From: Gemmatimonadota bacterium
GTDB taxonomy: Bacteria > Gemmatimonadota > Gemmatimonadetes > Palauibacterales > KS3-K002
Direction of reading: 5' to 3'
Assembly: GCA_039586795.1 (NCBI GenBank)
Contig: JBDHJS010000012.1
Span: 1-64,000 of the forward strand
Length of the DNA: 64,000 nt
In this document: positions 1-64,000 of the stretch, one piece after another
Layout of the letters: the number at the start of each line of letters is the position of its first letter
How positions within the stretch are numbered: the first letter of the stretch is position 1
The notes under the pieces: generated by a model
Seen by the model: the letters and a program-made list of their open reading frames with translations, nothing else
Database searches by the model: none
What the model was told of the DNA's origin: nothing
Program-made: the position numbers and the translations under genes

Positions 1-984
1 CCGGGGCATGGTGAGTTCCGCGGTCAGAACCGACCGTCCGGCGCGTTGATCACCTACTCGCTGAACGGCGACGACCTGACGCACCCGAGTGAGGCAACGG
101 CCACGCCGCAGCAGGGCGGGTTTTTCTTCGGCGGTGGCGGCTTCGGGGGCGCTGCGCAGCGGGCCGGTGCCCAACGCCAGCGTGGGCCGCGCGTAGACAT
201 CGAAATCACGGACAGCGATGGTGATGTGATTCGCACGTTCCGCGGGACGACCAACCTTGGCGTCAACCGCGTCACCTGGAATCTTCGCCACGATGGCTTC
301 CGGCGGCCGGGCGGCCAGCAGCAGGGTGGCTTCCGTCCGAGTGGACCGGAAGCGCTGCCGGGTACCTACGGCATCACTGTGAAGTACGGCGACAACGAGG
401 CTACGGGCTCGGTCACCGTGGTTCCCGACCCCCGCTATGACATCCGGATGGCCGATCGTCAGGAGAAGCTCGACGCGATCATGTACGTCGGGGCGTTGGG
501 TGAGGTCCTGACCGACGCGATCGACCGTATCAACGCGACCCAGGGCGAGATCGACCAGGTCCTGCGGTTGGCCCGGGAATCAGCGCCGGCAACTGATGCG
601 ACGAACGGCGGAAGCAATGGCGGGCAGCAGAGGGCCATGGGTGGTAACCGGGAGCTGATGCAGGCGGGTCGCCAGCTGAAGGGTAAGCTGACCGAGGTCG
701 AGAAGATGTTCTGGACGCCGCAGGGGACGTACAAAGGCATCCGGCGCGAGATCACGGCATCGACGGTGCTGGGGTACGTAGGCGGATCGCTGGGGTCGTC
801 GTGGGATGCGCCGACCCAGGCACAGACCATCTATATGACTCATGCGGAGACGATGCTGCAGGAGGCGGTGGGTGCGCTGAACGCGGTCTTCGCGGAGGAT
901 GTGGCGGCGTTCAGGACGATGGCGGCGGATGTCGAGGCGAAGTTCCTCGAGCCGGTAGAACCGCTTTCGCTGCCGCAGCGGTAG
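1..984 (+). CDS. C-terminal part of a BNR/Asp-box (VPS10/sortilin-like) glycosyl hydrolase-family protein; 5' end lies outside the window
   Basis: Frame 1 is open from base 1 (PGHGEFRGQNRPSGALITYSLNGDD) and aligns by eye with the C-terminus of 4121..7441 (PGNGEYRGDNRFGGAMITFSVNGDD ... GPEVLPGTY.VTLKYGDNE ... SSWD.PT ... FAEDVAAFR). Confidence 0.85.
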   Translation, partial: PGHGEFRGQNRPSGALITYSLNGDDLTHPSEATATPQQGGFFFGGGGFGGAAQRAGAQRQRGPRVDIEITDSDGDVIRTFRGTTNLGVNRVTWNLRHDGFRRPGGQQQGGFRPSGPEALPGTYGITVKYGDNEATGSVTVVPDPRYDIRMADRQEKLDAIMYVGALGEVLTDAIDRINATQGEIDQVLRLARESAPATDATNGGSNGGQQRAMGGNRELMQAGRQLKGKLTEVEKMFWTPQGTYKGIRREITASTVLGYVGGSLGSSWDAPTQAQTIYMTHAETMLQEAVGALNAVFAEDVAAFRTMAADVEAKFLEPVEPLSLPQR

Positions 985-1003
985 AGGAAACAGCTTCGCT
1001 GTT

Positions 1004-1057
1004 ACTATTTTCGACAGCGGACAGCCGACAGCCGGCGCTCGACGACCGAGTCCTGTT
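1004..1057 (+). repeat. Dispersed ~54-bp intergenic repeat, copy 1
   Basis: actattttcgacagcggacagccgacagccggcgctcgacgaccgagtcctgtt; near-identical to 3792-3844, 7493-7545 and the inverted copy at 3924-3968. Confidence 0.9.
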
Positions 1058-1066
1058 CGGCTGTCG

Positions 1067-1118
1067 ACGCCCGACTCTCGATGTACGTCGTTCGACGTAG
1101 TCGGGGGTCGGGCGTTTT
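1067..1118 (+). terminator. Long hairpin plus T tract, probable intrinsic terminator
   Basis: acgcccgac...tacgtc-gttc-gacgta...gtcgggcgt followed by ttt, downstream of the stop at 984. Confidence 0.6.
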
Positions 1119-1147
1119 GTATGGACTGACCTTGGGAGGGACGTAGC

Positions 1148-3745
1148 GTGAAGAATACGGCCTTCATGGTTTCAGCTGTTGTGGCGCTCGTCTTGATTGG
1201 ATCCGAGTTGCCCGCTCAGGTGCCTACGCCGGCCTCGGTGCTCGGGTATGAGCTTGGCGAGTGGGTCACTGACTACTACGGGATGGAGCGGTACTTGTCG
1301 GTGTTGGCTGACGCCTCTCCCAGGGTAGTGTTTGGGTCTTATGGGACCGATTACGAGCATCGGGAACTGCGGTACGTGGTGATCTCGAGCCCGGAGAACA
1401 TAGGGAACCTCGATGCGATTCGGTGGTCAGCGGCGCAGCTCGCGGATCCTCGGAGTTTGGATGCGGCAGCCAGCGCGGGATTGATCGACGAGACACCGAT
1501 CATCATCTGGCTGAACTACAGCACCGATGGCAACGAGACGGCGGGGCTCGAGTCGGCGTTGATGATGGCGCACCATCTGGCGGCGTCCGAGGACGCGACG
1601 ACGGGGCGAATCCTCGATGAAGCGGTCATCATCATCACGCCGATCATGAACCCCTCGTCTCACGAGCGCTGGGCCAGTTGGTCCAACTCGTTCGCGGCGC
1701 TGGGCGGCAACGCCGACCCGCGTGCGATGGAGCACAATCCGCCGTGGGCGGTGCTGACCAACCTGAATCACTACCTGGTCGACCTGAACCGGGAGTCGGT
1801 GTGGGGCACGCAGCGCGAGTCGGCGGCGCTCCGGGCGTTCTACTACGAGTGGAATCCCGTGATCTTCGTGGATCACCACGGCGAGTACGACAACTTCACG
1901 GGGCCGGGTTACGAGGAGCCGCTCAATCCTTTCTTCACCGAGGCGCAGCGGAGTTGGCTGACGCGGCTGGGCCATGCGATCGGCGAACGGTTCGGCGAAC
2001 GGGCGTGGTCGTACTGGCCCTGGGAGACGGGCACCTTCTATCCCGGCTACTGGGAATCGATCGGTCTGCTGAACGGCGCCATCAGCTTCACGTACGAAAC
2101 CATCGGAGGTGGCAGCAAGGGTCTCCGCTACCGTCGTGACGATGGCAGCGAGATCACGCTCAAGCTGGCGGCCGAACAACACACCGAGGCGTCGCTCGCC
2201 GTAATTGAGGCCGCGGTAGCTTCTCGTCAGGAATTGCTGCGTGATTTCTCGGACTACTTTCACAGCGCATTGACCCTAGACAGGTCGGTGCCGGAGAAGG
2301 CCTTCGTAATCGAGCCGACCGGAGATCCTGACCGCACGCGGCATCTCCTCGATGTTCTGATCGCTAATCGAATCGAAGTCTTTAAGGCCGACCACGAGTT
2401 CACGATTCGAGACGCGCGCGACTACTTCGGCAACAGTTGGAGCTCGAGGCGCATTCCCGAGGGGAGCTATGTGATTCCGGTCGCGCAACCGCAGGCCCGC
2501 ATGCTGCTGACGCTGATGCGCAACGACCTGCAGCTTCCGGAAGCGACGCGGGTCGAGGCGCAGGAGTTCCGCGATAAGCAAGAAGTCGCCGGCTACTACA
2601 ACCCGAACGTCGGAATGACGACGTATCTCTTCTACGATGTCACGGCGTGGTCGATGCCGCTCACTTACGGCGTTCCAGCGTACTGGACCGGGCGGCCGGT
2701 GAGTATCGAGGCGACGCCGCTCACCGAGGCGGCTCCACGTTCGCCATCATTCCCCAGCACGCCCGGTAGCTATGGTTACCTGATCCCCGGCGGCGAGCTG
2801 GCCGCGATGGCGGCGCTGGTCGATATGCTGCAAAGAGACCTGGTCGTGAACGTCGCCTACTCCGAGTTCACTATCGACGGGCGCACCTACCCGCGGGGTT
2901 CGCTGCTCGTCAGGAACGAGAGGAACCCGGGCGTCGACGTGTTCGCGGTCCTTAGTAGAGTCGCGATGCGGAATCGCGTGGATCTGTTCGCCGTGAATTC
3001 GCCGCACTCAGATTCCGGACCCAGCCTGGGCTCAGACCAGTTCATCTTCGTCGAGCGGCCGCGTATCGCCGTGCTGGGCGGCGATCCTGTTCGCACGACG
3101 TCGTTCGGTGGTCTCTGGTTCAACCTGGAGAGGCTCTACGAACAGAAGTTCACCGCTATCTATAAGGAGGACCTGAATTCCGCGGCGTTGGACGACTACA
3201 CCGTGCTGGTTCTGCCCGACGGGCGGTACAGCGGCCGAACGTTTTCGCCAGCTTTCGTCGAGGCGTTGGAAAGCTGGATCTCTCGGGGCGGCACGTTGAT
3301 CTGCATAAGAGGCGCGGCGAGCTGGGCGGCCGGCCAGGAGGCAATATCATCGGCCAGCATGCGGCCGGCCGAATGGCCGCTAGAAGATGGCCGAGAGACG
3401 GTGGCCGTGCCCGGCGCCATCCTCAGCGCGACGGCGGATCCCCACCACTACCTGACGTTTGGATACAGCGGCTCTACGCCCGTACTGGTCCGGTCGAATT
3501 ATGCCTTCGAGCCGGATCCGGAGCTGGCCGCACCGTTTGCTTTCTCCCAAACGGACGACATCCGCCTCGCCGGCTTTGCTTACGATGACTCGATCGAGCG
3601 TCTTGCGGGGACTCCGTTTGTGATCGTCGAGCGGGTCGGGCGGGGGAAGGTGATACTATTCCTCGAGGATCCGAATTTTAGGGTTTATTGGTTTGGATTG
3701 CATCGGCTGTTTTTGAACGCGGTTGTGCTCGCACCGAGTTTGTAG
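1148..3745 (+). CDS. Secreted M14-family zinc carboxypeptidase-like protein
   Basis: Signal peptide; PTPASVLGYELG N-terminal motif; STDGNE at the HxxE position; NHYLVDLNR; VDHH; FYDVTAWSMPL; C-terminal glutamine-amidotransferase-like domain; GGGAGG RBS before the GTG. Confidence 0.85.
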   Translation: MKNTAFMVSAVVALVLIGSELPAQVPTPASVLGYELGEWVTDYYGMERYLSVLADASPRVVFGSYGTDYEHRELRYVVISSPENIGNLDAIRWSAAQLADPRSLDAAASAGLIDETPIIIWLNYSTDGNETAGLESALMMAHHLAASEDATTGRILDEAVIIITPIMNPSSHERWASWSNSFAALGGNADPRAMEHNPPWAVLTNLNHYLVDLNRESVWGTQRESAALRAFYYEWNPVIFVDHHGEYDNFTGPGYEEPLNPFFTEAQRSWLTRLGHAIGERFGERAWSYWPWETGTFYPGYWESIGLLNGAISFTYETIGGGSKGLRYRRDDGSEITLKLAAEQHTEASLAVIEAAVASRQELLRDFSDYFHSALTLDRSVPEKAFVIEPTGDPDRTRHLLDVLIANRIEVFKADHEFTIRDARDYFGNSWSSRRIPEGSYVIPVAQPQARMLLTLMRNDLQLPEATRVEAQEFRDKQEVAGYYNPNVGMTTYLFYDVTAWSMPLTYGVPAYWTGRPVSIEATPLTEAAPRSPSFPSTPGSYGYLIPGGELAAMAALVDMLQRDLVVNVAYSEFTIDGRTYPRGSLLVRNERNPGVDVFAVLSRVAMRNRVDLFAVNSPHSDSGPSLGSDQFIFVERPRIAVLGGDPVRTTSFGGLWFNLERLYEQKFTAIYKEDLNSAALDDYTVLVLPDGRYSGRTFSPAFVEALESWISRGGTLICIRGAASWAAGQEAISSASMRPAEWPLEDGRETVAVPGAILSATADPHHYLTFGYSGSTPVLVRSNYAFEPDPELAAPFAFSQTDDIRLAGFAYDDSIERLAGTPFVIVERVGRGKVILFLEDPNFRVYWFGLHRLFLNAVVLAPSL

Positions 3746-3792
3746 GCGACTCTCGACGGCCGACGGTCGAGGCTCGTCGTTCGATGATCGGA

Positions 3793-3968
3793 CTATTTCG
3801 ACAGCCGACAGCCTACAGCCGCCGCTCGACGACCGAGTCCTGTTGGGCGACCGACGCTCGACGACCGACTCACATATAGCGACGGTCGCACGACGAACAT
3901 CGGGCGTCGATCGCCGAATTGTCCTCGGTCGTCGAGCGGCGGCTGTCCGCTGTCGGCTGTCGAAATAG
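3793..3968. repeat. ~176-bp palindromic (MITE/REP-like) element with 45-bp inverted ends
   Basis: 3793-3837 ctatttcgacagccgacagcctacagccgccgctcgacgaccgag versus the reverse complement of 3924-3968 (2 mismatches); the inner arms ggcgaccgacgctcga / tcgggcgtcgatcgcc also pair. Confidence 0.85.
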
Positions 3969-4120
3969 ACAACGACCGATGTCCGTCGATTGTCGGCTGT
4001 CGAACGTCGACTGTCTCGTTCCCCAATTCCGATTCCCTCGCTGGCCGTTAATCACCCCATGCTGTAACTTGTTCGCGCCCCGAACATAGAATCATTCCCC
4101 TAAAGCGTTGGAGGAATCTC

Positions 4121-7100
4121 ATGCTCCGTCGTCTCGTTTCTGTGGGTATGGCCACGACTGTACTGGCCGTGATGGTCGTGCCGCTCCACGCCCAGATCGA
4201 TCCCGATCTGCTCGCCGGAATGGAGGCGCGCTCGATCGGCCCGGCCGGCATGAGCGGCCGGATCGGCGACATCAGGGCCGTGGAATCGAATCCCGACATC
4301 ATCTATGTCGGTGCCGCCACGGGCGGTCTTTGGAAGTCGGTGAACGGGGGTCTCAACTTCGAGCCGATCTTCGATGACCAGCCGGTCGCTGCCATCGGCG
4401 CCATCGCCATCTACCAGGCCAGCCCGGACATCGTTTGGGTAGGCACGGGCGAAGGCAACACACGAAACAGCGTGTCGGTGGGCAACGGCATCTACAAGTC
4501 GATGGACGGCGGACGCACATGGACGCATCTCGGGTTGGATAAGACCGAGCGCATCCATCGGATCTATCTAGATCCCAACAACCCGGACATCGCCTACGTG
4601 GCGGCGATGGGCACGCTGTGGGGCGAGAACCCGGAGCGCGGCGTTTACAAGACGGTGGACGGCGGCGCCACATGGCAGAAGATCCTCTATGTCGACGAGC
4701 GGACAGGCGTCGCCGACATGGAGATGGATCCCACCAACCCGAACAAGCTGATCGTGGCGATGTGGGACTATCGGCGCTGGCCCTGGTTCTTCCGGTCAGG
4801 CGGCCCGGGCTCCGGCCTCTACATGACCGTCGATGGTGGGCGGAACTGGAAGAAGCTGACTCCGGAGGACGGAATTCCCGAGGGCGACCTGGGGCGTACC
4901 GGGCTGGCCATCGCGCCGTCCGATCCGAACATCGTCTACGCTTTAATCGAGGCGAAAGAGAACGCGCTGTACAAATCGACGGACGGTGGCTACACGTGGC
5001 GGAAGACGGCCAACGAGGGCAACGTCGGTAACCGCCCGTTCTACTACGCCGACATCCGGGTCGATCCGAAGGACCCGAACCGGGTCTATAGTCTGCACTC
5101 CACCGTCACCGTCTCGAACGATGGCGGCGACAGTTTCGAAACTCTGGCCGGCTGGATAATCCATCCGGACCATCACGCCATGTGGATCAACCCCAACGAT
5201 CCCAACCATATCATCGATGGCAACGACGGCGGCGTCTACATCAGCCGCGACCGTGGCGCGACGTGGCGCTTTGTGACGAATCTGCCGCTGGCCCAGTTCT
5301 ACCACATCAACGTGGACATGGAGACGCCGTACAACGTGCTGGGCGGCCTGCAGGACAACGGTTCGTGGCGCGGCCCGGCCTACGTCTGGGAGAACGGCGG
5401 TATTCGCAACCTGCATTGGGACGAGGTCGGCTTCGGCGATGGCTTCGCCACGCTGGCCATCCCCGGCGATCCACACTCGGGCTACGCCATGAGTCAGGGT
5501 GGAAACCTGAGCCGTTGGAACAACTGGACGGGCGAGCGGAAGAGCATCCGCCCCGTGCATCCGGATGATGTGTTCTTGCGCTTCAACTGGAACGCCGGGA
5601 TCGCCATCGACCCGTTCGATGGCAACACGGTCTACTACGGCAGTCAGTTCGTGCACAAGTCGACGGACCGGGGTGACACGTGGGAGATCATCAGCCCGGA
5701 CCTGACGACGAACAACCCGGAGTGGCAGAAACAGGATGAGAGCGGTGGCCTGACCTATGACGTGACCGGCGCCGAGAACTTCACGACGATCATGACCATC
5801 GCGCCCAGCGCCATCGAGCGTGGCGTGATCTGGGTCGGCACCGACGACGGACGGGTGCACGTGACGCAGGACGGCGGCGCGACGTGGGAGAGCATCGAAG
5901 AGCGGGCGCGCGGCGTCCCCGACAACACCTGGGTGCCGCACATCGAGCCGTCGAAGTTCGATCCGGCGGTGGCGTATGTAGTGTTCGACAACCATCGGCG
6001 CGCCGACTGGACGCCCTATGTCTTCAAGGTCACGAACTACGGTCGCAACTGGGAGAGCATCGCCACCGACGATCTGTGGGGCTACGCTCTGGCCATCGAG
6101 CAGGATCCGGTGAAAGAAGATCTGCTGTTTTTGGGCACCGAGTTCGGGCTCTACTTCTCGCAGAACGGCGGAGAACAGTGGTACAAGTGGGCGCACGGCT
6201 TCCCGACGGTGTCAGCGATGGCGCTGGTCGTCCATCCCCGTGAGCACGATCTGGTGATCGGCACGCACGGCCGGGCGGTTTACGTCATCGACAACATCGC
6301 GCCGTTGCGCACCATGTCGGCGGAGACGATGGCCGAGGCGATCCACCTGTTCGACATCCCCGACGCGATCCAGTTCCGGATGAAGCAGACTCCCGCCTCC
6401 CGCTTCCCGGGCAACGGCGAGTATCGTGGGGATAACCGGTTTGGCGGAGCGATGATCACGTTCTCTGTGAACGGCGATGATCTGCCGCATCCGGACGATG
6501 AGATCGAGCGTCAGCGTAAGGCGGCGCGGCGCGAAGCGGGTGAAGAACCGGAGGCCGAGGAGCGGCCCGGCGGCCCGCCAGGACCGGGTGGCTTCGGCGG
6601 TCCGGGTCGCGGCGGGCCGCAGGTCGAAGTGGAGATCACGGATGCTGACGGCAACGTCGTGAACAGCTTCGAGCGGCCCATCGAACTGGGCGTGAATCGC
6701 ATCTTCTGGCCGCTGCGGCACGATGGGTTCGAGCGGCCCCGGGCCGGACGTGGGCCGCAGGGAGGAGGCGGTGGATTCTTTGGCGGCGGCGGCTTCGGAC
6801 CCGAAGTGCTGCCGGGCACCTATACGGTCACGCTGAAGTACGGCGACAACGAGGTGAGCGGGACGGTGAACGTGTTGCAGGACCCGCGCTACCCGAACGT
6901 CACTCTGGCCGAGCGGCAGCAGAAGTTCGACGCGCTCATGCATGCCGGTGCGGTGCAGGAGACGCTGGCGGAAGCGGTCTCGCGTATTCGCACGACCCGT
7001 GACGAGATCGATCGTGTCCTCGGCATGGTCAAGAAGGAAGAGGCGACGACCGATGACGAGACGGCGGGCCCGACCAACGGCCAGCAGCGCGGTCGCCAGG

Positions 7101-7441
7101 GTGGCGGCGAGCTGGCGCAGGATGGCCGTAGCCTGAAGCAGAAGCTCACCGAGTTGGAGGAGTGGCTTTGGGAGGTGCCGGGCACGGGTAAAGGCATAAC
7201 CGCCGACACGACGGTTTACACTCGTGTGCGTGGTGCCTATTTCTCGATGAGCTCGTCATGGGACGTGCCCACGCAGGGCGAGCAATGGTATCTTGCGCAG
7301 GCGGAGGCTCGGGTGGATGAGGCGGTTGTTAGGCTGAACGCGATATTTGCGGAAGACGTGGCGGCGTTCAGGGCGAAGGTTGAAGAGGCGGGGTTTGCGT
7401 TCCTCGAAGAGAAGGAGCCGTTGACGTTGCCTGAACGGTAG
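4121..7441 (+). CDS. Secreted BNR/Asp-box repeat (VPS10/sortilin-like) glycosyl hydrolase-family protein
   Basis: Signal peptide; RSIGPAGMSGRI; many S/TxDGGxTW Asp-boxes; FNWNAGIAIDP; GTHGR; GGAGG RBS. Confidence 0.85.
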   Translation: MLRRLVSVGMATTVLAVMVVPLHAQIDPDLLAGMEARSIGPAGMSGRIGDIRAVESNPDIIYVGAATGGLWKSVNGGLNFEPIFDDQPVAAIGAIAIYQASPDIVWVGTGEGNTRNSVSVGNGIYKSMDGGRTWTHLGLDKTERIHRIYLDPNNPDIAYVAAMGTLWGENPERGVYKTVDGGATWQKILYVDERTGVADMEMDPTNPNKLIVAMWDYRRWPWFFRSGGPGSGLYMTVDGGRNWKKLTPEDGIPEGDLGRTGLAIAPSDPNIVYALIEAKENALYKSTDGGYTWRKTANEGNVGNRPFYYADIRVDPKDPNRVYSLHSTVTVSNDGGDSFETLAGWIIHPDHHAMWINPNDPNHIIDGNDGGVYISRDRGATWRFVTNLPLAQFYHINVDMETPYNVLGGLQDNGSWRGPAYVWENGGIRNLHWDEVGFGDGFATLAIPGDPHSGYAMSQGGNLSRWNNWTGERKSIRPVHPDDVFLRFNWNAGIAIDPFDGNTVYYGSQFVHKSTDRGDTWEIISPDLTTNNPEWQKQDESGGLTYDVTGAENFTTIMTIAPSAIERGVIWVGTDDGRVHVTQDGGATWESIEERARGVPDNTWVPHIEPSKFDPAVAYVVFDNHRRADWTPYVFKVTNYGRNWESIATDDLWGYALAIEQDPVKEDLLFLGTEFGLYFSQNGGEQWYKWAHGFPTVSAMALVVHPREHDLVIGTHGRAVYVIDNIAPLRTMSAETMAEAIHLFDIPDAIQFRMKQTPASRFPGNGEYRGDNRFGGAMITFSVNGDDLPHPDDEIERQRKAARREAGEEPEAEERPGGPPGPGGFGGPGRGGPQVEVEITDADGNVVNSFERPIELGVNRIFWPLRHDGFERPRAGRGPQGGGGGFFGGGGFGPEVLPGTYTVTLKYGDNEVSGTVNVLQDPRYPNVTLAERQQKFDALMHAGAVQETLAEAVSRIRTTRDEIDRVLGMVKKEEATTDDETAGPTNGQQRGRQGGGELAQDGRSLKQKLTELEEWLWEVPGTGKGITADTTVYTRVRGAYFSMSSSWDVPTQGEQWYLAQAEARVDEAVVRLNAIFAEDVAAFRAKVEEAGFAFLEEKEPLTLPER

Positions 7442-7492
7442 GTAGATCGACGGGCGACGGCCGGCAACCGACGGCCGTCGTTCGACGCAGGG

Positions 7493-7594
7493 ACTATCTC
7501 GACAGCGGACAGCCGACAGCCGTCGCTCGACGGTCGAGTCCTGTTCGACGGTCGACGTGCAACGCCCGACGTTCGTTGAACGACGTCGGGCGTT
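7493..7594 (+). repeat. Dispersed repeat copy plus a 12-bp hairpin (probable terminator between convergent genes)
   Basis: actatctcgacagcggacagccgacagccgtcgctcgacggtcgagtcctgtt, then aacgcccgacgt/acgtcgggcgtt (7561-7594); same layout as 1004-1118. Confidence 0.85.
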
Positions 7595-7620
7595 GTGTGT
7601 TCGTACCTGAGGTTGATTGC

Positions 7621-8124
7621 CTAATTGGCGCCGGAGCCTACTGTGAACAAAATGCCGGCGGTTAGGACGAATTGTTTTCCGCCGCCCCACTCGTAGCGGG
7701 CTTCGCCGTAGGGGCTGACGGCGCCGGTCACCACCTTCAGTCCGGCGATCAGGTTGGCACCGGCCTTTGTGGTTGACGTGGTTGAGCCGGAGACCGTCTG
7801 CGATAGGCGGGCGATGTTCATCCCGAGCCCGGCGTAGGGGAGGAACATCTCGTGTCTGATCGCGATGTTGTACAGGAGGTTCAGGTTGACCTCCCAATAC
7901 GACCGGTCATCGGCATTCCCCTCGTCGGGGAAGAATAGATCGAACGCGCCGACGAACTCGATCGCCTGGTCAACCCATGGAGAGCGTCCGGTGATCCGGC
8001 CGCCGAAGCCGAGATCGAATTCGTCTCCCCAGCTGACCTGGGCGCCGATGTTGACCTGACTGAAAAGCGAGCCGGGCGCGGTGACCGATGCCAGCAGCGC
8101 GACGGCGAGCAGCAGCTTCCTCAT
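7621..8124 (-). CDS. Outer-membrane beta-barrel protein (OmpA/porin-like, small)
   Basis: Start moved to MRKLLLAVA (AGGAGG RBS); signal peptide; alternating amphipathic strands; PYAGLG motif. Confidence 0.75.
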   Translation of the reverse strand: MRKLLLAVALLASVTAPGSLFSQVNIGAQVSWGDEFDLGFGGRITGRSPWVDQAIEFVGAFDLFFPDEGNADDRSYWEVNLNLLYNIAIRHEMFLPYAGLGMNIARLSQTVSGSTTSTTKAGANLIAGLKVVTGAVSPYGEARYEWGGGKQFVLTAGILFTVGSGAN

Positions 8125-8202
8125 GAATCCTCCTTGAGCCCAATCGGGCGGCAAAATGGCGCGGTCAGGTAGCCGGGTCAATACGGGGGAGGGGAGAAAC
8201 CC

Positions 8203-8247
8203 TTGACAGGTAGTGGTGATGGCAATATAGTTGGCAGTAGCAACTAT
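8203..8247 (+). promoter_or_regulatory. sigma70 promoter overlapped by a palindromic operator
   Basis: TTGACA(8203)-17 bp-TATAGT(8226); ATAGTTG-N7-CAACTAT (8227-8247) covers the -10 and +1. Confidence 0.75.
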
Positions 8248-8262
8248 TAGGGGAACGGCCTT

Positions 8263-8784
8263 ATGACTCCAGAAACCACACCGACACAGCCTACACGGCG
8301 AGCTCCAGGAGCGGGCGGATTGGACGACGACGCGGTCCAGCTCCACCGCGTTCTACTGGAGCTCAAGCGGGCCTACCAGTTCCGTGACCGTGAGTGCATC
8401 TGCTGCTACGACATCTCCGTGACCCAGTGCTGGGCGTTGGAAGCGCTGATACGGCGAGCCGGGCTGACGCTGAACGAGCTGGCGGCCGAGCTCTACCTGG
8501 AGAAGAGCACGGCAAGCCGGGTGGTGAGCGCGTTGGAGCGGAAGGGTTATGTCGAGCGGGCCCGACATCCGGAAGACGGGCGGGCCATCGTGCTGACCGC
8601 CAGCGCGGCGGGGAAGCGACTGTACTCGCGAATCGAGGAAGAGCTGCTGTCCCAGGAACGACGATTGTTGGCGGAGTTCGATCCGGAGGTCAGGCGATCA
8701 TTGATCCGGCTGCTGGGAAGACTGACGGACGCGGCCAACTCCGGTCTTGTAGCGGAGGGGGGAAAATGCTGTACCGTGACCTAG
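8263..8784 (+). CDS. MarR-family regulator, Cys-rich arsenic-associated type
   Basis: wHTH (LTLNELAAELYLEKSTASRVVSALERKGYV ... DGRA); CICC-x7-C and a C-terminal CC; directly upstream of arsM. Confidence 0.85.
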   Translation: MTPETTPTQPTRRAPGAGGLDDDAVQLHRVLLELKRAYQFRDRECICCYDISVTQCWALEALIRRAGLTLNELAAELYLEKSTASRVVSALERKGYVERARHPEDGRAIVLTASAAGKRLYSRIEEELLSQERRLLAEFDPEVRRSLIRLLGRLTDAANSGLVAEGGKCCTVT

Positions 8785-8949
8785 ATCCGATCCACGCGAC
8801 GTGTGGCGCCACTGACGGATGCAGTGCGGGCGCAGAGCACTCGCGAAGTTCGAGCAGGGTTCTGCAACTGTTCAAGAAGCTGTGTTGCACGGTATTCACC
8901 TATCGCTATCACTTCTTCAAGGAGTGGTACCGTACGCGGAGGATTTGAG

Positions 8950-9780
8950 ATGAGCAGTGACACGAAGATCCATGAAGCGGTGCGTGAACGATATGCGGCG
9001 GCGGCGAAACAGGCCAGCGAGGCGCAGCAATCCAGTTGTTGCGGGCCCGTCGAGTCGAGCTGTTGCGGCGGTGAGGAGAAGACAGTAATCACGCGTGATC
9101 TTTATTCGGCTGAAGAACTGGCGCAGGTCACAGACACGGCGGCGTTGGCATCACTCGGTTGCGGCAACCCGACGGCGCTGGCACAGCTGAAGGAAGGAGA
9201 GGACGTGCTCGACCTGGGGTCGGGCGGGGGGATCGACGTCTTGCTTTCGGCGCAGCGTGTGGGTCCAACGGGCAAAGCGTACGGGCTGGACATGACGGAC
9301 GAGATGCTGGAGTTGGCCCGGCGTAATCAGCGGGAGCTGGGGATCGAGAACGCCGAGTTCTTCAAGGGGAACATCGAAAACGTGCCGCTACCCGACGAGA
9401 GCGTCGACGTGATTATCTCGAACTGCGTGATCAACTTGTCGCCGGACAAGGACAAGGTTCTTGAGGAAGCCTATCGGGTCCTGCGGCCGGGCGGCCGCTT
9501 CGCGGTGTCCGACATGGTCTTTCAGGGAGCGATTCCGGAGGAGATCCGAAAGAGCCTCGAGGCATGGAGCGGCTGCGTCGCCGGCGCCTTGCACGAAGAC
9601 GATTATCGGGCGAAACTCGCGGATGCCGGTTTCGTAGATATCGGTGTGGAGGTCACCCGGGTCTATGAGGATGAAGAGCTGCGACAGCTTGGCCGAGAGT
9701 TCGGAATCGAGGTCGAGGATGCCTGGCTGGAGAACGGTCGGTTCTGTTCGGCGTTCATTCGCGCCAGCCGACCGGCCTGA
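8950..9780 (+). CDS. arsM: Arsenite S-adenosylmethionine methyltransferase
   Basis: N-terminal CC pairs; SLGCGNP; LDLGSGGGIDV SAM motif; ISNCVINL; WSGCVAGA. Start moved to MSSDTK. Confidence 0.93.
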   Translation: MSSDTKIHEAVRERYAAAAKQASEAQQSSCCGPVESSCCGGEEKTVITRDLYSAEELAQVTDTAALASLGCGNPTALAQLKEGEDVLDLGSGGGIDVLLSAQRVGPTGKAYGLDMTDEMLELARRNQRELGIENAEFFKGNIENVPLPDESVDVIISNCVINLSPDKDKVLEEAYRVLRPGGRFAVSDMVFQGAIPEEIRKSLEAWSGCVAGALHEDDYRAKLADAGFVDIGVEVTRVYEDEELRQLGREFGIEVEDAWLENGRFCSAFIRASRPA

Positions 9781-9805
9781 GCCGAACGGCGCTGTCGCCG
9801 TTGAC

Positions 9806-9842
9806 AACCCGGGGCGACCGATGTTTGATCTCCCCGGGTTTT
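9806..9842 (+). terminator. Probable terminator after arsM
   Basis: aacccgggg ... ccccgggtt followed by tt. Confidence 0.5.
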
Positions 9843-9887
9843 CGCATCATGGCGCCGTACCACGACTTGACCTGAACTCGAGGGCGT

Positions 9888-11978
9888 TTGCATAACGATC
9901 GCAGTCTTGGGGCTTTCTTCTCTCTGACCGCACCGCGAACAGCATCTCTGCTCGCGGTTCTCGCGCTGTGGGCGACCGGCCCGGCACGGGGCCTGGCCCA
10001 GGAGCCGCGTGACACAGTCCAGCGAGATACCGTCCCCTTCGATACCATCTACAACATGGAGCCGATCAAGGTGCGCGTGGCCCGTCCCGTGGCCACGGCG
10101 GGCGGCGCGGCGGCGGTCACCACACCCCTCGACTCGCTGCGCACCATCCCGGCTCCGACGTTGGCCGACGTGCTCCGCCAGCTACCGCTGATCCAGATCC
10201 GTGAGAACTCTCGCGGAGAAGCCCAGCCGGCCATCCGGGGGATGGGGTCGCGCCGCGTGGCCGTCTTGGTGGACGGTGTCCCGATCACGTTGGGTTGGGA
10301 CAACCGGACCGATCTTTCGGTCGTGCCGGTCACCGCAGCACGGGAGATCACGCTGGTGCGGGGCCTGTCCTCGGTGTTGTACGGACCAAACGCGCTTGGC
10401 GGGGCCGTGCTGGTCGCGGTCGGCGAAGCTAACGGCAACGTTCCTCCGCCATCGCCGTTCCAGTTCAACGTCGGCGTCGATAACCTGGGTAACGCGGCGG
10501 CGGCACTCGGTCTGTCGACGATCATCCCGACTTCGTCCGGAGAGGTGACGTTGCGCGGCGGTGGCGGCTACCGAAACCGTTCGGCCTGGCCGCTGCCCGC
10601 CGACGTTCCGCCGGCCGACCCACAGCTATCGGAAAATCGGCTGAACAGCGACATGGAGCATGGCAACGCCTTCGTGTCGGCTCGTTACGAGGCGGAGAGC
10701 GGCCGCTGGTTGTCGCTCACGTCGTTCGGGTTCAAGGCCGAGCGAGGCGTACCGCCGGAGCGGCACACGGTCGATCCGCGGCTCTGGCGTTATCCGGATC
10801 AGTGGCGCTGGGTGACGGCGCTATCGGCGGGTACAGGTTGGCGACAGACGCCGTGGGGCGAAGGCGACCTGGAAGCGAGCGTCGGGCTCGATTTCGGCGA
10901 GACCTTCATCGATACGTACTCGGATATTGCCTACGATTCGGTAACGGGCGGCGAGTCGGGCGACGACCGGACCCTCTCCATCAGGATGTTGGGCGACCAC
11001 ACGCTGGGGATCGGGATTCTGCGCGGCGCGCTCACGGCGGCGGAAACGCGCCATGTCGAGGTCATCGATGATGCCAATCCGGAAACCTACAAGCAGTGGC
11101 TGTTCAGCCTCGGCCTCGAGGTCGACCAACCGCTGCTGCCCGATCTGGATGCTTCCCGCGCCCGGGTGAGCGTCGGAGTCAGCGTCGATGGCGCGGGAAC
11201 CCCGGTGACGGGACCGGCGGATCCCCGCGCCCCGATATGGACCTGGGGCGCTCGCGCGGGTGGGACGGTGGCGATCGGCGATGGATCGGTCGTGCTCAAC
11301 GGCGGGCTCAGCCGGCGCGTGCGATTTCCGGCGCTGCGCGAGCTGTATTCCGGCGCGTTGGGCCGTTTCGTCGTCAACCCGGAGCTCGATCCCGAGGTGC
11401 TGGGTGTGGCCGAACTGGGTGCGACCTACCGGGTGGGACGCTTCGGCGGACAGGCCGTGGCGTTCTATCAGCGGCTCACCGATGCGATCGTTCGTGTCTC
11501 CGTTGGCGATGGGAAGCTCCAGCGGCAGAATCGCGACAAGATCACGAGTCTCGGGCTGGAGCTGTTGATCGACGCGCTATTCGGGCCGTTGACCGTCGCG
11601 GCGGACGCCACGATCCAAAACGTCACCCTTACGGATCCGTCGGCGCCGGACGATCAGCGGAATCCGGAATACCAGCCGTGGTTCAACGGCGGAATCTTCG
11701 GAACGCTCCGGCTGCCCAGGGGGTTCTGGACGACCGCCAGCGTCCGGCACCAGGCGCCACGCTATTGCGTCCACCCCGACTTCGATTCGGAGGTGAAGCT
11801 CGCCTCGAATACCTGGTTCGATCTGGAGTTGGGAAAGAGCTTCGGTTTGGGCGGCTCCGGAAGACGTCGACTCGATGCGGTCGTCGCTTTCGATAACCTG
11901 TCCGACTCTTCCGTGTTTGATCAGTGCGGCCTACCGCGGCCGGGTCGACTGGTCCGCTTCCAGATGCAGATCTTCTAA
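9888..11978 (+). CDS. TonB-dependent receptor
   Basis: Plug domain (IRGMGSRRVAVLVDGVP, GLSSVLYGPNALGG); NPELDPE; C-terminal PGR..RFQMQIF. Start codon uncertain. Confidence 0.9.
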   Translation: MHNDRSLGAFFSLTAPRTASLLAVLALWATGPARGLAQEPRDTVQRDTVPFDTIYNMEPIKVRVARPVATAGGAAAVTTPLDSLRTIPAPTLADVLRQLPLIQIRENSRGEAQPAIRGMGSRRVAVLVDGVPITLGWDNRTDLSVVPVTAAREITLVRGLSSVLYGPNALGGAVLVAVGEANGNVPPPSPFQFNVGVDNLGNAAAALGLSTIIPTSSGEVTLRGGGGYRNRSAWPLPADVPPADPQLSENRLNSDMEHGNAFVSARYEAESGRWLSLTSFGFKAERGVPPERHTVDPRLWRYPDQWRWVTALSAGTGWRQTPWGEGDLEASVGLDFGETFIDTYSDIAYDSVTGGESGDDRTLSIRMLGDHTLGIGILRGALTAAETRHVEVIDDANPETYKQWLFSLGLEVDQPLLPDLDASRARVSVGVSVDGAGTPVTGPADPRAPIWTWGARAGGTVAIGDGSVVLNGGLSRRVRFPALRELYSGALGRFVVNPELDPEVLGVAELGATYRVGRFGGQAVAFYQRLTDAIVRVSVGDGKLQRQNRDKITSLGLELLIDALFGPLTVAADATIQNVTLTDPSAPDDQRNPEYQPWFNGGIFGTLRLPRGFWTTASVRHQAPRYCVHPDFDSEVKLASNTWFDLELGKSFGLGGSGRRRLDAVVAFDNLSDSSVFDQCGLPRPGRLVRFQMQIF

Positions 11979-12081
11979 GACTCCTCAAAGCAACCGGAAC
12001 AAGCCACGGCCTGAGGTGTTAGCAGTAGCCTGTCCGGATCCCTGGGCCCCAAAAGTAATCCTCGAGCGAAAGGAACTCTGG

Positions 12082-13236
12082 ATGGATCGACGTAGCGTGG
12101 GATATTTGACTGTTCTGTTGAGCGCTATCGCGATATCGGGATGCTCGGAGGATTCCACGGAGCCGATCGTGCCAGTCACGGGGCTGGCGGCGGAAGTCGT
12201 GGTGGGCGGTTTCAGCAACCCCGCCTTCTTGGCGACGCCGCCGGGTGATTCGCGCCTATTCGTCAGCGACCTGGACGGCAGGGTCTGGATCATCGAGAAT
12301 GGTGAGCGACTTGCTACTCCGTTCCTCGACATCAGCGATGATGTTCGTAGTGGCGGCGAACAGGGCCTATTGGGCTTTGCCTTTCACCCCGACTACAACA
12401 CCAACGGTTACTTCTACGTCAGTTACTCGGTAGAGCCTGACGGCGATACGCAGATCGAGCGATACAGCGTGAGCGGTGACCCGAACGTCGCCCAACCCAA
12501 TCCCGACCGAGTGATCTTCACGCTGGATCAGCCGTCCTCCAACCACAACGGCGGCCAGATCACATTCGGGCCGGACGGCATGTTCTATATCGCGCTGGGC
12601 GATGGAGGTGGTGGCGGCGACCCGGGCGGAAATGGGCAAAACCCGAACACGCTTCTCGGCTCGCTGCTGCGGATCGATGTCGACGGAGGTAACCCTTACT
12701 CCGTGCCAGCGAACAATCCGTTCGTCGGATCGGCGGGCATGGACGAGATCTGGGCGTACGGGCTTCGTAACCCGTGGCGCTTTTCGTTCGACCGGGTGGA
12801 CGGATACATCTATATAGCGGACGTCGGTCAGAACACGTGGGAGGAAGTGAACGCGGTGGCGTCGTCGACTGGTGGAATCAACTACGGTTGGAACACCATG
12901 GAGGGCATGCACTGCTTTGGTGCCGGCACCTGCGACATGTCGGGCCTGACGTTGCCGGTCTTGGAGTACGATCACCTTGATGGGTGTTCCGTAACCGGAG
13001 GCTATGTGTATCGTGGCGCCGCAATGCTCGCGCTGCAGGGCCACTACTTCTATTCGGACTGGTGCGCCGGCTTTTTGAGGAGTTTCAGGCTGGCTGGCGC
13101 GGCAGCGACCGATCAGCGTGAGTGGGATGTCGGGGATATCGGTCGGGTGCTCTCGTTTGGCGAGGATGATGACGGCGAGCTGTATGTTCTCTCCGGAAAC
13201 GGCAACGTGTATCGAATCGTTGCGGACGAGTCGTGA
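12082..13236 (+). CDS. PQQ-dependent glucose/sorbosone dehydrogenase-family lipoprotein
   Basis: Lipobox ISGC; GEQGLLGFAFHPDY; NHNGGQITFGPDG; EIWAYGLRNPWRFSFD; SFGED. Confidence 0.9.
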   Translation: MDRRSVGYLTVLLSAIAISGCSEDSTEPIVPVTGLAAEVVVGGFSNPAFLATPPGDSRLFVSDLDGRVWIIENGERLATPFLDISDDVRSGGEQGLLGFAFHPDYNTNGYFYVSYSVEPDGDTQIERYSVSGDPNVAQPNPDRVIFTLDQPSSNHNGGQITFGPDGMFYIALGDGGGGGDPGGNGQNPNTLLGSLLRIDVDGGNPYSVPANNPFVGSAGMDEIWAYGLRNPWRFSFDRVDGYIYIADVGQNTWEEVNAVASSTGGINYGWNTMEGMHCFGAGTCDMSGLTLPVLEYDHLDGCSVTGGYVYRGAAMLALQGHYFYSDWCAGFLRSFRLAGAAATDQREWDVGDIGRVLSFGEDDDGELYVLSGNGNVYRIVADES

Positions 13237-13263
13237 GCGATACGGTACCGTACCCGCCACAAG

Positions 13264-13292
13264 AAAAGGGCCGGCGTGTGGCGGCCCTTTTT
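13264..13292. terminator. Bidirectional intrinsic terminator
   Basis: aaaagggccg-N8-cggccctttt(t) between convergent genes. Confidence 0.8.
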
Positions 13293-13312
13293 GTTCGTCT
13301 CTTCGAGGTGTT

Positions 13313-13981
13313 CTAGAGTCTCTGGACGTATCCGATGAGGATCTGGATCACTCGGTTTCTTATTTCAGGCGCGGCGGGCGTGTCGTTGATGTTGCCGAGG
13401 CCCAGGTCGTATACGAAGTCGATAGAAAATCCGCTGTTGCCTCTCATCAAGTCGAGACCGAGGCCGATCGTCAGGCCATAGTCAATACTCGCCGTCTGGG
13501 GTGCTATACCTGTTTCGGCACCTTCTTCGCAAGTCGATGTCTCAACTCCCGTCGGGTCCTCGAGCGTGACATCGCAGCCAAGCTCGTAGGCGATGTAGGG
13601 ACCGATGTACGCCCGAGGTGCGAGGTTCTCATTGGCCAGGGGCGGCATCAGTACAGCCGGAACCTGCAGCTCGACGTACGGGATCTTTATTTTCCGCGTG
13701 AATGCGCCCTGGGTGCTCGTTCCTTCGTCCTTCGCCCCCTTCTGCGTGTAGGAGACGATCGCGTGGACGGCCCACTGCGGGTGGAACCTGTAGCCAGCGA
13801 GGGCGCCCGCGGCGAATCCTGTCCGTGCATCGAAGTCCACGCCTGGAAAATCGATGTCGGCTAGGTTGAGGCCACCGCGGATACCTGCCAACCAGCCCTT
13901 CTCCGGCTCTTGTGCCAATCCCTGGTGTGCCATGATCAGGCCGACGAGGATCGCAACGCCAAGTGCACTAATACGTTTCAT
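13313..13981 (-). CDS. Outer-membrane beta-barrel (porin/PorT-like family) protein
   Basis: Signal peptide; GIRGGLNLA; YTQKG; YVELQVP; YIGPY; YDLGLGNI. Confidence 0.75.
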   Translation of the reverse strand: MKRISALGVAILVGLIMAHQGLAQEPEKGWLAGIRGGLNLADIDFPGVDFDARTGFAAGALAGYRFHPQWAVHAIVSYTQKGAKDEGTSTQGAFTRKIKIPYVELQVPAVLMPPLANENLAPRAYIGPYIAYELGCDVTLEDPTGVETSTCEEGAETGIAPQTASIDYGLTIGLGLDLMRGNSGFSIDFVYDLGLGNINDTPAAPEIRNRVIQILIGYVQRL

Positions 13982-14083
13982 AGATGGGAACTCCCGATTA
14001 GGTGCCGTGGGCGATAATGGGAGTCGCCGCGTGGCCAGTCAAGAGCGGGCGGTGCCGAAATGGCAGGGGGTACTCAGTTACGT

Positions 14084-15328
14084 CTACTCGTATCGCAGAG
14101 ACTCTACGGGATCGAGCTTGGCGGCACGGCGCGCCGGTAGTACGCCGGCGATCAAGCCGATAGCGATCAACACGCCCACGCAGATAAGGGCGATGGGAAT
14201 CGACAGCTTGGGATTGGCCAGGTAGACCGCGGCGCCGTCCTCTGCCGGCAGACTGTCGACGAAGAGCACCACCGCGCTCGAGAATCCGAGTCCGATCCCG
14301 CCGCCGATCAGCGTCAGCGCCAACGCCTCGAACACGAACTGGCTCATGATGTGATGTCGCTTGGCGCCAATGGCGAGCTTGATGCCGATTTCCTTTGTGC
14401 GCTCCCTGACGACCACGTACATGATGTTGGCGACACCGACGCCGGCCACCAGCAGCGTGAAGGCGCCGACCAGCCCCAAAAAGATCTCGATGCCCAACGC
14501 GATCTGGTTGCTCAGCTTCTCGTCTTCGATGAAATCCCACATCGGCAGGGCACGCTCGTCCTCCGGGTCGAACTTGTAGCGGGCGCCGAGCACGCGGTTG
14601 AGCTCCGCTTTCACATACTCTGCCCGGCCAGGGTCACGCGGCCGCAGCAGCAAGTGATTGACGTAGCGGTAGCCGTAGATGCTCTTGAAGGTCGATGCGG
14701 GAATGATCGCTCGTCGTGAGTCGGGGCCGTTATTCATGCTGTCCTGGAACTTGCTCTGCATCACCCCGATGACGGTGTAAGGCAAGTCGTCGAGCATGAT
14801 GGTCTTGCCGACGGGCTCTTCGGTCCCGAACAGCTCCTCGGCGATCTCGTCGCCCAGGAAGAGCACGCGGCGTCGCTCGTCGAGGTCGCGCTGGTTGATG
14901 AAGCGGCTGCCGGCGTCCGGGAACGTGCGGCGCATATCCTCGAATGCCGGGTATACGCCCTCCATGTAGGTGGTCGTCTTGTTGTCGCCGTATTCCAACG
15001 TGACACCCCAACGGCCGTAGGAGGGGCTGACCAGGTCGATCTCTTCGATGGAGCGCTGGATGAGGTCGAGGTCTTCCTCGGAGAGTCGGATGCGGCGCCC
15101 CCTCGGCAAACCTTCGAACTCTCGGGACGTCGTACCGCCATAGACCATGAAGATGCGCTCGCCGGCGTTGAGCAACCCCTTAACGATCGAATGGCGAAGT
15201 CCTTCCCCGAATGCCAGAAGCAGCACGACGGCGATCGTACCCCAGGTGATGGCGAATGTGGTGAGCAGTACACGAGTCTTCTGCTCTTTCAGGTCGCCCA
15301 AAAATTCACCCAGAAGTATCCGCCACAT
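14084..15328 (-). CDS. MacB/FtsX-type ABC transporter permease
   Basis: One TM, a large periplasmic domain, then three TMs; GVGVANIMYVVVRERTKEIGIKLAIGA; PARRAAKLDPVESLRYE. Confidence 0.92.
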   Translation of the reverse strand: MWRILLGEFLGDLKEQKTRVLLTTFAITWGTIAVVLLLAFGEGLRHSIVKGLLNAGERIFMVYGGTTSREFEGLPRGRRIRLSEEDLDLIQRSIEEIDLVSPSYGRWGVTLEYGDNKTTTYMEGVYPAFEDMRRTFPDAGSRFINQRDLDERRRVLFLGDEIAEELFGTEEPVGKTIMLDDLPYTVIGVMQSKFQDSMNNGPDSRRAIIPASTFKSIYGYRYVNHLLLRPRDPGRAEYVKAELNRVLGARYKFDPEDERALPMWDFIEDEKLSNQIALGIEIFLGLVGAFTLLVAGVGVANIMYVVVRERTKEIGIKLAIGAKRHHIMSQFVFEALALTLIGGGIGLGFSSAVVLFVDSLPAEDGAAVYLANPKLSIPIALICVGVLIAIGLIAGVLPARRAAKLDPVESLRYE

Positions 15329-15364
15329 ATGTTACCGTCTACCGTTTAAAGCCTACTGCTCCAC

Positions 15365-16597
15365 CTAGTACCTCAGGCACTCCACAGGATCCAGATTCGC
15401 CGCACGGCGTGCTGGGAAGAAGCCGGCAAACAGCGCTACCAGAGTCAGGAGCGTTACGGTCGCGATCGCGACCACCGGCGAGATGGTCGGCACGCCGATG
15501 AACTCGCGGAGCGGCATCCACTGGCCCAGCTTCACGAGGCCCCACGAGATGAGGAAACCAAGAAACGCCCCCGTCCCCACCACCACGAACGTCTGGCCGA
15601 GGAACTGGAGCATGATGTCTTTCTTGCGGGCTCCGATCGAGCGGCGGACGCCGATCTCCTTGGTCCGCTCGCGAACGACGATGTACATGATATTGGCGAC
15701 GCCGATGCCGCCCACAGTGAGCGTGAAGGCGCCGACGATGCCAAGAAAGATGTTCATGCCCAGGAAGATCGCGGTCAGAATCTCCTCGAACTCGCTGGTG
15801 TCCCATTCCCAGATCGCGTCTTCGTCGGTCGGGTCGAAGCGATACTTGCGGCCCAACACCTCGTTGACGCGGCGCTCGACGGGCTCGATCACCGCCGGAC
15901 TGCTGGTCCTGTAGATAATGTTGTTTATGTAGCGGTCGCCGAAGATCGCCCGGTAGGTGCTGGATGGGATGAAGATGCGGTCCCGATCACGCGAGTTGTA
16001 CGATGAGTTCTGCTGCTTCTCCTTCAAGACCCCGATCACAATGAACGGCACATCGCCGACGAAGACGACCTTGCCGATCGCCTCTTCGTCCTCGAACAGG
16101 AGGTTGCGGAGCTCGTTGCCCAGGAAGGCGACGCGCCGTCGCTCATCGATATCCGCTTGAGTGATGAAACGCCCGCCCCAGTCGGCGATCACGTTCCGCA
16201 TGTCGCTATAGATGGGGTAAACACCCGTGATGTTGGGGAAAGCGCTGGCGCGGCCGCGACGCACGGGCACGCGGCGCGTGCTGTACTCCGGGCTGATCTC
16301 TACGATGTCCGGGATCTCCTGCTGAAGCAGGTGGACATCTTCTTCCTGGAACCGAATCCAGCGCCCTTCCGGAAAACCGGCGAAGGACTTGGTCGTTCGA
16401 TTCCCGAACAGGATGACGATACGCTCACCCAGCCCATGCATCCGTTTCCGCGTCTGCTTCTCCATCCCCACACCAAACGCCAGCAAGACGACAACCGCCA
16501 CGGTACCCCAGGTGATCCCCATGATCGTCAACAACGTCCGCAACCGCTGGGTCCGGATGTCGTTGAAGAAGTCCTTGAAGCTCCCGAATACTCTCAT
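15365..16597 (-). CDS. MacB/FtsX-type ABC transporter permease (paralogue)
   Basis: GGIGVANIMYIVVRERTKEIGVRRSIGA; PARRAANLDPVECLRY. Confidence 0.92.
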   Translation of the reverse strand: MRVFGSFKDFFNDIRTQRLRTLLTIMGITWGTVAVVVLLAFGVGMEKQTRKRMHGLGERIVILFGNRTTKSFAGFPEGRWIRFQEEDVHLLQQEIPDIVEISPEYSTRRVPVRRGRASAFPNITGVYPIYSDMRNVIADWGGRFITQADIDERRRVAFLGNELRNLLFEDEEAIGKVVFVGDVPFIVIGVLKEKQQNSSYNSRDRDRIFIPSSTYRAIFGDRYINNIIYRTSSPAVIEPVERRVNEVLGRKYRFDPTDEDAIWEWDTSEFEEILTAIFLGMNIFLGIVGAFTLTVGGIGVANIMYIVVRERTKEIGVRRSIGARKKDIMLQFLGQTFVVVGTGAFLGFLISWGLVKLGQWMPLREFIGVPTISPVVAIATVTLLTLVALFAGFFPARRAANLDPVECLRY

Positions 16598-16614
16598 GGA
16601 TTCACCGTGGCATC

Positions 16615-16642
16615 ACCGTCTACCGTCTACCGTCTACCGTCT
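16615..16642 (+). repeat. (ACCGTCT)x4 tandem heptamer
   Basis: accgtct four times in the spacer between adaptor and permease; a degenerate version lies at 15334-15361. Confidence 0.85.
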
Positions 16643-17732
16643 ACTCTATCTCCCGCGGCGGCGGCTCCACGATCTTGTCACCCTCCGCTAGGCCCTCGAT
16701 TACCTCGATGTTGATCGCATCGCTGAGGCCGGTCTTGATGATCCGCTCCTCCTGCGTTCCGTCTTCCAGCAGTAGCGTGACCTTGCTCGTGTCGCCGCTC
16801 ACCGTCACTAGTCGCTCGGGGATCATCAGGACGTCTGAGCGCCGGTCGATGATCACGTCTGCGTTAGCCGAATAGCCGGCGCGCAGCGTGACGTCGGATT
16901 CGTCCAGGGTGATTTCGATCGGAAAGACCGTCGAGTTGTCCTCGTTGCGAGCCTTGAGGGAGATCTTGTAGAGCGTTCCGGTGACGTTGGCGGTGGGCAG
17001 CGCGCCGATCTTGATCTCGACGTTCATGCCTTCGCTCAAGCGGCCGACGTCGATCTCATCCACCGTGCCCCGGAAGATGAGCGAGCTCATCTCCGCCATC
17101 GTCATGATCACCGTACCCTCTTGGTACGGGTTGAGCGGGACGACCGGGTCGCCGATCTCCACGTTCTTCTCGAGGATGAATCCGTCGATGGGCGACTTGA
17201 CGATCGCGTCGACGCTCTGGTCGGCCATGGTGACCTTTCCCTCCTCGAGTAGCGCCAACCGCTCGCCCGCTAGCTTGACGTTCAGCTCCGCCTCGCTGAA
17301 AGCACGCTGCGCCAGCTCGTACTCGTTGTCGGAGATCAGGCCCTGCTCCAGAAGGCTGCGTTTCCGGTCGAGTTCTCTTTGCTGATTATCGAGCTCGAGT
17401 TGCCGAAGCTCCAGCTGCCGTCGCGTCTCCACCAGCTCCAGCGGCGTCGGCGTGGGCTTGATCTCCAGGAGCGGAGCACCGGCCCGTACGAATTCACCCA
17501 CGTCGGCGAACTCCTGGCTCACCACGCCGGAGATCTTCGATTTCACGCTGATCTCGATCTCGGGCTCGACCCGCCCAACGGCAAGGGCCTTGTCGACGAT
17601 CTCGCCGCGCTCGACCTCAAAGGTTCGCACTTCCTCGTTATCGCCGTTGCGGTTGTTGACGGCGGCAAAACCGACACCGCCGACAGCCAGAACGCCTATG
17701 ACGCCGAGGATCACCTTGGTCCGTCGTTTCAT
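16641..17732 (-). CDS. Efflux periplasmic adaptor (MacA/HlyD-type membrane fusion protein)
   Basis: N-terminal TM; VKSKISGVV lipoyl-like half motif; coiled coil; SPIDGFI; VDEIDVGRL; TGLSD. Confidence 0.92.
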   Translation of the reverse strand: MKRRTKVILGVIGVLAVGGVGFAAVNNRNGDNEEVRTFEVERGEIVDKALAVGRVEPEIEISVKSKISGVVSQEFADVGEFVRAGAPLLEIKPTPTPLELVETRRQLELRQLELDNQQRELDRKRSLLEQGLISDNEYELAQRAFSEAELNVKLAGERLALLEEGKVTMADQSVDAIVKSPIDGFILEKNVEIGDPVVPLNPYQEGTVIMTMAEMSSLIFRGTVDEIDVGRLSEGMNVEIKIGALPTANVTGTLYKISLKARNEDNSTVFPIEITLDESDVTLRAGYSANADVIIDRRSDVLMIPERLVTVSGDTSKVTLLLEDGTQEERIIKTGLSDAINIEVIEGLAEGDKIVEPPPREIE

Positions 17733-17884
17733 GGTGCTGCTCCGTCTAAACTGTCCCGTCTTCTGGACCGGTTCATTTGTTTGTGGGCTGCCCGCTGTGT
17801 CCCCTGAACCCGCAGTATCTGTGGCTCTTCTCCCAGTAGGACAGCTGAACTCGAGCCGCGGTTGCTAGGGGGTCTAGATCTCAC

Positions 17885-17910
17885 TACGAGGGCCGAAACC
17901 CTGTGTTTCA
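17885..17910 (-). promoter_or_regulatory. ECF sigma (SigW-like) promoter for the efflux operon
   Basis: Minus strand reads TGAAAC-acagggtttcggccct(16)-CGTA, matching the Bacillus subtilis SigW consensus TGAAAC-N16-CGTA. Confidence 0.6.
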
Positions 17911-17956
17911 GGCGGGGTTCCGGCGGATCTGTGGTGGTCGGATCAGCGCGAGCGGC

Positions 17957-18748
17957 CTATAGGAGGCCTCTCACGTAACCTCCATCGATCTGAATCGTCG
18001 TTCCGTTGACGTAAGCGGCGCGCTCCGAGGCGAGAAACGCCACCAGGTCGCCCAGCTCTTTTGGATCTCCCATGCGGCCAGCCGGGATATTGGCCACCAT
18101 ACTCTCCATCACCGCCTCTACACTCGAGCCGGCCTCCTTGGCGCGGTGCTCCGCCAGCTGGGTGACGCGGTCCGTGGCCATGTAGCCGGGGCAGATCACG
18201 TTGACGGTGATGCCGTCCTGGGCAAACTCGTCGGCGATCGTCTTCGCGTAGCCGACGACGCCGGGACGCACAGTGTTGGACAGGACCATGCCAGGCAACG
18301 GTGACTTTACCGAGACTGAAGTGATGCAGACGATCCGGCCCCAACCGCTTCTCCGCATGTAGGGTATCGCTGCCTGCGCCATTCGAACCGTGCTCAGCAG
18401 GTTCAACTCCAGCGCCTCGCTCCACGCGTCCGGCGGGGTCTTCGAGCTGATCGTCGCTGGTGGGCCGCCGGCGTTGGCCACCAGGATGTCGATCTTGCCC
18501 AGGTGTTTGACCGTGTTCTGGACGAAATCCTCGGGGCCCGACGAGGTGGCCAGGTCGCAGGCGAAGGGTAAGACCTGCCGACCGGACGCCCGGTTGATGG
18601 CCTGCGCGGTGCGCTCCAGCCGCTCGGAATCACGGGCGCAGATCGCCACACGGGCGCCTTCACGAGCCAACGACCAGGCGACGGCTTTCCCGAGTCCCGT
18701 GCTCGCACCGCCAACCGCCGCGACTTTGCCTTCGATGCCCAGATCCAT
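17957..18748 (-). CDS. SDR-family oxidoreductase (FabG-like)
   Basis: GASTGLG Rossmann motif; DILVANAGGPP; SNTVR; GITVNVICPG; IDGG. Start MDLGIEGK follows GGAGG. Confidence 0.9.
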   Translation of the reverse strand: MDLGIEGKVAAVGGASTGLGKAVAWSLAREGARVAICARDSERLERTAQAINRASGRQVLPFACDLATSSGPEDFVQNTVKHLGKIDILVANAGGPPATISSKTPPDAWSEALELNLLSTVRMAQAAIPYMRRSGWGRIVCITSVSVKSPLPGMVLSNTVRPGVVGYAKTIADEFAQDGITVNVICPGYMATDRVTQLAEHRAKEAGSSVEAVMESMVANIPAGRMGDPKELGDLVAFLASERAAYVNGTTIQIDGGYVRGLL

Positions 18749-18865
18749 GATCACGCCTCCACAAACCGGTAGGTCCGCCGGCACGTTCGTTCGCTTTGTT
18801 GTCTGCTGGTAGTCCGCGAAGCTAGGGGCGTGCGACGGACGCGCAAGACCGTCTTCGCCGTCCAG

Positions 18866-19240
18866 TCAAATGCCTGCGCAGGAGTGGTAGAGCGGCGTGT
18901 CGTGGTCGCGGCGTTGGAGAATCTCGTGCACCATCTCGTGCTTGACCCCGGCTGTGAAGAGCAGCTTGTCGGACCTGACGTAGATGGTATGCGGTGGCAG
19001 CCAGGCACCTGCGTGGTTCGTTCCCTCTTGTTTGTTAACCAGTTGTTCGGCCTGGTACCATGTGACGCGCTCGAATGTGGCGGCGGTGCCGATGCATGAT
19101 TCGACTTCAGACCACCAGGCGCGGTAGACCTCGGGCGGGTCGAGCCGCTGTGGAGCAACGGGCTCGAAGTTCGACTCCGCGCAACTCAGGGACAGCGCGG
19201 CAGCCAGGGAGATAAATAAACAGTGCCTTGGGGAGGGCAT
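18866..19240 (-). CDS. Small lipoprotein with an HExxH motif (minimal zincin-like)
   Basis: Lipobox LSLSC; VKHEMVHEIL...DH. Start is ATG 19240 or TTG 19249. Confidence 0.65.
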   Translation of the reverse strand: MPSPRHCLFISLAAALSLSCAESNFEPVAPQRLDPPEVYRAWWSEVESCIGTAATFERVTWYQAEQLVNKQEGTNHAGAWLPPHTIYVRSDKLLFTAGVKHEMVHEILQRRDHDTPLYHSCAGI

Positions 19241-19275
19241 GCCATTCAACCTGTTCTAGTGTCTGAGACAGGTTC

Positions 19276-19359
19276 AGCATGCCGCGTGCCAGGGGCTCAG
19301 TCAAGGCGGTTCGTCTAAGTTGTTGCTACACTTACCGCTTCAGAACAGGCTCTTCTGAA
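19276..19359 (-). promoter_or_regulatory. Candidate sigma54 promoter with an IHF-like site and an upstream palindrome
   Basis: Minus strand TGGCACGcggcATGCT (GG-N10-GC, 19291-19276); TAGCAAcaacTTA (19328-19316); TTCAGAA-N7-TTCTGAA (19339-19359). Confidence 0.55.
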
Positions 19360-19673
19360 CGAATCGCATGCGGCGAATCACCTTGATGCATCTTTCCTAC
19401 TGTTCTGTTGGAAGATTCGCTCTTCACAAACTCAGCGTAGGGAATTCCGCCAAGGTCTTCGACACCCAACTCGAGATCGGCCATCCCCGGTGCGAGTACT
19501 CGGTCGTAGCGCGCGACGCCGCTCGAGGATGAAGTAGTGCGGGCCGGTTCCCGGGCGACGAGAACAGATGTACAGAGCGGCAGGAGCAACGAGACGGCTA
19601 AGGCTCTTCGTCAGACCTTCCTCCGACTATGTCCAGAGAATGACGCTTTGACTCGCGACGAGTTACTGGAACA

Positions 19674-21239
19674 CTACCGCTTAAAGACGGGCTGGCCGAG
19701 CATTTCCGCCGCCGCTTGCCTGGAAGCAACACCTAGCAGATTCGTGCACGCCACGGGACTCAACAGTTCCCTGTTGTCCGCCACTATCCGTAGGGCGCGT
19801 GATCGACTGGCGTTCCAGACACGCCAGTCCCCTTCATCCTCCAGCGACCAGCGGGTCAACAGCCGGTCTGAGAGTATGCAGCGGTCTTCATGACTCAAAG
19901 TGTCGAAGGCACCGACCAGGGTAGGTAAGGCATCAGCACTGAGCGAGGCGGCGTAGTGGGCGTCGAACTCGTTTCCTTCCAATGCCCGAGTCGTGTTCAC
20001 TCGAGCTATGAGTGCATCCGGGTTCAGTATGTTAAGGGCCGCGATGAGACAGAAGCCGGCCAACGCCGCGCCGGTGGCGAAGTATTGGCGGCGGTCCTTG
20101 AGCACCGTGACCGCGAGCCAGATCAGCACGATCCCCAGCCAGGCCATGAACGCCGTCGTGTAGAGCCGCAGCTCCGTGAGGCCATAGACGCTCTGATAGA
20201 GATGCATGCGCTTCAGAGCTGAGATCACGATCAGCAAAAGCAGGATCAACATCAGGCTCGCCAGGCCGCGAAAGATCGCAAGCGACCGTCGATTGGTGCC
20301 GGCTAGCAACCAGTCGGCCGTCAGCAGGACGGGAAGTACCAACGCCGCCACAGTGACGAGCTCGAAGAATCCGCGGCGCGCGTATTCGGCGTACGTCATG
20401 CCGACCGTTTCCTGCACCAAGGAACTGTCGCCAAACAGATAGCGCAGCTGCACGATGACGAAGACGAGAAAGAGAAGGTTGATGAGACCCAGCGGCACGC
20501 CGATCTCTATGATACCCACCTTGGGTCGCTCCACCGCCAGCGAGTCGCCGACTTTAGGTTTGCTGATCTCGAAGACTGCCAGGAAGAACCCACAAACGAT
20601 CCAGGCAAAAAACGCGGTCAATATTGCGTGTGAGGCCAGCTGCTCGAAGTCGATGTCGAGGGCGGTCGTCACCATCTGGTCGAAGACGGCGTCCGCTGCC
20701 ATCAGCAACCCACCAAAGATGAACACAAGAGGGAATGCGATCAGCAGTCCCACGGCCGCGGCCCTCGCGTGTCGCCAGCGCTCGGATCGTGGAGGAGCTG
20801 CTACCGGTATCTTCCGAACGGCAATGGGCGCCGCACCCTGTGCCGCCGCGAAACCGGTGTTCACGACACCGCGCACGTAATCGAGGATGCTGCAAACAGG
20901 AATCCGCACGCGGTCCAGGCTCAAGCTCCAAATCGACAGCAACAGGCCGACTGCGAAGAGGTCGATGAACTTCAGAAACGGCGAGTCGTGCCAGCTGAAT
21001 CCGGCGGCGAATAGCAGGGCGGGGGCGAGCAACCAGGCAGTGTCTCTTGGCCATTCGATGTCATGGCGAGCGGCCAGCATCAGCACTCCGGCCAACACGG
21101 CTGCGACCCACAGCGTCAAGTTCAGGCTCCAGGGGCCCGTTCGCAGAAGCGAATCTCCCGCAATTCCCAGCAACAGTGCGACGATCAGTACGTCACGTGC
21201 GAGTTTCGATGTGTCGTTCATGGTTTCGAGTCCACTCAT
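19674..21239 (-). CDS. DUF4153/DUF4173-family multipass membrane protein
   Basis: VQLRYLFG; TYAEYARRGFFELV; RMHLYQSVYGLTELR; NPDALIARVN; LSADA. Confidence 0.85.
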   Translation of the reverse strand: MSGLETMNDTSKLARDVLIVALLLGIAGDSLLRTGPWSLNLTLWVAAVLAGVLMLAARHDIEWPRDTAWLLAPALLFAAGFSWHDSPFLKFIDLFAVGLLLSIWSLSLDRVRIPVCSILDYVRGVVNTGFAAAQGAAPIAVRKIPVAAPPRSERWRHARAAAVGLLIAFPLVFIFGGLLMAADAVFDQMVTTALDIDFEQLASHAILTAFFAWIVCGFFLAVFEISKPKVGDSLAVERPKVGIIEIGVPLGLINLLFLVFVIVQLRYLFGDSSLVQETVGMTYAEYARRGFFELVTVAALVLPVLLTADWLLAGTNRRSLAIFRGLASLMLILLLLIVISALKRMHLYQSVYGLTELRLYTTAFMAWLGIVLIWLAVTVLKDRRQYFATGAALAGFCLIAALNILNPDALIARVNTTRALEGNEFDAHYAASLSADALPTLVGAFDTLSHEDRCILSDRLLTRWSLEDEGDWRVWNASRSRALRIVADNRELLSPVACTNLLGVASRQAAAEMLGQPVFKR

Positions 21240-21547
21240 TCACCGCGCGTCGCGCGGATCAGTTCCTCCATGCGGTCCAGATAGCGTTCGAGAGTTTCGC
21301 GCCCCACGGGCGTCAGCCGGTATTCCGTCTTTGGGATCCGCCCCTCGAACGATTTGACGCACTCCACGTAGCCGGCCTCCTCTAACTTTCGAGCATGAAC
21401 GCTCAAATTGCCGTCGGTTATTTCGAGCAGGGCCTTCAGGTCGTTGAAGGCCAGAGACTCGTTCACCGCCAGCGCGCTCATGATCGCGAGTCGAACTCGC
21501 TGGTGAATGAGTCGGTCGAGGTCGGTCGGTACGCCTTTATCCGCCAT
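21236..21547 (-). CDS. Winged-helix transcriptional regulator (ArsR/MarR-like, HTH_34 type)
   Basis: LDRLIHQRVRLAIMSAL ... TDGNLSVHARKLEEAGYV ... PKTEYRLT; ATGA overlap with the next gene. Confidence 0.9.
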   Translation of the reverse strand: MADKGVPTDLDRLIHQRVRLAIMSALAVNESLAFNDLKALLEITDGNLSVHARKLEEAGYVECVKSFEGRIPKTEYRLTPVGRETLERYLDRMEELIRATRGE

Positions 21548-22145
21548 AGCTGCGGGCGATGATCGCGCCGAAGAGGATGTTCAAGCCTCCGAACCCGGCG
21601 GCAAGGAACGCGTCACCCCACATCGGCGGCGCGGCGAACGCCGCCACGCCGAGGACCATGAAACCGAGACCCATGATGGGAACGGCTCTTACAGAAAACG
21701 CGCCTCCCGTCATCACTCCCGTCCCGTAGAGCAGTAGCCAGGTCCCCGGGAGGGCCACGGCCAACTCCGCCGCAAAGAGCACGACGGTGAGCACCGCACC
21801 GGCGACGAGGGGTGGGGTGTAGCTGAAGGCGAAACGGGCGCCGGATCCGCGGAGCAGGGGAGTGCCCTGCTTGCGGGCTTTGCGGACCATGGCCGTCACG
21901 CCGATCGTCACGGCGAGCAGGGCCTCCCCTAGCCAGACGAGGAGCCATCCCGCATCCGTGTACTGCCGACTCGCCACGATTGCGGTCGCCAGAGCGGTCA
22001 GGCCGATGATGACGGTCCCCCATCCCGGAACCGCGGTGAAGGAGACGGCCCGCTCCATGGTTCTTCGGATCTGGCGGAGGTCCTCTAGTGCCTCGTCAGG
22101 AGAGAAGGGAGGAGGCAGATCGGTGTTAGCAGGTTGGTTATCCAT
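21537..22145 (-). CDS. Conserved membrane protein (~6 TM) of the regulator/DUF4153 operon
   Basis: [30 protein letters not shown]. Start moved to MDNQPA. Confidence 0.8.
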
Positions 22146-22151
22146 GGGGGT

Positions 22152-22200
22152 AAGATGTGAGGCGGGCCTAGCTCTGTCAAGTACTTTAGGAAACAAAGTA
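22152..22200 (-). promoter_or_regulatory. sigma70 promoter (probably leaderless transcript) and inverted-repeat operator
   Basis: Minus strand TTGACA(22180)-17-CATCTT(22157-22152), with the ATG 7 nt later; TACTTT-N7-AAAGTA (22182-22200). Confidence 0.65.
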
Positions 22201-22365
22201 TTGAGCTCTAGGCTTGATGGCCGGCTGAACCGGTCATTTGCCAAGTCCAAAGCTTCAAGAGTTCAAGATGCGCAGCTCCAGCCGATCAAGTGGGCCTGGG
22301 CGCGAGTTTTCAACTGATGATTGAGGGATGGGCGGTTGGAGGCATTGGCATTTTCCCTTGTACCT

Positions 22366-22441
22366 TAAGTCGTTGATTCGCTGAACCTTAGCGATTCGAT
22401 TCTCCCTCTTGCGCTCCCCTGATCTTCGGTATATATTCGGT
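22366..22441 (+). promoter_or_regulatory. sigma70 promoter with a direct-repeat box over the -10 and an upstream IHF consensus
   Basis: TTGCGC(22409)-17-TATATT(22432); TTCGGT-N5-TTCGGT (22425-22441); TAAgtcgTTGATT (22366-22378) fits the IHF consensus. Confidence 0.6.
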
Positions 22442-22443
22442 AC

Positions 22444-22536
22444 CCCAGGGCGGAAGGAAATAATACCCCACTCCCCCCTTCTTCGAAGCTGGCCTTCCGC
22501 CCTGGTCCCCACCTCTTCGGTAGGTGGGCTTTTTTT
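22444..22536 (+). ncRNA. Candidate ~95-nt structured small RNA or attenuated leader upstream of dnaE2
   Basis: Begins at the predicted +1; perfect 13-bp stem ccagggcggaagg/ccttccgccctgg with a C-rich loop; then a cccacct-cUUCGg-t-aggtggg hairpin and T7. Confidence 0.55.
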
Positions 22537-22571
22537 GTCGCCAGGACTTACGGGTTTTGTTCGGGTACGCC

Positions 22572-25500
22572 ATGTCCTCTTACGCCGAGCTTCACTGCCA
22601 CTCCGCTTTCTCTCTGCTTGATGGGGCCTCGACACCGGAAGTTCTGGTGCGGCAGGCGGTTGAACTGGGCATCGAGGCGCTGGCGCTCACCGATCACGAC
22701 GATCTGGGCGGGATCGTTCGGTTCAGCCAGGCGGCGCGTGGGTCGGGTCTGGAGGCGATCGTTGGGGTCGAACTGACGATGGCGCCGGCGGAGGCTGGGG
22801 CCCCGGCCAGCCATCTCACGCTGCTGGCGCGTACGGCGGAAGGCTACGCCAACCTATCGGAGTTGGTGACCCGGTCTCGCATGCTGCGGCCGCGGGGCCG
22901 GCCGCGGATCAGCTGGGAGGAACTGGGCGAGCGAGGCAAAGGGCTGCTGGCGTTGACGGGCTGCCCGCAGGGCGAGCTGGCACGGCGGGTGAGGGCGGGG
23001 GACGGGAAGGGCGCCCGTGAACTGCTCGAGTTCCTGCGCAGCGCCTGCGACGGGTATGTGGCGGTGGAGGTGTGGGATCATGCGTTGCCGGAGGAGCGTA
23101 AGCTAGCGGAGCGGTTGTTGGAGCTGGCGGACCGGCGCGGTCTGATGGCGGTGGCGACGAACGATGTGCACTACGCGCTGCCATCGGGCCGGATCGTGCA
23201 CGATGTGCTCACCTGTCTGCGTCATCAGACGACGCTGGATGAGGCAGGCACCCGTCTTCGCCCCAACGGCGAGTGGTACCTGAAGCCGCCGTCGGTGGTG
23301 TGGCGGCGCTGGCGACATCGCCCCGATGTCGTCGAGAACACCCTCGCTCTGGCAGCGGAGTGCCCGTTCCGGCTCGCCGATCTATCGCCGGCGATGCCGG
23401 GGTTCAAAGTGCCTCCCGAGATGACGAGGCAGGAATTCCTCGAGCGTCTGGTTTGGCGCGGCGCCAAGGAGCGGTACGCCGGCGTGGGTCAGAAGCGGAA
23501 CGGCGATCCGATCCGCGTCGCGGGGCCGGTAGAGGCGCACCGTCCACCGTCTACCGTCTACCGTCCACCATCTACCGGGCTGACCCAACGGGTGCGTCGT
23601 CAAATTCGGCACGAGCTCGCGGTGATCGCCCGGCTCGACCTGGCCGGGTACTTCCTGACGGTCTGGGATGTCGTGCGGTTCGCGCGGCGGCGCGGGATCC
23701 TGTTGCAGGGGCGCGGCTCGGCGGCGAACTCGTGTGTCTGCTATTGCCTGGGGATCACGGCGGTGGATCCTATCAAGTTCGAGTTGCTGTTCGAGCGCTT
23801 TCTGTCGGAAGAGCGCGGCGGCGCGCCCGACATCGATGTCGATATCGAGCACGAGCGACGCGAGGAGGTGCTCCAGTACGTCTACAGCAAGTACGGTCGC
23901 GACCGGTCGGCGATGGTGTGCGAGACGATCACCTACCGTGGCAAATCCGCCGTGCGCGATGCGGCGCGCGTCCTCGGCTTCTCGGTGGATGTGGCCGATC
24001 ATTTGTCGGGCGAAGCGGATCGCCGGGAGGCGGCGGACGCCGCCGACGGGTTGGAGAACGGAGGGTTGGCCGCCTGCGGACTCGACATGTCGGACAAGCG
24101 CGTCCGCGCACTAATCCACGTGGTCCGCGGGATGGATCAGCTGCCGCGTCATCGTTCGATCCATGTGGGTGGCTTCGTGCTCAGTCAGGATGCGCTGGCC
24201 CGCTCCGCACCTATCGAGCCGGCGTCGATGCCGGACCGCACGGTGATCCAGTGGGACAAGGACGACCTCGATTTCGTCGGCTTGATCAAGATCGACTTGC
24301 TCGGGTTGGGCATGCTAACCTGTTTGGCGAAGACGATCCGCTACATACGGGAAGCGCGCGGCATCTCTATCGACCTGGCGCAACTGCCGGCCAGCGATCC
24401 CGAGGTCTACGGGATGATCCAGGCGGCGGACACGGTGGGTCTGTTTCAAATCGAGAGCCGGGCGCAGATGAACTCGCTGCCACGACTCAAGCCGCAGAAT
24501 TTCTACGACCTGGTGGTGCAGGTGGCGCTCATCCGGCCGGGCCCTATCCAGGGTGACATGGTGCACCCGTACGTGCGGCGCCGGCGCGGCGAAGAGCCGG
24601 TGACCTACCTGCACCCGGACCTGAAGCCGATCCTCAAGCGGACGTTAGGCGTACCTCTCTTTCAAGAGCAGGGGATGAAGGTGGCGGTGGCGCTAGCCGG
24701 CTTCACGCCGGGACAAGCCGACGCGCTGCGCCGGGCCATGGGGTTCAAGCGCTCGAGGGAGGCGATGGCGTTGATCGAGCCGGCGTTGCGCGAGGGGATG
24801 ACGAAGCGCGGCATAGCACCCGAGGTGCAGGACCAGCTCGTCAAGCAGCTCACCGCCTTCGCCAACTACGGTTTCCCCGAGAGCCACTCGGCCTCGTTCG
24901 CGCTGCTGGTCTACGCGTCCGCATATCTGAAGCGCTACTACGCGCCCGAGTTTTTCGCCGGACTCCTCAACTCACAACCCATGGGCTTCTACGCCCCTGG
25001 CACCCTGGTCCACGATGCGCGCCGCCACGGTGTCGAAGTGCGCCCCGTCGACCTCGCGCTTTCCAGCTGGGACTGCACCCTCGAGCCAAGAAACATCGAC
25101 TGCCCGGCGCCCGCGATGAGAGTCGGTTTGCGCTACGTGCGTGGCCTCGCCTCGAAAGCCGAAGAACAGCTGAAGACGGCCTGGGAGACCGGTGGACCAT
25201 TCGAATCGGTGGAAGATGTGGTACGGCGTTCAGGGCTCGGGTTACCGGCGCTCAAGACGCTGGCTGAGGCCGGCGCCTTCGACACGCTGTGGGGTAAGGG
25301 TCGCCGCTCCGCGTTGTGGGAAGTGCTGGGCCGATACGCCCAGGAGCCGTTGGCGCCGGTGGAATCGATGCGGCGGCCGAAGCTCAAGGAGATGGAGCGG
25401 ATCGAGATCGTCGCCGCCGACTACATGACGACCGGACTCTGTACGCACGGGCATCCCATGGAATATCTGCGCGGTGTGTTGCGCGAGCGAGGAATACTAT

Positions 25501-25814
25501 CGGCAGAAGAATTGCCGCAGGCGAAGAACCGATCGTTGGTGAAGGTGGCGGGCGTGGTGATCTGTCGGCAACGGCCGGGCACCGCCAAGGGCGTCTGCTT
25601 CATCACGCTGGAAGACGAGACCGGCTTTTCCAACTTCATCGTCTACGCCGACCTGTTCCAGCGCTACCGCCGCACCATCGTGCGGTCACCCGTCTTGCTC
25701 ATCGAGGGGATGGTACAGAACGAGCAAGACGTGGTGAACGTGCAGGCATGTCACATCGAAGCGATCGTCCCGCAAGCCGGCGCCGATGTCATCGAAAGTC
25801 ACGACTTCCACTGA
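22572..25814 (+). CDS. dnaE2: Error-prone DNA polymerase III alpha (DnaE2/ImuC)
   Basis: YAELHCHSAFSLLDGAS PHP start; GRGSAANS; PDIDVD; QWDKDD; KIDLLGLGML; FANYGFPESHSASFALLVYAS; LLNSQPMGFY; C-terminal SHDFH typical of DnaE2. Confidence 0.95.
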   Translation: MSSYAELHCHSAFSLLDGASTPEVLVRQAVELGIEALALTDHDDLGGIVRFSQAARGSGLEAIVGVELTMAPAEAGAPASHLTLLARTAEGYANLSELVTRSRMLRPRGRPRISWEELGERGKGLLALTGCPQGELARRVRAGDGKGARELLEFLRSACDGYVAVEVWDHALPEERKLAERLLELADRRGLMAVATNDVHYALPSGRIVHDVLTCLRHQTTLDEAGTRLRPNGEWYLKPPSVVWRRWRHRPDVVENTLALAAECPFRLADLSPAMPGFKVPPEMTRQEFLERLVWRGAKERYAGVGQKRNGDPIRVAGPVEAHRPPSTVYRPPSTGLTQRVRRQIRHELAVIARLDLAGYFLTVWDVVRFARRRGILLQGRGSAANSCVCYCLGITAVDPIKFELLFERFLSEERGGAPDIDVDIEHERREEVLQYVYSKYGRDRSAMVCETITYRGKSAVRDAARVLGFSVDVADHLSGEADRREAADAADGLENGGLAACGLDMSDKRVRALIHVVRGMDQLPRHRSIHVGGFVLSQDALARSAPIEPASMPDRTVIQWDKDDLDFVGLIKIDLLGLGMLTCLAKTIRYIREARGISIDLAQLPASDPEVYGMIQAADTVGLFQIESRAQMNSLPRLKPQNFYDLVVQVALIRPGPIQGDMVHPYVRRRRGEEPVTYLHPDLKPILKRTLGVPLFQEQGMKVAVALAGFTPGQADALRRAMGFKRSREAMALIEPALREGMTKRGIAPEVQDQLVKQLTAFANYGFPESHSASFALLVYASAYLKRYYAPEFFAGLLNSQPMGFYAPGTLVHDARRHGVEVRPVDLALSSWDCTLEPRNIDCPAPAMRVGLRYVRGLASKAEEQLKTAWETGGPFESVEDVVRRSGLGLPALKTLAEAGAFDTLWGKGRRSALWEVLGRYAQEPLAPVESMRRPKLKEMERIEIVAADYMTTGLCTHGHPMEYLRGVLRERGILSAEELPQAKNRSLVKVAGVVICRQRPGTAKGVCFITLEDETGFSNFIVYADLFQRYRRTIVRSPVLLIEGMVQNEQDVVNVQACHIEAIVPQAGADVIESHDFH
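23539..23580 (+). repeat. Heptamer tandem (ACCGTCY-like, ~6 units) inside dnaE2
   Basis: accgtcc accgtct accgtct accgtcc accatct accgggc, encoding HRPPSTVYRPPSTG. Confidence 0.8.
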
Positions 25815-26048
25815 GCACTCCGAAAAGGTCTGACATCGCCAGCCGTTGGAACGCGGATCTGGGCGTCAGATAAAACGAGAACCAGAATTACTATCGACTT
25901 CATTTAAGCTTGATGTCCTCAATTGTCACAGGTGGGACGTTGTGCCACCAGCGGCGGTGCCCGATGCCGTCACCGCTTGTGGCTGGACACGGCGATCAAA
26001 GGCGACGAAAGCCCGCATGTAACGCATAGAAACAATCCTTAGCCTGAT

Positions 26049-26065
26049 GGGGCACCAAAATTGCT
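26049..26065 (+). promoter_or_regulatory. sigma54 (-24/-12) promoter
   Basis: GGGGCACCAAAATTGCT = GG-N10-GC, with GGCAC and TTGC, about 70 bp before the cytochrome ATG. Confidence 0.65.
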
Positions 26066-26137
26066 CCTCACGCAGGGCTGGAGCCGTGAGTCCTCCCGGC
26101 TCTCTCACCGAAAAAAGGCGGAGGTGTCACTCGGCCC

Positions 26138-26899
26138 ATGTGGAAACCACCTTCATTCCAGGGGAGCAAGGTCCCACAACAGGTTCCCCGTCTCGTAATC
26201 GCCATCGCTGCTGCCGTGATCGCCCTTGTCGTGGCCAGGTCCATTTTGGTGCCGGACACGTTCGGCGAACTCGGGCATTATCGGGCGGCGGCGATTGACG
26301 CGGTCGTAGCGCGCGAGAAGTCGTTTGCAGGTCAGCAGGAGTGCGCGATGTGCCACTTCCCCATCATGCAGGCGCGGTTGGAGGGGAACCACCGAGGTGT
26401 GTCGTGCGAGTCATGCCACGGTCCGGCGGCGGCTCATGTCGCGAACCCTGCGGAGACGAAGCCGACGATCCCGGATGTGCGCGAATTCTGTCCGCGCTGT
26501 CACTCGTACAACATGTCACGGCCCACGGGTTTTGCTCAGATCGATCCGGTGGCTCACAATCCCCGCGTGCCGTGCATGCAATGTCATGATCCGCACGCGC
26601 CGGTGCCGCCGGTTACGCCCGAAGAGTGCAGCGCCTGCCACGGTCAGATCGCATCACAGAAAGCGGTCTCGCATCACGCCGGCCTCGAATGCACGACGTG
26701 CCACGTGGCGACCGATGAGCACAAGATGTTACCTCACAGAGTGCGGCCCAGCAAACCGGAGGACCGCAGCTTCTGTGGCGGCTGCCACGCAGAGGATTCT
26801 TCGAGCCCAGGCTATATACCGCGGATCAACTTGAGGATGCATAACCCCCGCTATCTCTGCTGGCAGTGCCATTATCCGCATTTCCCGGAGACTTCATGA
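26138..26899 (+). CDS. Membrane-anchored octahaem cytochrome c
   Basis: N-terminal TM; 8 CxxCH motifs (CAMCH, CESCH, CPRCH, CMQCH, CSACH, CTTCH, CGGCH, CWQCH). Confidence 0.9.
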   Translation: MWKPPSFQGSKVPQQVPRLVIAIAAAVIALVVARSILVPDTFGELGHYRAAAIDAVVAREKSFAGQQECAMCHFPIMQARLEGNHRGVSCESCHGPAAAHVANPAETKPTIPDVREFCPRCHSYNMSRPTGFAQIDPVAHNPRVPCMQCHDPHAPVPPVTPEECSACHGQIASQKAVSHHAGLECTTCHVATDEHKMLPHRVRPSKPEDRSFCGGCHAEDSSSPGYIPRINLRMHNPRYLCWQCHYPHFPETS

Positions 26900-27693
26900 T
26901 GCCAGAAGAAACGCGCAATTCAGCCTGCAGCCCCAAACCAGAGCCGGACCCGGATCGTCGAGAGTTTCTGAGGAAGTGCGGCCTGGCAGCTCCGGTTCTG
27001 TTAGGCGTGATAGGCGTGCCGCTGATAGCCGCTCAGGACTCGGAGTCTGACGACTACGATGCAACCGAGCACCTGTATGGCATGGGGGTCGACATCTCGA
27101 AGTGCATCGGCTGTAGCCAATGCGTCGCCGCCTGCAAGATCGAAAATGATGTTCCGAGCGAACCGCATTTCTTCAACACCTGGGTCGAGCGTTACATCAT
27201 CGAAATGGACGGCGAGGTCCAGGTGGACAGCCCGAACGGGGGCATGGATGGATTCCCGCCCACGGAGAATGGCGATGTCCGGCGGACGTTCTTCGTTCCA
27301 AAGCTGTGCAACCAGTGCGACGAGCCACCTTGCGTTCAAGTCTGTCCTGTGGGGGCGACATTCAAAACGCAGGACGGCGTCATCCTCGTCGACGATGATT
27401 ACTGCATCGGGTGTCGATACTGCGTGCAAGCGTGTCCGTACGGCGCCCGGTGGGTCCACCCAGAGAAGCATGTGGCGGCGAAATGCACGTTTTGCTACCA
27501 CCGTCTTGTTGAGGGATTGGTACCCGCCTGCGTCGAAGTCTGTCCGACGGGTGCGCGGATCTTTGGCGAGGTCGAGAAACGCGCCACCCCGCTAGCGCGC
27601 TTCATGCGCTTCAACGACATACAGGTCTTAAAGCCGCAGATGAATACGAAGCCGAAGGTCTATTACGCTAATCTCGACGGCGAGGTGAGGTAG
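26896..27693 (+). CDS. Tat-exported 4x[4Fe-4S] ferredoxin subunit (NrfC/TtrB/DsrO family)
   Basis: RREFL twin-arginine; CIGCSQCVAAC; CNQCDEPPCVQVCP; CIGCRYCVQACP; KCTFC..R; PACVEVCP. ATGA overlap. Confidence 0.92.
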   Translation: MMPEETRNSACSPKPEPDPDRREFLRKCGLAAPVLLGVIGVPLIAAQDSESDDYDATEHLYGMGVDISKCIGCSQCVAACKIENDVPSEPHFFNTWVERYIIEMDGEVQVDSPNGGMDGFPPTENGDVRRTFFVPKLCNQCDEPPCVQVCPVGATFKTQDGVILVDDDYCIGCRYCVQACPYGARWVHPEKHVAAKCTFCYHRLVEGLVPACVEVCPTGARIFGEVEKRATPLARFMRFNDIQVLKPQMNTKPKVYYANLDGEVR

Positions 27694-27695
27694 CC

Positions 27696-28916
27696 ATGCA
27701 GGGTTACATCTACCCCAATGAGTTCGAGCTCCATTGGAGCCTCCTCGTCGTGGTCTATCCGTACATAACGGGGCTGGTAGCCGGCGCCTTCATCCTGGCG
27801 TCGCTGGAGCGGGTCTTTAATGTCAAAGAAGTGCAGCCGACTTATCGCTTGGCCTTGCTGACGGCGCTCGCGTTTCTGCTCATCGCACCGCTTCCACTGT
27901 GGATCCATCTGGGCCACCCACTGCGATCGTACGAGATCTTCTTGACGCCGAACAAGCAATCGGCGATGGCGATGTTCGGGTTTGTGTACGCCTGGTACCT
28001 GATGGTCGTGTTGCTGCTCGAGATCTGGTTCGACTATCGGAAAGATCTGGTACTCTGGTATCGGAACGAAAAGGGATGGCGACGCTGGGTGCACTACGCG
28101 TTGACACTGGGCGCTACCGATCTTTCGGCGCGGGCCCTGAAGTTCGATGACAAGGCCGGGCGTTGGATCACGATCATTGGTATCCCGTCGGCGTTCCTGC
28201 TTCACGGCTATGTCGGGTTCATCTTCGGATCGATCAAGGCGAATCCATGGTGGAGCAGCGTCTTGATGCCCGTCGTGTTCCTGTTTTCGGCCATCGTTTC
28301 GGGCATCGCGCTGGTACTCGTCATCTACATGATCTCCTGCATGTTCCGTTGGAAGCCTGTGGATATGAAGGCCGTGAACAAGCTGGCGGCATTCCTGTTC
28401 TACGCGATGGTCGTCGACGTCTCGCTCGAGGCGCTCGACTTCATCCACAGACTTTACGAATCAGAAGAGTCGATCGAAATCCTGACTCGGCTGGTCGAGA
28501 GCCGGCTCTTCATAAGTCTGATCGTGCTTCAGCTAGTGATCGGGACCTTGATCCCGTTGATCACGTTAGGCCTGACAGCACCGGCACTGAGCAAGGAGCC
28601 AGTGCTCAAGGTGCCCGATGAACTCAAGCGCCTGCTATTCCTCGTCTGCGGAGTACTGGTACAGATCGGCATCTTTTCCATACGCTGGAATGTTGTGATC
28701 GGCGGTCAGCTGTTTTCCAAGAGCCTCCGCGGCCTGACCGTCTACAAGGCTGAGCTTTTGGGGATCGAAGGCCTGCTGATGGCAATGGCGATGTTGATAC
28801 TGCCTTTGATTGTCCTATGGGTACTGGTCAAGATTCTGCCTCCCTGGCCGGAAGCGGAAGCAGTGCTACCGGATGATGGCGGTGAGCATCCACATACCGC
28901 GGAGGTTAGTGGCTAA
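27696..28916 (+). CDS. NrfD/PsrC-family quinone-interacting membrane subunit
   Basis: WSLLVVVYPYITGLVAGAF; HLGHPLR; LHGYVGFIF; W.S.LMPVVFLFSAIVSG; RWNVVIGGQ. Confidence 0.92.
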   Translation: MQGYIYPNEFELHWSLLVVVYPYITGLVAGAFILASLERVFNVKEVQPTYRLALLTALAFLLIAPLPLWIHLGHPLRSYEIFLTPNKQSAMAMFGFVYAWYLMVVLLLEIWFDYRKDLVLWYRNEKGWRRWVHYALTLGATDLSARALKFDDKAGRWITIIGIPSAFLLHGYVGFIFGSIKANPWWSSVLMPVVFLFSAIVSGIALVLVIYMISCMFRWKPVDMKAVNKLAAFLFYAMVVDVSLEALDFIHRLYESEESIEILTRLVESRLFISLIVLQLVIGTLIPLITLGLTAPALSKEPVLKVPDELKRLLFLVCGVLVQIGIFSIRWNVVIGGQLFSKSLRGLTVYKAELLGIEGLLMAMAMLILPLIVLWVLVKILPPWPEAEAVLPDDGGEHPHTAEVSG

Positions 28917-28925
28917 CGCAACAGC

Positions 28926-29000
28926 CGCCTGCTTGACACGACTACTGCCCCCTGGGCATCGGCCCAGGGGGCAGTAGTCGTCTTGGCAAGCAGGCGTTTT
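28926..29000. terminator. Long hairpin between the convergent respiratory operons
   Basis: 20-bp perfect stem acgactactgccccctgggc/gcccagggggcagtagtcgt, plus an outer 10-bp stem cgcctgcttg/caagcaggcg, followed by tttt. Confidence 0.8.
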
Positions 29001-29001
29001 C

Positions 29002-30108
29002 CTAAACCGTGGGATCCGCTGTATACCCTAGATATGTCAGCACTATGATGTAGATGATCACGGCGATGACCATCCAGGTGAACCATCGGCTTCGCTCGCC
29101 ACGATCGGCGCGGCGGTCGATGAACGGTACGACGAACAGGGCGAGCCCGAGCAAACCGAAGGCAAGGATGCCGACAACCTCACCTTCGAACCACAGGATG
29201 TGAGCCGGCAGGTACTTCAGCGTCTGGAACATGAACATGAAGTACCATTCTGGCTTGATGCCGGCAGGCGCTGGGGCGAAGGGATCCGCTTTTTCACCGA
29301 GTTCTGCCGGGAAGTAGGCCGCAAGAGCGGCGAGTATCGCCAACGCGGTGAGCCAGCCGACCAGGTCCCGAAGCAGGAAGTTCGGGAAGAAAGGCATCTT
29401 CTCTTTCGATCCGCCCTCCTGCTCCACATCGAGTGGTTCGCTCATTCCCTGCTTCTGCACTAGGAACAGGTGGAGAAACAGTAGGAAAGTGACCATCATC
29501 GGCAAGACCGCCACGTGAATAGCGTAGAACCGCGTCAAAGTAGCGCCTGAGACGTCGCTGCCTCCGCGGAGCACCGTGGCGAGGAACGCGCCGGCGACTG
29601 GAACCGCCTCCATGATCTGTGTTCCAACGCGCGTCGCGAAATAGGCGAGCTCGTTCCAGGGCAACAAGTATCCGGTGAATCCAAAGGCCATCGAGATGCC
29701 GAGCAGCAGGACTCCCGACATCCAGGTCACCTCCCGCGGCCGGCGGTAGGCTTTCAGCAGCATAACGCTGAACAGGTGAAGGAACGCCGTGAAGATCATC
29801 AGGTTGGCCGACCAGTGATGGATCGAACGGATTAGCCAACCGAATTCTACCTCCGCCATTAGGAATTGAATGGACTCGTACGCGTCCTCGGCGCTCGGGC
29901 GGTAGTAGAAGAGCAAGAGAATCCCGGTCGCAACCTGTACGCAGAAGAGAAACAGGGTCATGCCGCCGAGATAATACCAGATCGTGTGCTTGTGGACAGG
30001 GACGTCCTTTTTCTTCGCCATCTGTCCGGCAACACTCAGGCTCAACCTGTCGTCGAGCCAGCGGTATAGGCTATCGAAATGTTCTCGGAGTTTCCCCATA
30101 TCAGGCAT
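29002..30108 (-). CDS. Cytochrome b of a Rieske/cytochrome b complex (canonical, fused b6 + subunit IV type)
   Basis: Four haem-b His (RSIHHW, FLHLF, AIHVA, FLHLF); GYLLPW; PFFP; PEWY Qo motif present. Confidence 0.93.
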
Positions 30109-30559
30109 CCCTGCTCACGACGATTTCGTCGGCGCGCTCGTTCACCACGAACACCTCGAGCGGCCCCGGCGGCGGACCCTGAACGACTCGGCCGTTCAGA
30201 TCGAAGTGACCGTTGTGACATGCGCACCAGACGCGGCTGAGATCATCTCGGTATTGAACGATGCACCCAAGGTGCGGGCAGGCGGCGGAAAAGGCGCGCA
30301 ACTCGCCGGATGGCGTGCGGACGAGAATGCCCGGCTGGCTGCCGAACCTGAAGATCTGCCCCGAATTCGGCGGGACGTCTTCGGGTCTTATGGAGAGCGT
30401 GACCGTTGCCGATGCTGACTCTCCCGCAGCAGGCGGAATAAGGTACCGTGTCACTGGATAGAGGACGGACAGCACGAGACCACCCAGACTGGTTCCGAGT
30501 AGCCAATTAATGAAGCCACGCCGGCTGTGCTGCCGCGTCGGTTGATTCCTTGAAGCCAT
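30101..30559 (-). CDS. Rieske [2Fe-2S] subunit (canonical)
   Basis: SRRGF Tat motif plus TM; CPHLGC and CACHNG boxes; GPPP. Confidence 0.93.
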
Positions 30560-30562
30560 CGC

Positions 30563-31876
30563 TTACTCTCCCCCTCTCACACTCTGACCGGCGTCCAGCC
30601 GGGGCGTACTCTCCAACTGTTTGATCTTGAGCACCAGCCCTACGATAAGCAGCAGTATGACGCCTACCGATACGGCCAGTCCCATGCGGCGGAATTGCAG
30701 TTCCTCCAGCGCTCGCTGGCCCTGGGCATGAGCCTGAGATGTGGTCTCCAGCCCGGCCTCGACCTCTTCGGAAACCATATCGAGCGAAAAGCTGTGCACG
30801 GCCGTGCGTGCGCTAATCAGAGCGGTGCGCGCGTCGCCCAAGGCGAACAGAGCCTCGCTAACCTCCATGCCGGCGTTCTCTGCTCTGTCGAGTATCGAGT
30901 CGGCCGTCTCGAATGCCGTCACCAAGGAATCGATTTGGCTGCGCATCAGGGAGGCAACGGCGCCACCGGCGCTCGTCTCTGAGTGACACATTCGACAGGC
31001 AGCGCCCTCGGTGAGTCCCAAGAGTTCGTCGCCCGCCGGTTCGATGTCATGGTTCTCATGGCACGTCGCACAGCCAGGCCGCCCCATCATCGCGAAGATC
31101 GGCGAGTGAAAGCTTTCGGCAAACAGCTCGCTCATCACCGTGTGGCACTGTCCACACACGTTACCAACCCAGGAGATTCCAGGCGGCGCTGCTCCATGGT
31201 TGCCGTGACAGTCGTTGCACGTCGGTGCCGACAGGTCGCCTACTTCGGAAAGCATGCGCCAGTGGTAGCTCAGCTCGTACTTCTCACGCTGATCTGTCGG
31301 GATGCCGTAGGGCTCCATGTAGTCCGCATCCGAATGACACGAACCGCACGTTCCTGCGACATTCAACGGGTGTACGCTCGAGCTCGGATCGCCCGGAGGT
31401 TTTATCGAGTGTGCCGGATGGCAGCTTATGCAGGTGGCGACTTTTTGATCGCCGAACTGCGCGAGGCGGGTGCCGTGCACGGATGTTCGGTATTCAGCAA
31501 CCTGGTCGACGCGCAGCGAGGGATTGAACTGCCTCATGAACTGTGCATCGGAGTGGCAGCGACCACACACCAGTTCGACCTCATGAGGCTCCGGCACGCC
31601 GACATACCCACGCGCCGGGTCCATCGACGCCATGCTCATCATCGAGCCGTCGCCTCCGTGGCACGCCACGCAGCCGAAACTGGCGTCTGCATGAACGTCG
31701 TCCGCCAGCAGCTCCACCGGGTTGGAAAGCCTCTCGTCTCCGAGGGCGGCATGGCAAGTGATGCAGCTTTCTTCCTCCTGCTGCGCGAGTCCGGGCGAGG
31801 GCTGCGCGAGGAATGCAGCCATCAGAATCGCTGCAGAAACGAAGAGTCGAGTTGTTCTTATCACTGGTTCGATCAC
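30563..31876 (-). CDS. Nonahaem cytochrome c with a C-terminal membrane anchor
   Basis: Signal peptide; 9 CxxCH; helical stalk; C-terminal TM. Confidence 0.9.
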   Translation of the reverse strand: MIEPVIRTTRLFVSAAILMAAFLAQPSPGLAQQEEESCITCHAALGDERLSNPVELLADDVHADASFGCVACHGGDGSMMSMASMDPARGYVGVPEPHEVELVCGRCHSDAQFMRQFNPSLRVDQVAEYRTSVHGTRLAQFGDQKVATCISCHPAHSIKPPGDPSSSVHPLNVAGTCGSCHSDADYMEPYGIPTDQREKYELSYHWRMLSEVGDLSAPTCNDCHGNHGAAPPGISWVGNVCGQCHTVMSELFAESFHSPIFAMMGRPGCATCHENHDIEPAGDELLGLTEGAACRMCHSETSAGGAVASLMRSQIDSLVTAFETADSILDRAENAGMEVSEALFALGDARTALISARTAVHSFSLDMVSEEVEAGLETTSQAHAQGQRALEELQFRRMGLAVSVGVILLLIVGLVLKIKQLESTPRLDAGQSVRGGE

Positions 31877-33075
31877 CTCATCTGAAGGAAAGCCATTATG
31901 TCAGCGATCTCTTGGTCGCTCAGTCTCGGCCAGGACATAGCCTGGGTCATGACCTCGGTCTCCATCGGAAGCGAGTGGTTCCACAGCGACGCCAATACAG
32001 CCGCCGGCGAGTCGTGACCCACCACCTCTTCCAGATCGCTCGCTGTCGCACCGCCTCTACCCGCAAGCGAGTGACATGCTAGACATCCTTTGGTAGAGAG
32101 GAGACTGCGTCCGTCTTCGGCATCGCCCGCGTCCGCGAAGTATTGCACCGAGTAGAGATAGGCAACGATATCAGCCATCTCGCCGGACCCGAGACGCGGA
32201 ATCTCGATTCTCCTCGCGCTCATCACTTCAGCCATCGCTGGCGCCTTGTTCCACATCGCTGTGGCAAAATCGGTCAGGCCTTGGTATAGCCCCTTCGCGG
32301 CGAGGTCAGGTCCGACGTTTCCGCCAAATCCGGCGACGCTGTGACATTCGACGCAGCTCTTCTCGGTGAAGACGACTTCTCCCTCATCAGGATCGCCCGG
32401 TAGCACGTAGAGCGGACCCTGTAAGGGTTCAGGCGCAACAGATTCGAGATACGAGACGAGGTCGAGCAACTCGCTGCCCTGAAAGGTCGGACGGACGATA
32501 CCTCTCGACGCCATTAACTCCGACATAGCCGGTCCGTGATTCCATAGGGCCGCAGCAACGAGGATCGGAGAGCCGTATTGACTGAGATGATCGAGGCTTG
32601 GTCCAATCACACCGCCGTAGAGCCCGATCTGGTGACAGACCACGCATTGCTTCTCGGTGAAGAGCCTCTTGCCGGCCTCGACGTCGCCAGGCGGATCGAA
32701 GTAGTCTAGAGTGAAGAGGAACGCTGTGAGATCAGCAGCTTCACGGGGTGACATCGGTGACCGCTCGATTCCGTACTCCGTCATTCGTTGAGTCATGCCG
32801 GGAACATGGTTCCACATCGTGGCGGCCAATTCGTAGAACGATCCTGCTTGTGAGATGCCTCCCAGATCGGGCCCGACCGTGCCTCCCAATCCGTTGATCG
32901 AGTGACATTTCACGCATCCCTTCTCGCCGAAAACCCGCGAGCCAGCCAACGGGTTCTCCGCCATGTGCATATGTTCTTGGCCCAGTAATGTTCCGGGTAT
33001 TCCGCCAAGCATCGAAGCGACTGCCAACAGAAATAGTCGGCTACGGCATACGGACTGGAAACGATTACAGAACAT
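31873..33075 (-). CDS. Tetrahaem cytochrome c built from four class-I-like domains
   Basis: CVKCH, CVVCH, CVECH and CLACH, the first three followed by GPxL and all four by a WNHxPxM-like distal Met motif. Confidence 0.88.
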   Translation of the reverse strand: MFCNRFQSVCRSRLFLLAVASMLGGIPGTLLGQEHMHMAENPLAGSRVFGEKGCVKCHSINGLGGTVGPDLGGISQAGSFYELAATMWNHVPGMTQRMTEYGIERSPMSPREAADLTAFLFTLDYFDPPGDVEAGKRLFTEKQCVVCHQIGLYGGVIGPSLDHLSQYGSPILVAAALWNHGPAMSELMASRGIVRPTFQGSELLDLVSYLESVAPEPLQGPLYVLPGDPDEGEVVFTEKSCVECHSVAGFGGNVGPDLAAKGLYQGLTDFATAMWNKAPAMAEVMSARRIEIPRLGSGEMADIVAYLYSVQYFADAGDAEDGRSLLSTKGCLACHSLAGRGGATASDLEEVVGHDSPAAVLASLWNHSLPMETEVMTQAMSWPRLSDQEIADIMAFLQMR

Positions 33076-33156
33076 GATCTCCCTCTACCGTATTAGCTTC
33101 GAGTGCATAGGCGCATGCGGGGCCAAACTGATATTGTCTCCAGAAGGCGGCCCCTG

Positions 33157-35184
33157 TCAGTTCCCACCTAACGACGGAATGTCTCTATGGCAGAGCGCGC
33201 AGTCCGCTGGAGCGTTGTGTTCCACCATATCCGCATGGCATACCGTGCAGACCTGTCGCGACCATTCGGTGATCCACTCAGCCCGGTCCTGGTGACACAT
33301 GGTGCAACCGTTGTGCGCGATCGGCATGTGCTTTTCCTTGACGCCGCCGCGGTGGCAGGCGAGACAGTTGTTGTCCGGTTGATGATGTAGCGTGTGGCAT
33401 CCCTGGCACGGTAGCTCACCAGCGCCCATGCCTGGCGATTCGTGACAGAGAGCGCAGGCCAGGCCAGCATCGCGATGCAGCTGATGCGGGAAGTCGCCAA
33501 GATCGGTTGCCACAGGACGCGTTGGGGCGCCGCCGGGCCCGTCGTGACAGTCCGAGCAGTTGTCCGGCTGGGCCGCAGCATGGTGACACGTATTGCACGT
33601 GGCTCGCCCGGTGACGAACGTTTCGCCGTGATCTTCCAACGACGAGTGACAGGAAGAGCAGGGAAGCCCTGCGCGCTGTGTATGGTAGCTGTGGTTGAAC
33701 CGGGTCCCGGCAAAGGAAATGGACTGCGTACCGATCTCCACGTGGCACTGCAAGCATACGTTCCGCGATATGGGCGGGCCTAGCTGCAGGTCGGGTACCG
33801 AGTAGGGGAGGGGGCCTTCCTCCACAGCCTCCTCCACCAGGCCGACGGAGGCGCGCAGCAGCTCATCTGCGTAAGCGACGTTATGAGCGCCCTTGCCTCG
33901 CTCTACGAAGTCGATGTTCTCTTCCGCCAGCGTCAACAGGCTATCGACGGTCGCGCGGGTACGAACGGGTACGGCTCCCGTCGTGCTTCGCGCGCCGCTC
34001 ACCAGCGATGCGACTTGCTGGAGTTTTCGGTCGAGCTCACGTTGCCAGGCGGGCAAGATGTTGGCGTAGCGGATGCCATGGCATGACATGCAAGTCGCTT
34101 CGCCGGCGAGCTTTACCTCTTCATGACCCGGGACTTCTCCGGGCAATCCGTGGCAGCTCTGGCAGGAAACGCGGGCGAGGAACATGGAGCTGGGCATATC
34201 GTCGCTTCCGTGTCCGCCCATGCCGGCGTACATCTGCCTTTGTTCCTCATGTACGCGCTGATGACACGAGGCACAATCGAGTTCGAACGTCTCGGCAAGC
34301 GAGACCACGCGGTGCAATATGGGCTGGTGGCACTGGGTGCACTCTACGTTGTGCTCCGCGATGTGGATTCGATGCACTAAGGTCGTGTTCTCGAACTCCG
34401 CAATCCGCTCCGGCTCGTTATGGCAGTTGAAGCAGCGGCGCTGGCCGGCCTCTCCGGTGCCGCCGGTTACGTCCTCATGGCAACTGACGCAGGACACCAT
34501 CTCTTCAACATACGTCGGATGATCGACGACGAAGCCAGCCGGCGAGCGGAAGCGAGGCGGTGAATGGTGGCAGCCGGTGCAACCGGCGAGCGGCTCGCCT
34601 GCCGGGCGATCTTTGAAGTGACACAGGTAACACGTCACAGCCGTCACCCGAAGGTGAGCGGCGCCAATCTCGACGCCCTGGTAATCAACACCCTCGTTAC
34701 CCTGCACTATTTGTGAGTGACAACTGGTGCACCGAAGTCTCTTGCCGCGACGCAGCTCACCCAGGTGCTGCGTATGATCGAAGCCGATGCCTTGATAGTT
34801 AACCTGACCTTCCAGCGCGCGCTCCGTATGACAACCCGAACGCAGGCAAGCCGCGTCTTCGATTTCAGCCCACGGTTTCGTTCCGTAGGCGCCGGTAACG
34901 TATTTCACGACCTGGTTGGCGGCCTGCAGCTTGCCCATCGCCTCCGCTTTGATCCCGGGCGCGTAGTGACAGCTGATACACTTCACGTTGTTGTGCGACG
35001 AAGTGGCCCACGAATCATAGTAGGGCTGCATGAGGTGACAGTTGGTGCAGAAACTGGGCTGCGCACTGTACTCGATGAACCCTACAGTCGCCACGGCCAT
35101 CAGGATGACCCCGAGGATGGCGACCTGGATGCCGATCTTGATCGGCCGCGAAAATCGATTTAGAAAGCTTCCCACTAGCGTCAT
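33157..35184 (-). CDS. Large multihaem cytochrome c (21 CxxCH + 1 CX4CH) with a NapC/NirT-like N-terminus
   Basis: N-terminal TM, then FCTNCHLMQPYYDSWATSSH..V.CISCH; CLRSGCH; 22 haem motifs counted. Start moved to MTLVGS after GGAGG. Confidence 0.9.
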   Translation of the reverse strand: MTLVGSFLNRFSRPIKIGIQVAILGVILMAVATVGFIEYSAQPSFCTNCHLMQPYYDSWATSSHNNVKCISCHYAPGIKAEAMGKLQAANQVVKYVTGAYGTKPWAEIEDAACLRSGCHTERALEGQVNYQGIGFDHTQHLGELRRGKRLRCTSCHSQIVQGNEGVDYQGVEIGAAHLRVTAVTCYLCHFKDRPAGEPLAGCTGCHHSPPRFRSPAGFVVDHPTYVEEMVSCVSCHEDVTGGTGEAGQRRCFNCHNEPERIAEFENTTLVHRIHIAEHNVECTQCHQPILHRVVSLAETFELDCASCHQRVHEEQRQMYAGMGGHGSDDMPSSMFLARVSCQSCHGLPGEVPGHEEVKLAGEATCMSCHGIRYANILPAWQRELDRKLQQVASLVSGARSTTGAVPVRTRATVDSLLTLAEENIDFVERGKGAHNVAYADELLRASVGLVEEAVEEGPLPYSVPDLQLGPPISRNVCLQCHVEIGTQSISFAGTRFNHSYHTQRAGLPCSSCHSSLEDHGETFVTGRATCNTCHHAAAQPDNCSDCHDGPGGAPTRPVATDLGDFPHQLHRDAGLACALCHESPGMGAGELPCQGCHTLHHQPDNNCLACHRGGVKEKHMPIAHNGCTMCHQDRAEWITEWSRQVCTVCHADMVEHNAPADCALCHRDIPSLGGN

Positions 35185-35192
35185 GCCGGTTC

Positions 35193-36449
35193 CTACCTCC
35201 TCCTCTCGATCCCGCGCAGCTTGAACCAGGCCAGGGTGATGGCCGAAAGTGCCAGAAACCAAACGGGGACTAGCAGGAGTTTGTGCTCCCACTGATGCTC
35301 GGCCGCGACCTCAGCGGTAGCGCGAATGTCAGCCGATACCGAGGCGACTTGCCGTGTAAGATCTTCCAGTACCTCCAAGTCGAGGCTGTGCTGAGTCTGA
35401 GAGACCTGCAGATACGCTGATTGAGCCGAGTGGAGGCGAAGGCTCACATCATCTACGCGGTGGCCCGCTCCTCGAAGCTCAGAGATAGCCTCTTCCGCGC
35501 TGTGAAGTTCCTCAATCGCGCGTATCACTTGTTGTTGGATCTCTATGCCACCCAGTGCAGCCGGGCTGTCGGCATCGTGACAGACGGTGCACGTCGATGC
35601 GATTCTGTCCGGCGGTATGCGTTCGGTTCCGTGGTTAGAGTGGCATGCTGTGCAGCCTGGCAGCAAGCCGTTCCTGGCGGCGACTCCGTGAGGGCCAGCG
35701 TCGAGAGCCCGTCGTACTAGCACGTGGCAGTGCCCGCAAACATCGGTTATCTGATTTACGTTGGGCGGAAGAGCCGCGTGGGAGCCGTGGCATCCCGTGC
35801 AGGTCGGCGCTGCGAAGTTCAGCTTATCGTAGAGGGCCACGCCGTGGGCACTGCTACGGTGCGTTGAAATCTGGTCGATCCCCAGCCCGTATTCGCCCAT
35901 TAACGCAGCATCTTCATGACAATCGGAGCAAGTGTGCACGATATTCGTCGGGTAGACGTTGCTGCGCGCGTCGTTAGCCGGGAGAATCGTGTGCGCATCG
36001 TGGCAGTCGGTGCAGGTCGGTGCGTTGTTGTCTCCTTGATTGAGGAGCAGCATCCCATGTCGGCTCGTCCTGAACTCAGCTAGTTGATCCGCTGGCAACC
36101 CGTACTGCCTCATTTGATCAGGATCGGAGTGGCACTCCGAACACAGTTCAACCGTTCCCATCTTACCGGGGCTCCCAACGAAATCAGAACCGGTATGCGC
36201 AGTTGCCGTCTCTAAACCGCGGGGGTTTCCACCATGACAATCGTGACAGCGGATACCACGCTCCGAGTGAACGCCGAGCTGGAACGCCCTGCGTTTTTCC
36301 GTGTGACAGACGACGCAGCTGTACTCGGGGTCCACCGTCACGCCTTGCTGTAGTGGGGCGATCGAAAGATCCGACTGAGCGGCAGCGTCAGGCGCAACGC
36401 TGTAGCCCAGCAATAGCCCGACGGCCAGAATCCATCTGCGAGATCTCAC
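35193..36449 (-). CDS. Nonahaem cytochrome c with a C-terminal anchor (paralogue of 30563..31876)
   Basis: Signal peptide; 9 CxxCH with similar spacing; shared CHSD..MRQ and APTC motifs; C-terminal TM. Confidence 0.9.
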   Translation of the reverse strand: MRSRRWILAVGLLLGYSVAPDAAAQSDLSIAPLQQGVTVDPEYSCVVCHTEKRRAFQLGVHSERGIRCHDCHGGNPRGLETATAHTGSDFVGSPGKMGTVELCSECHSDPDQMRQYGLPADQLAEFRTSRHGMLLLNQGDNNAPTCTDCHDAHTILPANDARSNVYPTNIVHTCSDCHEDAALMGEYGLGIDQISTHRSSAHGVALYDKLNFAAPTCTGCHGSHAALPPNVNQITDVCGHCHVLVRRALDAGPHGVAARNGLLPGCTACHSNHGTERIPPDRIASTCTVCHDADSPAALGGIEIQQQVIRAIEELHSAEEAISELRGAGHRVDDVSLRLHSAQSAYLQVSQTQHSLDLEVLEDLTRQVASVSADIRATAEVAAEHQWEHKLLLVPVWFLALSAITLAWFKLRGIERRR

Positions 36450-37705
36450 TATTGGCCCTCCCCTCCGCTGGCGCCCTCGTCAGCTTCGATGGGTTCCGTT
36501 TCCGCCGACTCCTCCGGAGGGTTGAAGCGCTCGACCGCCTCGTCGAGCCGGAGGTGGCTGCTTGGAGGCACCGACTCGAGTTGTCGCCCTGCGAACCACA
36601 ATACGAGGAAGCCACCAAAATAGAGGATTCCCAACGCCAGGACGATTGGGCGCCGCCGCAGTCGTCGTTCGGGCTCTCGGTCAAACAGTGGCAGAAGCAT
36701 CATAGCTACTGCCAGCAACACGTAGCCCGAGAATCCCCACACGCCAAGATATCGGATCAGAGCGAGCGATACGTCGATCACCACCCAGGTGGAGACGAGT
36801 CTTTCCGGTAACACGAAGGGGTCCGCGGGGTCGCCGATCGGCCGCGGAAAGAGCGCCGCCAGGCTGAATGCCAACGCCAACGTCAGAGTTCCAACAATGA
36901 AGGCACGCAGCAGGTGATTGGGGTAGAACGGTCTTCCAAGTCTGGCATCGGACTCTGCTCCAGGAGGTGGCGTGATCCCGTGCCTTCTCAGCAGCGAGAA
37001 GTGAAAGAGCAGTAGAGCGAGCGCTGCCCACGGCAAAATGATGACATGCCAGGCGAAGAAGCGGCTAAGCGTCGCTCCGGATACGATTTCGTCCCCACGC
37101 AACACGGATGCGATGATGCTTAGCAACGGGATTCGCGACATCGTCTCCAGGACTTCGGTCGTGGTCCAGTACGACCACTGATCCCAAGGCAGTAGATACC
37201 CAGTCGCGCCAAAGGCGACGATCGCCAACAGCAACAATAGGCCCGCGACCCAGTTGGTTTCGCGGGGTGGCTTGTAGGCGCCGCTGAAGAACACGCGGGC
37301 CATGTGCGCGAGGGCTGCAACGACAAGTAGGTTAGCGGACCACACATGCAGACCGCGGACCAGCCACCCCAGCGGGACTTCAGTGGTGATGTACTGGATG
37401 CTTGGGTATGCCTCCTGTACCGACGGTCGGTAGTAGAACGATAGGAGTACGCCGGTGACGATCAGCACGATGAACAGCAAGTACGTGATGCCTCCCAGCG
37501 CGTGACGCCATCCGACGTGGGCAGGCAACCGACGGCTGAGGGACGAGCGCAGCGCCTGGTCGATCGGTGCTTGCCGATCGATCGGCCCATAAAGAAGGCC
37601 GAAAAACCGGCCCACGCCGAGCAGTCCGGGGTCGGTGCTGGACTTGATGTCTGCCCAGATCTGCGCCCACCACCTAGAGCGTGGTTTCTTCTCTTGATCG
37701 TTCAC
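36449..37705 (-). CDS. Second cytochrome b, lacking the PEWY motif
   Basis: Four His ligands kept (RGLHVW, LAHMAR, AWHVI, LFHFS); GYLLPWDQ; PFYP; PADPF followed by STWV instead of PEWY. Confidence 0.9.
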   Translation of the reverse strand: MNDQEKKPRSRWWAQIWADIKSSTDPGLLGVGRFFGLLYGPIDRQAPIDQALRSSLSRRLPAHVGWRHALGGITYLLFIVLIVTGVLLSFYYRPSVQEAYPSIQYITTEVPLGWLVRGLHVWSANLLVVAALAHMARVFFSGAYKPPRETNWVAGLLLLLAIVAFGATGYLLPWDQWSYWTTTEVLETMSRIPLLSIIASVLRGDEIVSGATLSRFFAWHVIILPWAALALLLFHFSLLRRHGITPPPGAESDARLGRPFYPNHLLRAFIVGTLTLALAFSLAALFPRPIGDPADPFVLPERLVSTWVVIDVSLALIRYLGVWGFSGYVLLAVAMMLLPLFDREPERRLRRRPIVLALGILYFGGFLVLWFAGRQLESVPPSSHLRLDEAVERFNPPEESAETEPIEADEGASGGEGQ

Positions 37706-38154
37706 CCTGTTCCTTCCGAAACGTAGACGACACCATCTCTAATCGAGACCCTGTAACGTTTGAGAGCCTGAGTCGTCAGGCCGGCGACAACATCTCCGCG
37801 GAGGTCGTACACCATGTATCTGCAAGGTGAGAATACAGTAGACGAGTCCGGATCCCAACGGAGGAGGCAGCCATCGACGGGGGAGTCTCCCTGCACCGCA
37901 AAGTAGCTCAGGGAATCGAGTCGAACGATTAGCACGACTTCTTCACCCCAGTTGCGGACACGACTGGCGCCCACGGGAAAATCTGTCTCTCTGGCGACGC
38001 GCACGACGGGTTGAATCTCGGGGATGTTCAGATTCTCCGATGGGTTAACGTAGAAGACCGCGGCCATCGTCCCGAGCGTAAGCATCAGCAGTATCACGCC
38101 ACCCAGCAGAAGCTCGGTAAAGCCGAGTCCTGAACTCCAGCTGTCTTTGCTCAT
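37702..38154 (-). CDS. Rieske-fold protein without [2Fe-2S] ligands
   Basis: TM, then FPVGA; SPVDGC and FSPCRYMVYDLRGDVVAG..LKRYRV.IRDGVVYV align to the Rieske boxes, but the cluster Cys/His are replaced. Confidence 0.8.
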   Translation of the reverse strand: MSKDSWSSGLGFTELLLGGVILLMLTLGTMAAVFYVNPSENLNIPEIQPVVRVARETDFPVGASRVRNWGEEVVLIVRLDSLSYFAVQGDSPVDGCLLRWDPDSSTVFSPCRYMVYDLRGDVVAGLTTQALKRYRVSIRDGVVYVSEGTG

Positions 38155-38393
38155 TGGGACTCCTGCGGTCTTTGCCGGCACAAGGGAAGGTCTGCTCCAG
38201 CCGACATCCCCTGGTTCGCCGGGGTAATACGACTCGTTTGCTAGATGCCGCGGGGCTAGGCGGTCGCACTATCGATAGGCCTTGGTCTGCTACATTGAGG
38301 GAAGGCATCGAGCCGCGCAAGGCCTGGCAACCCTTGGTGGTAAGGTGTCATGGTCCTGCTTTCGGTGAGTGTTTGAACGGTTATCTTTAAACT

Positions 38394-38825
38394 ATGAAGC
38401 TGAGAAACCTATCTTTGGTCGTCCTGCTAGCTCTGGCGGTCGCCGCCTGTGCCGATGAAAAAGCTACTGGCAACGTCGCCGGCCCGCTCGTCGGGCCGCG
38501 GATCATCGAGTCGCAGCTGGCACTCGAGGTGATCGATGGCGCCCCGGCTGGAATAACGGACATCTTCGCTCTGGAAGAGTTCGTCAATCTATGGATCCAC
38601 TGGGGCGGCCTGGAGCCGCCACACGAGGTGGAAGCGGTCTGGTGGGATCCTCTGGACAACAACGTATCGACAACGCTGGATATCACTGAGGATGCTCCAG
38701 AACAGGTTACTGTTTTCACATTGGAGTTGGTGCAATTCTCGGTGACCGGGCGTTGGGAAGTGGAGGTCTATCTCGACGGCGTGTTCATGCGGAGCATCTT
38801 GTTTAACGTCGTTAGCGATCTTTGA
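38394..38825 (+). CDS. Hypothetical lipoprotein (Ig-like beta domain likely)
   Basis: Lipobox VAAC; GRWEVEVYLDG ... F.V C-terminal pattern. Confidence 0.7.
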   Translation: MKLRNLSLVVLLALAVAACADEKATGNVAGPLVGPRIIESQLALEVIDGAPAGITDIFALEEFVNLWIHWGGLEPPHEVEAVWWDPLDNNVSTTLDITEDAPEQVTVFTLELVQFSVTGRWEVEVYLDGVFMRSILFNVVSDL

Positions 38826-38965
38826 GCCAGGAGATTAACCGCCCGTTCGTCCCGCCCAGCGTATATCTGTCCTGTTCTTCTAGTGATTGACAACGGCGAC
38901 GTACTTCCGGCACTTTGTTTGTAGACGCGCCGGCGTCCCCTACCGAAAACTCAGCGTGGAACTGT

Positions 38966-39241
38966 ATGACCGTCTCTCAGTGGTTCGGCATCGCGGCAAC
39001 ACTTCTCTTCCTGGCACTGCTTGTGGCGGCGGGTGTCGTGGTCCTGTTGCGGCGTCGGCGGGCGGAGTCGCCGCCCCAGGCCGGCTGGATGACCGATCAG
39101 ATGGTGCATCAAATTATCCGTCAGGGCACGCTGAGCGCGCGCTACGTGCCCGAAGAGGCGCTCGATATGGAGGAAATCGAAAAGGAGGAAGAGCGCTTCT
39201 GGTCCGAGACCTGGGATGAAAGCGAACCCTATTGGGAATAG
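38966..39241 (+). CDS. Small single-TM hypothetical protein
   Basis: Hydrophobic N-terminus, RRRR stop-transfer, acidic tail LDMEEIEKEEERFWSETWDE. Confidence 0.65.
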   Translation: MTVSQWFGIAATLLFLALLVAAGVVVLLRRRRAESPPQAGWMTDQMVHQIIRQGTLSARYVPEEALDMEEIEKEEERFWSETWDESEPYWE

Positions 39242-39649
39242 GGGTTACGGGGTCTGTCGGCTTAGCCAGCAACCGCCTCGAATACTTCTTCGTCTTCCGG
39301 AAACCGCCCCGCTTGCAGTTTTGAAAAGACCAGCTCACCGTCACGGCGTATCTCGAAAGCGCCACCCCCGCTCTCGATCAGCTCGGTCTCGATGTCCTCG
39401 AAACGCTCTCGAAGTACGTCCGCCAACCTGGCGGCGCGTGGTTGGTAGTTTCAAACGACGCAGTATTCGATGCTTACGTGCATTGTCTCTCACTCCGTAG
39501 TTCTAACTTGCACTCTAATATGCTCGGTTGACCGTCCGTATGGGCGAGTCTAATTTGAACGTCGAACTTCCATCGTCGCAAGGCGCGCAAGATCCGGTCC
39601 TCACGATCGGCTGTGCAGAGTCTGTCAAAGTGGGAGCTTATCGCCCAGC

Positions 39650-40498
39650 ATGATGCGATTCATCAAGAAGATCCTCAAAGGTCCTGAAAAGCCGGATAGC
39701 GCTGGTGACGCGTCCGCGATTATGGCCAGTGAGGACCTGGAGCGCATCGAGCAGGAGCTGAAGAAGGTGGGCCACGGCTACGAGGCTGCGCGGCTGCTCA
39801 ACCGGGCCGGCGACCTCTACCTTGTGAAGTCGGACCGGGAGCGAGCGTTGAAGCGGTATGGAGAGGCCATCGACGCTTACTTGCAGTCGGGTGAGTACGA
39901 TAACGCCATGGCGGTCTGCCGGAAGATCATCCGGGTCGTCCCGGAGGTGATCCGGACCCGCCGTACATTGGCCTGGCTGTGCCTCGGCAAAGGGTTTCTG
40001 GAGATCGCTCGGGAGCATATCGAAGCCTACGTACACGCGTCAAAGGAAGCGGCGCTCGAGTTGCTGGCCGTGCAACATCTGCTGCTGATGAGTCAGTACG
40101 TCGATCGTGCCGATTTCCGGGAGTTCCTTGCCGGACAGCTGATCGAGCTTGGCGATGAGAAGGCAGCAGGTCGAGTGCGTGAGGGGAAGGCCCGGGACGG
40201 AGTTCGCGCCGCCGGCTGGACTCCGGTCGTGTTCGCCGCCATGCTGACGCCGGACGACTTGCGGCATGCGGCCGAAAAGGGGGTCGAAATCAAGGCACCG
40301 ACCGACGCTGGCGGTGCCAACGAGGTCAGCATTAAAGGTTTCGAAGCTCTCCTGATCGATCCCGACGCCGCCGCGGCGCTGGAGGAAGCGGCGGCCGCGC
40401 GCGAGGCAGTGGCGGAAGTAGATGGGAATGATCTCGATGAGGGACCCGAAAGGTCGACCGAAGGTGACGAACGAGAGGGAAGCGACAGCCATAACTAG
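39650..40498 (+). CDS. Helical-repeat (TPR/SNAP-like) hypothetical protein
   Basis: NRAGDLYL..DRERALKRYGEAIDAYLQSGEYDNAMAVCRKII pattern; acidic tail; GGGAG RBS. Confidence 0.75.
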   Translation: MMRFIKKILKGPEKPDSAGDASAIMASEDLERIEQELKKVGHGYEAARLLNRAGDLYLVKSDRERALKRYGEAIDAYLQSGEYDNAMAVCRKIIRVVPEVIRTRRTLAWLCLGKGFLEIAREHIEAYVHASKEAALELLAVQHLLLMSQYVDRADFREFLAGQLIELGDEKAAGRVREGKARDGVRAAGWTPVVFAAMLTPDDLRHAAEKGVEIKAPTDAGGANEVSIKGFEALLIDPDAAAALEEAAAAREAVAEVDGNDLDEGPERSTEGDEREGSDSHN

Positions 40499-40598
40499 CC
40501 GCCGACCGACACCTGCTGTTAGTTAGATCCTCCCAGTATGATCACCCCATGAGATTGACCATCCCGAACGACCGGTGCCCGCCGCGGCGTTGGCTATT

Positions 40599-41723
40599 AT
40601 GATGAGCGACATGAACCGACGCGACGGCCTGAAGGCCGAGGTGTTGAGCTACATGCGGCGTGGCATAGACGCACCGAAAGACGAAGACGGTTTCCTTCGG
40701 CTGGCGCTGGCGGTTTTCGAATACCAGTTCACGGAGAATGAGCCCTACCGTCGGTACTGCGAGCGGCGACGCGTGACGCCGGACAAAGTCACCGACTGGC
40801 GGCGAATCCCGGCCGTGCCGACCGCCGCATTCAAAGAAGCGGGCTTGATTTGCGGGGGGACTGACAAGGCCGAAATCGTCTTTCGGACCAGCGGCACCAG
40901 CCAGGGTCGAGAGCGGCGCGGCGCCCACTACGTCCGGGACCTCGAGTTATATGAGGCATCCGCGCTCCCAAACTTCGCCGCGCATCTGCTTCCCGATGGT
41001 GCGCATCTCCGCACGTTGGTGCTGGGCCCTAGCTCGAACCTGGCGCAGGATTCATCGCTGTCCTGGATGCTCGATTTGGTACGGTGCACCTATGGAACGG
41101 CGGGAAGCGCCCACTATGTGGATGAGGAAGGATTGCAGGTCGAACGGCTGTTAGGCGAGCTCGAGGGCTGTGAGAAGCAGGGTCGGCCGGTCATGCTGCT
41201 AGGCACGGCCGCGGCATTCGTTCACGTGCTAGACGCGCTGGAGGCACGCCAGCGAACGCTACGCCTTGCTCCGGGCACCCGCTTGATGGAGACTGGCGGC
41301 ACCAAGGGGATAGATCATGAGATGCGTCGAGATGAGCTTTACCGCGCGTTGACCAGCCGCCTTGGAGTCTCCGGTCTGTACTGCATCGCCGAGTATGGTA
41401 TGACGGAGATGTGCTCGCAGTTCTACGACAACGTTTTGCGCGAGCGGGCGCGAGCTCGACCGGTGTGGAAGCGCTACAAGACGATACCACCGTGGGTACG
41501 CACGCAAGTGGTCGACGCAGAGTCGCTCGAGCCGGTCGACGACGGAAACGTCGGACTTCTGCGCCATCTCGACCTCGCCAATTTCGATTCGGTGATGGCG
41601 ATCTTGACCGAAGATATTGGCGTTACAGGTAACGGTGGTTTCGAGATCCTCGGCCGAGCGGCCGGCGCTGAGTTGCGTGGCTGCTCGTTGGCAATGTCCC
41701 AATGGGTGAAGACGCAAGAATAG
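40599..41723 (+). CDS. LuxE-family acyl-protein synthetase
   Basis: IPAVPTAAFK; FRTSGTS; SSLSWM; METGGTKG; EYGMTEMCSQFY; DLAN; TEDIG; ILGRA.GAELRGCS. Start uncertain (40575, 40599 or 40611). Confidence 0.88.
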   Translation: MMSDMNRRDGLKAEVLSYMRRGIDAPKDEDGFLRLALAVFEYQFTENEPYRRYCERRRVTPDKVTDWRRIPAVPTAAFKEAGLICGGTDKAEIVFRTSGTSQGRERRGAHYVRDLELYEASALPNFAAHLLPDGAHLRTLVLGPSSNLAQDSSLSWMLDLVRCTYGTAGSAHYVDEEGLQVERLLGELEGCEKQGRPVMLLGTAAAFVHVLDALEARQRTLRLAPGTRLMETGGTKGIDHEMRRDELYRALTSRLGVSGLYCIAEYGMTEMCSQFYDNVLRERARARPVWKRYKTIPPWVRTQVVDAESLEPVDDGNVGLLRHLDLANFDSVMAILTEDIGVTGNGGFEILGRAAGAELRGCSLAMSQWVKTQE

Positions 41724-43114
41724 AGTTCTATTGGCCGCCCGAGTGGCCGGGCGGCCCGACGAAGCCCGCGCTCCGGTTCGAAGAGCGAGGATTTGGACCC
41801 GATCGTGTCGTGGGTCGGTTCCCACTGCTCGCGACGGAGAGCCTGACTCAGCTGCTCAGCGCGCTCCGGACTCGTGGCGTCGATACATTGCGCCGCTTCA
41901 CTGTTAGGGAGATCACCGAGGCGATCGAAGCGGCAACGCGCGAGTTGGTCGAGCCCGGTAAACTGCATCGTCAGGAGCTCGTTGAAACGCTTCCTCGACT
42001 TACGGGCTACTCGCCGCGGATGATCGAAATCGGGCTCGAGCGGATGGGCGCCAACTGGACCTCGATCGCGCTCCGCGAAGCGCTCGTCAGGGAGTTCGGT
42101 AGTCTGGAGGTGCTGGATGATTTTCAGCCGTGCGGTCAGGGCCGGCACCAGAAAGCCTTCGGCCCCGGGCTCACCGTCCACATCTTTAGCGGCAATATTC
42201 CCGGCGTGGCGGTGACCAGTCTGATCCGGGCTCTCTGTGTGAAGTCGCCGAGTTTTGGAAAAACGGCGGCAGGAGAACCGTATTCAGCCGTGTGCTTCGC
42301 TAGAGCATTGGCGAGCGTGAGCGCGGACCTGGCGAGTTGTCTTGCGGTTACCTATTGGCCGGGCGGATCGAAGGAATTGGAACGTGCTGCTTTCGCCGCC
42401 GCCGATGCGGTCGTTGCTTACGGGAGCGACGATACCATAGATGAGATTAGCGGTCTCGTACCGTCACATTGTCGGCTTCTCCGGTACCCGAACCGCTTCG
42501 GAGTTGCGGTCATCTCGGGGAAGGCTCTGTCGGAAGGGAGCCCGGCGGAGCTAGCTCTGGCCGTCGCGAAAGATGTCTCGACTTTCGATCAGCAGGGATG
42601 TGTGTCGCCTCATGCCGTGTTCGTCGAAGAGGGAGGAGATGTATCCGCCGTCGACTTCGGCAGGCTGCTGGCCGATGCGATGGAAAGTGTGGCGAAAGAG
42701 GTACCGCGAGGAGCGGCGCGTGTGGAGGAATCGTCTCTCATCCACCAGGTTCGGGGCCAGGCAGAGATGCGTGGCGCCGAGGTGATCACCAGCCACAAGG
42801 GGACAGAGTGGACGGTGATCGTGGAGCGCCGCGACCGGTTCGAGCCGTCGCCGCTCAATCGAGTGATTCACGTCACGGCTGTCGGTGAACTGAACGAAGC
42901 GCTGACCGCTCTGGAGAGCGTGGGCCGCCATCTGCAAACCGTGGCTATCGGCGCGGTGCCGGGGGAAATCGAGGCGCTGGCGGAAAGGCTCGGTTCCATA
43001 GGGGCCACTCGGCTGGTGCCGGTGGGAGAAGCCGCCTGGCCAGCGGCGGACTGGCGTCACGACGGTCGCTACCAGTTTGCCGATCTGGTTCGCTTCGTCG
43101 ATCTCGAAATATAG
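41702..43114 (+). CDS. LuxC-family acyl-CoA reductase
   Basis: HIFSGNIP; YWPGG; VVAYGSD; FDQQGCVSPH with the catalytic Cys; HLQTV; WRHDG. Confidence 0.88.
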   Translation: MGEDARIEFYWPPEWPGGPTKPALRFEERGFGPDRVVGRFPLLATESLTQLLSALRTRGVDTLRRFTVREITEAIEAATRELVEPGKLHRQELVETLPRLTGYSPRMIEIGLERMGANWTSIALREALVREFGSLEVLDDFQPCGQGRHQKAFGPGLTVHIFSGNIPGVAVTSLIRALCVKSPSFGKTAAGEPYSAVCFARALASVSADLASCLAVTYWPGGSKELERAAFAAADAVVAYGSDDTIDEISGLVPSHCRLLRYPNRFGVAVISGKALSEGSPAELALAVAKDVSTFDQQGCVSPHAVFVEEGGDVSAVDFGRLLADAMESVAKEVPRGAARVEESSLIHQVRGQAEMRGAEVITSHKGTEWTVIVERRDRFEPSPLNRVIHVTAVGELNEALTALESVGRHLQTVAIGAVPGEIEALAERLGSIGATRLVPVGEAAWPAADWRHDGRYQFADLVRFVDLEI

Positions 43115-43130
43115 CTGGCCGCCGCGGCCC

Positions 43131-44075
43131 TCATTCCGCCGGATACTGAGGCGCGGTGCGTTCCACGCGAGCCAGGCGGACCGTGACGGTGCCGGCGATG
43201 ATGGCCGCAGCGCCCACCATCTGCAGCCAGTTCGGGGTCTCTCCTAGCGTCATCCAGGCGATCACCAACGCTACCACAGGTATCAGGTTCGAGTAGACGG
43301 CCGTGCGAGTATTGCCGATCTGTCGGATGCTGAAGTACCAGATGAGATAGGCTAGGGCGATGGCGAACGCTCCGCTGTAGAACAACGCGAGCCATGAGAT
43401 CGGTCGCACGATCGCCCAGTCTTGCTGCAGGAAGGCGGGCACAGACGCCGCCACCAGCCCAATACAACCGGTCCACATTGTCACGGCGGTGACCGGTAAT
43501 GGGCCGTATCGTCGGACGAATGGGTTCGAGCCCACCGTATAAGCGGACCAGGCGGCGGAGGCGGTCAGCATCGTCAGGTCGCCACGCACCGTGCTGGCGC
43601 CAAAACTGACGGCCGTCGTCCCCCCCCACACGACGAGACCGATCCCGACGAACGATATGACGACTCCAAGCCAGGCAGCGGGACCGATCTGTTCCTGGCG
43701 AAACGTCACTGACAACAGGGTCGTGAAGATCGGCGTCGTTGCCAGCATCAGGCTGGCGTTGCCTGCCAGGGTCCAGTCGATGCCGTAGATGAAGAGGATC
43801 TGATAGACAGTGTTGCCGAGAACACCGAGACCGATCAACGCTGGCCAGTGTCGACGGTCGATGGGCGCCGTTCGTTTTCCCAGCGTCACGACCAGCCACA
43901 GCAAGCTCGACGCCAGCAGGAACCGAATACCGTTAAACGCCAGCGGGTCGAAATCGCGCAGAGCGTACTTGACCACCGAGAAGTTCGAGGCCCAAACGAA
44001 GATCAGCACCGCCAATGCCCCATAGGTAAAGGCGTGTGAAGATCCTTCTCTAGGCGGCTGTCGATTCGTCACCAT
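43131..44075 (-). CDS. DMT/EamA-family transporter
   Basis: 10 TM in two repeats; VWASNFSVVK; NLIPVVAL; LGE. Confidence 0.9.
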   Translation of the reverse strand: MVTNRQPPREGSSHAFTYGALAVLIFVWASNFSVVKYALRDFDPLAFNGIRFLLASSLLWLVVTLGKRTAPIDRRHWPALIGLGVLGNTVYQILFIYGIDWTLAGNASLMLATTPIFTTLLSVTFRQEQIGPAAWLGVVISFVGIGLVVWGGTTAVSFGASTVRGDLTMLTASAAWSAYTVGSNPFVRRYGPLPVTAVTMWTGCIGLVAASVPAFLQQDWAIVRPISWLALFYSGAFAIALAYLIWYFSIRQIGNTRTAVYSNLIPVVALVIAWMTLGETPNWLQMVGAAAIIAGTVTVRLARVERTAPQYPAE

Positions 44076-44127
44076 TCACCCGATATTACGGTCGGCCAGC
44101 GCCGGTCTGGCGGTCAACGTTCATGCG

Positions 44128-45318
44128 ATGAACCAAAATAAGCTCATGACTGTAGATACAGTCCCCTACGACGTTCGCGCGCTCAGGCGTTCCGAGTTCC
44201 CCGTCTTCGAAGAAAGCGGAGCCGTCTACCTCAACTCGGCTTCGGTGGGTCCGCTGCCGGCGCGGACCCGCCTGGCCCTTCAGGAGTTTGCCGAGCAGGC
44301 TGGAGCGCCGGATCACCGCGTTCACGACTACGTCATCGAGATCCCGGGAACCGCCAGGAGACTAGCTGCTCAGCTCATCGGTGCACAGCCCCACGAGATC
44401 GCGCTGGGATCAAACACCACGTTCGGGCTCGCGCTCGCGGCGACCGCGTTGCCGATCGAACCCGGCGACACGGTATTGCTGCTGGACGGTGAGTTTCCGG
44501 CGAACATCTACCCATGGCTCAACCTGGAGCGGCGCGGCATTCGTGTGGAGCTGTTGCCGCGAGACTCGCGTGGACTTCCCAACGAGGAAGCCGCCCTCGA
44601 GCGCCTGGCGCGAGGTGACGTTCGCGTCTTCTCCGCCTCGCTTGTGAACTTCTTCTCCGGATTCCGACTCGACCTGGAAACGGTTTCTCGGGAGTGTCGG
44701 CGGCACGGAACCTACTTCGTCGTTGATGCAATACAAGCGCTGGGCGCCGTACCGATTGACGTCTCGTCGATTCCGGTCGATATCCTGGCATCGGGCTGTC
44801 AGAAATGGCTGCTCAGCCCCAACGGCTCCGGTTTTGTCTACGTTCGCGAGGGGCTGTTCGATACCCTGGACCCGGCCACCGTCGGCTGGCTTTCGTTCAA
44901 GCCGTCGCAGGACTTCACAAACCTGACGAACTACTCCTTTGATTTCTTGGACGATGCGAGGCGGTTCGAGCTCGGGTCGCTGTCCTTCTACTGCTTCAAG
45001 GGAATGAACTACTCGTTGTCGCTGCTTCTCGAGCTGGGGGTACCGGCGATTCGTGATCATCTTCTGCGAGTCCAGGCTCTCCTGGTCGACTGGGTAGAGT
45101 CGTCGGGTCGGGCTGAATGGGTCAGCGATCCCAGCCCTGGCCGCAGATCGGGCATTCTCAGTTTCCGCGTGTCCGATCCGCTCGGGGTCGACAAGAGACT
45201 ACAGGCGGCTCGTATCACGGCCTCGGTTCGCGAGGGAGCCATTCGTGTGGCGACGCATGCGTTCAATACGGAGGACGAAATCGAGAAGTTGATAACCGCT
45301 GTGGAGTCGGCGCGTTGA
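44128..45318 (+). CDS. Class V PLP-dependent aminotransferase-fold enzyme
   Basis: YLNSASVGP; EFPAN; VDAIQALG; CQKWLLSP (PLP Lys); ARRFELGS; IRVATHAFN. Confidence 0.88.
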   Translation: MNQNKLMTVDTVPYDVRALRRSEFPVFEESGAVYLNSASVGPLPARTRLALQEFAEQAGAPDHRVHDYVIEIPGTARRLAAQLIGAQPHEIALGSNTTFGLALAATALPIEPGDTVLLLDGEFPANIYPWLNLERRGIRVELLPRDSRGLPNEEAALERLARGDVRVFSASLVNFFSGFRLDLETVSRECRRHGTYFVVDAIQALGAVPIDVSSIPVDILASGCQKWLLSPNGSGFVYVREGLFDTLDPATVGWLSFKPSQDFTNLTNYSFDFLDDARRFELGSLSFYCFKGMNYSLSLLLELGVPAIRDHLLRVQALLVDWVESSGRAEWVSDPSPGRRSGILSFRVSDPLGVDKRLQAARITASVREGAIRVATHAFNTEDEIEKLITAVESAR

Positions 45319-45334
45319 TGTACGGGGGGACCGA

Positions 45335-46147
45335 GTGAGTACGCATGCCGTAATCCGATCGCCAGTCGTACCGGTGAGGGCTGAGCCCAGTGTGCGGGCC
45401 GAAATGGTCTCGCAGGAGGTTTTGGGTTCGGCGGTGAAGGTCCTGGCTCGGGATGGAGAGTGGGCGCGCATTCGTGGGTACGACGGGTACGAGGGGTGGA
45501 TCAGTACTGGCGGCTTCATCGACTGCGATGCGGATACTGCCGAAGCCTGGTGGGATGAGACCGGCGGCGTGCCGGCGTTGTCACTCGACGCACTCCTCGA
45601 GGACGAGAACGGCGGCACCCTCGCCCGCCTGCCCTGGGGCGCGCGAGTCGCCAGAAGCGGTGCGAAGCTCACGTTGCCGGACGGACGTAGCGGTCGTCTC
45701 GGTGCCGGAGAGTTGGTCGGCTGGAGCGAACTGGGTGAGCGGTTTCCAGGTGATGGTGCGGCCGTCGTCAGAACGGCGACGGCTTGGGCGGGTGCTCCCT
45801 ATCTTTGGGGCGGGCGTACGCGCTGGGGCGTCGATTGCTCGGGCTTCGTACAGGCGGTGTATCGTCTCCACGGATTCCTGCTTCCGCGGGACAGTTACCA
45901 GCAGCTGGAGTACGGTGAGCCAATCGAAGTGGAGGCGCACTTCGAGGAGCTACGACCCGGCGACCTCGTCTTCTTCAAGGCTACCGATTCGGAGAGGATC
46001 GTTCACGTAGCGTTCTCCGCGGGTGGATCCAGGATCATACATGCGGCGTTGGGGAACGGCGTGATCCAGGAGGATGACCTGCGTGAGACGGGCCTCGGGA
46101 TCGAGCTCGCCGGTCGGGTGGCAGGAGTTCGCCGCTTCTTTGTCTAG
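45335..46147 (+). CDS. SH3 + NlpC/P60 peptidase (gamma-D-glutamyl dipeptidyl-peptidase VI/YkfC-like)
   Basis: EMVSQ ... DGYEGWI SH3b; PYLWGG..WGVDCSGFVQ; LPRDS.QQ; PGDLVFF; HV..HA. Confidence 0.9.
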   Translation: MSTHAVIRSPVVPVRAEPSVRAEMVSQEVLGSAVKVLARDGEWARIRGYDGYEGWISTGGFIDCDADTAEAWWDETGGVPALSLDALLEDENGGTLARLPWGARVARSGAKLTLPDGRSGRLGAGELVGWSELGERFPGDGAAVVRTATAWAGAPYLWGGRTRWGVDCSGFVQAVYRLHGFLLPRDSYQQLEYGEPIEVEAHFEELRPGDLVFFKATDSERIVHVAFSAGGSRIIHAALGNGVIQEDDLRETGLGIELAGRVAGVRRFFV

Positions 46148-46157
46148 CGCCCAAGCA

Positions 46158-47873
46158 TCAGTGTCTTAGAGCAACCACCGAGTATCCGTTCGCGCCGCCC
46201 TCCCAGCGCAGTGCCAGCACAGCCGGACGGCCCACGCGCTCTCCGTTTCGCCAGGCCTCCACCGTCATCGTCGCCGTGTACTCCGAATAGGTCACACCAG
46301 CCAGATCTTCTCTGAGCCCATCGAGGCCAACGCGTAGGGTCTGCCGCGCGCCGTTAATCGCATCGCTGTCCCCGCTGAGCTCGATTCCTTGATAGGTGTC
46401 TTGTAGCTCCCAGCTGTAGCGGGTTTGTCCCGGCGTCCACACGCCAGCATCCAGGCCGAGATCATCGAACGTCAACTCCAGGAATGGCGCGTCCGATCCG
46501 ACGACCCTGACGACCGGCCTCTCGAGCGGCGTCACCTCACCGTACCAATACGCAATGATCTTGTCGCGGCGCCCGATCAGCAGCGTCGTAAGAATCTCTT
46601 CCGGCTCGGCTGACGGTAGGCCGCCCGTACGCACTGCGGCACGGATGTGATCGTCGCTGAACTTCGCGATGATCTTTGCGCCCCAGTAGCCGTCCGCTGG
46701 TGTCTTGAGGTTGAATGCCTTGTTAGGCCAGTTGGCGTTCCAGGTGCCAGGATCGAAGCTCTCGGACTGGAACCATCCGATAGACGAGTGATACTGGGAG
46801 AACTCGACGTCTTCCCAGCCCCTCTTGTAGAAGCCAAGGGTCATGATGCGCCCCAGCGATGGCCACAACGCGAAATTGTATTCACTCCCTTCGCGCGGGT
46901 TGTGTGAGCGAATGGTCCCGCTACCCAACGACGCGGCGAAGTCGATCAGGTAGTGACGGACGAAGCCCGGTGGATCGATGAACGCGTCGAGAGTATTCGC
47001 GTACCGCATGTCGACATGATTGAGCCAGGACGACACGACGTACAGGCCGCGGAGCTCGCGGCGGTATTCGTGATGGTAATAGTCGTTCGGATCATCACCG
47101 CGAACACCCGAGAAGTAGAAAGGTCCGATAGGTTCACCGGGGACAAACTTGCTGGCCAGAGCTAGATAGCGACCGCCTGAAAGAGTGTCCGTGAGGAAGA
47201 GGATGTCTTTGATGTCCTCCTCCGTCATCGTGCGCTCAACCCCCGAGACTGTGATCTCGGCGCTGGGATCCAGCACCAGCCGTGCCGAATCGAATACCAC
47301 GATATAGTCCTCGGGAGTGTGGTATCCGGCGGCGTAAAATAGCCGATTGGCAATCACACCCGCCGCGCTGGCGAGGTGCTGGTTGCCCCTGGGGTCGAAC
47401 TTGAAAAGGTAGCGGTCACCGCGCGCATCCTGGATGGTAAAACCGGGCGAGATGCCCGCGGCTTTCCCCCCTATGACCCGGAGCTCGCGAGCAGTGTCGG
47501 GTCCGACGGTCGTCGGCCCGCGAGCGACGTCCTCGGGCGTCATGTTCCCGAGATCGATTCGGTGCTCGTACCAGGCGGAGTTCAGAACGTCGTCGAAGCG
47601 AGTGATGTTCAGCGCCTCGTGGTCCTTACCGACCCAGCGACGCAGGCTGAGCCCGTAGCCTAGCTCGCCTCCCACCGATACGGTGAGTAGCCGTTTGACT
47701 TCGTTGATTTCCCGGTTGCCGGGGCGAGCGCTGGGCAATGTGTCCGCATAAGCGATCGGCTCGAGGGGGAGCGGGCTTGTGGTCTTTGTAGAGCCGCACG
47801 CCGTCAAGATGACTGCGCCGACGGCCAGTACCAGTCGACCCGGGTGGCGGTGACCGCGACGTACGTTCCCCAT
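46158..47873 (-). CDS. Lipoprotein with an atypical kinase-like fold
   Basis: Lipobox ILTAC; KAAGISP; YLFKFD; WLNHVDMRYAN; YLIDFAASLG. The ATG overlaps the Omp85 stop (TGATG). Confidence 0.7.
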   Translation of the reverse strand: MGNVRRGHRHPGRLVLAVGAVILTACGSTKTTSPLPLEPIAYADTLPSARPGNREINEVKRLLTVSVGGELGYGLSLRRWVGKDHEALNITRFDDVLNSAWYEHRIDLGNMTPEDVARGPTTVGPDTARELRVIGGKAAGISPGFTIQDARGDRYLFKFDPRGNQHLASAAGVIANRLFYAAGYHTPEDYIVVFDSARLVLDPSAEITVSGVERTMTEEDIKDILFLTDTLSGGRYLALASKFVPGEPIGPFYFSGVRGDDPNDYYHHEYRRELRGLYVVSSWLNHVDMRYANTLDAFIDPPGFVRHYLIDFAASLGSGTIRSHNPREGSEYNFALWPSLGRIMTLGFYKRGWEDVEFSQYHSSIGWFQSESFDPGTWNANWPNKAFNLKTPADGYWGAKIIAKFSDDHIRAAVRTGGLPSAEPEEILTTLLIGRRDKIIAYWYGEVTPLERPVVRVVGSDAPFLELTFDDLGLDAGVWTPGQTRYSWELQDTYQGIELSGDSDAINGARQTLRVGLDGLREDLAGVTYSEYTATMTVEAWRNGERVGRPAVLALRWEGGANGYSVVALRH

Positions 47874-49189
47874 CAGAAGGCCGTCCCGAAGGACACGCGG
47901 AGCCGGAAGCCTTCGTTGCCGAACGCGATGTAGTTGACCAGCGCACCTCCCTGGAGTGTAGACAGACTCCAACCGAAGCCGATACTCCGTCGCATGCCTT
48001 TGAGTTGAATCTCAAACACACGCGGCGCGATAGAGCCAGAGTCGTAGAAGACAAAGGCTTCAACGCGTGACCTTTCGTGAAGCTCGCGCCAGATCTCCCA
48101 CCTCCATTCGAGCATGAACGCGGCCATCGCCTGGTCTCGGAAGCGAAGCTGGTGATACGCGCGACCGCCTTGCTCGCTTCCCACGGTAGCCAGGTAGTAG
48201 AAGGGTACGCCTTCGCCACCCAGGCTCGTGTTCGATTCCATCGTTAGCCGAAACGCCAGCTGCTGCCGCGGGTTCAAAGGCATGTAGCCAAACAGATTAG
48301 CAGATGCACGTCCGAAATCGGAATCCGTTTCATCTATGCCGCCGAAGTATTCATAGCCGGCTTCTATATAAAGGCCGCGTGGCTGCAGACCGCGGGTGTA
48401 TGTAAGGTCGAGGCCGACTGATCCTCCTACACGGACGTACTTCACCCGCTCGTTCACCCCATAGAGCTGGGAGGATCGAGGGTCGTCCTGAATTGTCGGC
48501 ACTTTCTTCGACTTGCCGCGGCCGATGCTGTTGTCCTCCCACGCCAGCTTGCCTGAAACGACGAGTGTCGCGGCCCGATCGACCGGCCGACGGGCCGATC
48601 CAGTCAGCGAGATGGTCCACTGATCCCAGAGAAAGTTGACCCGCTCGTCCTCTCTGGTGTCCAGACCGATGCCGTAGAAGTAGGGCTGGGCGTTCCGCCA
48701 GAACGTGGCCGCGGCTTCCAGCGTTCGACCGTTTGATCCCTGCCACAGGAAACCCGCTCGGTAGCGCTGCGAGAGCCGAATTGAAAACGCGCCTTCGACG
48801 AAGAACGGCCGTAGGCCTTCATAGCCAAGACGCACGGATACGCCGCTGCGCGGACCGATCGTGCCGAAACCTCCCCTTACACCGGCGGCCTTGAGCGTTT
48901 CGACGATCGGGATCGGTTTGGGGTCCGGCTTGACGACAAAGCCGGCTAGCTCGGCGAACCCGAGGCCCAGAAGTCGCAAAGGCAGAATGATGATCTTGAA
49001 GGGAAGGGCGACCGCGTCGACTGCATCGAAAGGTGGTTTCGCCGGTGGACGTTGGAGTGTATCGCGGATTGAATCTGCTACGGCCGGCTTGATTGGCCCA
49101 TCATTCTGCTGAGCTTGAGCTGAGCTGATCGGGACGAGAAAGCTCGCCAGGACGATTGCAGCCACCCATATCCCGGGTGTGCCAATCAA
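47873..49189 (-). CDS. Omp85/BamA-TamA-family outer-membrane barrel with no obvious POTRA domains
   Basis: Signal peptide; YFYGIG; VPFYYLATVGS..GRAYHQLRFRD (variant of the RGY loop); FYDSG; C-terminal F. Confidence 0.8.
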   Translation of the reverse strand: MIGTPGIWVAAIVLASFLVPISSAQAQQNDGPIKPAVADSIRDTLQRPPAKPPFDAVDAVALPFKIIILPLRLLGLGFAELAGFVVKPDPKPIPIVETLKAAGVRGGFGTIGPRSGVSVRLGYEGLRPFFVEGAFSIRLSQRYRAGFLWQGSNGRTLEAAATFWRNAQPYFYGIGLDTREDERVNFLWDQWTISLTGSARRPVDRAATLVVSGKLAWEDNSIGRGKSKKVPTIQDDPRSSQLYGVNERVKYVRVGGSVGLDLTYTRGLQPRGLYIEAGYEYFGGIDETDSDFGRASANLFGYMPLNPRQQLAFRLTMESNTSLGGEGVPFYYLATVGSEQGGRAYHQLRFRDQAMAAFMLEWRWEIWRELHERSRVEAFVFYDSGSIAPRVFEIQLKGMRRSIGFGWSLSTLQGGALVNYIAFGNEGFRLRVSFGTAF

Positions 49190-51459
49190 TCCTTGTCTCC
49201 CTTGTCCTCAAGGAGGTCCTTCAACGCTTCCCTGTGTGTCGCGTCACCGAACAGCGTCGCGCCGGTCTTCATGAGGTCCGACACGACATCGTCGAGGGGT
49301 CTCAGCGATTTCTCACGCTGATACTCGCTTACGTCACCGATGAACGGCCAGAGTCTCTTTCGCACGTCGGCTGGCAAAGCTTGCTCGAGGTACTCTAGAG
49401 AGAAGCTCTTCAGGTTTTCATCGTCGAGCATCACGCCATTGAACGCGGCCCGCGCAACCTCCGGCTCCATGACCAGGCTCAAGAGACGGAACGTATGTTC
49501 GAGGCTCAGCTCTCCGCGCACGCCGACTCGCTCGGCGACCAGCTCATCTTTCTCGGCAGCATCCAGTAGTTTCTGCATCTCCCAGACAGCGCGGCCTCTG
49601 CCGATTTCGGCGCGCACCGCTTCCCAGATCACCGCGTCACTCCAACGCGGCGATCGGGGCATATCATGTCGGCGGCGACGTACGATGGCGATGGCGGCAC
49701 GGTAGCGCACCTCGAAACGGTTGGCTGCCAGCGCATCGATCAGCGCGTCGTCTGCTTCCTCGCCTCCCATTCGCCCGAGCACCCTTGGAATTCTGCGGCG
49801 AATGACGAAGTCGGTGTGCTCGCTACGAAGCAGCTTCGCCAAGTGTGGAACAGCGATCTCGCCAGCGTCGAGCAAGGAGACGATTGTGCGGTCGACAAGC
49901 TGATCACGGGCGAGCAAACGCGTCAGCGGCGCGACGTGCTCTTCTTGCCAGTCGGTGCCGATATCGAGGACTTGGTTCAGCGCCTTCAGGTCCCCGGACA
50001 TCAGCGTCGCCTTGATCGCATCGGCGGCCATGGGTCTCTCGGCGCTTACAGGCGCTTGATCAGCCTCCGTCTCTTGGGTTAGAGCGCCCTCACGGACCAG
50101 TGAGCGAACATCGATGCGGGTAAACGTTCCGCTCAAAAGATCCCTGCTCTCGAGTCGCGCACCAGAGTCTTTGGCCTGTACTCGCGTCCCGCTTTCCTGC
50201 AACTGTTCGGTTACGGTTGCGAAGTACTGACTTCCCATCCTTCGACTGAGGTAGACCAGGGCTAAAGAGAACGCGATGATGAACAGGGAAAGGAAGCGCG
50301 AATGGAGACCGAGCAACGTGACCACTCCGAACACGATGCCAGCACCGAGACCTTCGCCGACCGAATCAACCACCGAATCGATGAACGTCTTCGTCTTTCG
50401 ACGAACGATCGACGGGATCGGGACGTAGACCACCTCTAGTGCGGAGCGATACAGCGACTTTCGGAGCGCTGCGTCGGCTCCGCGGACGGCTGTGATCAGG
50501 AACAGACTGGGGGCGACCAGCATACCGACAGAGCCCGTCAGGAGCACTGCTGGCAGCACTGCAAGAGTCCAGGCGATGCCGGCAAGCGCGAGGAAACGGG
50601 ATACGAGCAGCAGTTGGATCACCAACGACACGCCACCTACCCAGCCGTAGAAGGCGCCGAAGAAGCTCGCCATTCCTTCCTGCGTGGTGAAGCTGTTCTG
50701 GGCGAACTCCTTGAATTGATAGTCGAGTAAGGTCGTGGCTATCGCGACGGCGAACACGATCGCGGCCAGCGTCCGTAGATGTGGTGTGTCCCAGGTCAAC
50801 TTGAGGCTCTCGGGAATCGATGTCCTCGCTTTGTCGTCACCTTCGTGTCCGGCGCCTGTAAGCGGAGGAAGCAGACTCTGCGCAATGAAGAACAGTCCGA
50901 TGATCGCGATGAGGAGAATGACCAACCAAGGGAGATCGAGTCGCCGCGTCAGCCAGACCAGCGAATTGCCCGTCACCATTGTACCCGCTGTGCCACCGGC
51001 GCCGATCAACCCGAATAGACGCTTGGCACCACGTACGGCGAAGTACTCGGAGATCACCACCCAAAATCCAGAAGTGAGGAGTAGGGTTCCGAGCGCCGTC
51101 AACAAATAGAACGCAACGACTTCTGCTCCCGGCACATTGCTGCGACCGAGGAACGGCCAGATAAGCGCGAGCCCAGCGGAGAGCGCGATCTGAACTGCCA
51201 TCACGACCTTGCGTGGCGAGTAGCGCAAGAGCAGCCGCGCAAACAGCCCCACGGTCGGTACGCTGATGACCGCCACGGCCGCGATGATGTATGGGAGCGT
51301 CTTTACGTCGTAGGCAGTAAGGTAAAGCGCCTCGCGCATCGCCCGTGCCAGGATGGCGAAGCTCATGACAAGAAAGGCGCCCCAAAACGCGAGCGTCACG
51401 TTGCGAACTTCGTTCGGGCGTACGTCGAGCCAGGCGGAAAGTCGCTGGAGCACGGTCAC
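49186..51459 (-). CDS. NTT/TLC-family (ATP/ADP translocase-like) MFS carrier fused to HEAT repeats
   Basis: LDVRPNE; REALYL; FW....F..R.AKRLFGLIGAGG; LLDYQFK; FFG.FY; R.KTK.FID; C-terminal HEAT repeats (VIRRRIPRVL, RFEVRYRAA). Confidence 0.8.
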   Translation of the reverse strand: MTVLQRLSAWLDVRPNEVRNVTLAFWGAFLVMSFAILARAMREALYLTAYDVKTLPYIIAAVAVISVPTVGLFARLLLRYSPRKVVMAVQIALSAGLALIWPFLGRSNVPGAEVVAFYLLTALGTLLLTSGFWVVISEYFAVRGAKRLFGLIGAGGTAGTMVTGNSLVWLTRRLDLPWLVILLIAIIGLFFIAQSLLPPLTGAGHEGDDKARTSIPESLKLTWDTPHLRTLAAIVFAVAIATTLLDYQFKEFAQNSFTTQEGMASFFGAFYGWVGGVSLVIQLLLVSRFLALAGIAWTLAVLPAVLLTGSVGMLVAPSLFLITAVRGADAALRKSLYRSALEVVYVPIPSIVRRKTKTFIDSVVDSVGEGLGAGIVFGVVTLLGLHSRFLSLFIIAFSLALVYLSRRMGSQYFATVTEQLQESGTRVQAKDSGARLESRDLLSGTFTRIDVRSLVREGALTQETEADQAPVSAERPMAADAIKATLMSGDLKALNQVLDIGTDWQEEHVAPLTRLLARDQLVDRTIVSLLDAGEIAVPHLAKLLRSEHTDFVIRRRIPRVLGRMGGEEADDALIDALAANRFEVRYRAAIAIVRRRRHDMPRSPRWSDAVIWEAVRAEIGRGRAVWEMQKLLDAAEKDELVAERVGVRGELSLEHTFRLLSLVMEPEVARAAFNGVMLDDENLKSFSLEYLEQALPADVRKRLWPFIGDVSEYQREKSLRPLDDVVSDLMKTGATLFGDATHREALKDLLEDKGDKD

Positions 51460-51645
51460 GCGTGGTACTCCCCGCGTCGCGCGTCAAGTCGAGCAGACGA
51501 ACCGCCTGCCTTGCCAGCGCTTCTCACGCCGCATTCCTCGAGGCATGAGAAGGCCCTATTCCCGACTACTAGGCTCTTAAGCATTGGGTCGAATGAATAG
51601 CAGAAACGGCGCGGCTGAGCTATAGCCTGCCGAACGACGGGCGCG

Positions 51646-53319
51646 TTAGATGGAGGGCCCCAAGGGAGACGCCGACGGATTAGACGCACTCAAGGGGGTC
51701 TCTTCCTCAGGCCGGATTTCGGGCTCGGGAAACATGCACTGGTCATCCTGGGCCTGCGACTCCACGATGCCATGAAGGTCCCACCACTCTTCGGCTCGAT
51801 CGCTATTCCAGGCATTGGCTACCGGTACCGCCTCGAGCGCGAGGCGCATCTGTCGAGCGGTCTGAAAACGGTCTCCCGGCTTCTTTTCGAGACACTTCAT
51901 CACGATTTCTTCCAACGCCGGCGGAACGGCGGTCTCGGTCACTTCGGACAACGGTTTAGGGGCGGTCTTAACATGGTCGACCACAACCTCCAGACTCGAT
52001 TCTGAGACGAAGGGCGGTCGACCGGCTAGCATCCAGTAGGCGACGCCGCCAAGACAGTAGAGGTCGGCTCGCCCGTCCACCTGCTCCGTCCCGTACACGG
52101 TCTCGGGTGCCAGGAACCGCGGGGTCCCGAACAAGATGCCTGTCTTGGTCACTGCGGCTGCCGTGTCAGCACCGATCTGTTTGGCCAGACCGAAGTCGAG
52201 AACCTTGACGAAATCATACAGCCCGCCACGCCGAGTCAGAAAGATGTTGGATGGCTTGATATCGCGATGAATGATATTGCGGTCGTGGGCTTCGCTCAGA
52301 GAGCCGCATACCTGTCTCAGGATGTAGATTGTCCGAGCTGGCGAAACGGGCCCGTACGTGTCCACCAGCTTCTGGAGATCCAAGCCCAACAGGTACTCCA
52401 TTGCATAATAGAGACCGTAGTCTGGCGTGCGACCGACGTCGTAGATCGTGATCGTGTTCGGGTGCGTCAGCGTCGCCGACAGCTTCACCTCACGTTCGAA
52501 ACGGGCCAGTGCCGTGTGACTCCCATCTTCTGCTGCGGTCATCACCTTTACGGCCGTCGGTCGACACATCAGCGCGTGTTGAGCAAAGTACACCACCCCC
52601 ATTCCGCCCTTGCCGATCTCGTCATGGATGATGTACTTGCCCAGCCTCCTCGCTCGGTGCGCGGTCTTCGTCAGGTTGTAAAGCGTGTGGCTCACGAACG
52701 CCGAGGCACCGCCCAGCATCGCGATTCCGATCAGTCCCCAGATCATATTGTCGCGCGCAGCGTCAGCACCGCCCAGCTTCGCCCAGAAGGCCTGATACTC
52801 AGGCAGGGCGGAATAAAGCGTGCCGTGGAGCAGCAGATAGAAAACCGCCGCCAGCGCGGCCAGCGACCACTGATGGGACGGCCGCCAGGGAACGAACGCT
52901 GCCGTGAGAAACAGCAGCAACGACACCCCAAGGTCGGGCTGGCCGGCAGGATTGAATGCACCCTGGTTGTAGATGACGAGCAGAATGTTGAACGCGATCG
53001 TACCAAAGGCGATGGTGTGCAGAAACCGATAGCTGCTCCTACAGACCGAATAGAGCAAGCCGAGAGCGATCGCGAAGGATATGGTGTGTGCCAATGCACC
53101 GGTCAGCCACCGGTAACCATCGAGCGTGCTTCCTAGCTCGAGACTCTGCTGTGGGAAGAGAACATTCAAGATCAGAGCGATCGAAGCGATCACCAGGCCG
53201 CTGATGAAGAGCAGGCGGCAACGCTCCCACAGCAATCGCAGTCGTTCGTCTTCGAAGGAGCCGGAAGTCGAGAAGGGCCCGGATAGCGCGCGCTCAATGA
53301 CCTGACTGGGCGTGGCCAT
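51646..53319 (-). CDS. Hanks-type Ser/Thr kinase with a multi-TM N-terminal sensor
   Basis: About 6 TM, then IGKGGMGVVY, AVK, RFERE, HRDIKPSN, DFG, GTPRFLAPE. Confidence 0.93.
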   Translation of the reverse strand: MATPSQVIERALSGPFSTSGSFEDERLRLLWERCRLLFISGLVIASIALILNVLFPQQSLELGSTLDGYRWLTGALAHTISFAIALGLLYSVCRSSYRFLHTIAFGTIAFNILLVIYNQGAFNPAGQPDLGVSLLLFLTAAFVPWRPSHQWSLAALAAVFYLLLHGTLYSALPEYQAFWAKLGGADAARDNMIWGLIGIAMLGGASAFVSHTLYNLTKTAHRARRLGKYIIHDEIGKGGMGVVYFAQHALMCRPTAVKVMTAAEDGSHTALARFEREVKLSATLTHPNTITIYDVGRTPDYGLYYAMEYLLGLDLQKLVDTYGPVSPARTIYILRQVCGSLSEAHDRNIIHRDIKPSNIFLTRRGGLYDFVKVLDFGLAKQIGADTAAAVTKTGILFGTPRFLAPETVYGTEQVDGRADLYCLGGVAYWMLAGRPPFVSESSLEVVVDHVKTAPKPLSEVTETAVPPALEEIVMKCLEKKPGDRFQTARQMRLALEAVPVANAWNSDRAEEWWDLHGIVESQAQDDQCMFPEPEIRPEEETPLSASNPSASPLGPSI

Positions 53320-53365
53320 TCTTGTTATCTCGGTGCAGATGCAATTCCCAGCACGGCGGTCCGCT

Positions 53366-55006
53366 CTACGGTTCGTAGATGAACTGGGACAATCCTCGGT
53401 TCGACATGCCGTCGTCGTCTACCGATGGGGCTGCCGGCGGACCTTCCGTCGCCAACCCGTGCAGCTCCCACCATTCGTGGGCTCGTTTCTGTGACCACCG
53501 CTCCGAGAACGGGATGCCTTTCAGCGCCTCCTCCAGTTCGGCCGCCGACTGGAAGCGTTTCTCCGGCTCCTTTTCCAGGCAGCGCATGATGGCGCTCTCC
53601 AAATCGGGATGTACGGGGAGCTCGGTGACGCTGGACGGACGAGTCGGGATGGCCTTCATGTGGTCGATGAGCAACTCGACGGAAGACGTGGAGTCGAACA
53701 CGGGGCGGCCGGTGGTGATGAAATACATGACCGCACCGAGGCAGTAAATGTCGGATCGTCCGTCGACTTCCAGCCCCTGAACTGCTTCCGGCGAAATGTA
53801 TCGCGGCGTGCCCACGGCCATCCCGGTCTTGGTCAGGCTCACGGCCTCGGGGGCGGTAACCTGCTTGGCCAGCCCGAAGTCCAGGACCTTTACGTAGTCG
53901 AACAGGCCGCCCCGGTGAGTCAAGTAGATGTTGCCCGGCTTGATATCGCGGTGGATGATCCCTCGCTCGTGGGCTTCGCTGAGCGCGCTGCACGCTTGGG
54001 CGATGACGTACGCCGTGCGCTCGGAGCTTATCGGTCCGAAGCGATCCACCAGTTCCTGCAGGTCGAGGCCGTCGAGGAACTCCATCACATAGTAGAACTT
54101 GTTGTCGGGAGTATGGCCGAAATCGTAGATCGTGATGGTGTTTGGGTGCGTCAGCGTCGCCGATAGCTGAACCTCGCGCTCGAAGCGTCGGATCGCTGAT
54201 GCCTCCTCCTCGCCGGACGCTTGCATCACCTTGACCGCGGTCGGGCGACGGATCAGGGAGTGCCGGGCACGAAACACCTGGCCCATGCCTCCACTTCCCA
54301 GTTCTTCCTCGACCACGTAGTTGCCGAGTCGACTGGCCTCGTGGGTCTTCACGCGCAGGCGGTACAAGGTCCGGCTCGCGACATAGGCAACGAATCCGAG
54401 CATCATGATGCCCGTCGTTCCCACTATGATATGATTGCGCAACGCCGCCAGTTCGCTGATCCCGATGACGCCACCAACGTCCGACCAGAACGTTCGGGCA
54501 TCGGGGACAAGGATATACGTAACGGTCGCCGATACAACGAACGCGGCGACGGCCAGGACTCCCAGCATGACAGGGTAGTGAGCGGGCGACGGGATGAAGA
54601 CTGCGTAGATGAACAGCGCCAGGGCCGCAGCCAGGTAAGGCTCCTCCGCGGTCGCGGTCGAGGCAAGCATGAACGTGCTGATTACGAGGGCCGAGGCGAT
54701 GATCCAGAACGCCAGCTGCTGCAGCTGGCGTGCACTGCCCTGCAGCAACCACGTCAGGCCGAGCCCGACGAGAAAGATCGCGATCTGAGCCAGGCGGATC
54801 TTGGGTTCGTGGACGGTCAGGCCAGCATCTGGCAGCGTCGCGGGTATCTGCAGGAAACGATCGAACAGGAAGTTGCCGGCAACCAGCAGCAGGACGATCA
54901 CGAGCGCCAGGCGCGTCCTGTACAACAACAGGTCGCGCAGCTCTTTGTCGAACGAACTGCTGGTCAGCACCGACTCCGGGGTCGCGACTGCGAAATTGGT
55001 GTTCAT
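53366..55006 (-). CDS. Hanks-type Ser/Thr kinase with a multi-TM N-terminal sensor (paralogue)
   Basis: LGSGGMGQVF, AVK, HRDIKPGN, DFG, GTPRYISPE. Confidence 0.93.
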   Translation of the reverse strand: MNTNFAVATPESVLTSSSFDKELRDLLLYRTRLALVIVLLLVAGNFLFDRFLQIPATLPDAGLTVHEPKIRLAQIAIFLVGLGLTWLLQGSARQLQQLAFWIIASALVISTFMLASTATAEEPYLAAALALFIYAVFIPSPAHYPVMLGVLAVAAFVVSATVTYILVPDARTFWSDVGGVIGISELAALRNHIIVGTTGIMMLGFVAYVASRTLYRLRVKTHEASRLGNYVVEEELGSGGMGQVFRARHSLIRRPTAVKVMQASGEEEASAIRRFEREVQLSATLTHPNTITIYDFGHTPDNKFYYVMEFLDGLDLQELVDRFGPISSERTAYVIAQACSALSEAHERGIIHRDIKPGNIYLTHRGGLFDYVKVLDFGLAKQVTAPEAVSLTKTGMAVGTPRYISPEAVQGLEVDGRSDIYCLGAVMYFITTGRPVFDSTSSVELLIDHMKAIPTRPSSVTELPVHPDLESAIMRCLEKEPEKRFQSAAELEEALKGIPFSERWSQKRAHEWWELHGLATEGPPAAPSVDDDGMSNRGLSQFIYEP

Positions 55007-55209
55007 TTGCTGCGAATATAGCGAACGGCGTCAACGCTCGCACAGAGCCGGGGGAAGTCGAGGACATGCGGTCGCGCTTCGCTTTGCCACAGCGTAAGTT
55101 GTCAGGCACAATCACAACGTTGCAGACGTTCTCACCAGCAAGGCACAGCGGCCGACTCGTGAGACGATCCAGGTCTCACAGAGTCACAAAGTGACCAACC
55201 AGGTTAGGA

Positions 55210-56649
55210 ATGAGTGAAATCATGCGCAGGGGAAGTCTCCAAATTGTCTTGAGTCTTGTCATACTTGCTCTGATTGCGCCGTCCCATGCCAATGCCCAGA
55301 GTCGCGACAGGGCGTTGGAAGCGCTTGCGGGGCTCAGCGCGTCCTTCGAGGCGCTCTCCGAGAAAGTGAATCCCGCCGTCGTGCAAATCCTTGCCAGGGG
55401 CTATGCGCCGTTGCAGGCGACGGATGCGCCAGGCGGGGGCTTGATAACCCGACGCAGCGTTGGCGGTTCGGGCGTCATACTGGACCCCGACGGATACATC
55501 GTCACCAACCTCCACGTGATCGAAGGCGCCACCAACATCCAGGTCCGACTGGCCACGCCGGCCGAAGACGCACCGCCCGGCGAATCCGTCCTCAAACCGG
55601 CAGGGAAACTGGTGGGTGCCTCAGTTGTGGGCATCGACCGCGAGACCGACCTGGCGGTGCTCAAGGTGAACGAACGGAATCTGGCCTTCTTGCCGCTGGG
55701 AGACTCGGAGGAGATTCGGAAAGGTCAGTTGGTGTTCGCATTTGGCAGTCCGCTCGGGCTGGAGAACTCGGTCTCGATGGGTGTTGTCAGTGCGGTGGCC
55801 CGGCAGCTGCGGTCCGAAGACCCGATGATCTATATCCAGACCGATGCGCCGATAAACCCGGGGAACAGCGGAGGTCCGCTGGTCGATCCGCAAGGCAGTG
55901 TAGTCGGTATCAACACGATGATCATCTCGCAGTCGGGTGGCAGCGAGGGACTCGGGTTCGCCGCGCCGGCCAATATCGTTCGGAACGTCTTCAACCAGAT
56001 CAGGAACACGGGGTACGTCAGGCGCGGCGAGATTGGGGTACACAGCCAGACGCTGACCCCGACTCTCGCGGCCGGGCTCGGGCTCAGCCGCGATTGGGGT
56101 GTGGTTCTGGGAGATGTCTATCCGAACAGCCCGGCGGAGCAGGCCGGCCTGCTCGTTGGTGACATCATCTTGACGATGGACGGCAAGGTGATGGAGAACG
56201 GCCGTCAGATGCGAGTCAATCTGTACGGTCGGCCCGTTGGTGAGCGAGTCGTGCTCGAGGTGTTGCGTGGCCAGGAGAGACTGACCATCAACGTCACGGT
56301 CTACGAGCGTGAGAACGATGCGAATCGGTTCACGACGCTCGTGACTCCGGAAGAGAACCTCGTGGAGCGACTCGGCATCCTGGGGGTAGATCTGAATCCG
56401 CAAATCGCGACGATGCTTCCGGGGCTGCGGACGCCCAACGGTGTCGTGGTGGCTGCCCGGGCTCCCGATTCGACCTCAGGTCAGGTTGGACTGCAGCCGG
56501 GCGATGTCATCCACGCTGTTAACGGCCAACCTGTGACGACGCTGGCCGAACTCCGTCGGATCTTGAACAGCTTCGCCGTAGGTGAAGCAACCGTGCTTCA
56601 GGTCGGGCGGCAGGGAAGATTGATGTTCGTCGCGTTCGCGATGGAGTAG
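55210..56649 (+). CDS. HtrA/DegP-family serine protease with two PDZ domains
   Basis: GSGVI; VTNLHVI; DLAVLK; IQTDAPINPGNSGGPL; SPAEQAGL..GDII; GLQPGDVI. Confidence 0.95.
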   Translation: MSEIMRRGSLQIVLSLVILALIAPSHANAQSRDRALEALAGLSASFEALSEKVNPAVVQILARGYAPLQATDAPGGGLITRRSVGGSGVILDPDGYIVTNLHVIEGATNIQVRLATPAEDAPPGESVLKPAGKLVGASVVGIDRETDLAVLKVNERNLAFLPLGDSEEIRKGQLVFAFGSPLGLENSVSMGVVSAVARQLRSEDPMIYIQTDAPINPGNSGGPLVDPQGSVVGINTMIISQSGGSEGLGFAAPANIVRNVFNQIRNTGYVRRGEIGVHSQTLTPTLAAGLGLSRDWGVVLGDVYPNSPAEQAGLLVGDIILTMDGKVMENGRQMRVNLYGRPVGERVVLEVLRGQERLTINVTVYERENDANRFTTLVTPEENLVERLGILGVDLNPQIATMLPGLRTPNGVVVAARAPDSTSGQVGLQPGDVIHAVNGQPVTTLAELRRILNSFAVGEATVLQVGRQGRLMFVAFAME

Positions 56650-56662
56650 TCTGGCCTATCGA

Positions 56663-58810
56663 TCACCGGGTGTTGACGCGGTCTTGGAAGGCCACAGCCA
56701 TCGTCGGCGCGAGCTTCCCGGAATCGCTGGCGCTAGAGTCGCGCCTGGCGTCGATATCCTCAAACTTCGCCGGATGAGAGTCCCACCACATCCGAGCCTC
56801 TGTAACGCCCCAGTTGCCAGCGTCGGAGCAGGCGGCCAAAGCATCGGCCAGCGCCTGCGCCGTCGCCGGGCGCTTCCCTCTATCCTTCTCGAGGCACGTC
56901 AGGACCAGTTGCTCCAGGTCTCCCGATACCGCGCGGTCTATGCGACTCGAGGGGGTGTCCGGCACGCTGGTGAGGTGGTGGCTAAAGACTTCGAGCGGAG
57001 TGTCTCCGTCAAAAACGTGGCTTCCGGTGAGTAGATAGTAGCCGACGGCGCCAAGACAGTAGAGATCGCTTCGCGCATCCGCGTCATCCGGTGTCTTTAT
57101 CGATTCGGGTGCAACGTAGAGCGGAGTACCCGTCACCGAGCCGACAGCCGTTATCGACAGGTCGGAGCCCTCGCCGACTTCCTTGACGAGGCCGAAATCC
57201 AGAACCTTGACTACATCGAAGACGCCGCCGCGTTCGCACAACATGATGTTCGACGGCTTGACGTCTCGATGAATGATACCGGCATCGTGAGCCTCGGCGA
57301 GCGATGCACACGCTTGCCCGAGTATGTGGATGACACGCGCCTCGGGCTGCGGGCCGTGCTGCAGGACCAGGCGGTCGAGCGTGTAGCCGGGGAGATATTC
57401 CATCGCGTAGTAGAAGATCCCGTCCGGCGTTCTCCCGAAATCGTAGATCTCGATCGTGTTGGGGTGGGTTAGCTCGCTGGTCGCCTGGACCTCGCGCTCG
57501 AATCGAGCGACCGCCTCCTCGCTCGAGGCCTCTTCGGGCAACAGTTTGACCGCGGTCGGTCGACGAAGCATGGCGTGACTGGCGCGGTAGACCGATCCCA
57601 TCCCGCCCTGACCGATCTTCTTCTGTAGCGTGTATTGGCCGAGTCGCTCGGCGCGGTCGGCCGTCTTCCGCAGATTCCGAATGATGAAGTACGAGGTGAG
57701 GATTCCGAAAGCGCTGATCGCGAGAGCGGAGATCAGGATGAGGAACGCGCGCTTCAGTGCGTTCAGCGTCGCGTACGCTTCTTCGGCGTCGACTTCTGTG
57801 GCCACGCCGAATCCATATTCGGGTAGCCAGGTCCACGCTCCAACGACTGGTACGCCGCGGTAGTCGTTGTATCCGTCGACGTCGACGCCGGATTCCCCTT
57901 GCACGGCGGACGCTGCCATTCTCGTTAACGGTTGCGCACCCCGGAATGTCGTCGGGTGATGGCCCCGCACCATGTTTCCGCCAGGGTCGCGAATATGCAC
58001 GCGAAGTATCGACTTGGAGTTGGGATCGTCAGCGATCAACCCGATGGCCCGGAGTTCATCGTCGAAGCGGCTTTCTGATATCAGGAGTCCGTCGGAGTTG
58101 AACGCGTAAGTTTCTCCGCTCTCTCCGTAGCGTGCCGTGCGCAGGATCTCCGTGAACTGCTCTTCTGGGTCGATTCTGAACGCCAGCCCGGCGATGATGT
58201 TGCCCTCTTCATCGCGCACCGGCGCTCCAACCACCATCGTCGATGCGCCCGGCTGCACCACTCCGTCCCGGTCTCTTAGCGGCACTTCAGAGATGTACGG
58301 TTGAGAAATCCCGGCCACGCCAGAGTTGAACCACGTGTTGAATAGTGACAGCAGGTTGGTAACATGTAGCCCGACGGCATCATCGTAGCGAGCGGCGACG
58401 ACCGTTCCTGTCAGATCGATCACTCCATAACCGATGTAACGATTGGCCTGTACCAGCGGATCGATGTGCTCCCGTAACGCTTCCAGTGCAGGCGCCGAGA
58501 CCAGCGCGTCGGTAGAGACGGGGCGGCGCTGGGCTTCGGCGACCAGCGCGGATACGTACTCGCGAACGTGTCCCTCCTCGACAGCTACGCTGGCCACGTT
58601 GATCTGTGATTCGAGGAAGACCCTGAGCGCCGTGACGTCTGCGTCCAGTATGGTCTGCAGGTCCTCAGCAATAGCCGTCTTCAGCGAGTCATTGAGAGTC
58701 TTGTAGGCCCACCAGCCGATGGCGCCCTGCAAGGGGATCGCCAGGGCGAGTATGGTCGCGATGACGACCGGTCGCGACCAGGCGGTCCTGCTCTTGTGTC
58801 TTCGACTCAT
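56663..58810 (-). CDS. Ser/Thr kinase with an extracytoplasmic Cache-like sensor
   Basis: TM, a periplasmic domain (GESGETYAF, SESRF, YNDYRGVPVVGAW), a second TM, then IGQGGMGSVY, HRDVKPSN, DFG, GTPLYVAPE. Confidence 0.93.
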   Translation of the reverse strand: MSRRHKSRTAWSRPVVIATILALAIPLQGAIGWWAYKTLNDSLKTAIAEDLQTILDADVTALRVFLESQINVASVAVEEGHVREYVSALVAEAQRRPVSTDALVSAPALEALREHIDPLVQANRYIGYGVIDLTGTVVAARYDDAVGLHVTNLLSLFNTWFNSGVAGISQPYISEVPLRDRDGVVQPGASTMVVGAPVRDEEGNIIAGLAFRIDPEEQFTEILRTARYGESGETYAFNSDGLLISESRFDDELRAIGLIADDPNSKSILRVHIRDPGGNMVRGHHPTTFRGAQPLTRMAASAVQGESGVDVDGYNDYRGVPVVGAWTWLPEYGFGVATEVDAEEAYATLNALKRAFLILISALAISAFGILTSYFIIRNLRKTADRAERLGQYTLQKKIGQGGMGSVYRASHAMLRRPTAVKLLPEEASSEEAVARFEREVQATSELTHPNTIEIYDFGRTPDGIFYYAMEYLPGYTLDRLVLQHGPQPEARVIHILGQACASLAEAHDAGIIHRDVKPSNIMLCERGGVFDVVKVLDFGLVKEVGEGSDLSITAVGSVTGTPLYVAPESIKTPDDADARSDLYCLGAVGYYLLTGSHVFDGDTPLEVFSHHLTSVPDTPSSRIDRAVSGDLEQLVLTCLEKDRGKRPATAQALADALAACSDAGNWGVTEARMWWDSHPAKFEDIDARRDSSASDSGKLAPTMAVAFQDRVNTR

Positions 58811-59038
58811 GTAGCGCCTCGAGATGGAGAGTGCCGGAAAAGAGAAGCTATCACGAGGCGTGAGTGATCATCAAGCGTGGGACGGAATGCGGCGCCGTAA
58901 ACAGATGTTTGAACGGCGCTCGCTTCGCCCGACCACTCGCCCCATTATTGCTCATTCTCGTACAGACATTCTCGACGACGCCGCACCCCGCACCCCGCTC
59001 TCGCGGCGCGCCGAAGCCAACTCGTCCCGGGAGGAACC

Positions 59039-59587
59039 ATGTCACTCGTATCCCTCTGGCTGCCGACTCTCGTCTCGGCGGTGATCGTTTTCTTCGCCGC
59101 TTTCGTGGCCTGGACCATTCTGCCTCACCATCGCTCCGATTGGGTCTCTATCCCGAATGAGGAGTCGCTGCTGAGCGCCATCCGCAGCCTGGGGTTGGGC
59201 CGCGGCCAGTACGTCTTCCCCCACGCGATGACGCCCGAAGGCCAGAAGGCGGAAGGCGCGAAAGAGAAGATCGAGGAAGGCCCGGTGGGCTCGTTGATCA
59301 TTCGGCCGGCGCCCAACATGGGACGAAGTCTCATGCAGTACTTCGTATTCTGCCTCGGCGTGTCTCTCATGGTCGGCTACGTCGGGTATGTGGCGATCGA
59401 ACCCGGCGCCGAATACCTGCACGTCTTCAGGTTGCTGGGTACGGTCGCGTTCCTGGCGTACAGCGCGGCCGCGATACCGGCGGGGATCTGGTTCGGCCAC
59501 ACGTGGAGCAGCGTCTGGAAGAGCGTGATCGACGGCCTCGTGTTTGGGCTGCTTACCGGCGGCGTATTCGGTTGGCTCTGGCCGTAG
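59039..59587 (+). CDS. Conserved hypothetical membrane protein
   Basis: About 4 TM; LPHHRSD; GQYVFP; DGLVFGLLTGGVFGWLWP; GGAGG RBS. Confidence 0.8.
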   Translation: MSLVSLWLPTLVSAVIVFFAAFVAWTILPHHRSDWVSIPNEESLLSAIRSLGLGRGQYVFPHAMTPEGQKAEGAKEKIEEGPVGSLIIRPAPNMGRSLMQYFVFCLGVSLMVGYVGYVAIEPGAEYLHVFRLLGTVAFLAYSAAAIPAGIWFGHTWSSVWKSVIDGLVFGLLTGGVFGWLWP

Positions 59588-59682
59588 CGCTGGGCGCAAC
59601 ACCGCTGGCGGAGCGCCTGGTGGGCGCGTACGATTAGCCCGCTCCAGTCAGCACAATGCCATTACTCTACGGAGGGACTGTT

Positions 59683-62823
<3,141 letters not shown>

Positions 62824-62832
62824 GACGACGCC

Positions 62833-62909
62833 GTAGGGGGTAGGGTGTGGGGGGTAGAGCGTGGACGATTAGTCGCCCTACCCCCCACCCTCAACCCTCT
62901 ACGCCCTAC
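62833..62909. repeat. Inverted heptamer arrays (GTAGGGG-like) able to form a hairpin
   Basis: gtagggg gtagggt gtggggg gtagagc gtggacg ... gccctac cccccac cctcaac cctctac gccctac, just after the stop at 62823. Confidence 0.7.
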
Positions 62910-63069
62910 CTCTCTCCCGCCCTTGCCCCATCCCCCGCCTCGACCTAAAGTCCGCCGTGCGCCGGCACTCCCAACGCCCGCCAGAACTGATAGATTTGCA
63001 TGCAGCCAGGGCCCGTCGGTACGAGTGAAGGCGCCGGTCAGGCGTTCCTAGCAAAGTCGATCTGAGCAA

Positions 63070-64000
63070 TTGGAAAACGACCCCAACCAGACCCCACCCC
63101 CGGAGCTACGCAAAGACGCGGGCGATGAGCTCGAGGAGTTGCTCCGCAAAGAGCTAGCGCCCGAGCTACACGTCGTCAGACGTCTGGGCCTGGGCTCTAT
63201 GGGAAGCGTGTATCTGGCGCGCGAGGAGGCGCTCAAGCGACTGGTCGCGGTGAAGGTTCTATCGCCGCGTCTCGCCCGGGACGAGCAGGCACGGGCTCGC
63301 TTCGAGCGAGAAGGACAGTCGTCCGCAGCCCTATCCCACCCGAACATTGTGGCCGTCTACCGCGTTGGCCGACTCTCGAACGACCTCCCGTACATGGTCA
63401 TGCAGTACGTGAAGGGGACGACTTTGGGCAACCGCTTGCAGGCGCAGGGCCCGCTCGGCGTCGAGGATGCCCGGCGCGTCATCTCGGAGGTCGCGTCGGC
63501 GCTGGCAGCGGCACACAAGCGTGGGATCGTGCACCGTGATATTCGGCCGGACAACGTCTTGTACGAAGAGGACTCGGACCGGGCGTTGCTGACGGACTTC
63601 GGTATCGCGGCGATCCTCGCGCGTGGGGATAGCGGTTCACCTACCAGAATCACCAGGACCGGCGAACTGGTGGGTAACCCGAACTACATGAGCCCCGAGC
63701 AGTTGATGGGCAGCGAAATCACCGAGCGGAGCGATATCTACGCGCTCGGTCTACTCGGGTTCGAGCTGTTGACCGGCCGCAGTCCATACGATGCGAGCTC
63801 GAAGCGGGAAATGTTCACGGCCCACGTCCACCAGGAGCCGCGCAAAGTGTCCGAGCTTCGCGATGGAGTGGACATCGAGATAGAGAAGATACTGGACGCC
63901 TGCCTCAACAAGGAACCGGAGAACCGGCCCAGTGCTTCCGACGTGTATAAACGCCTGGCCGGCCTGAGCTCCAGCGATATGACGCCGGTTCCGGCGCTCG
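63070..64000 (+). CDS. Ser/Thr kinase with an N-terminal kinase domain; runs off the window and is absent from the ORF track
   Basis: My translation of frame 1: LGLGSMGSVYLA, VAVKVL, RFERE, HPNIV, HRDIRPDN, LTDFGIA, GNPNYMSPEQ, SDIYALG; no stop before 64000; TTG start uncertain. Confidence 0.9.
   Translation, partial: MENDPNQTPPPELRKDAGDELEELLRKELAPELHVVRRLGLGSMGSVYLAREEALKRLVAVKVLSPRLARDEQARARFEREGQSSAALSHPNIVAVYRVGRLSNDLPYMVMQYVKGTTLGNRLQAQGPLGVEDARRVISEVASALAAAHKRGIVHRDIRPDNVLYEEDSDRALLTDFGIAAILARGDSGSPTRITRTGELVGNPNYMSPEQLMGSEITERSDIYALGLLGFELLTGRSPYDASSKREMFTAHVHQEPRKVSELRDGVDIEIEKILDACLNKEPENRPSASDVYKRLAGLSSSDMTPVPAL

Follow-up and report, generated by a model that had tools for sequence, protein, structure and literature searches.

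The first of two cytochrome bc modules in the window, the 64,000-nucleotide stretch of Gemmatimonadota DNA that was analysed, is on sequence grounds a self-contained bc relative that has given up the Q-cycle, and the chances are about even that it works alone as a Rieske-independent quinone/multihaem-c oxidoreductase and feeds a conduit of the porin–cytochrome-like kind. It shares a run of eight minus-strand genes (29002..38154) with a second, canonical module, the gene ends overlapping or nearly abutting with the sole exception of an 81-base gap between the NapC-like and tetrahaem genes. Module M1 consists of a Rieske-fold protein with an N-terminal membrane anchor and without [2Fe-2S] ligands (37702..38154), a long cytochrome b in which b6 and subunit IV are fused (36449..37705), nonahaem cytochrome A (35193..36449), and a NapC/NrfH-headed 22-haem cytochrome (33157..35184, the ORF being open from 35292). 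Module M2 comprises a tetrahaem cytochrome built from four class I c domains (31873..33075), nonahaem cytochrome B (30563..31876), a Rieske protein (30101..30559), and a long cytochrome b (29002..30108). The M1 Rieske ORF is open from 38181, and the ATG at 38154 was chosen as the start, matching orthologues of about 150 residues. The initial annotation had given the same gene order and some 44 c-haems, and both are confirmed. The present count is 43 CxxCH motifs and one CX4CH, distributed as nine CxxCH in each nonahaem cytochrome, 21 CxxCH and the CX4CH in the NapC-like protein, and four in the tetrahaem cytochrome.

The M1 Rieske protein has kept the fold and lost the cluster ligands. Pfam Rieske_2 matches it, its predicted structure is a Rieske domain (pLDDT 89), and the top Foldseek match to the model is a Chlorobaculum Rieske protein (E 2e-8). 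It contains no histidine, and its only cysteines, Cys105 and Cys120 in the numbering of the 159-aa ORF, are the retained disulfide pair. Both cysteine ligands are gone in 75/75 orthologues, their positions being occupied by Ser/Ala/Gly and Ser, and the twin-arginine (Tat) pattern occurs in 0/75, against 25/25 M2 Rieske proteins; none of 82 database homologues has both ligand boxes together. When all proteins were searched with a profile, the ligand-less SPxDGC type was confined to the top cluster and fragments of that cluster, and the two ligand boxes were both present in 114 of the best 150 matches. The search also matched a few Rieske proteins, P0101, P0210, and P0230 among them, that are unrelated and lack part of the ligands.

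The M1 cytochrome b is modelled as a long bc-type cytochrome b (pLDDT 90; TM-score of about 0.8 vs bc1 cytochrome b) and keeps the haem ligands His120, His134, His220, and His235, all four being invariant in 74/74 sequences. STWV occupies the position of PEWY, which is gone in all 74 (S[TS]W[VI] instead, the first two positions never being Pro or Glu/Asp), and the Asp of the bc1-type Lys/Arg-Asp pair at the Qi site occurs in 0/74, compared with 25/25 M2 cytochromes b. The b6f-type CxGG site for haem cn is likewise absent, Ala rather than Cys preceding LGG. Arg240, Trp307, and Tyr/Thr170-LLPWDQ are invariant, two newly conserved acids, Glu184 (70/74) and Asp311 (69/74), flank the old Qo region, and the small-residue Qo position is Thr in 68/74. 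Lacking cluster ligands, Tat signal, PEWY, and Qi Asp, M1 cannot run the Q-cycle as described. The loss of the first three, alongside retention of the four haem histidines and the disulfide cysteines, had been pointed out in the initial annotation and was confirmed. The cytochrome b tree lacks resolution in its deep branches and does not resolve the M1 protein with that of an intact-ligand operon described below (support 45/17), and a grouping with M2 is not rejected (p-AU 0.198). An assignment to Dibrova clade G' was dropped, since other cytochromes b of the same genome (L123, L124) look nearer to that type by motif.

The losses in M1 are conserved and under purifying selection, with a median dN/dS of about 0.11, which argues for the specialisation rather than decay that had been proposed at the outset; of the two outcomes set as checks on that proposal, orthologues keeping the ligands and a dN/dS near 1, neither was found. 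The medians are 0.11 for the Rieske protein (13 pairs), 0.116 for cytochrome b (15), 0.137 for nonahaem A (11), and 0.097 for the NapC-like protein (7); the two genes of the canonical pair give 0.10 and 0.095, each from 3 pairs. The b-haem ligands and every c-haem motif of M1 are retained, and the four M1 genes are adjacent and in order in every one of the 59 loci, out of 80, where all four were recognised. Shortened copies do exist, M1 ending inside nonahaem A in L023 and L070, on scaffolds with N, and the cytochrome b match reaching only residue 342-349 in L065 and L078, as would suit a decaying duplicate; such decay is nonetheless highly improbable and refuted for the clade as a whole, as dN/dS stays within 0.05-0.17 across all pairs and the identical loss pattern recurs in several families at 47-76% identity. 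M1 is carried by 41 of 401 sampled Gemmatimonadota. An operon with the M1 gene order and intact ligands (Rieske and P[ED]WY) is found in two of three sampled genomes of family f12 (L114 and L115), which belongs to another class; its nonahaem scores 229-282 bits vs nonahaem A and 201-233 vs nonahaem B, and a metagenome scan with its cytochrome b gave only two relevant contigs, both short.

M2 is an ordinary menaquinol-type Rieske/cytochrome b complex with a nonahaem cytochrome replacing cytochrome c1. Its Rieske protein has SRRGFI, the ligands C94-x-H96 and C112-x-x-H115, and the disulfide C99/C114, and its cytochrome b has YLGG, KPEWY, the four haem histidines, and the Qi Arg-Asp. The Tat signal, cluster ligands, PEWY, four histidines, and Qi Arg-Asp are each present in 25/25, upholding the earlier description of a canonical second module (Tat, CxH/CxxH, PEWY). 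At the hydrogen-bond positions of the Rieske protein, Ser/Tyr are replaced by Gly/Phe, and the protein is probably of the low-potential type. Nonahaem B and nonahaem A are old paralogues with 31% identity, and the menaquinone genes of the futalosine pathway are present. A Rieske/cytochrome b complex with multihaem c acceptors is known from Geobacter (GSU2930-2937; PMC2825233), and subfamily J of Dibrova is described as having long YxGG/PEWY cytochromes b (PMC5600118). Set against bc1/b6f complexes with multihaem c, M2 shows every hallmark tested, whereas M1 keeps both folds, the four haem histidines, the gene order, and, as its c subunit, an anchored c1-like protein, without the cluster ligands, Tat, PEWY, and Qi Asp, and adds the NapC-headed 22-haem subunit.

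The two modules had been read in the initial annotation as a single, obligate heterodimer connected to the full set of 44 haems, and this part was not sustained: the eight-gene co-directional run occurs in 0/28 related loci holding M2 genes and in 0/19 informative family genomes, the joining of M1 and M2 in one operon is peculiar to this genome, and each module also occurs alone. Module absences were scored in MAGs of 90-100% completeness, where absence is not proof; on this basis, intact M2 cytochrome b is missing from 12/41 M1 genomes and M1 from 17/46 M2 genomes. The M1 cytochrome b is the only cytochrome b found in two of the 12, G186 (96% complete, 4 contigs) and G264 (93%), and, at E 1e-20, in G428 and G435, for which completeness is not given. 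In L007, L009, L010, and L024, the NrfD–cytochrome b–Rieske block groups otherwise than M1 (SH-aLRT 99 each way), and M2 has, by this grouping, recombined independently of M1 in these four loci. Two separable modules making up separate complexes are the most likely arrangement.

A facultative form of the heterodimer, in which the two cytochromes b pair asymmetrically wherever both exist, the intact Rieske protein serving the live Qo site, the M1 Rieske protein taking the other crossed-over position, and electrons passing from bL to the bL of the M1 protein and into a second arm, is rather unlikely. It keeps some probability because M1 and M2 occur together in 29/41 genomes, against 4.7 expected by chance if kin, which are not independent, are counted alike, and lie at most 30 kb apart in 21 of the 41; an M2-type cytochrome b lies elsewhere in 23/36 further M1 genomes. 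The trees of the two cytochromes b are also broadly alike (21 loci). The geometry of bc dimers is crossed-over, and the paired losses in the M1 Rieske protein and Qo site match it. Intermonomer electron transfer, moreover, is already a reviewed topic (PMC7908018). Against such a dimer stand the M1 genomes without intact M2 cytochrome b, among them those with the M1 protein as their only one, the 17 M2 genomes without M1, the conflicting groupings in the four loci, the restriction of the operon fusion to this genome, and the missing Qi Asp. The last point also weakens the earlier proposal of the M1 cytochrome b as a quinone-reducing arm, because that site has lost its Asp as well. To our knowledge, an asymmetric dimer of this kind has so far been made only by engineering.

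For M1 as a complex of its own, a structural model supports binding of cytochrome b, the Rieske protein, and nonahaem A to one another, with a score of 0.72 (best of three controls 0.01). The score mark, reached by 116/157 solved and 2/215 mismatched pairs, is a rough guide here given own alignments and three chains, and the modelled dock resembles cytochrome c1/f, and close cousins can pass the mark. At least 94% of contacts recur between runs, and partner pLDDT is at least 84. In the model, the C-terminal helix of nonahaem A docks along helix E of cytochrome b, no c-haem motif comes to lie on cytochrome b in any of the 25 best-defined pairs, and the former cluster tip of the Rieske protein sits within the nonahaem A/cytochrome b interface, so that this protein may serve as a cofactor-free clamp. 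Nonahaem A itself has a long non-haem stalk and a C-terminal membrane helix, a cytochrome c1-like topology. No solved relative was found by sequence, and it is homologous to the haem domain of a CbcL-like protein encoded in this genome (99.7%). The NapC head resembles NapC/NrfH/CymA in its N-terminal helix, its CxxCHxM haem-1 motif, and its quinol-site Lys121 (motif and Lys each 65/65); the latter corresponds to NrfH Lys82, and the equivalent Lys of CymA is described as needed for quinol interaction (PMC2762525). Unlike those proteins, the head has Gln (53/65) or Met (12/65) and never an acid at the position of NrfH Asp89, its third motif is the CX4CH (residues 149-155), and about 19 more haems are fused to it; its score against TIGR03153 (NrfH family) is 53.5, below the cut-off of 134.2.

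Under the preferred reading of M1 as a stand-alone oxidoreductase, a Rieske protein without cofactor would no longer need Tat export, and menaquinol chemistry at the periplasmic face would have moved to the NapC/NrfH-type head, which would exchange electrons with the 31-haem chain and then a porin-cytochrome-like outer-membrane conduit. Cytochrome b would serve as a wire of two haems across the membrane, its quinone site on the cytoplasmic side remodelled, and would thereby resemble the b domain in Geobacter CbcL, but on a bc scaffold. Against this reading count the co-occurrence of M1 and M2 far above chance, the lack of resolution in the cytochrome b tree, the NapC head lacking Asp89 and scoring below the NrfH cut-off, the model's best-defined pairs with no c-haem motif on cytochrome b, the rarity of MtrB and the spread of the barrel-like protein beyond M1 genomes (both described next), and the breaking off of M1 inside nonahaem A in L023 and L070. 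The candidate for the conduit is a protein of about 500 residues with beta-barrel-like alternation (z 5.1, compared with 4.5 for MtrB and 0.2 and 0.4 for two controls), present in 41/41 M1 genomes and at most 30 kb from M1 in 31, a greater constancy than that of M2 (29; 21) or NrfD (20/41). It also occurs in 9/9 M2-only and 10/24 neither-module genomes of the class tested. At locus L130 of this genome (G000), multihaem cytochromes, periplasmic and lipoprotein, flank it. No Pfam or NCBIfam family covers it; among named Atlas clusters, those nearest to it are outer-membrane barrels (0.92-0.93), and its barrel nature may be taken as a lead. An MtrAB-type link was rejected: only 3/41 M1 genomes have the MtrB/PioB porin, which was not found in the genome analysed here.

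Other roles for M1 differ in what they leave to the bc scaffold. That cytochrome b and the Rieske protein are catalytically dead, a scaffold or electron store anchoring the nonahaem and a NapC-headed cytochrome that does all the quinol chemistry, finds a parallel in the deranged bc1 of Acidocella and is unlikely: the acidophile cytochrome b loses its bH ligands, whereas the M1 protein keeps all four histidines, holds its invariant residues, and has gained Glu184 and Asp311. The new acids, flanking the former Qo region, might instead stand in for the PEWY Glu at a remodelled periplasm-side quinol site with NapC haem 1 as first acceptor, yielding a bifurcating or looped proton-motive cycle without iron-sulfur, though this seems quite improbable. 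Bulky residues at the small-residue Qo position have a blocking effect, and the Thr there should narrow the pocket. In favour, the NapC-headed gene accompanies the operon in intact and ligand-less forms alike; against, because intact-ligand relatives already carry it, it was not a Rieske replacement on arrival. Mutation of the PEWY Glu in bacterial bc1 is summarised in review as having only modest effects (PMC7908018), which favours such a site. More broadly, it is doubtful that M1 is an energy-conserving, FeS-free bc-scaffold enzyme, in which a NapC-type haem does duty for the Rieske cluster in a haem-only loop or bifurcation and which, in genomes that have M2, may also pair with it as a natural asymmetric dimer made up of both cytochromes b.

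For bc-type catalysis the Rieske cluster is regarded as essential. In M1 the cluster, PEWY, and Qi Asp have been lost lineage-wide while both b haems are kept under strong selection, which shows that the scaffold can be re-purposed and offers a natural test of the roles of cytochrome b and the Rieske head without bifurcation. Together with a porin-cytochrome-like conduit, M1 also points to a route of electron transfer that is missing from annotations, in roughly one in ten of the Gemmatimonadota sampled, and automatic annotation records M1 as an ordinary bc complex. Among known systems, the deranged bc1 of Acidocella and Acidiphilium shares a Rieske protein without cluster ligands and with the disulfide pair, its cytochrome b having lost the bH His ligands and being read as non-functional (PMC10715153); unlike that of these acidophilic Acetobacteraceae, M1 keeps four invariant histidines with 31 c haems attached. 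Geobacter CbcL also combines a di-haem b cytochrome with a nine-haem c domain and no FeS subunit (bioRxiv 2022.08.31.506072), but its FdnI-type b domain is part of a single polypeptide, where M1 divides its parts among separate genes and has a b of bc type, a clamp with the Rieske fold, and the NapC head. M1 does not fit the CbcL/MtrH/MtoC type, in which an FdnI-type b domain is fused to the multihaem domain. PEWY-less cytochromes b of subfamilies H, K, and M and Ignavibacterium IALB_1666 are given in PMC5600118 with function unassigned and no quinone motif; subfamily K loses a haem histidine, unlike the M1 protein, and among the entries of supplement 3 covered none is given with a ligand-less Rieske protein, the only Gemmatimonadetes entry being GAU_0696 (PEWY). 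No description of an M1-type module was found in the open literature searched.

Downstream of the eight genes lies a third module on the plus strand (26138..28916), encoding an octahaem cytochrome c, an NrfC-like 4Fe-4S protein, and an NrfD-like membrane protein, which in most family relatives directly follows the M1 NapC gene. No repeat was found at the ends of the candidate inversion, and promoter and terminator scans gave chance levels (3 vs 4.1; 11 vs 8.7). Between the convergent NrfD and cytochrome b ends sits a long hairpin (28926..28996) with a perfect 20-bp stem (28938-28981), which is probably terminator-like.

The eight open reading frames of the window, in the order given by the initial annotation and with their 44 haem motifs, are borne out on re-reading, and the downstream Rieske/cytochrome b pair is canonical, as claimed. 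The first four genes (M1; 33157..38154, minus strand) encode Rieske*, cytochrome b*, nonahaem A and a NapC-like 22-haem protein, the asterisks denoting forms without cluster ligands or PEWY; the other four (M2; 29002..33075, minus strand) encode a tetrahaem cytochrome, nonahaem B and the canonical pair. Rieske* of the window contains no His and two Cys, alignment with intact Rieske proteins showing the canonical ligands C94/H96/C112/H115 replaced by S100/V102/S118/R121 and the disulfide pair retained, and its predicted fold is still a Rieske domain. Cytochrome b* retains His120/134/220/235 and carries STWV at the position of PEWY in solved cytochromes b. A scan of relatives at one genome per species found 81, of which 80 were retained, by title 78 Gemmatimonadota, one uncultured bacterium and one 1.9-kb contig from a Lysobacter bin. 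In the set left after filtering by length and identity, the window counted in, 74/74 b* keep the four His, and Pro or acidic residues never occur at the first two PEWY positions; all 75 Rieske* orthologues have both Cys ligands substituted and both disulfide Cys retained, none with the twin-Arg pattern. The canonical partners retain Tat, ligands and PEWY in 25/25. Cluster ligands are likewise partly or wholly missing from some unrelated Rieske-fold proteins (P0101, P0210, P0228 and P0230).

These losses are old, shared and selected, and the proposal of specialisation holds. By the Nei-Gojobori method on independent close pairs, excluding gene pairs with dS outside 0.05-1.5, the median dN/dS is 0.11 for Rieske* (13 pairs, range 0.05-0.15) and 0.116 for b* (15 pairs, range 0.06-0.17), the canonical Rieske and cytochrome b giving 0.10 and 0.095 (3 pairs each). 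That M1 is a decaying duplicate is therefore scarcely credible, given such low ratios and losses shared across relatives; M1 is real, conserved and unusual. No description of M1 itself was found in the literature searched, in which coverage of key 2013 reviews is incomplete. One report (PMC10715153) describes a ligand-less Rieske protein retaining its disulfide in Acidocella, there with the bH ligands lost. M2 belongs with Rieske/cytochrome b complexes having multihaem acceptors (PMC2825233), and its motifs resemble subfamily J (PMC5600118).

The M1 genes are ordered and adjacent in 59/59 loci with four recognised frames; most of the remaining 21 of 80 end at a contig or locus boundary, while tblastn shows two others to be complete, with b* shortened, and a further two are interrupted in scaffolds with N. 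M2 genes lie inside 28/80 M1 loci, downstream on the opposite strand in 12, upstream on the same strand in 7 and upstream on the opposite strand in 9; in none of the 28 is M2 downstream on the same strand, as in the window. The NapC-like gene was matched in 22/30 other family genomes, followed by an octahaem-NrfC-NrfD module in 17 and a convergent M2 cytochrome b in 2, with 3 uninformative; a tetrahaem gene directly follows in none of the 19 informative genomes. Because relatives lack this arrangement, the eight-gene run would reflect an inversion of ~26138-33075, or misassembly, and the single 44-haem heterodimer first proposed does not follow from gene order. The octahaem, NrfC-like and NrfD-like module (26138-28916), found in 20/41 M1 genomes, presumably resembles Geobacter Cbc4 in composition. 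One end of the inverted block adjoins a DNA polymerase III alpha-family gene (22524-25814), which we take to be DnaE2-like. Elsewhere in the window, a LuxE-like gene lies beside a LuxC-like one (40575-43114), with no luciferase among the scanned frames, and a trypsin/PDZ protease lies amid three membrane-linked Ser/Thr-kinase-like genes (51646-58810).

Obligate pairing of b with b* is unlikely. Across 401 phylum genomes of at least 90% completeness, a Rieske* orthologue (E <1e-36; next match 1e-13) occurs in 41 and an M2-type cytochrome b in 46, with both in 29, M1 only in 12 and M2 only in 17. Two of the 12, G186 (96%, 4 contigs) and G264 (93%), have no cytochrome b besides b* by family and protein search; the others have unrelated cytochromes b (28-41% identity). 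One of the 12, G291, has M2 cytochrome b split into two overlapping frames in the cd1 region beside an intact M1 (L121:13128-14203), through frameshift or sequencing error. For 36 M1 loci with no M2 nearby (36/52, overlapping the survey in part), M2 is elsewhere in 23 genomes and absent from 13. A facultative heterodimer where both modules exist draws on their strong co-occurrence (29 against 4.7 expected, though kin are not independent) and strong linkage (within 30 kb in 21 genomes), but is improbable in view of the genomes with one module only and of the loci L007, L009, L010 and L024. Here M1 groups L007, L009 and L010 (SH-aLRT 99), whereas NrfD, cytochrome b and Rieske group L007 with L024 and L009 with L010 (SH-aLRT 99), and M2 therefore appears to have been exchanged independently, in a single quartet where chimeric bins are possible.

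M1 probably derives from an intact operon of its own, not from duplication of M2. Loci L114 and L115, from genomes of another class, have Rieske, cytochrome b, nonahaem and NapC-headed 20-haem genes in M1 order, with Tat, P[ED]WY and the full set of ligands retained. Their NapC-like protein shows 36-37% identity over ~660 residues, the nonahaem they encode is closer to nonahaem A than to nonahaem B, and their cytochrome b shares an N-terminal extension and short loop with b*. The cytochrome b tree gives no support for b* with this intact operon (45/17) and does not reject b* with M2 (p-AU 0.198), but this descent does not depend on the tree; the direction of loss is drawn from synteny and from the generality of the ligands in Rieske proteins. 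The cytochromes b of L114 (9437-10543), L115 (9416-10520) and P0234-P0242 have an odd Qo, with Arg for a conserved Tyr (GRLLPW) and Lys/Arg at a small-residue position, alongside P[ED]WY and a complete Rieske; in most of them b and subunit IV are separate. This Qo is possibly an intermediate state.

The Qi Asp, present in 25/25 M2 cytochromes b, is found in none of 74 b*; the Qi His position is occupied throughout by Arg240, a feature shared with b6, positions 68 and 264 are His/Gln, and Thr181, Glu184 and Asp311 are newly conserved on the periplasmic side. The NapC head can be aligned to NrfH (E 2e-9); its Met88 and Lys121 do not vary (65/65), and Gln/Met stands at the NrfH Asp89 position. 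Modelled together as three chains, b*, Rieske* and nonahaem A score 0.72 against 0.01 for the best control, on a scale whose mark, attained by 116/157 solved and 2/215 mismatched pairs, is only roughly applicable here; contact agreement is at least 94% and partner pLDDT at least 84. The C-terminal helix of nonahaem A is modelled on b* residues 262-292, its position resembling the seating of cytochrome c1, and the predicted interface takes in the Rieske* tip and the stalk and seventh haem motif of nonahaem A. The model supports, but does not show, this binding, and does not explain how electrons would pass from b to c. The likeliest reading, to which we give about even chances, has M1 as a stand-alone, cluster-free quinone/multihaem-c oxidoreductase, in which the NapC head would form a periplasm-side quinol site, the 31 haems a wire to a porin-cytochrome-like conduit, Rieske* a clamp and b* a transmembrane wire, by analogy with the b domain of CbcL. 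CbcL joins b and nine c haems without FeS (bioRxiv 2022.08.31.506072), and in CymA the Lys equivalent to Lys121 of the NapC head is required for quinol interaction (PMC2762525). The host genome has futalosine-pathway genes and two matches to haem-copper oxidase subunit I. That M1 is a dead scaffold is improbable, and haem-only bifurcation slightly more so.

Beyond its own genes, the proposed oxidoreductase M1 is located in respiratory islands that also encode CbcL-like multihaem/FdnI-type proteins; the haem domain of these proteins and nonahaem A are homologous. Association with MtrB was rejected, MtrB occurring in only 3/41 M1 genomes. A ~500-aa protein of barrel-like periodicity, which carries no annotation and at 24/29 loci has multihaem cytochromes on its flanks, occurs in 41/41 M1 genomes and within 30 kb of M1 in 31, including 11/12 without intact M2; it is also present in 9/9 M2-only and 10/24 other genomes of the class, a hand-picked control set. 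In the host genome its gene is on a different contig, where two 9-haem lipoproteins stand to one side of it and a 9-haem cytochrome to the other, in a cluster (L130:9404-17179, contig C53) that also includes a tetrahaem cytochrome and a small 4-haem one and has a 19-haem/FdnI-type CbcL-like gene nearby; the cluster is a candidate porin-cytochrome conduit belonging to no named family. Downstream of M1 and on its strand, L062, L064, L067 and L068 carry a CbcL-like pair and the barrel candidate, together with a multihaem cytochrome and a PEWY-bearing Rieske/cytochrome b that differs from M2 (~38% identity). The host genome encodes 39 frames with at least three CxxCH (319 motifs) and six cytochrome b homologues; loci L122-L125 take in three further Rieske/cytochrome b clusters having 7-8-haem neighbours and, at L125, a divergent cytochrome b without PEWY and with no Rieske neighbour detected.

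Follow-up and report, generated by a model that had tools for sequence, protein, structure and literature searches.

Could a bacterium supply ATP to an enzyme in its periplasm, a compartment thought to lack ATP? The question is raised by a window of 64,000 nucleotides from a Gemmatimonadota bacterium, in which the original prediction had described three genes with overlapping stop and start codons, encoding an ATP/ADP-translocase-family carrier with HEAT repeats, a barrel-only Omp85 protein and a lipoprotein with kinase motifs. It had been proposed that the carrier supplies nucleotide to an envelope kinase displayed by or docked on the barrel.

Gene layout, carrier and barrel

The ORF list and the sequence bear out the overlapping genes (Table 1). 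The stop codon of the carrier gene (TGA, 49188-49186) lies within a TTGA together with the TTG start of the barrel gene (49189-49187), and the stop of the barrel gene (TGA, 47875-47873) shares its A with the ATG of the lipoprotein gene (TGATG, 47875-47871). The lipoprotein ORF as listed spans 46158-47972; its start is most plausibly the ATG at 47873, yielding a protein of 571 residues, MGNVRRGHRHPGRLVLAVGAVILTAC. The nearer of two Ser/Thr protein kinase genes is located 186 nt upstream of the carrier; a 596-residue ORF at 53325-55115 was rejected as a gene, as it runs in the wrong frame across the other. DNA of the source organism is present in sediment metagenomes. No published description of a unit comprising carrier, Omp85 barrel and kinase-fold lipoprotein was found in the literature.

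Table 1. Features of the locus (window positions; residues numbered within each protein)
Feature	Position	Strand	Residues or length	Basis
NTT/TLC-family carrier with C-terminal HEAT tail	49186-51459	-	757 aa, GTG start	Pfam TLC, phmmer, hydropathy
Carrier membrane domain	50230-51459	-	~1-410	
Carrier HEAT region	49540-49971	-	~497-640	
POTRA-less Omp85-family outer-membrane barrel	47873-49189	-	438 aa, TTG start	Pfam Omp85, AF2, Foldseek
Barrel signal peptide			1-27	
Barrel helical N-terminal extension	48881-49108	-	~28-103	
Barrel, 16-strand beta-barrel			104-434	
Lipoprotein, atypical protein-kinase-like fold	46158-47873	-	571 aa	AF2, VIA-align, residue conservation
Lipoprotein conserved N-terminal docking segment (predicted)			36-90	
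Lipoprotein kinase-like core	46524-47531	-	~115-450	
Lipoprotein C-terminal Ig/FnIII-like sandwich			~451-566	
Ser/Thr protein kinase gene 1	51646-53319	-	557 aa, kinase domain 230-487	Pfam Pkinase 1.4e-43
Ser/Thr protein kinase gene 2 (gene 1 paralogue)	53366-55006	-	546 aa	Pfam Pkinase 2e-47

In agreement with its assignment as a translocase-family carrier with HEAT repeats, the first protein scored 46.9 bits against Pfam TLC (cut-off 21; residues 116-312) and 26.7 bits against HEAT_2, slightly below the cut-off of 27.7, and its HEAT part matched alphaRep proteins in phmmer searches (E 1.9e-9). From hydropathy, residues 20-405 cross the membrane about 12 times and 398-757 form a soluble tail. 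Phmmer comparison with solved NTTs gave E values of 2.3e-8 for 9j3n and 9.2e-7 for 9j3j (AtNTT1) over residues 114-418, where the NTT signature motifs AKR..FG.G and Y.P....K.K.K..ID align. With 44.3 bits on TIGR00769, whose cut-off is 387.2, the carrier is only distantly related to the NTTs. It thus shares the Pfam family and both motifs with AtNTT1 and the chlamydial and rickettsial Npt1/Tlc translocases but is very distant from them and has an extra HEAT tail of 350 residues; moreover, known members import ATP to an energy-poor compartment, whereas the direction proposed here is outward. To our knowledge, no member of the NTT family has been shown to export nucleotides. NTT-HEAT and NTT-HEAT-cNBD fusions exist in free-living bacteria, their function having been left unknown (Major, Embley & Williams 2017, PMC5381601). 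Judged against the available portion of that paper, the window carrier shares with the former an N-terminal TLC/NTT membrane domain followed by HEAT repeats, and carriers at related loci have the fused or adjacent cNMP-binding domain of the latter; the same portion makes no mention of Omp85, kinase-fold or phosphatase neighbours. The window carrier itself lacks a cNBD, and the two Ser/Thr kinase genes precede it instead.

The barrel scored 24.8 bits against Pfam Omp85 (cut-off 24). Its AF2 model (pLDDT 89.0) comprises 16 strands, without any beta-alpha-alpha-beta-beta POTRA unit, and Foldseek matched it to BamA/TamA barrels (E 1.3e-10, prob 1.00), as expected of a barrel-only Omp85. Loop 6 carries R343-A344-Y345, a site at which RG(Y/F) is found in 26/37 relatives.

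Kinase-like fold of the lipoprotein and its predicted docking

The lipoprotein has no sequence match in Pfam (E <= 0.1), HipA and PI3_PI4_kinase included, in NCBIfam or in the PDB, and a 99-sequence profile detected no similarity to known atypical kinases, Fam20C, CotH and CtkA among them. Its AF2 model (pLDDT 87.4, pTM 0.87) was nonetheless matched by Foldseek to CtkA (E 5e-4, prob 1.00) and by VIA-align to CtkA (Z 13.6), Fam20 (12.5), PI4KIIα (12.2), CotH (11.9), actin-fragmin kinase (11.2), HipT (10.7), HipA (10.4) and MavQ (10.0). The top matches of residues ~115-450 are all atypical kinases (Z 10-13.6), whereas the C-terminal sandwich gave unrelated Ig-like matches at Z ~8, well below the kinases. 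All the motifs originally noted were found: K158 (YLFKF) at the end of strand beta3, D288-x-R290-x-x-N293 (NHVDMRYANT), with D288 and N293 after helix alphaE, and D311-F312 (LIDF) after strands 294-299 and 304-309 of the model. They are invariant in 40/40 close relatives and, among 99 representatives that share just 28-48% identity with the window protein, K158 is kept in 96, D288 in 94, N293 in 93 and D311 in 95; a literal DFG is present in most of the family (G313 in 73/99). These results support an atypical protein-kinase fold in which the catalytic residues are, in the model, structurally well placed. An envelope location is likewise indicated by a putative export and lipidation signal, the lipobox L-T-A-C with Cys26, a cysteine kept in 62 of the 99 relatives.

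It should be noted that the acid of helix alphaC (Glu/Asp), present in 87/99 relatives, is Gly in the window protein and its clade, so that the window protein lacks the Lys-Glu pair of active kinases. In addition, the ten residues invariant in 99/99 sequences (D261, D264, H268, R271, R272, R275, G317, D394, W397 and R435) are not the classic catalytic set, and part of them (segment 257-270) falls inside the predicted interface with the barrel, so that the conservation may owe more to docking than to catalysis.

Binding of the lipoprotein to the barrel was supported by complex prediction: three runs gave ipSAE values of 0.74, 0.73 and 0.73 (best control 0.00), with a partner pLDDT of 86 and at least 90% of contacts agreeing between runs; such scores express model confidence and are not a measurement. 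The ipSAE mark was reached by 116/157 solved complexes compared to 2/215 mismatched pairs, counts that are only a rough guide here because our own alignments were used. On the barrel, the predicted interface comprises residues 32-79 together with 308-309, 362-371 and 378-380, which strand order places at periplasmic turns; these turns follow strands 10 and 12 and would be periplasmic in the usual Omp85 orientation. The model thus seats the lipoprotein against the periplasmic turns and N-terminal extension of the barrel, which favours the docked over the displayed half of the original proposal. The barrel shares with BamA/TamA the 16 strands, the RG(Y/F)-type loop-6 motif and a predicted lipoprotein partner on the periplasmic side, but its helical N-terminal extension, at residues 35-101, is the predicted docking site in place of POTRA domains. 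Unlike the partner predicted here, no BAM or TAM lipoprotein known to us has a kinase fold.

The lipoprotein belongs to the fold class of Fam20C (the Golgi casein kinase), CotH and CtkA (Z 11.5-13.6). It differs from these in its lipid anchor, predicted Omp85 docking, Ig-like C-terminal domain and extra invariant motifs (DDPND...H.(H/Y)RRELRG, D394/W397 and R435). With HipA/HipT, PI4KIIα and MavQ (Z 10-12.2) it has in common an H/N-x-D-x-x-x-x-N catalytic loop followed by I-D-F; however, HipA/HipT and PI3/PI4-kinase-like enzymes are cytoplasmic or host-directed whereas the lipoprotein carries an export signal, and it lacks the antitoxin or DNA-binding partner of HipA/HipT.

Genomic linkage of the three families

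The barrel gene lies directly upstream of the lipoprotein gene (Omp85 ORF with its end no more than 400 nt from the start of the lipoprotein) in 63/67 loci with room, from at least eight phyla, and the pair is duplicated as one unit in three loci (L040, L068, L078). The carrier is directly upstream of the pair only in the window's own clade (9/55 loci with room). Yet at least five different gene orders, from at least six phyla (Gemmatimonadota, Zixibacteria, Ignavibacteria, Latescibacterota, Krumholzibacteriia and Acidobacteriota), place a TLC-type carrier next to the pair: upstream in the operon (window clade), convergent downstream and fused to cNMP_binding (L018, L045-L047), downstream beyond a phosphatase (L056, L060, L074), directly downstream (L058, L073) or after a histidine kinase (L067). 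Among 251 Gemmatimonadota genomes, the carrier (profile A4, E <= 1e-30) was found in 19/19 lipoprotein-positive compared to 112/232 lipoprotein-negative genomes, counts that are not independent across kin; both genes occur on one contig at most 7 kb apart in 6 of the 19. As the carrier family is present in 131/251 genomes and the lipoprotein in 19/251, carriers clearly have other jobs. Of the 33 loci flanked by 5 kb or more on each side, 13 had a carrier and 20 had none; 15 had neither carrier nor phosphatase nearby, such pairs having housekeeping neighbours, e.g. Lon, aminotransferases and LytB. The link of the carrier to the pair is thus real but looser than that between barrel and lipoprotein.

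A purple-acid-phosphatase-like Metallophos gene with its own lipobox stands beside the pair in 22/80 loci, and a PAP2 phosphatase sometimes occurs in the same clusters. This second recurrent partner was absent from the original prediction; as an exported phosphatase, it suggests reversible phospho-chemistry. Two queries did not find it in the source genome, which is 97.8% complete.

In L003, L004, L005, L009, L010, L011, L015 and L041, the gene immediately upstream of the carrier is an orthologue of kinase gene 1, and a second kinase ORF is also present upstream in 7/8 of these (all except L015). The two kinases are conserved only in these 8 close relatives; kinase gene 1 is a possible regulator. 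In other phyla, HEAT-carriers are flanked by cNMP-binding and two-component proteins.

Proposed function and alternatives

The reading that we tentatively favour is that the lipoprotein is a kinase which faces the periplasm, is docked on the Omp85 barrel and receives its ATP through the carrier. The conservation pattern could instead denote a pseudo-kinase, a non-catalytic accessory of a specialised Omp85 machine that inserts or secretes a client, like BamB-E for BamA, with the fold serving for binding only and the carriers unrelated or co-regulated. Lipoprotein partners are typical of Omp85 proteins, as in BAM, and the non-catalytic invariant residues, the missing alphaC acid of the window clade and the 15 loci with neither carrier nor phosphatase all fit this reading. 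However, pseudokinases usually lose the catalytic Lys/Asp/Asn/Asp residues, which are here kept in 93-96 of 99 divergent sequences, and the varied carrier linkage, the 19/19 co-occurrence and the exported phosphatase also argue against it; we consider it unlikely. Display or secretion of the lipoprotein by the Omp85 as a dedicated translocator (Slam-like or two-partner-like), to act on external targets as does the secreted CtkA of Helicobacter, seems very unlikely: CtkA is indeed the best structural match and the barrel is dedicated and adjacent, but the predicted interface faces the periplasm in the usual orientation, the barrel lacks the POTRA or TPR domain used by known translocators, and an inner-membrane ATP carrier is poorly suited to serve a surface enzyme.

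The carriers might also import external nucleotides, the phosphatase and lipoprotein binding or processing nucleotides or organophosphates in the periplasm. We rate such scavenging as rather improbable, since a closed Omp85-type barrel has no solute-channel role known to us, uptake leaves unexplained the phosphate donor needed by a kinase fold with intact Lys/Asp/Asn/Asp, and the source genome keeps the three-gene unit while the phosphatase was not found there. It would nevertheless fit the phosphatases in these clusters, a carrier far commoner than the lipoprotein, as general uptake predicts, and an organism whose DNA occurs in sediments, where extracellular nucleotides exist; in addition, the characterised NTTs are all importers or exchangers serving uptake, according to the available text of Major et al. 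(2017, PMC5381601).

In the ATP-supply reading that we favour, the core of the module would be a heterodimer of the kinase-fold lipoprotein and its dedicated POTRA-less barrel. After export and lipidation, the lipoprotein would be tethered to the outer membrane by an anchor in its inner leaflet and would dock on the barrel from the periplasmic side, through the helical extension and two periplasmic turns; it would most likely be an active ATP-dependent phosphotransferase whose substrate is a protein, lipid or glycan of the envelope. The inner-membrane carrier, running with the cell's own gradient, would move ATP out and ADP (and Pi) back, thereby feeding the enzyme in a compartment otherwise without ATP, and its cytoplasmic HEAT tail may be a regulatory handle. 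The logic resembles that of Fam20C-type kinases in the ER/Golgi, whose lumen has its own ATP supply via a membrane transporter: an extracytosolic kinase combined with a membrane nucleotide exchanger. If this is true, the unit, which hints at such feeding without proving it, would mean that some bacteria feed ATP into their periplasm.

Organization of the three-gene unit

The original prediction described three genes with overlapping stop and start codons, and the ends of the open reading frames on the minus strand bear this out (see the table below). The source genome is 4.68 Mb long and 97.8% complete. The reading frame of the lipoprotein gene is open from position 47972, and the ATG at 47873 yields a textbook lipoprotein N-terminus. 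No terminator was detected between the three genes, save for a weak match within the 5' end of the carrier gene, and a promoter scan of the unit was uninformative, with 2 promoter-like sites for 2.2 expected. Two RNA-library runs of different studies contain contigs that match stretches of the barrel gene exactly, X19 (48727-48877) and X20 (48651-48877 and 48948-49119), the former with a further contig on the first Ser/Thr kinase gene (51667-52038). These few exact contigs, which show no strand and could come from DNA carry-over, are a weak hint that the unit is expressed.

Features of the three-gene unit, its flanks and the barrel model
Feature	Position	Strand or orientation	Remarks
Carrier gene	49186-51459	minus	757 aa
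Barrel gene	47873-49189	minus	438 aa
Lipoprotein gene	46158-47873	minus	571 aa
Carrier stop/barrel start overlap	49189-49186	minus	carrier TGA lies inside TTGA; barrel start is TTG
Barrel stop/lipoprotein start overlap	47875-47871	minus	TGA of barrel and ATG of lipoprotein have one common base
NlpC/P60 gene		convergent	ends 10 nt past lipoprotein stop
Ser/Thr kinase gene 1	51646-53319		186 nt upstream of carrier
Ser/Thr kinase gene 2	53366-55006		546 aa; Pkinase 2e-47
Barrel model, helices	residues 35-44, 56-86, 94-101		
Barrel model, 16 strands	residues 104-434		

The Ser/Thr kinase genes upstream of the carrier are kept in 8 close loci, a conservation that could reflect mere shared ancestry. 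In both kinases (51646-55006) the kinase domain is preceded by about 230 N-terminal residues that belong to no Pfam family. An ORF at 53325-55115 (596 aa, no family) was discarded as a high-GC shadow ORF, the real gene on the same strand being the second of these kinase genes. Elsewhere in the window (40575-43114), a LuxE-like acyl-protein synthetase gene (Pfam 3e-24) adjoins a LuxC-like acyl-CoA reductase gene (1.4e-76), and genes for an EamA transporter and a class-V aminotransferase follow.

A kinase-fold lipoprotein predicted to dock under an Omp85 barrel

The lipoprotein begins with MGNVRRGHRHPGRLVLAVGAVILTA-C26, the lipobox ending in L-T-A-C26. This cysteine is at least 90% conserved in 40 close relatives and is present in 62/99 diverse relatives, and the signal peptide and lipobox thus assign the protein to the bacterial lipoproteins as far as primary structure can tell. 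No Pfam or NCBIfam family was matched at E <= 0.1, which places the protein outside CotH (PF08757), Fam20C (PF06702), HipA and PI3_PI4_kinase by sequence profile. The single sequence matched no PDB chain at E <= 10, the 99-sequence profile gave two weak Ig-like matches in the PDB (E 0.2 and 1), and the ESM Atlas returned unnamed clusters only, with Fam20C, HipA_2 and LepB_N leads at merely 0.77-0.80.

The AlphaFold model of the lipoprotein (pLDDT 87.4, pTM 0.87) was more informative. Its top match with VIA-align was CtkA (Z 13.6 over 228 residues, rmsd 3.9), followed by Hydra Fam20 (12.5), PI4KIIα (12.2), CotH (11.9), Fam20C (11.5), actin-fragmin kinase (11.2), HipT (10.7), HipA (10.4) and MavQ (10.0); nothing but atypical kinases matched at that Z level. 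Foldseek retrieved the same kinase families with probabilities of 0.98-1.00. The modelled core is thus predicted to adopt a bilobal protein-kinase-like fold, in line with the kinase fold proposed in the original prediction, which named HipA, CotH and PI3K-like kinases for comparison. Residues ~445-566 form an Ig/FnIII-like sandwich (Z ~8).

The kinase motifs that had been read from the sequence occupy positions that suit a kinase by the order of strands and helices in the model. K158 lies at the end of strand beta3, after a glycine-rich turn (137-145); D288 and N293 come after a helix (272-283), and D311-F312 after two short strands (294-299 and 304-309). These four catalytic-type residues, K158, D288, N293 and D311, are invariant in 40/40 close relatives and are kept in 96, 94, 93 and 95, respectively, of the 99 diverse representatives, which are 28-48% identical to the window lipoprotein. 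A glycine stands two residues after D311 in 73/99, so that most of the family literally carries DFG. At alphaC position 172 the family has Glu (71/99) or Asp (16/99) and only rarely Gly (6/99), the residue found in the window; pairing of an alphaC Glu with the beta3 Lys is therefore not expected in this protein, whose G172 clade keeps the other catalytic-type residues invariant. Only D261, D264, H268, R271, R272, R275, G317, D394, W397 and R435 are kept in 99/99, and these residues make up a family signature, DDPND...H.(H/Y)RRELRG, outside the classic catalytic set.

The family is large: of 8000 candidates scored in a word-index search, 906 were relatives, an exhaustive search gave 2435 cluster representatives at E <= 1e-3 (661 at E <= 1e-30), and a search started from a distant member gave 4915 at E <= 1e-20. 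None of the members listed has a precomputed Pfam domain or a name beyond "hypothetical"; the best 120 relatives of the distant member, like the 80 loci described below, all come from metagenome-assembled or single-cell genomes, so that no cultured host emerged among them.

The barrel was matched by the Pfam Omp85 model at 24.8 bits (cut-off 24). Its AlphaFold (AF2) model (pLDDT 89.0, pTM 0.78) consists of a signal helix, three further helices and 16 strands, and Foldseek aligned it with BamA (E 1.3e-10, probability 1.00) and TamA (~1e-10) among 118 matches at E <= 0.001. No POTRA unit is present in the model, in which residues 28-103 are all helical and the first strand begins at 104. Unlike the POTRA-bearing Omp85 machines BamA, TamA and TpsB, the barrel therefore carries a helical N-terminal extension instead, and the description "barrel-only Omp85" was right once this extension is added. 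The loop between strands 11 and 12 contains R343-A344-Y345, a site that reads RG(Y/F) in most relatives: of 37 barrel relatives, 25 have R at the first position, 26 have G at the second (11 have A) and 35 have Y or F at the third. This corresponds to the loop-6 motif (V/I)RG(Y/F) of the Omp85 superfamily, to which the barrel belongs.

A scan of one genome per species yielded 429 confirmed lipoprotein relatives, and the best 80 loci, which were kept, represent Gemmatimonadota, Zixibacteria, Latescibacterota, KSB1, Krumholzibacteriia, Acidobacteriota, Ignavibacteria, Marinimicrobia, Poribacteria and others. An Omp85-like ORF ends at most 400 nt from the lipoprotein start in 63 of the 67 loci in which 1400 nt or more are available upstream. 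One of the four misses, L053, has a barrel beside a split lipoprotein gene. The other three (L062, L080 and L081), all from Latescibacterota, have no adjacent Omp85 gene; in L062 and L080 the kinase-fold gene is preceded by two 7TMR-DISM histidine-kinase genes, with an NTT-HEAT gene, a cNMP-binding gene and a response regulator further upstream in L062. Barrel and lipoprotein genes occur twice in tandem in L040, L068 (4878-11028) and L078, and the pair therefore duplicates as a unit.

Complex prediction with barrel and lipoprotein gave ipSAE values of 0.74, 0.73 and 0.73 in three runs, against 0.00 for the best of three controls, with a partner pLDDT of 86 and at least 90% of contacts agreeing between runs. 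In calibration, the ipSAE mark was reached by 116/157 solved complexes and 2/215 mismatched pairs, counts that are only rough because own alignments were used. On the barrel side the predicted interface comprises residues 32-79, which belong to the N-terminal extension and include a conserved ADSIR....PP segment, together with 308-309, 362-371 and 378-380; on the lipoprotein side it comprises 36-90, 257-270 (the invariant DDPND segment), 302, 321-348, 354 and 381. The N-terminus of Omp85 proteins is periplasmic in all, and by strand order the last three of these barrel stretches lie at the turns after strands 10 and 12, which would therefore be periplasmic as well. The two proteins are thus predicted to form a periplasm-oriented heterodimer, the model docking the lipoprotein under the barrel and not on the cell surface. 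Of the kinase "displayed by or docked on" the Omp85 protein, as originally proposed, the docking is upheld by the complex model and the surface display is not.

The carrier and its links to the pair

The carrier scored 46.9 bits with Pfam TLC (PF03219; cut-off 21) over residues 116-312, covering only profile positions 150-367 of 491, and 36.5 bits, still over the cut-off, when the whole genome was searched. With TIGR00769, the NCBIfam model of the canonical exchanger, it reached 44.3 bits, far from the cut-off of 387.2. Residues 114-418 align with solved ADP,ATP carriers (9j3n, E 2.3e-8; 9j3j, E 9.2e-7), and two NTT signature motifs, AKR..FG.G and Y.P....K.K.K..ID, are kept in the alignment with 9j3n. 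By sequence, the protein is thus assigned to a distant NTT subfamily and not to the canonical NTP/NDP exchangers.

A crude hydropathy scan suggested 11-12 membrane segments in residues 20-405, with a K/R-rich loop at 329-366, and a soluble tail from 398 to 757. HEAT_2 matched residues 535-592 of the carrier with 26.7 bits, just below its cut-off of 27.7 (E 7e-6); residues 505-594 aligned with designed HEAT-type alphaRep proteins (E 1.9e-9), and HEAT scores in carrier relatives are 65-89 bits. An N-in, C-in topology is usual for the superfamily of the carrier, and the HEAT tail would therefore be cytoplasmic. These profiles identify a C-terminal NTT-HEAT fusion, an architecture which Major et al. 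2017 (PMC5381601) describe as monophyletic, uncharacterised and widespread among free-living bacteria. A cyclic-nucleotide-binding domain, as found in a sub-clade of NTT-HEAT fusions, is missing here: Pfam found no cNMP_binding domain in the carrier of the window or in its neighbours, whereas elsewhere this domain is fused to the carrier (L018, L045-L047) or encoded by an adjacent gene (L056, L060, L062, L067).

The carrier gene lies directly upstream of the barrel gene in only 9 of the 55 loci with room for it, all of them close relatives of the window. Other arrangements recur. TLC-type carriers are found convergent downstream of the pair as NTT-HEAT-cNBD fusions in L018 and L045-L047, directly downstream of it in L058 and L073, and after a histidine kinase gene in L067. 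The order [His kinase]-[PAP2]-Omp85-lipoprotein-Metallophos-NTT-NTT-HEAT-cNBD-response regulator is found in L056 and L060, and in L074 as far as the contig reaches; in L068 the order is related, with the phosphatase gene between two carrier genes. Among the best 80 loci, many of which are truncated, 24 contain a carrier gene, 22 a Metallophos gene and 41 either. When the set is limited to the 33 loci that have 5 kb or more on each side, 13 contain a carrier gene, 7 a Metallophos gene and 18 either, and the remaining 15 have neither; such bare pairs are surrounded by genes for Lon, aminotransferases and LytB. With its Metallophos and Metallophos_C domains, the phosphatase partner resembles purple acid phosphatases; both partners inspected have a lipobox of their own, and none was found in the source genome with two protein queries. 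In two Zixibacteria loci the gene immediately preceding the barrel gene encodes a PAP2-family phosphatase (L056, 5407-6405; L074, 5662-6609), a third phospho-related envelope enzyme of the cluster.

Co-occurrence was examined in 251 Gemmatimonadota genomes, where the lipoprotein is patchy (19/251 genomes, 15/106 genera). For this purpose the Pfam TLC model was not sensitive enough, finding carriers in 9/19 lipoprotein-positive and 23/232 other genomes, and it was therefore replaced by a home-made carrier profile (A4, E <= 1e-30), which detected carriers in 5/5 genomes that Pfam TLC had missed. With A4, 131/251 genomes encode a carrier, namely 19/19 lipoprotein-positive and 112/232 lipoprotein-negative ones; in 6 of the 19 positive genomes, no more than 7 kb of one contig separates carrier and lipoprotein genes. 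In this sample the lipoprotein never occurs without a carrier and the carrier often occurs without the lipoprotein, a pattern that fits a lipoprotein dependent on a supply line of wider use and that, to a degree, also fits chance because of the carrier background of 52%. No P value was attached to these counts, as kin are not independent. The expectation that the three families co-occur held for barrel and lipoprotein genes and for the presence of a carrier in the lipoprotein-positive Gemmatimonadota genomes, and not for the position of the carrier gene directly upstream.

Two further TLC-type carriers are encoded by the source genome. A short one on contig C94 (447 aa, TLC 5.8e-8; locus L087, 3530-7344) lies directly behind two genes of the NAD-dependent epimerase/dehydratase family, one of which weakly matches a TAT signal (E 5e-4, below cut-off); here, too, an NTT-type carrier may adjoin an exported nucleotide-cofactor enzyme. 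The third, on contig C31 (489 aa, A4 E 2.4e-108; L086, 7013-8482), is surrounded by glyoxalase-family, beta-CASP RNase, TPR and cytochrome-c-like genes, with neither a barrel nor a kinase-fold gene nearby.

Proposed mechanism, alternatives and significance

We tentatively favour a chain in which the docked lipoprotein would be an ATP-dependent phosphotransferase, the carrier, as an exchanger relative, would let ATP leave and ADP return, following the gradients of the cell itself, and the HEAT tail would take cytoplasmic control from the Ser/Thr kinases in this organism and from cNMP-binding and two-component proteins elsewhere. As a whole, this chain has somewhat less than an even chance of being correct. 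It builds on what was observed: the anatomy, the folds, the catalytic-type residues, the near-obligate adjacency of the pair and the recurrent carrier and phosphatase neighbours. A lipid substrate of the lipoprotein stays alive through the hints given by PI4KII, MavQ and PAP2, and a protein or a glycan was also considered.

Three alternatives were weighed against this chain. In the first, the lipoprotein would serve a specialised Omp85 machine as an accessory subunit without catalysis; given the residues retained at kinase positions in most of the family, we regard this as unlikely. Scavenging, with nucleotide or phosphate transported inward, would make use of the same carrier and phosphatase neighbours and appears slightly less likely again. 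That the kinase is displayed on the surface or secreted is the most improbable of the three: the complex model places the protein on the periplasmic face.

The preferred chain, ATP export to a docked phosphotransferase, can be extended to a regulated, ATP-dependent periplasmic phosphorylation in many free-living diderms of at least 8 phyla, in which NTT carriers, gated via their HEAT or cNMP tails by cytoplasmic signals, would export ATP to a docked kinase-fold lipoprotein that modifies an envelope target, and an exported purple-acid-phosphatase-like lipoprotein would undo the modification. This wider proposal is doubtful at present, distinctly more so than the chain itself. No published description of an NTT-HEAT/Omp85/kinase-fold-lipoprotein module, and no paper on an atypical kinase together with a lipoprotein and Omp85, was found in the main text of openly available papers; for periplasmic ATP with a kinase, and for Fam20 or CotH in the bacterial periplasm, no relevant title was among the matches listed.

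In the textbook view the Gram-negative periplasm contains no ATP, and accounts of envelope machines centre on how they manage without it. If the proposal is true, a widespread module that joins an exported kinase fold to relatives of ATP/ADP exchangers would challenge this view and would constitute a bacterial counterpart of the Fam20C/Golgi system made from unrelated parts. It would provide a first function for the large NTT-HEAT family, uncharacterised since 2017, the lipoprotein and its kinase-fold relatives, several thousand in number, would form a new family without a Pfam model, and the POTRA-less Omp85 barrel would be put to a new use, that of a platform on which an enzyme docks. Should ATP export prove wrong, the predicted barrel-lipoprotein heterodimer would still be a conserved and undescribed outer-membrane complex.
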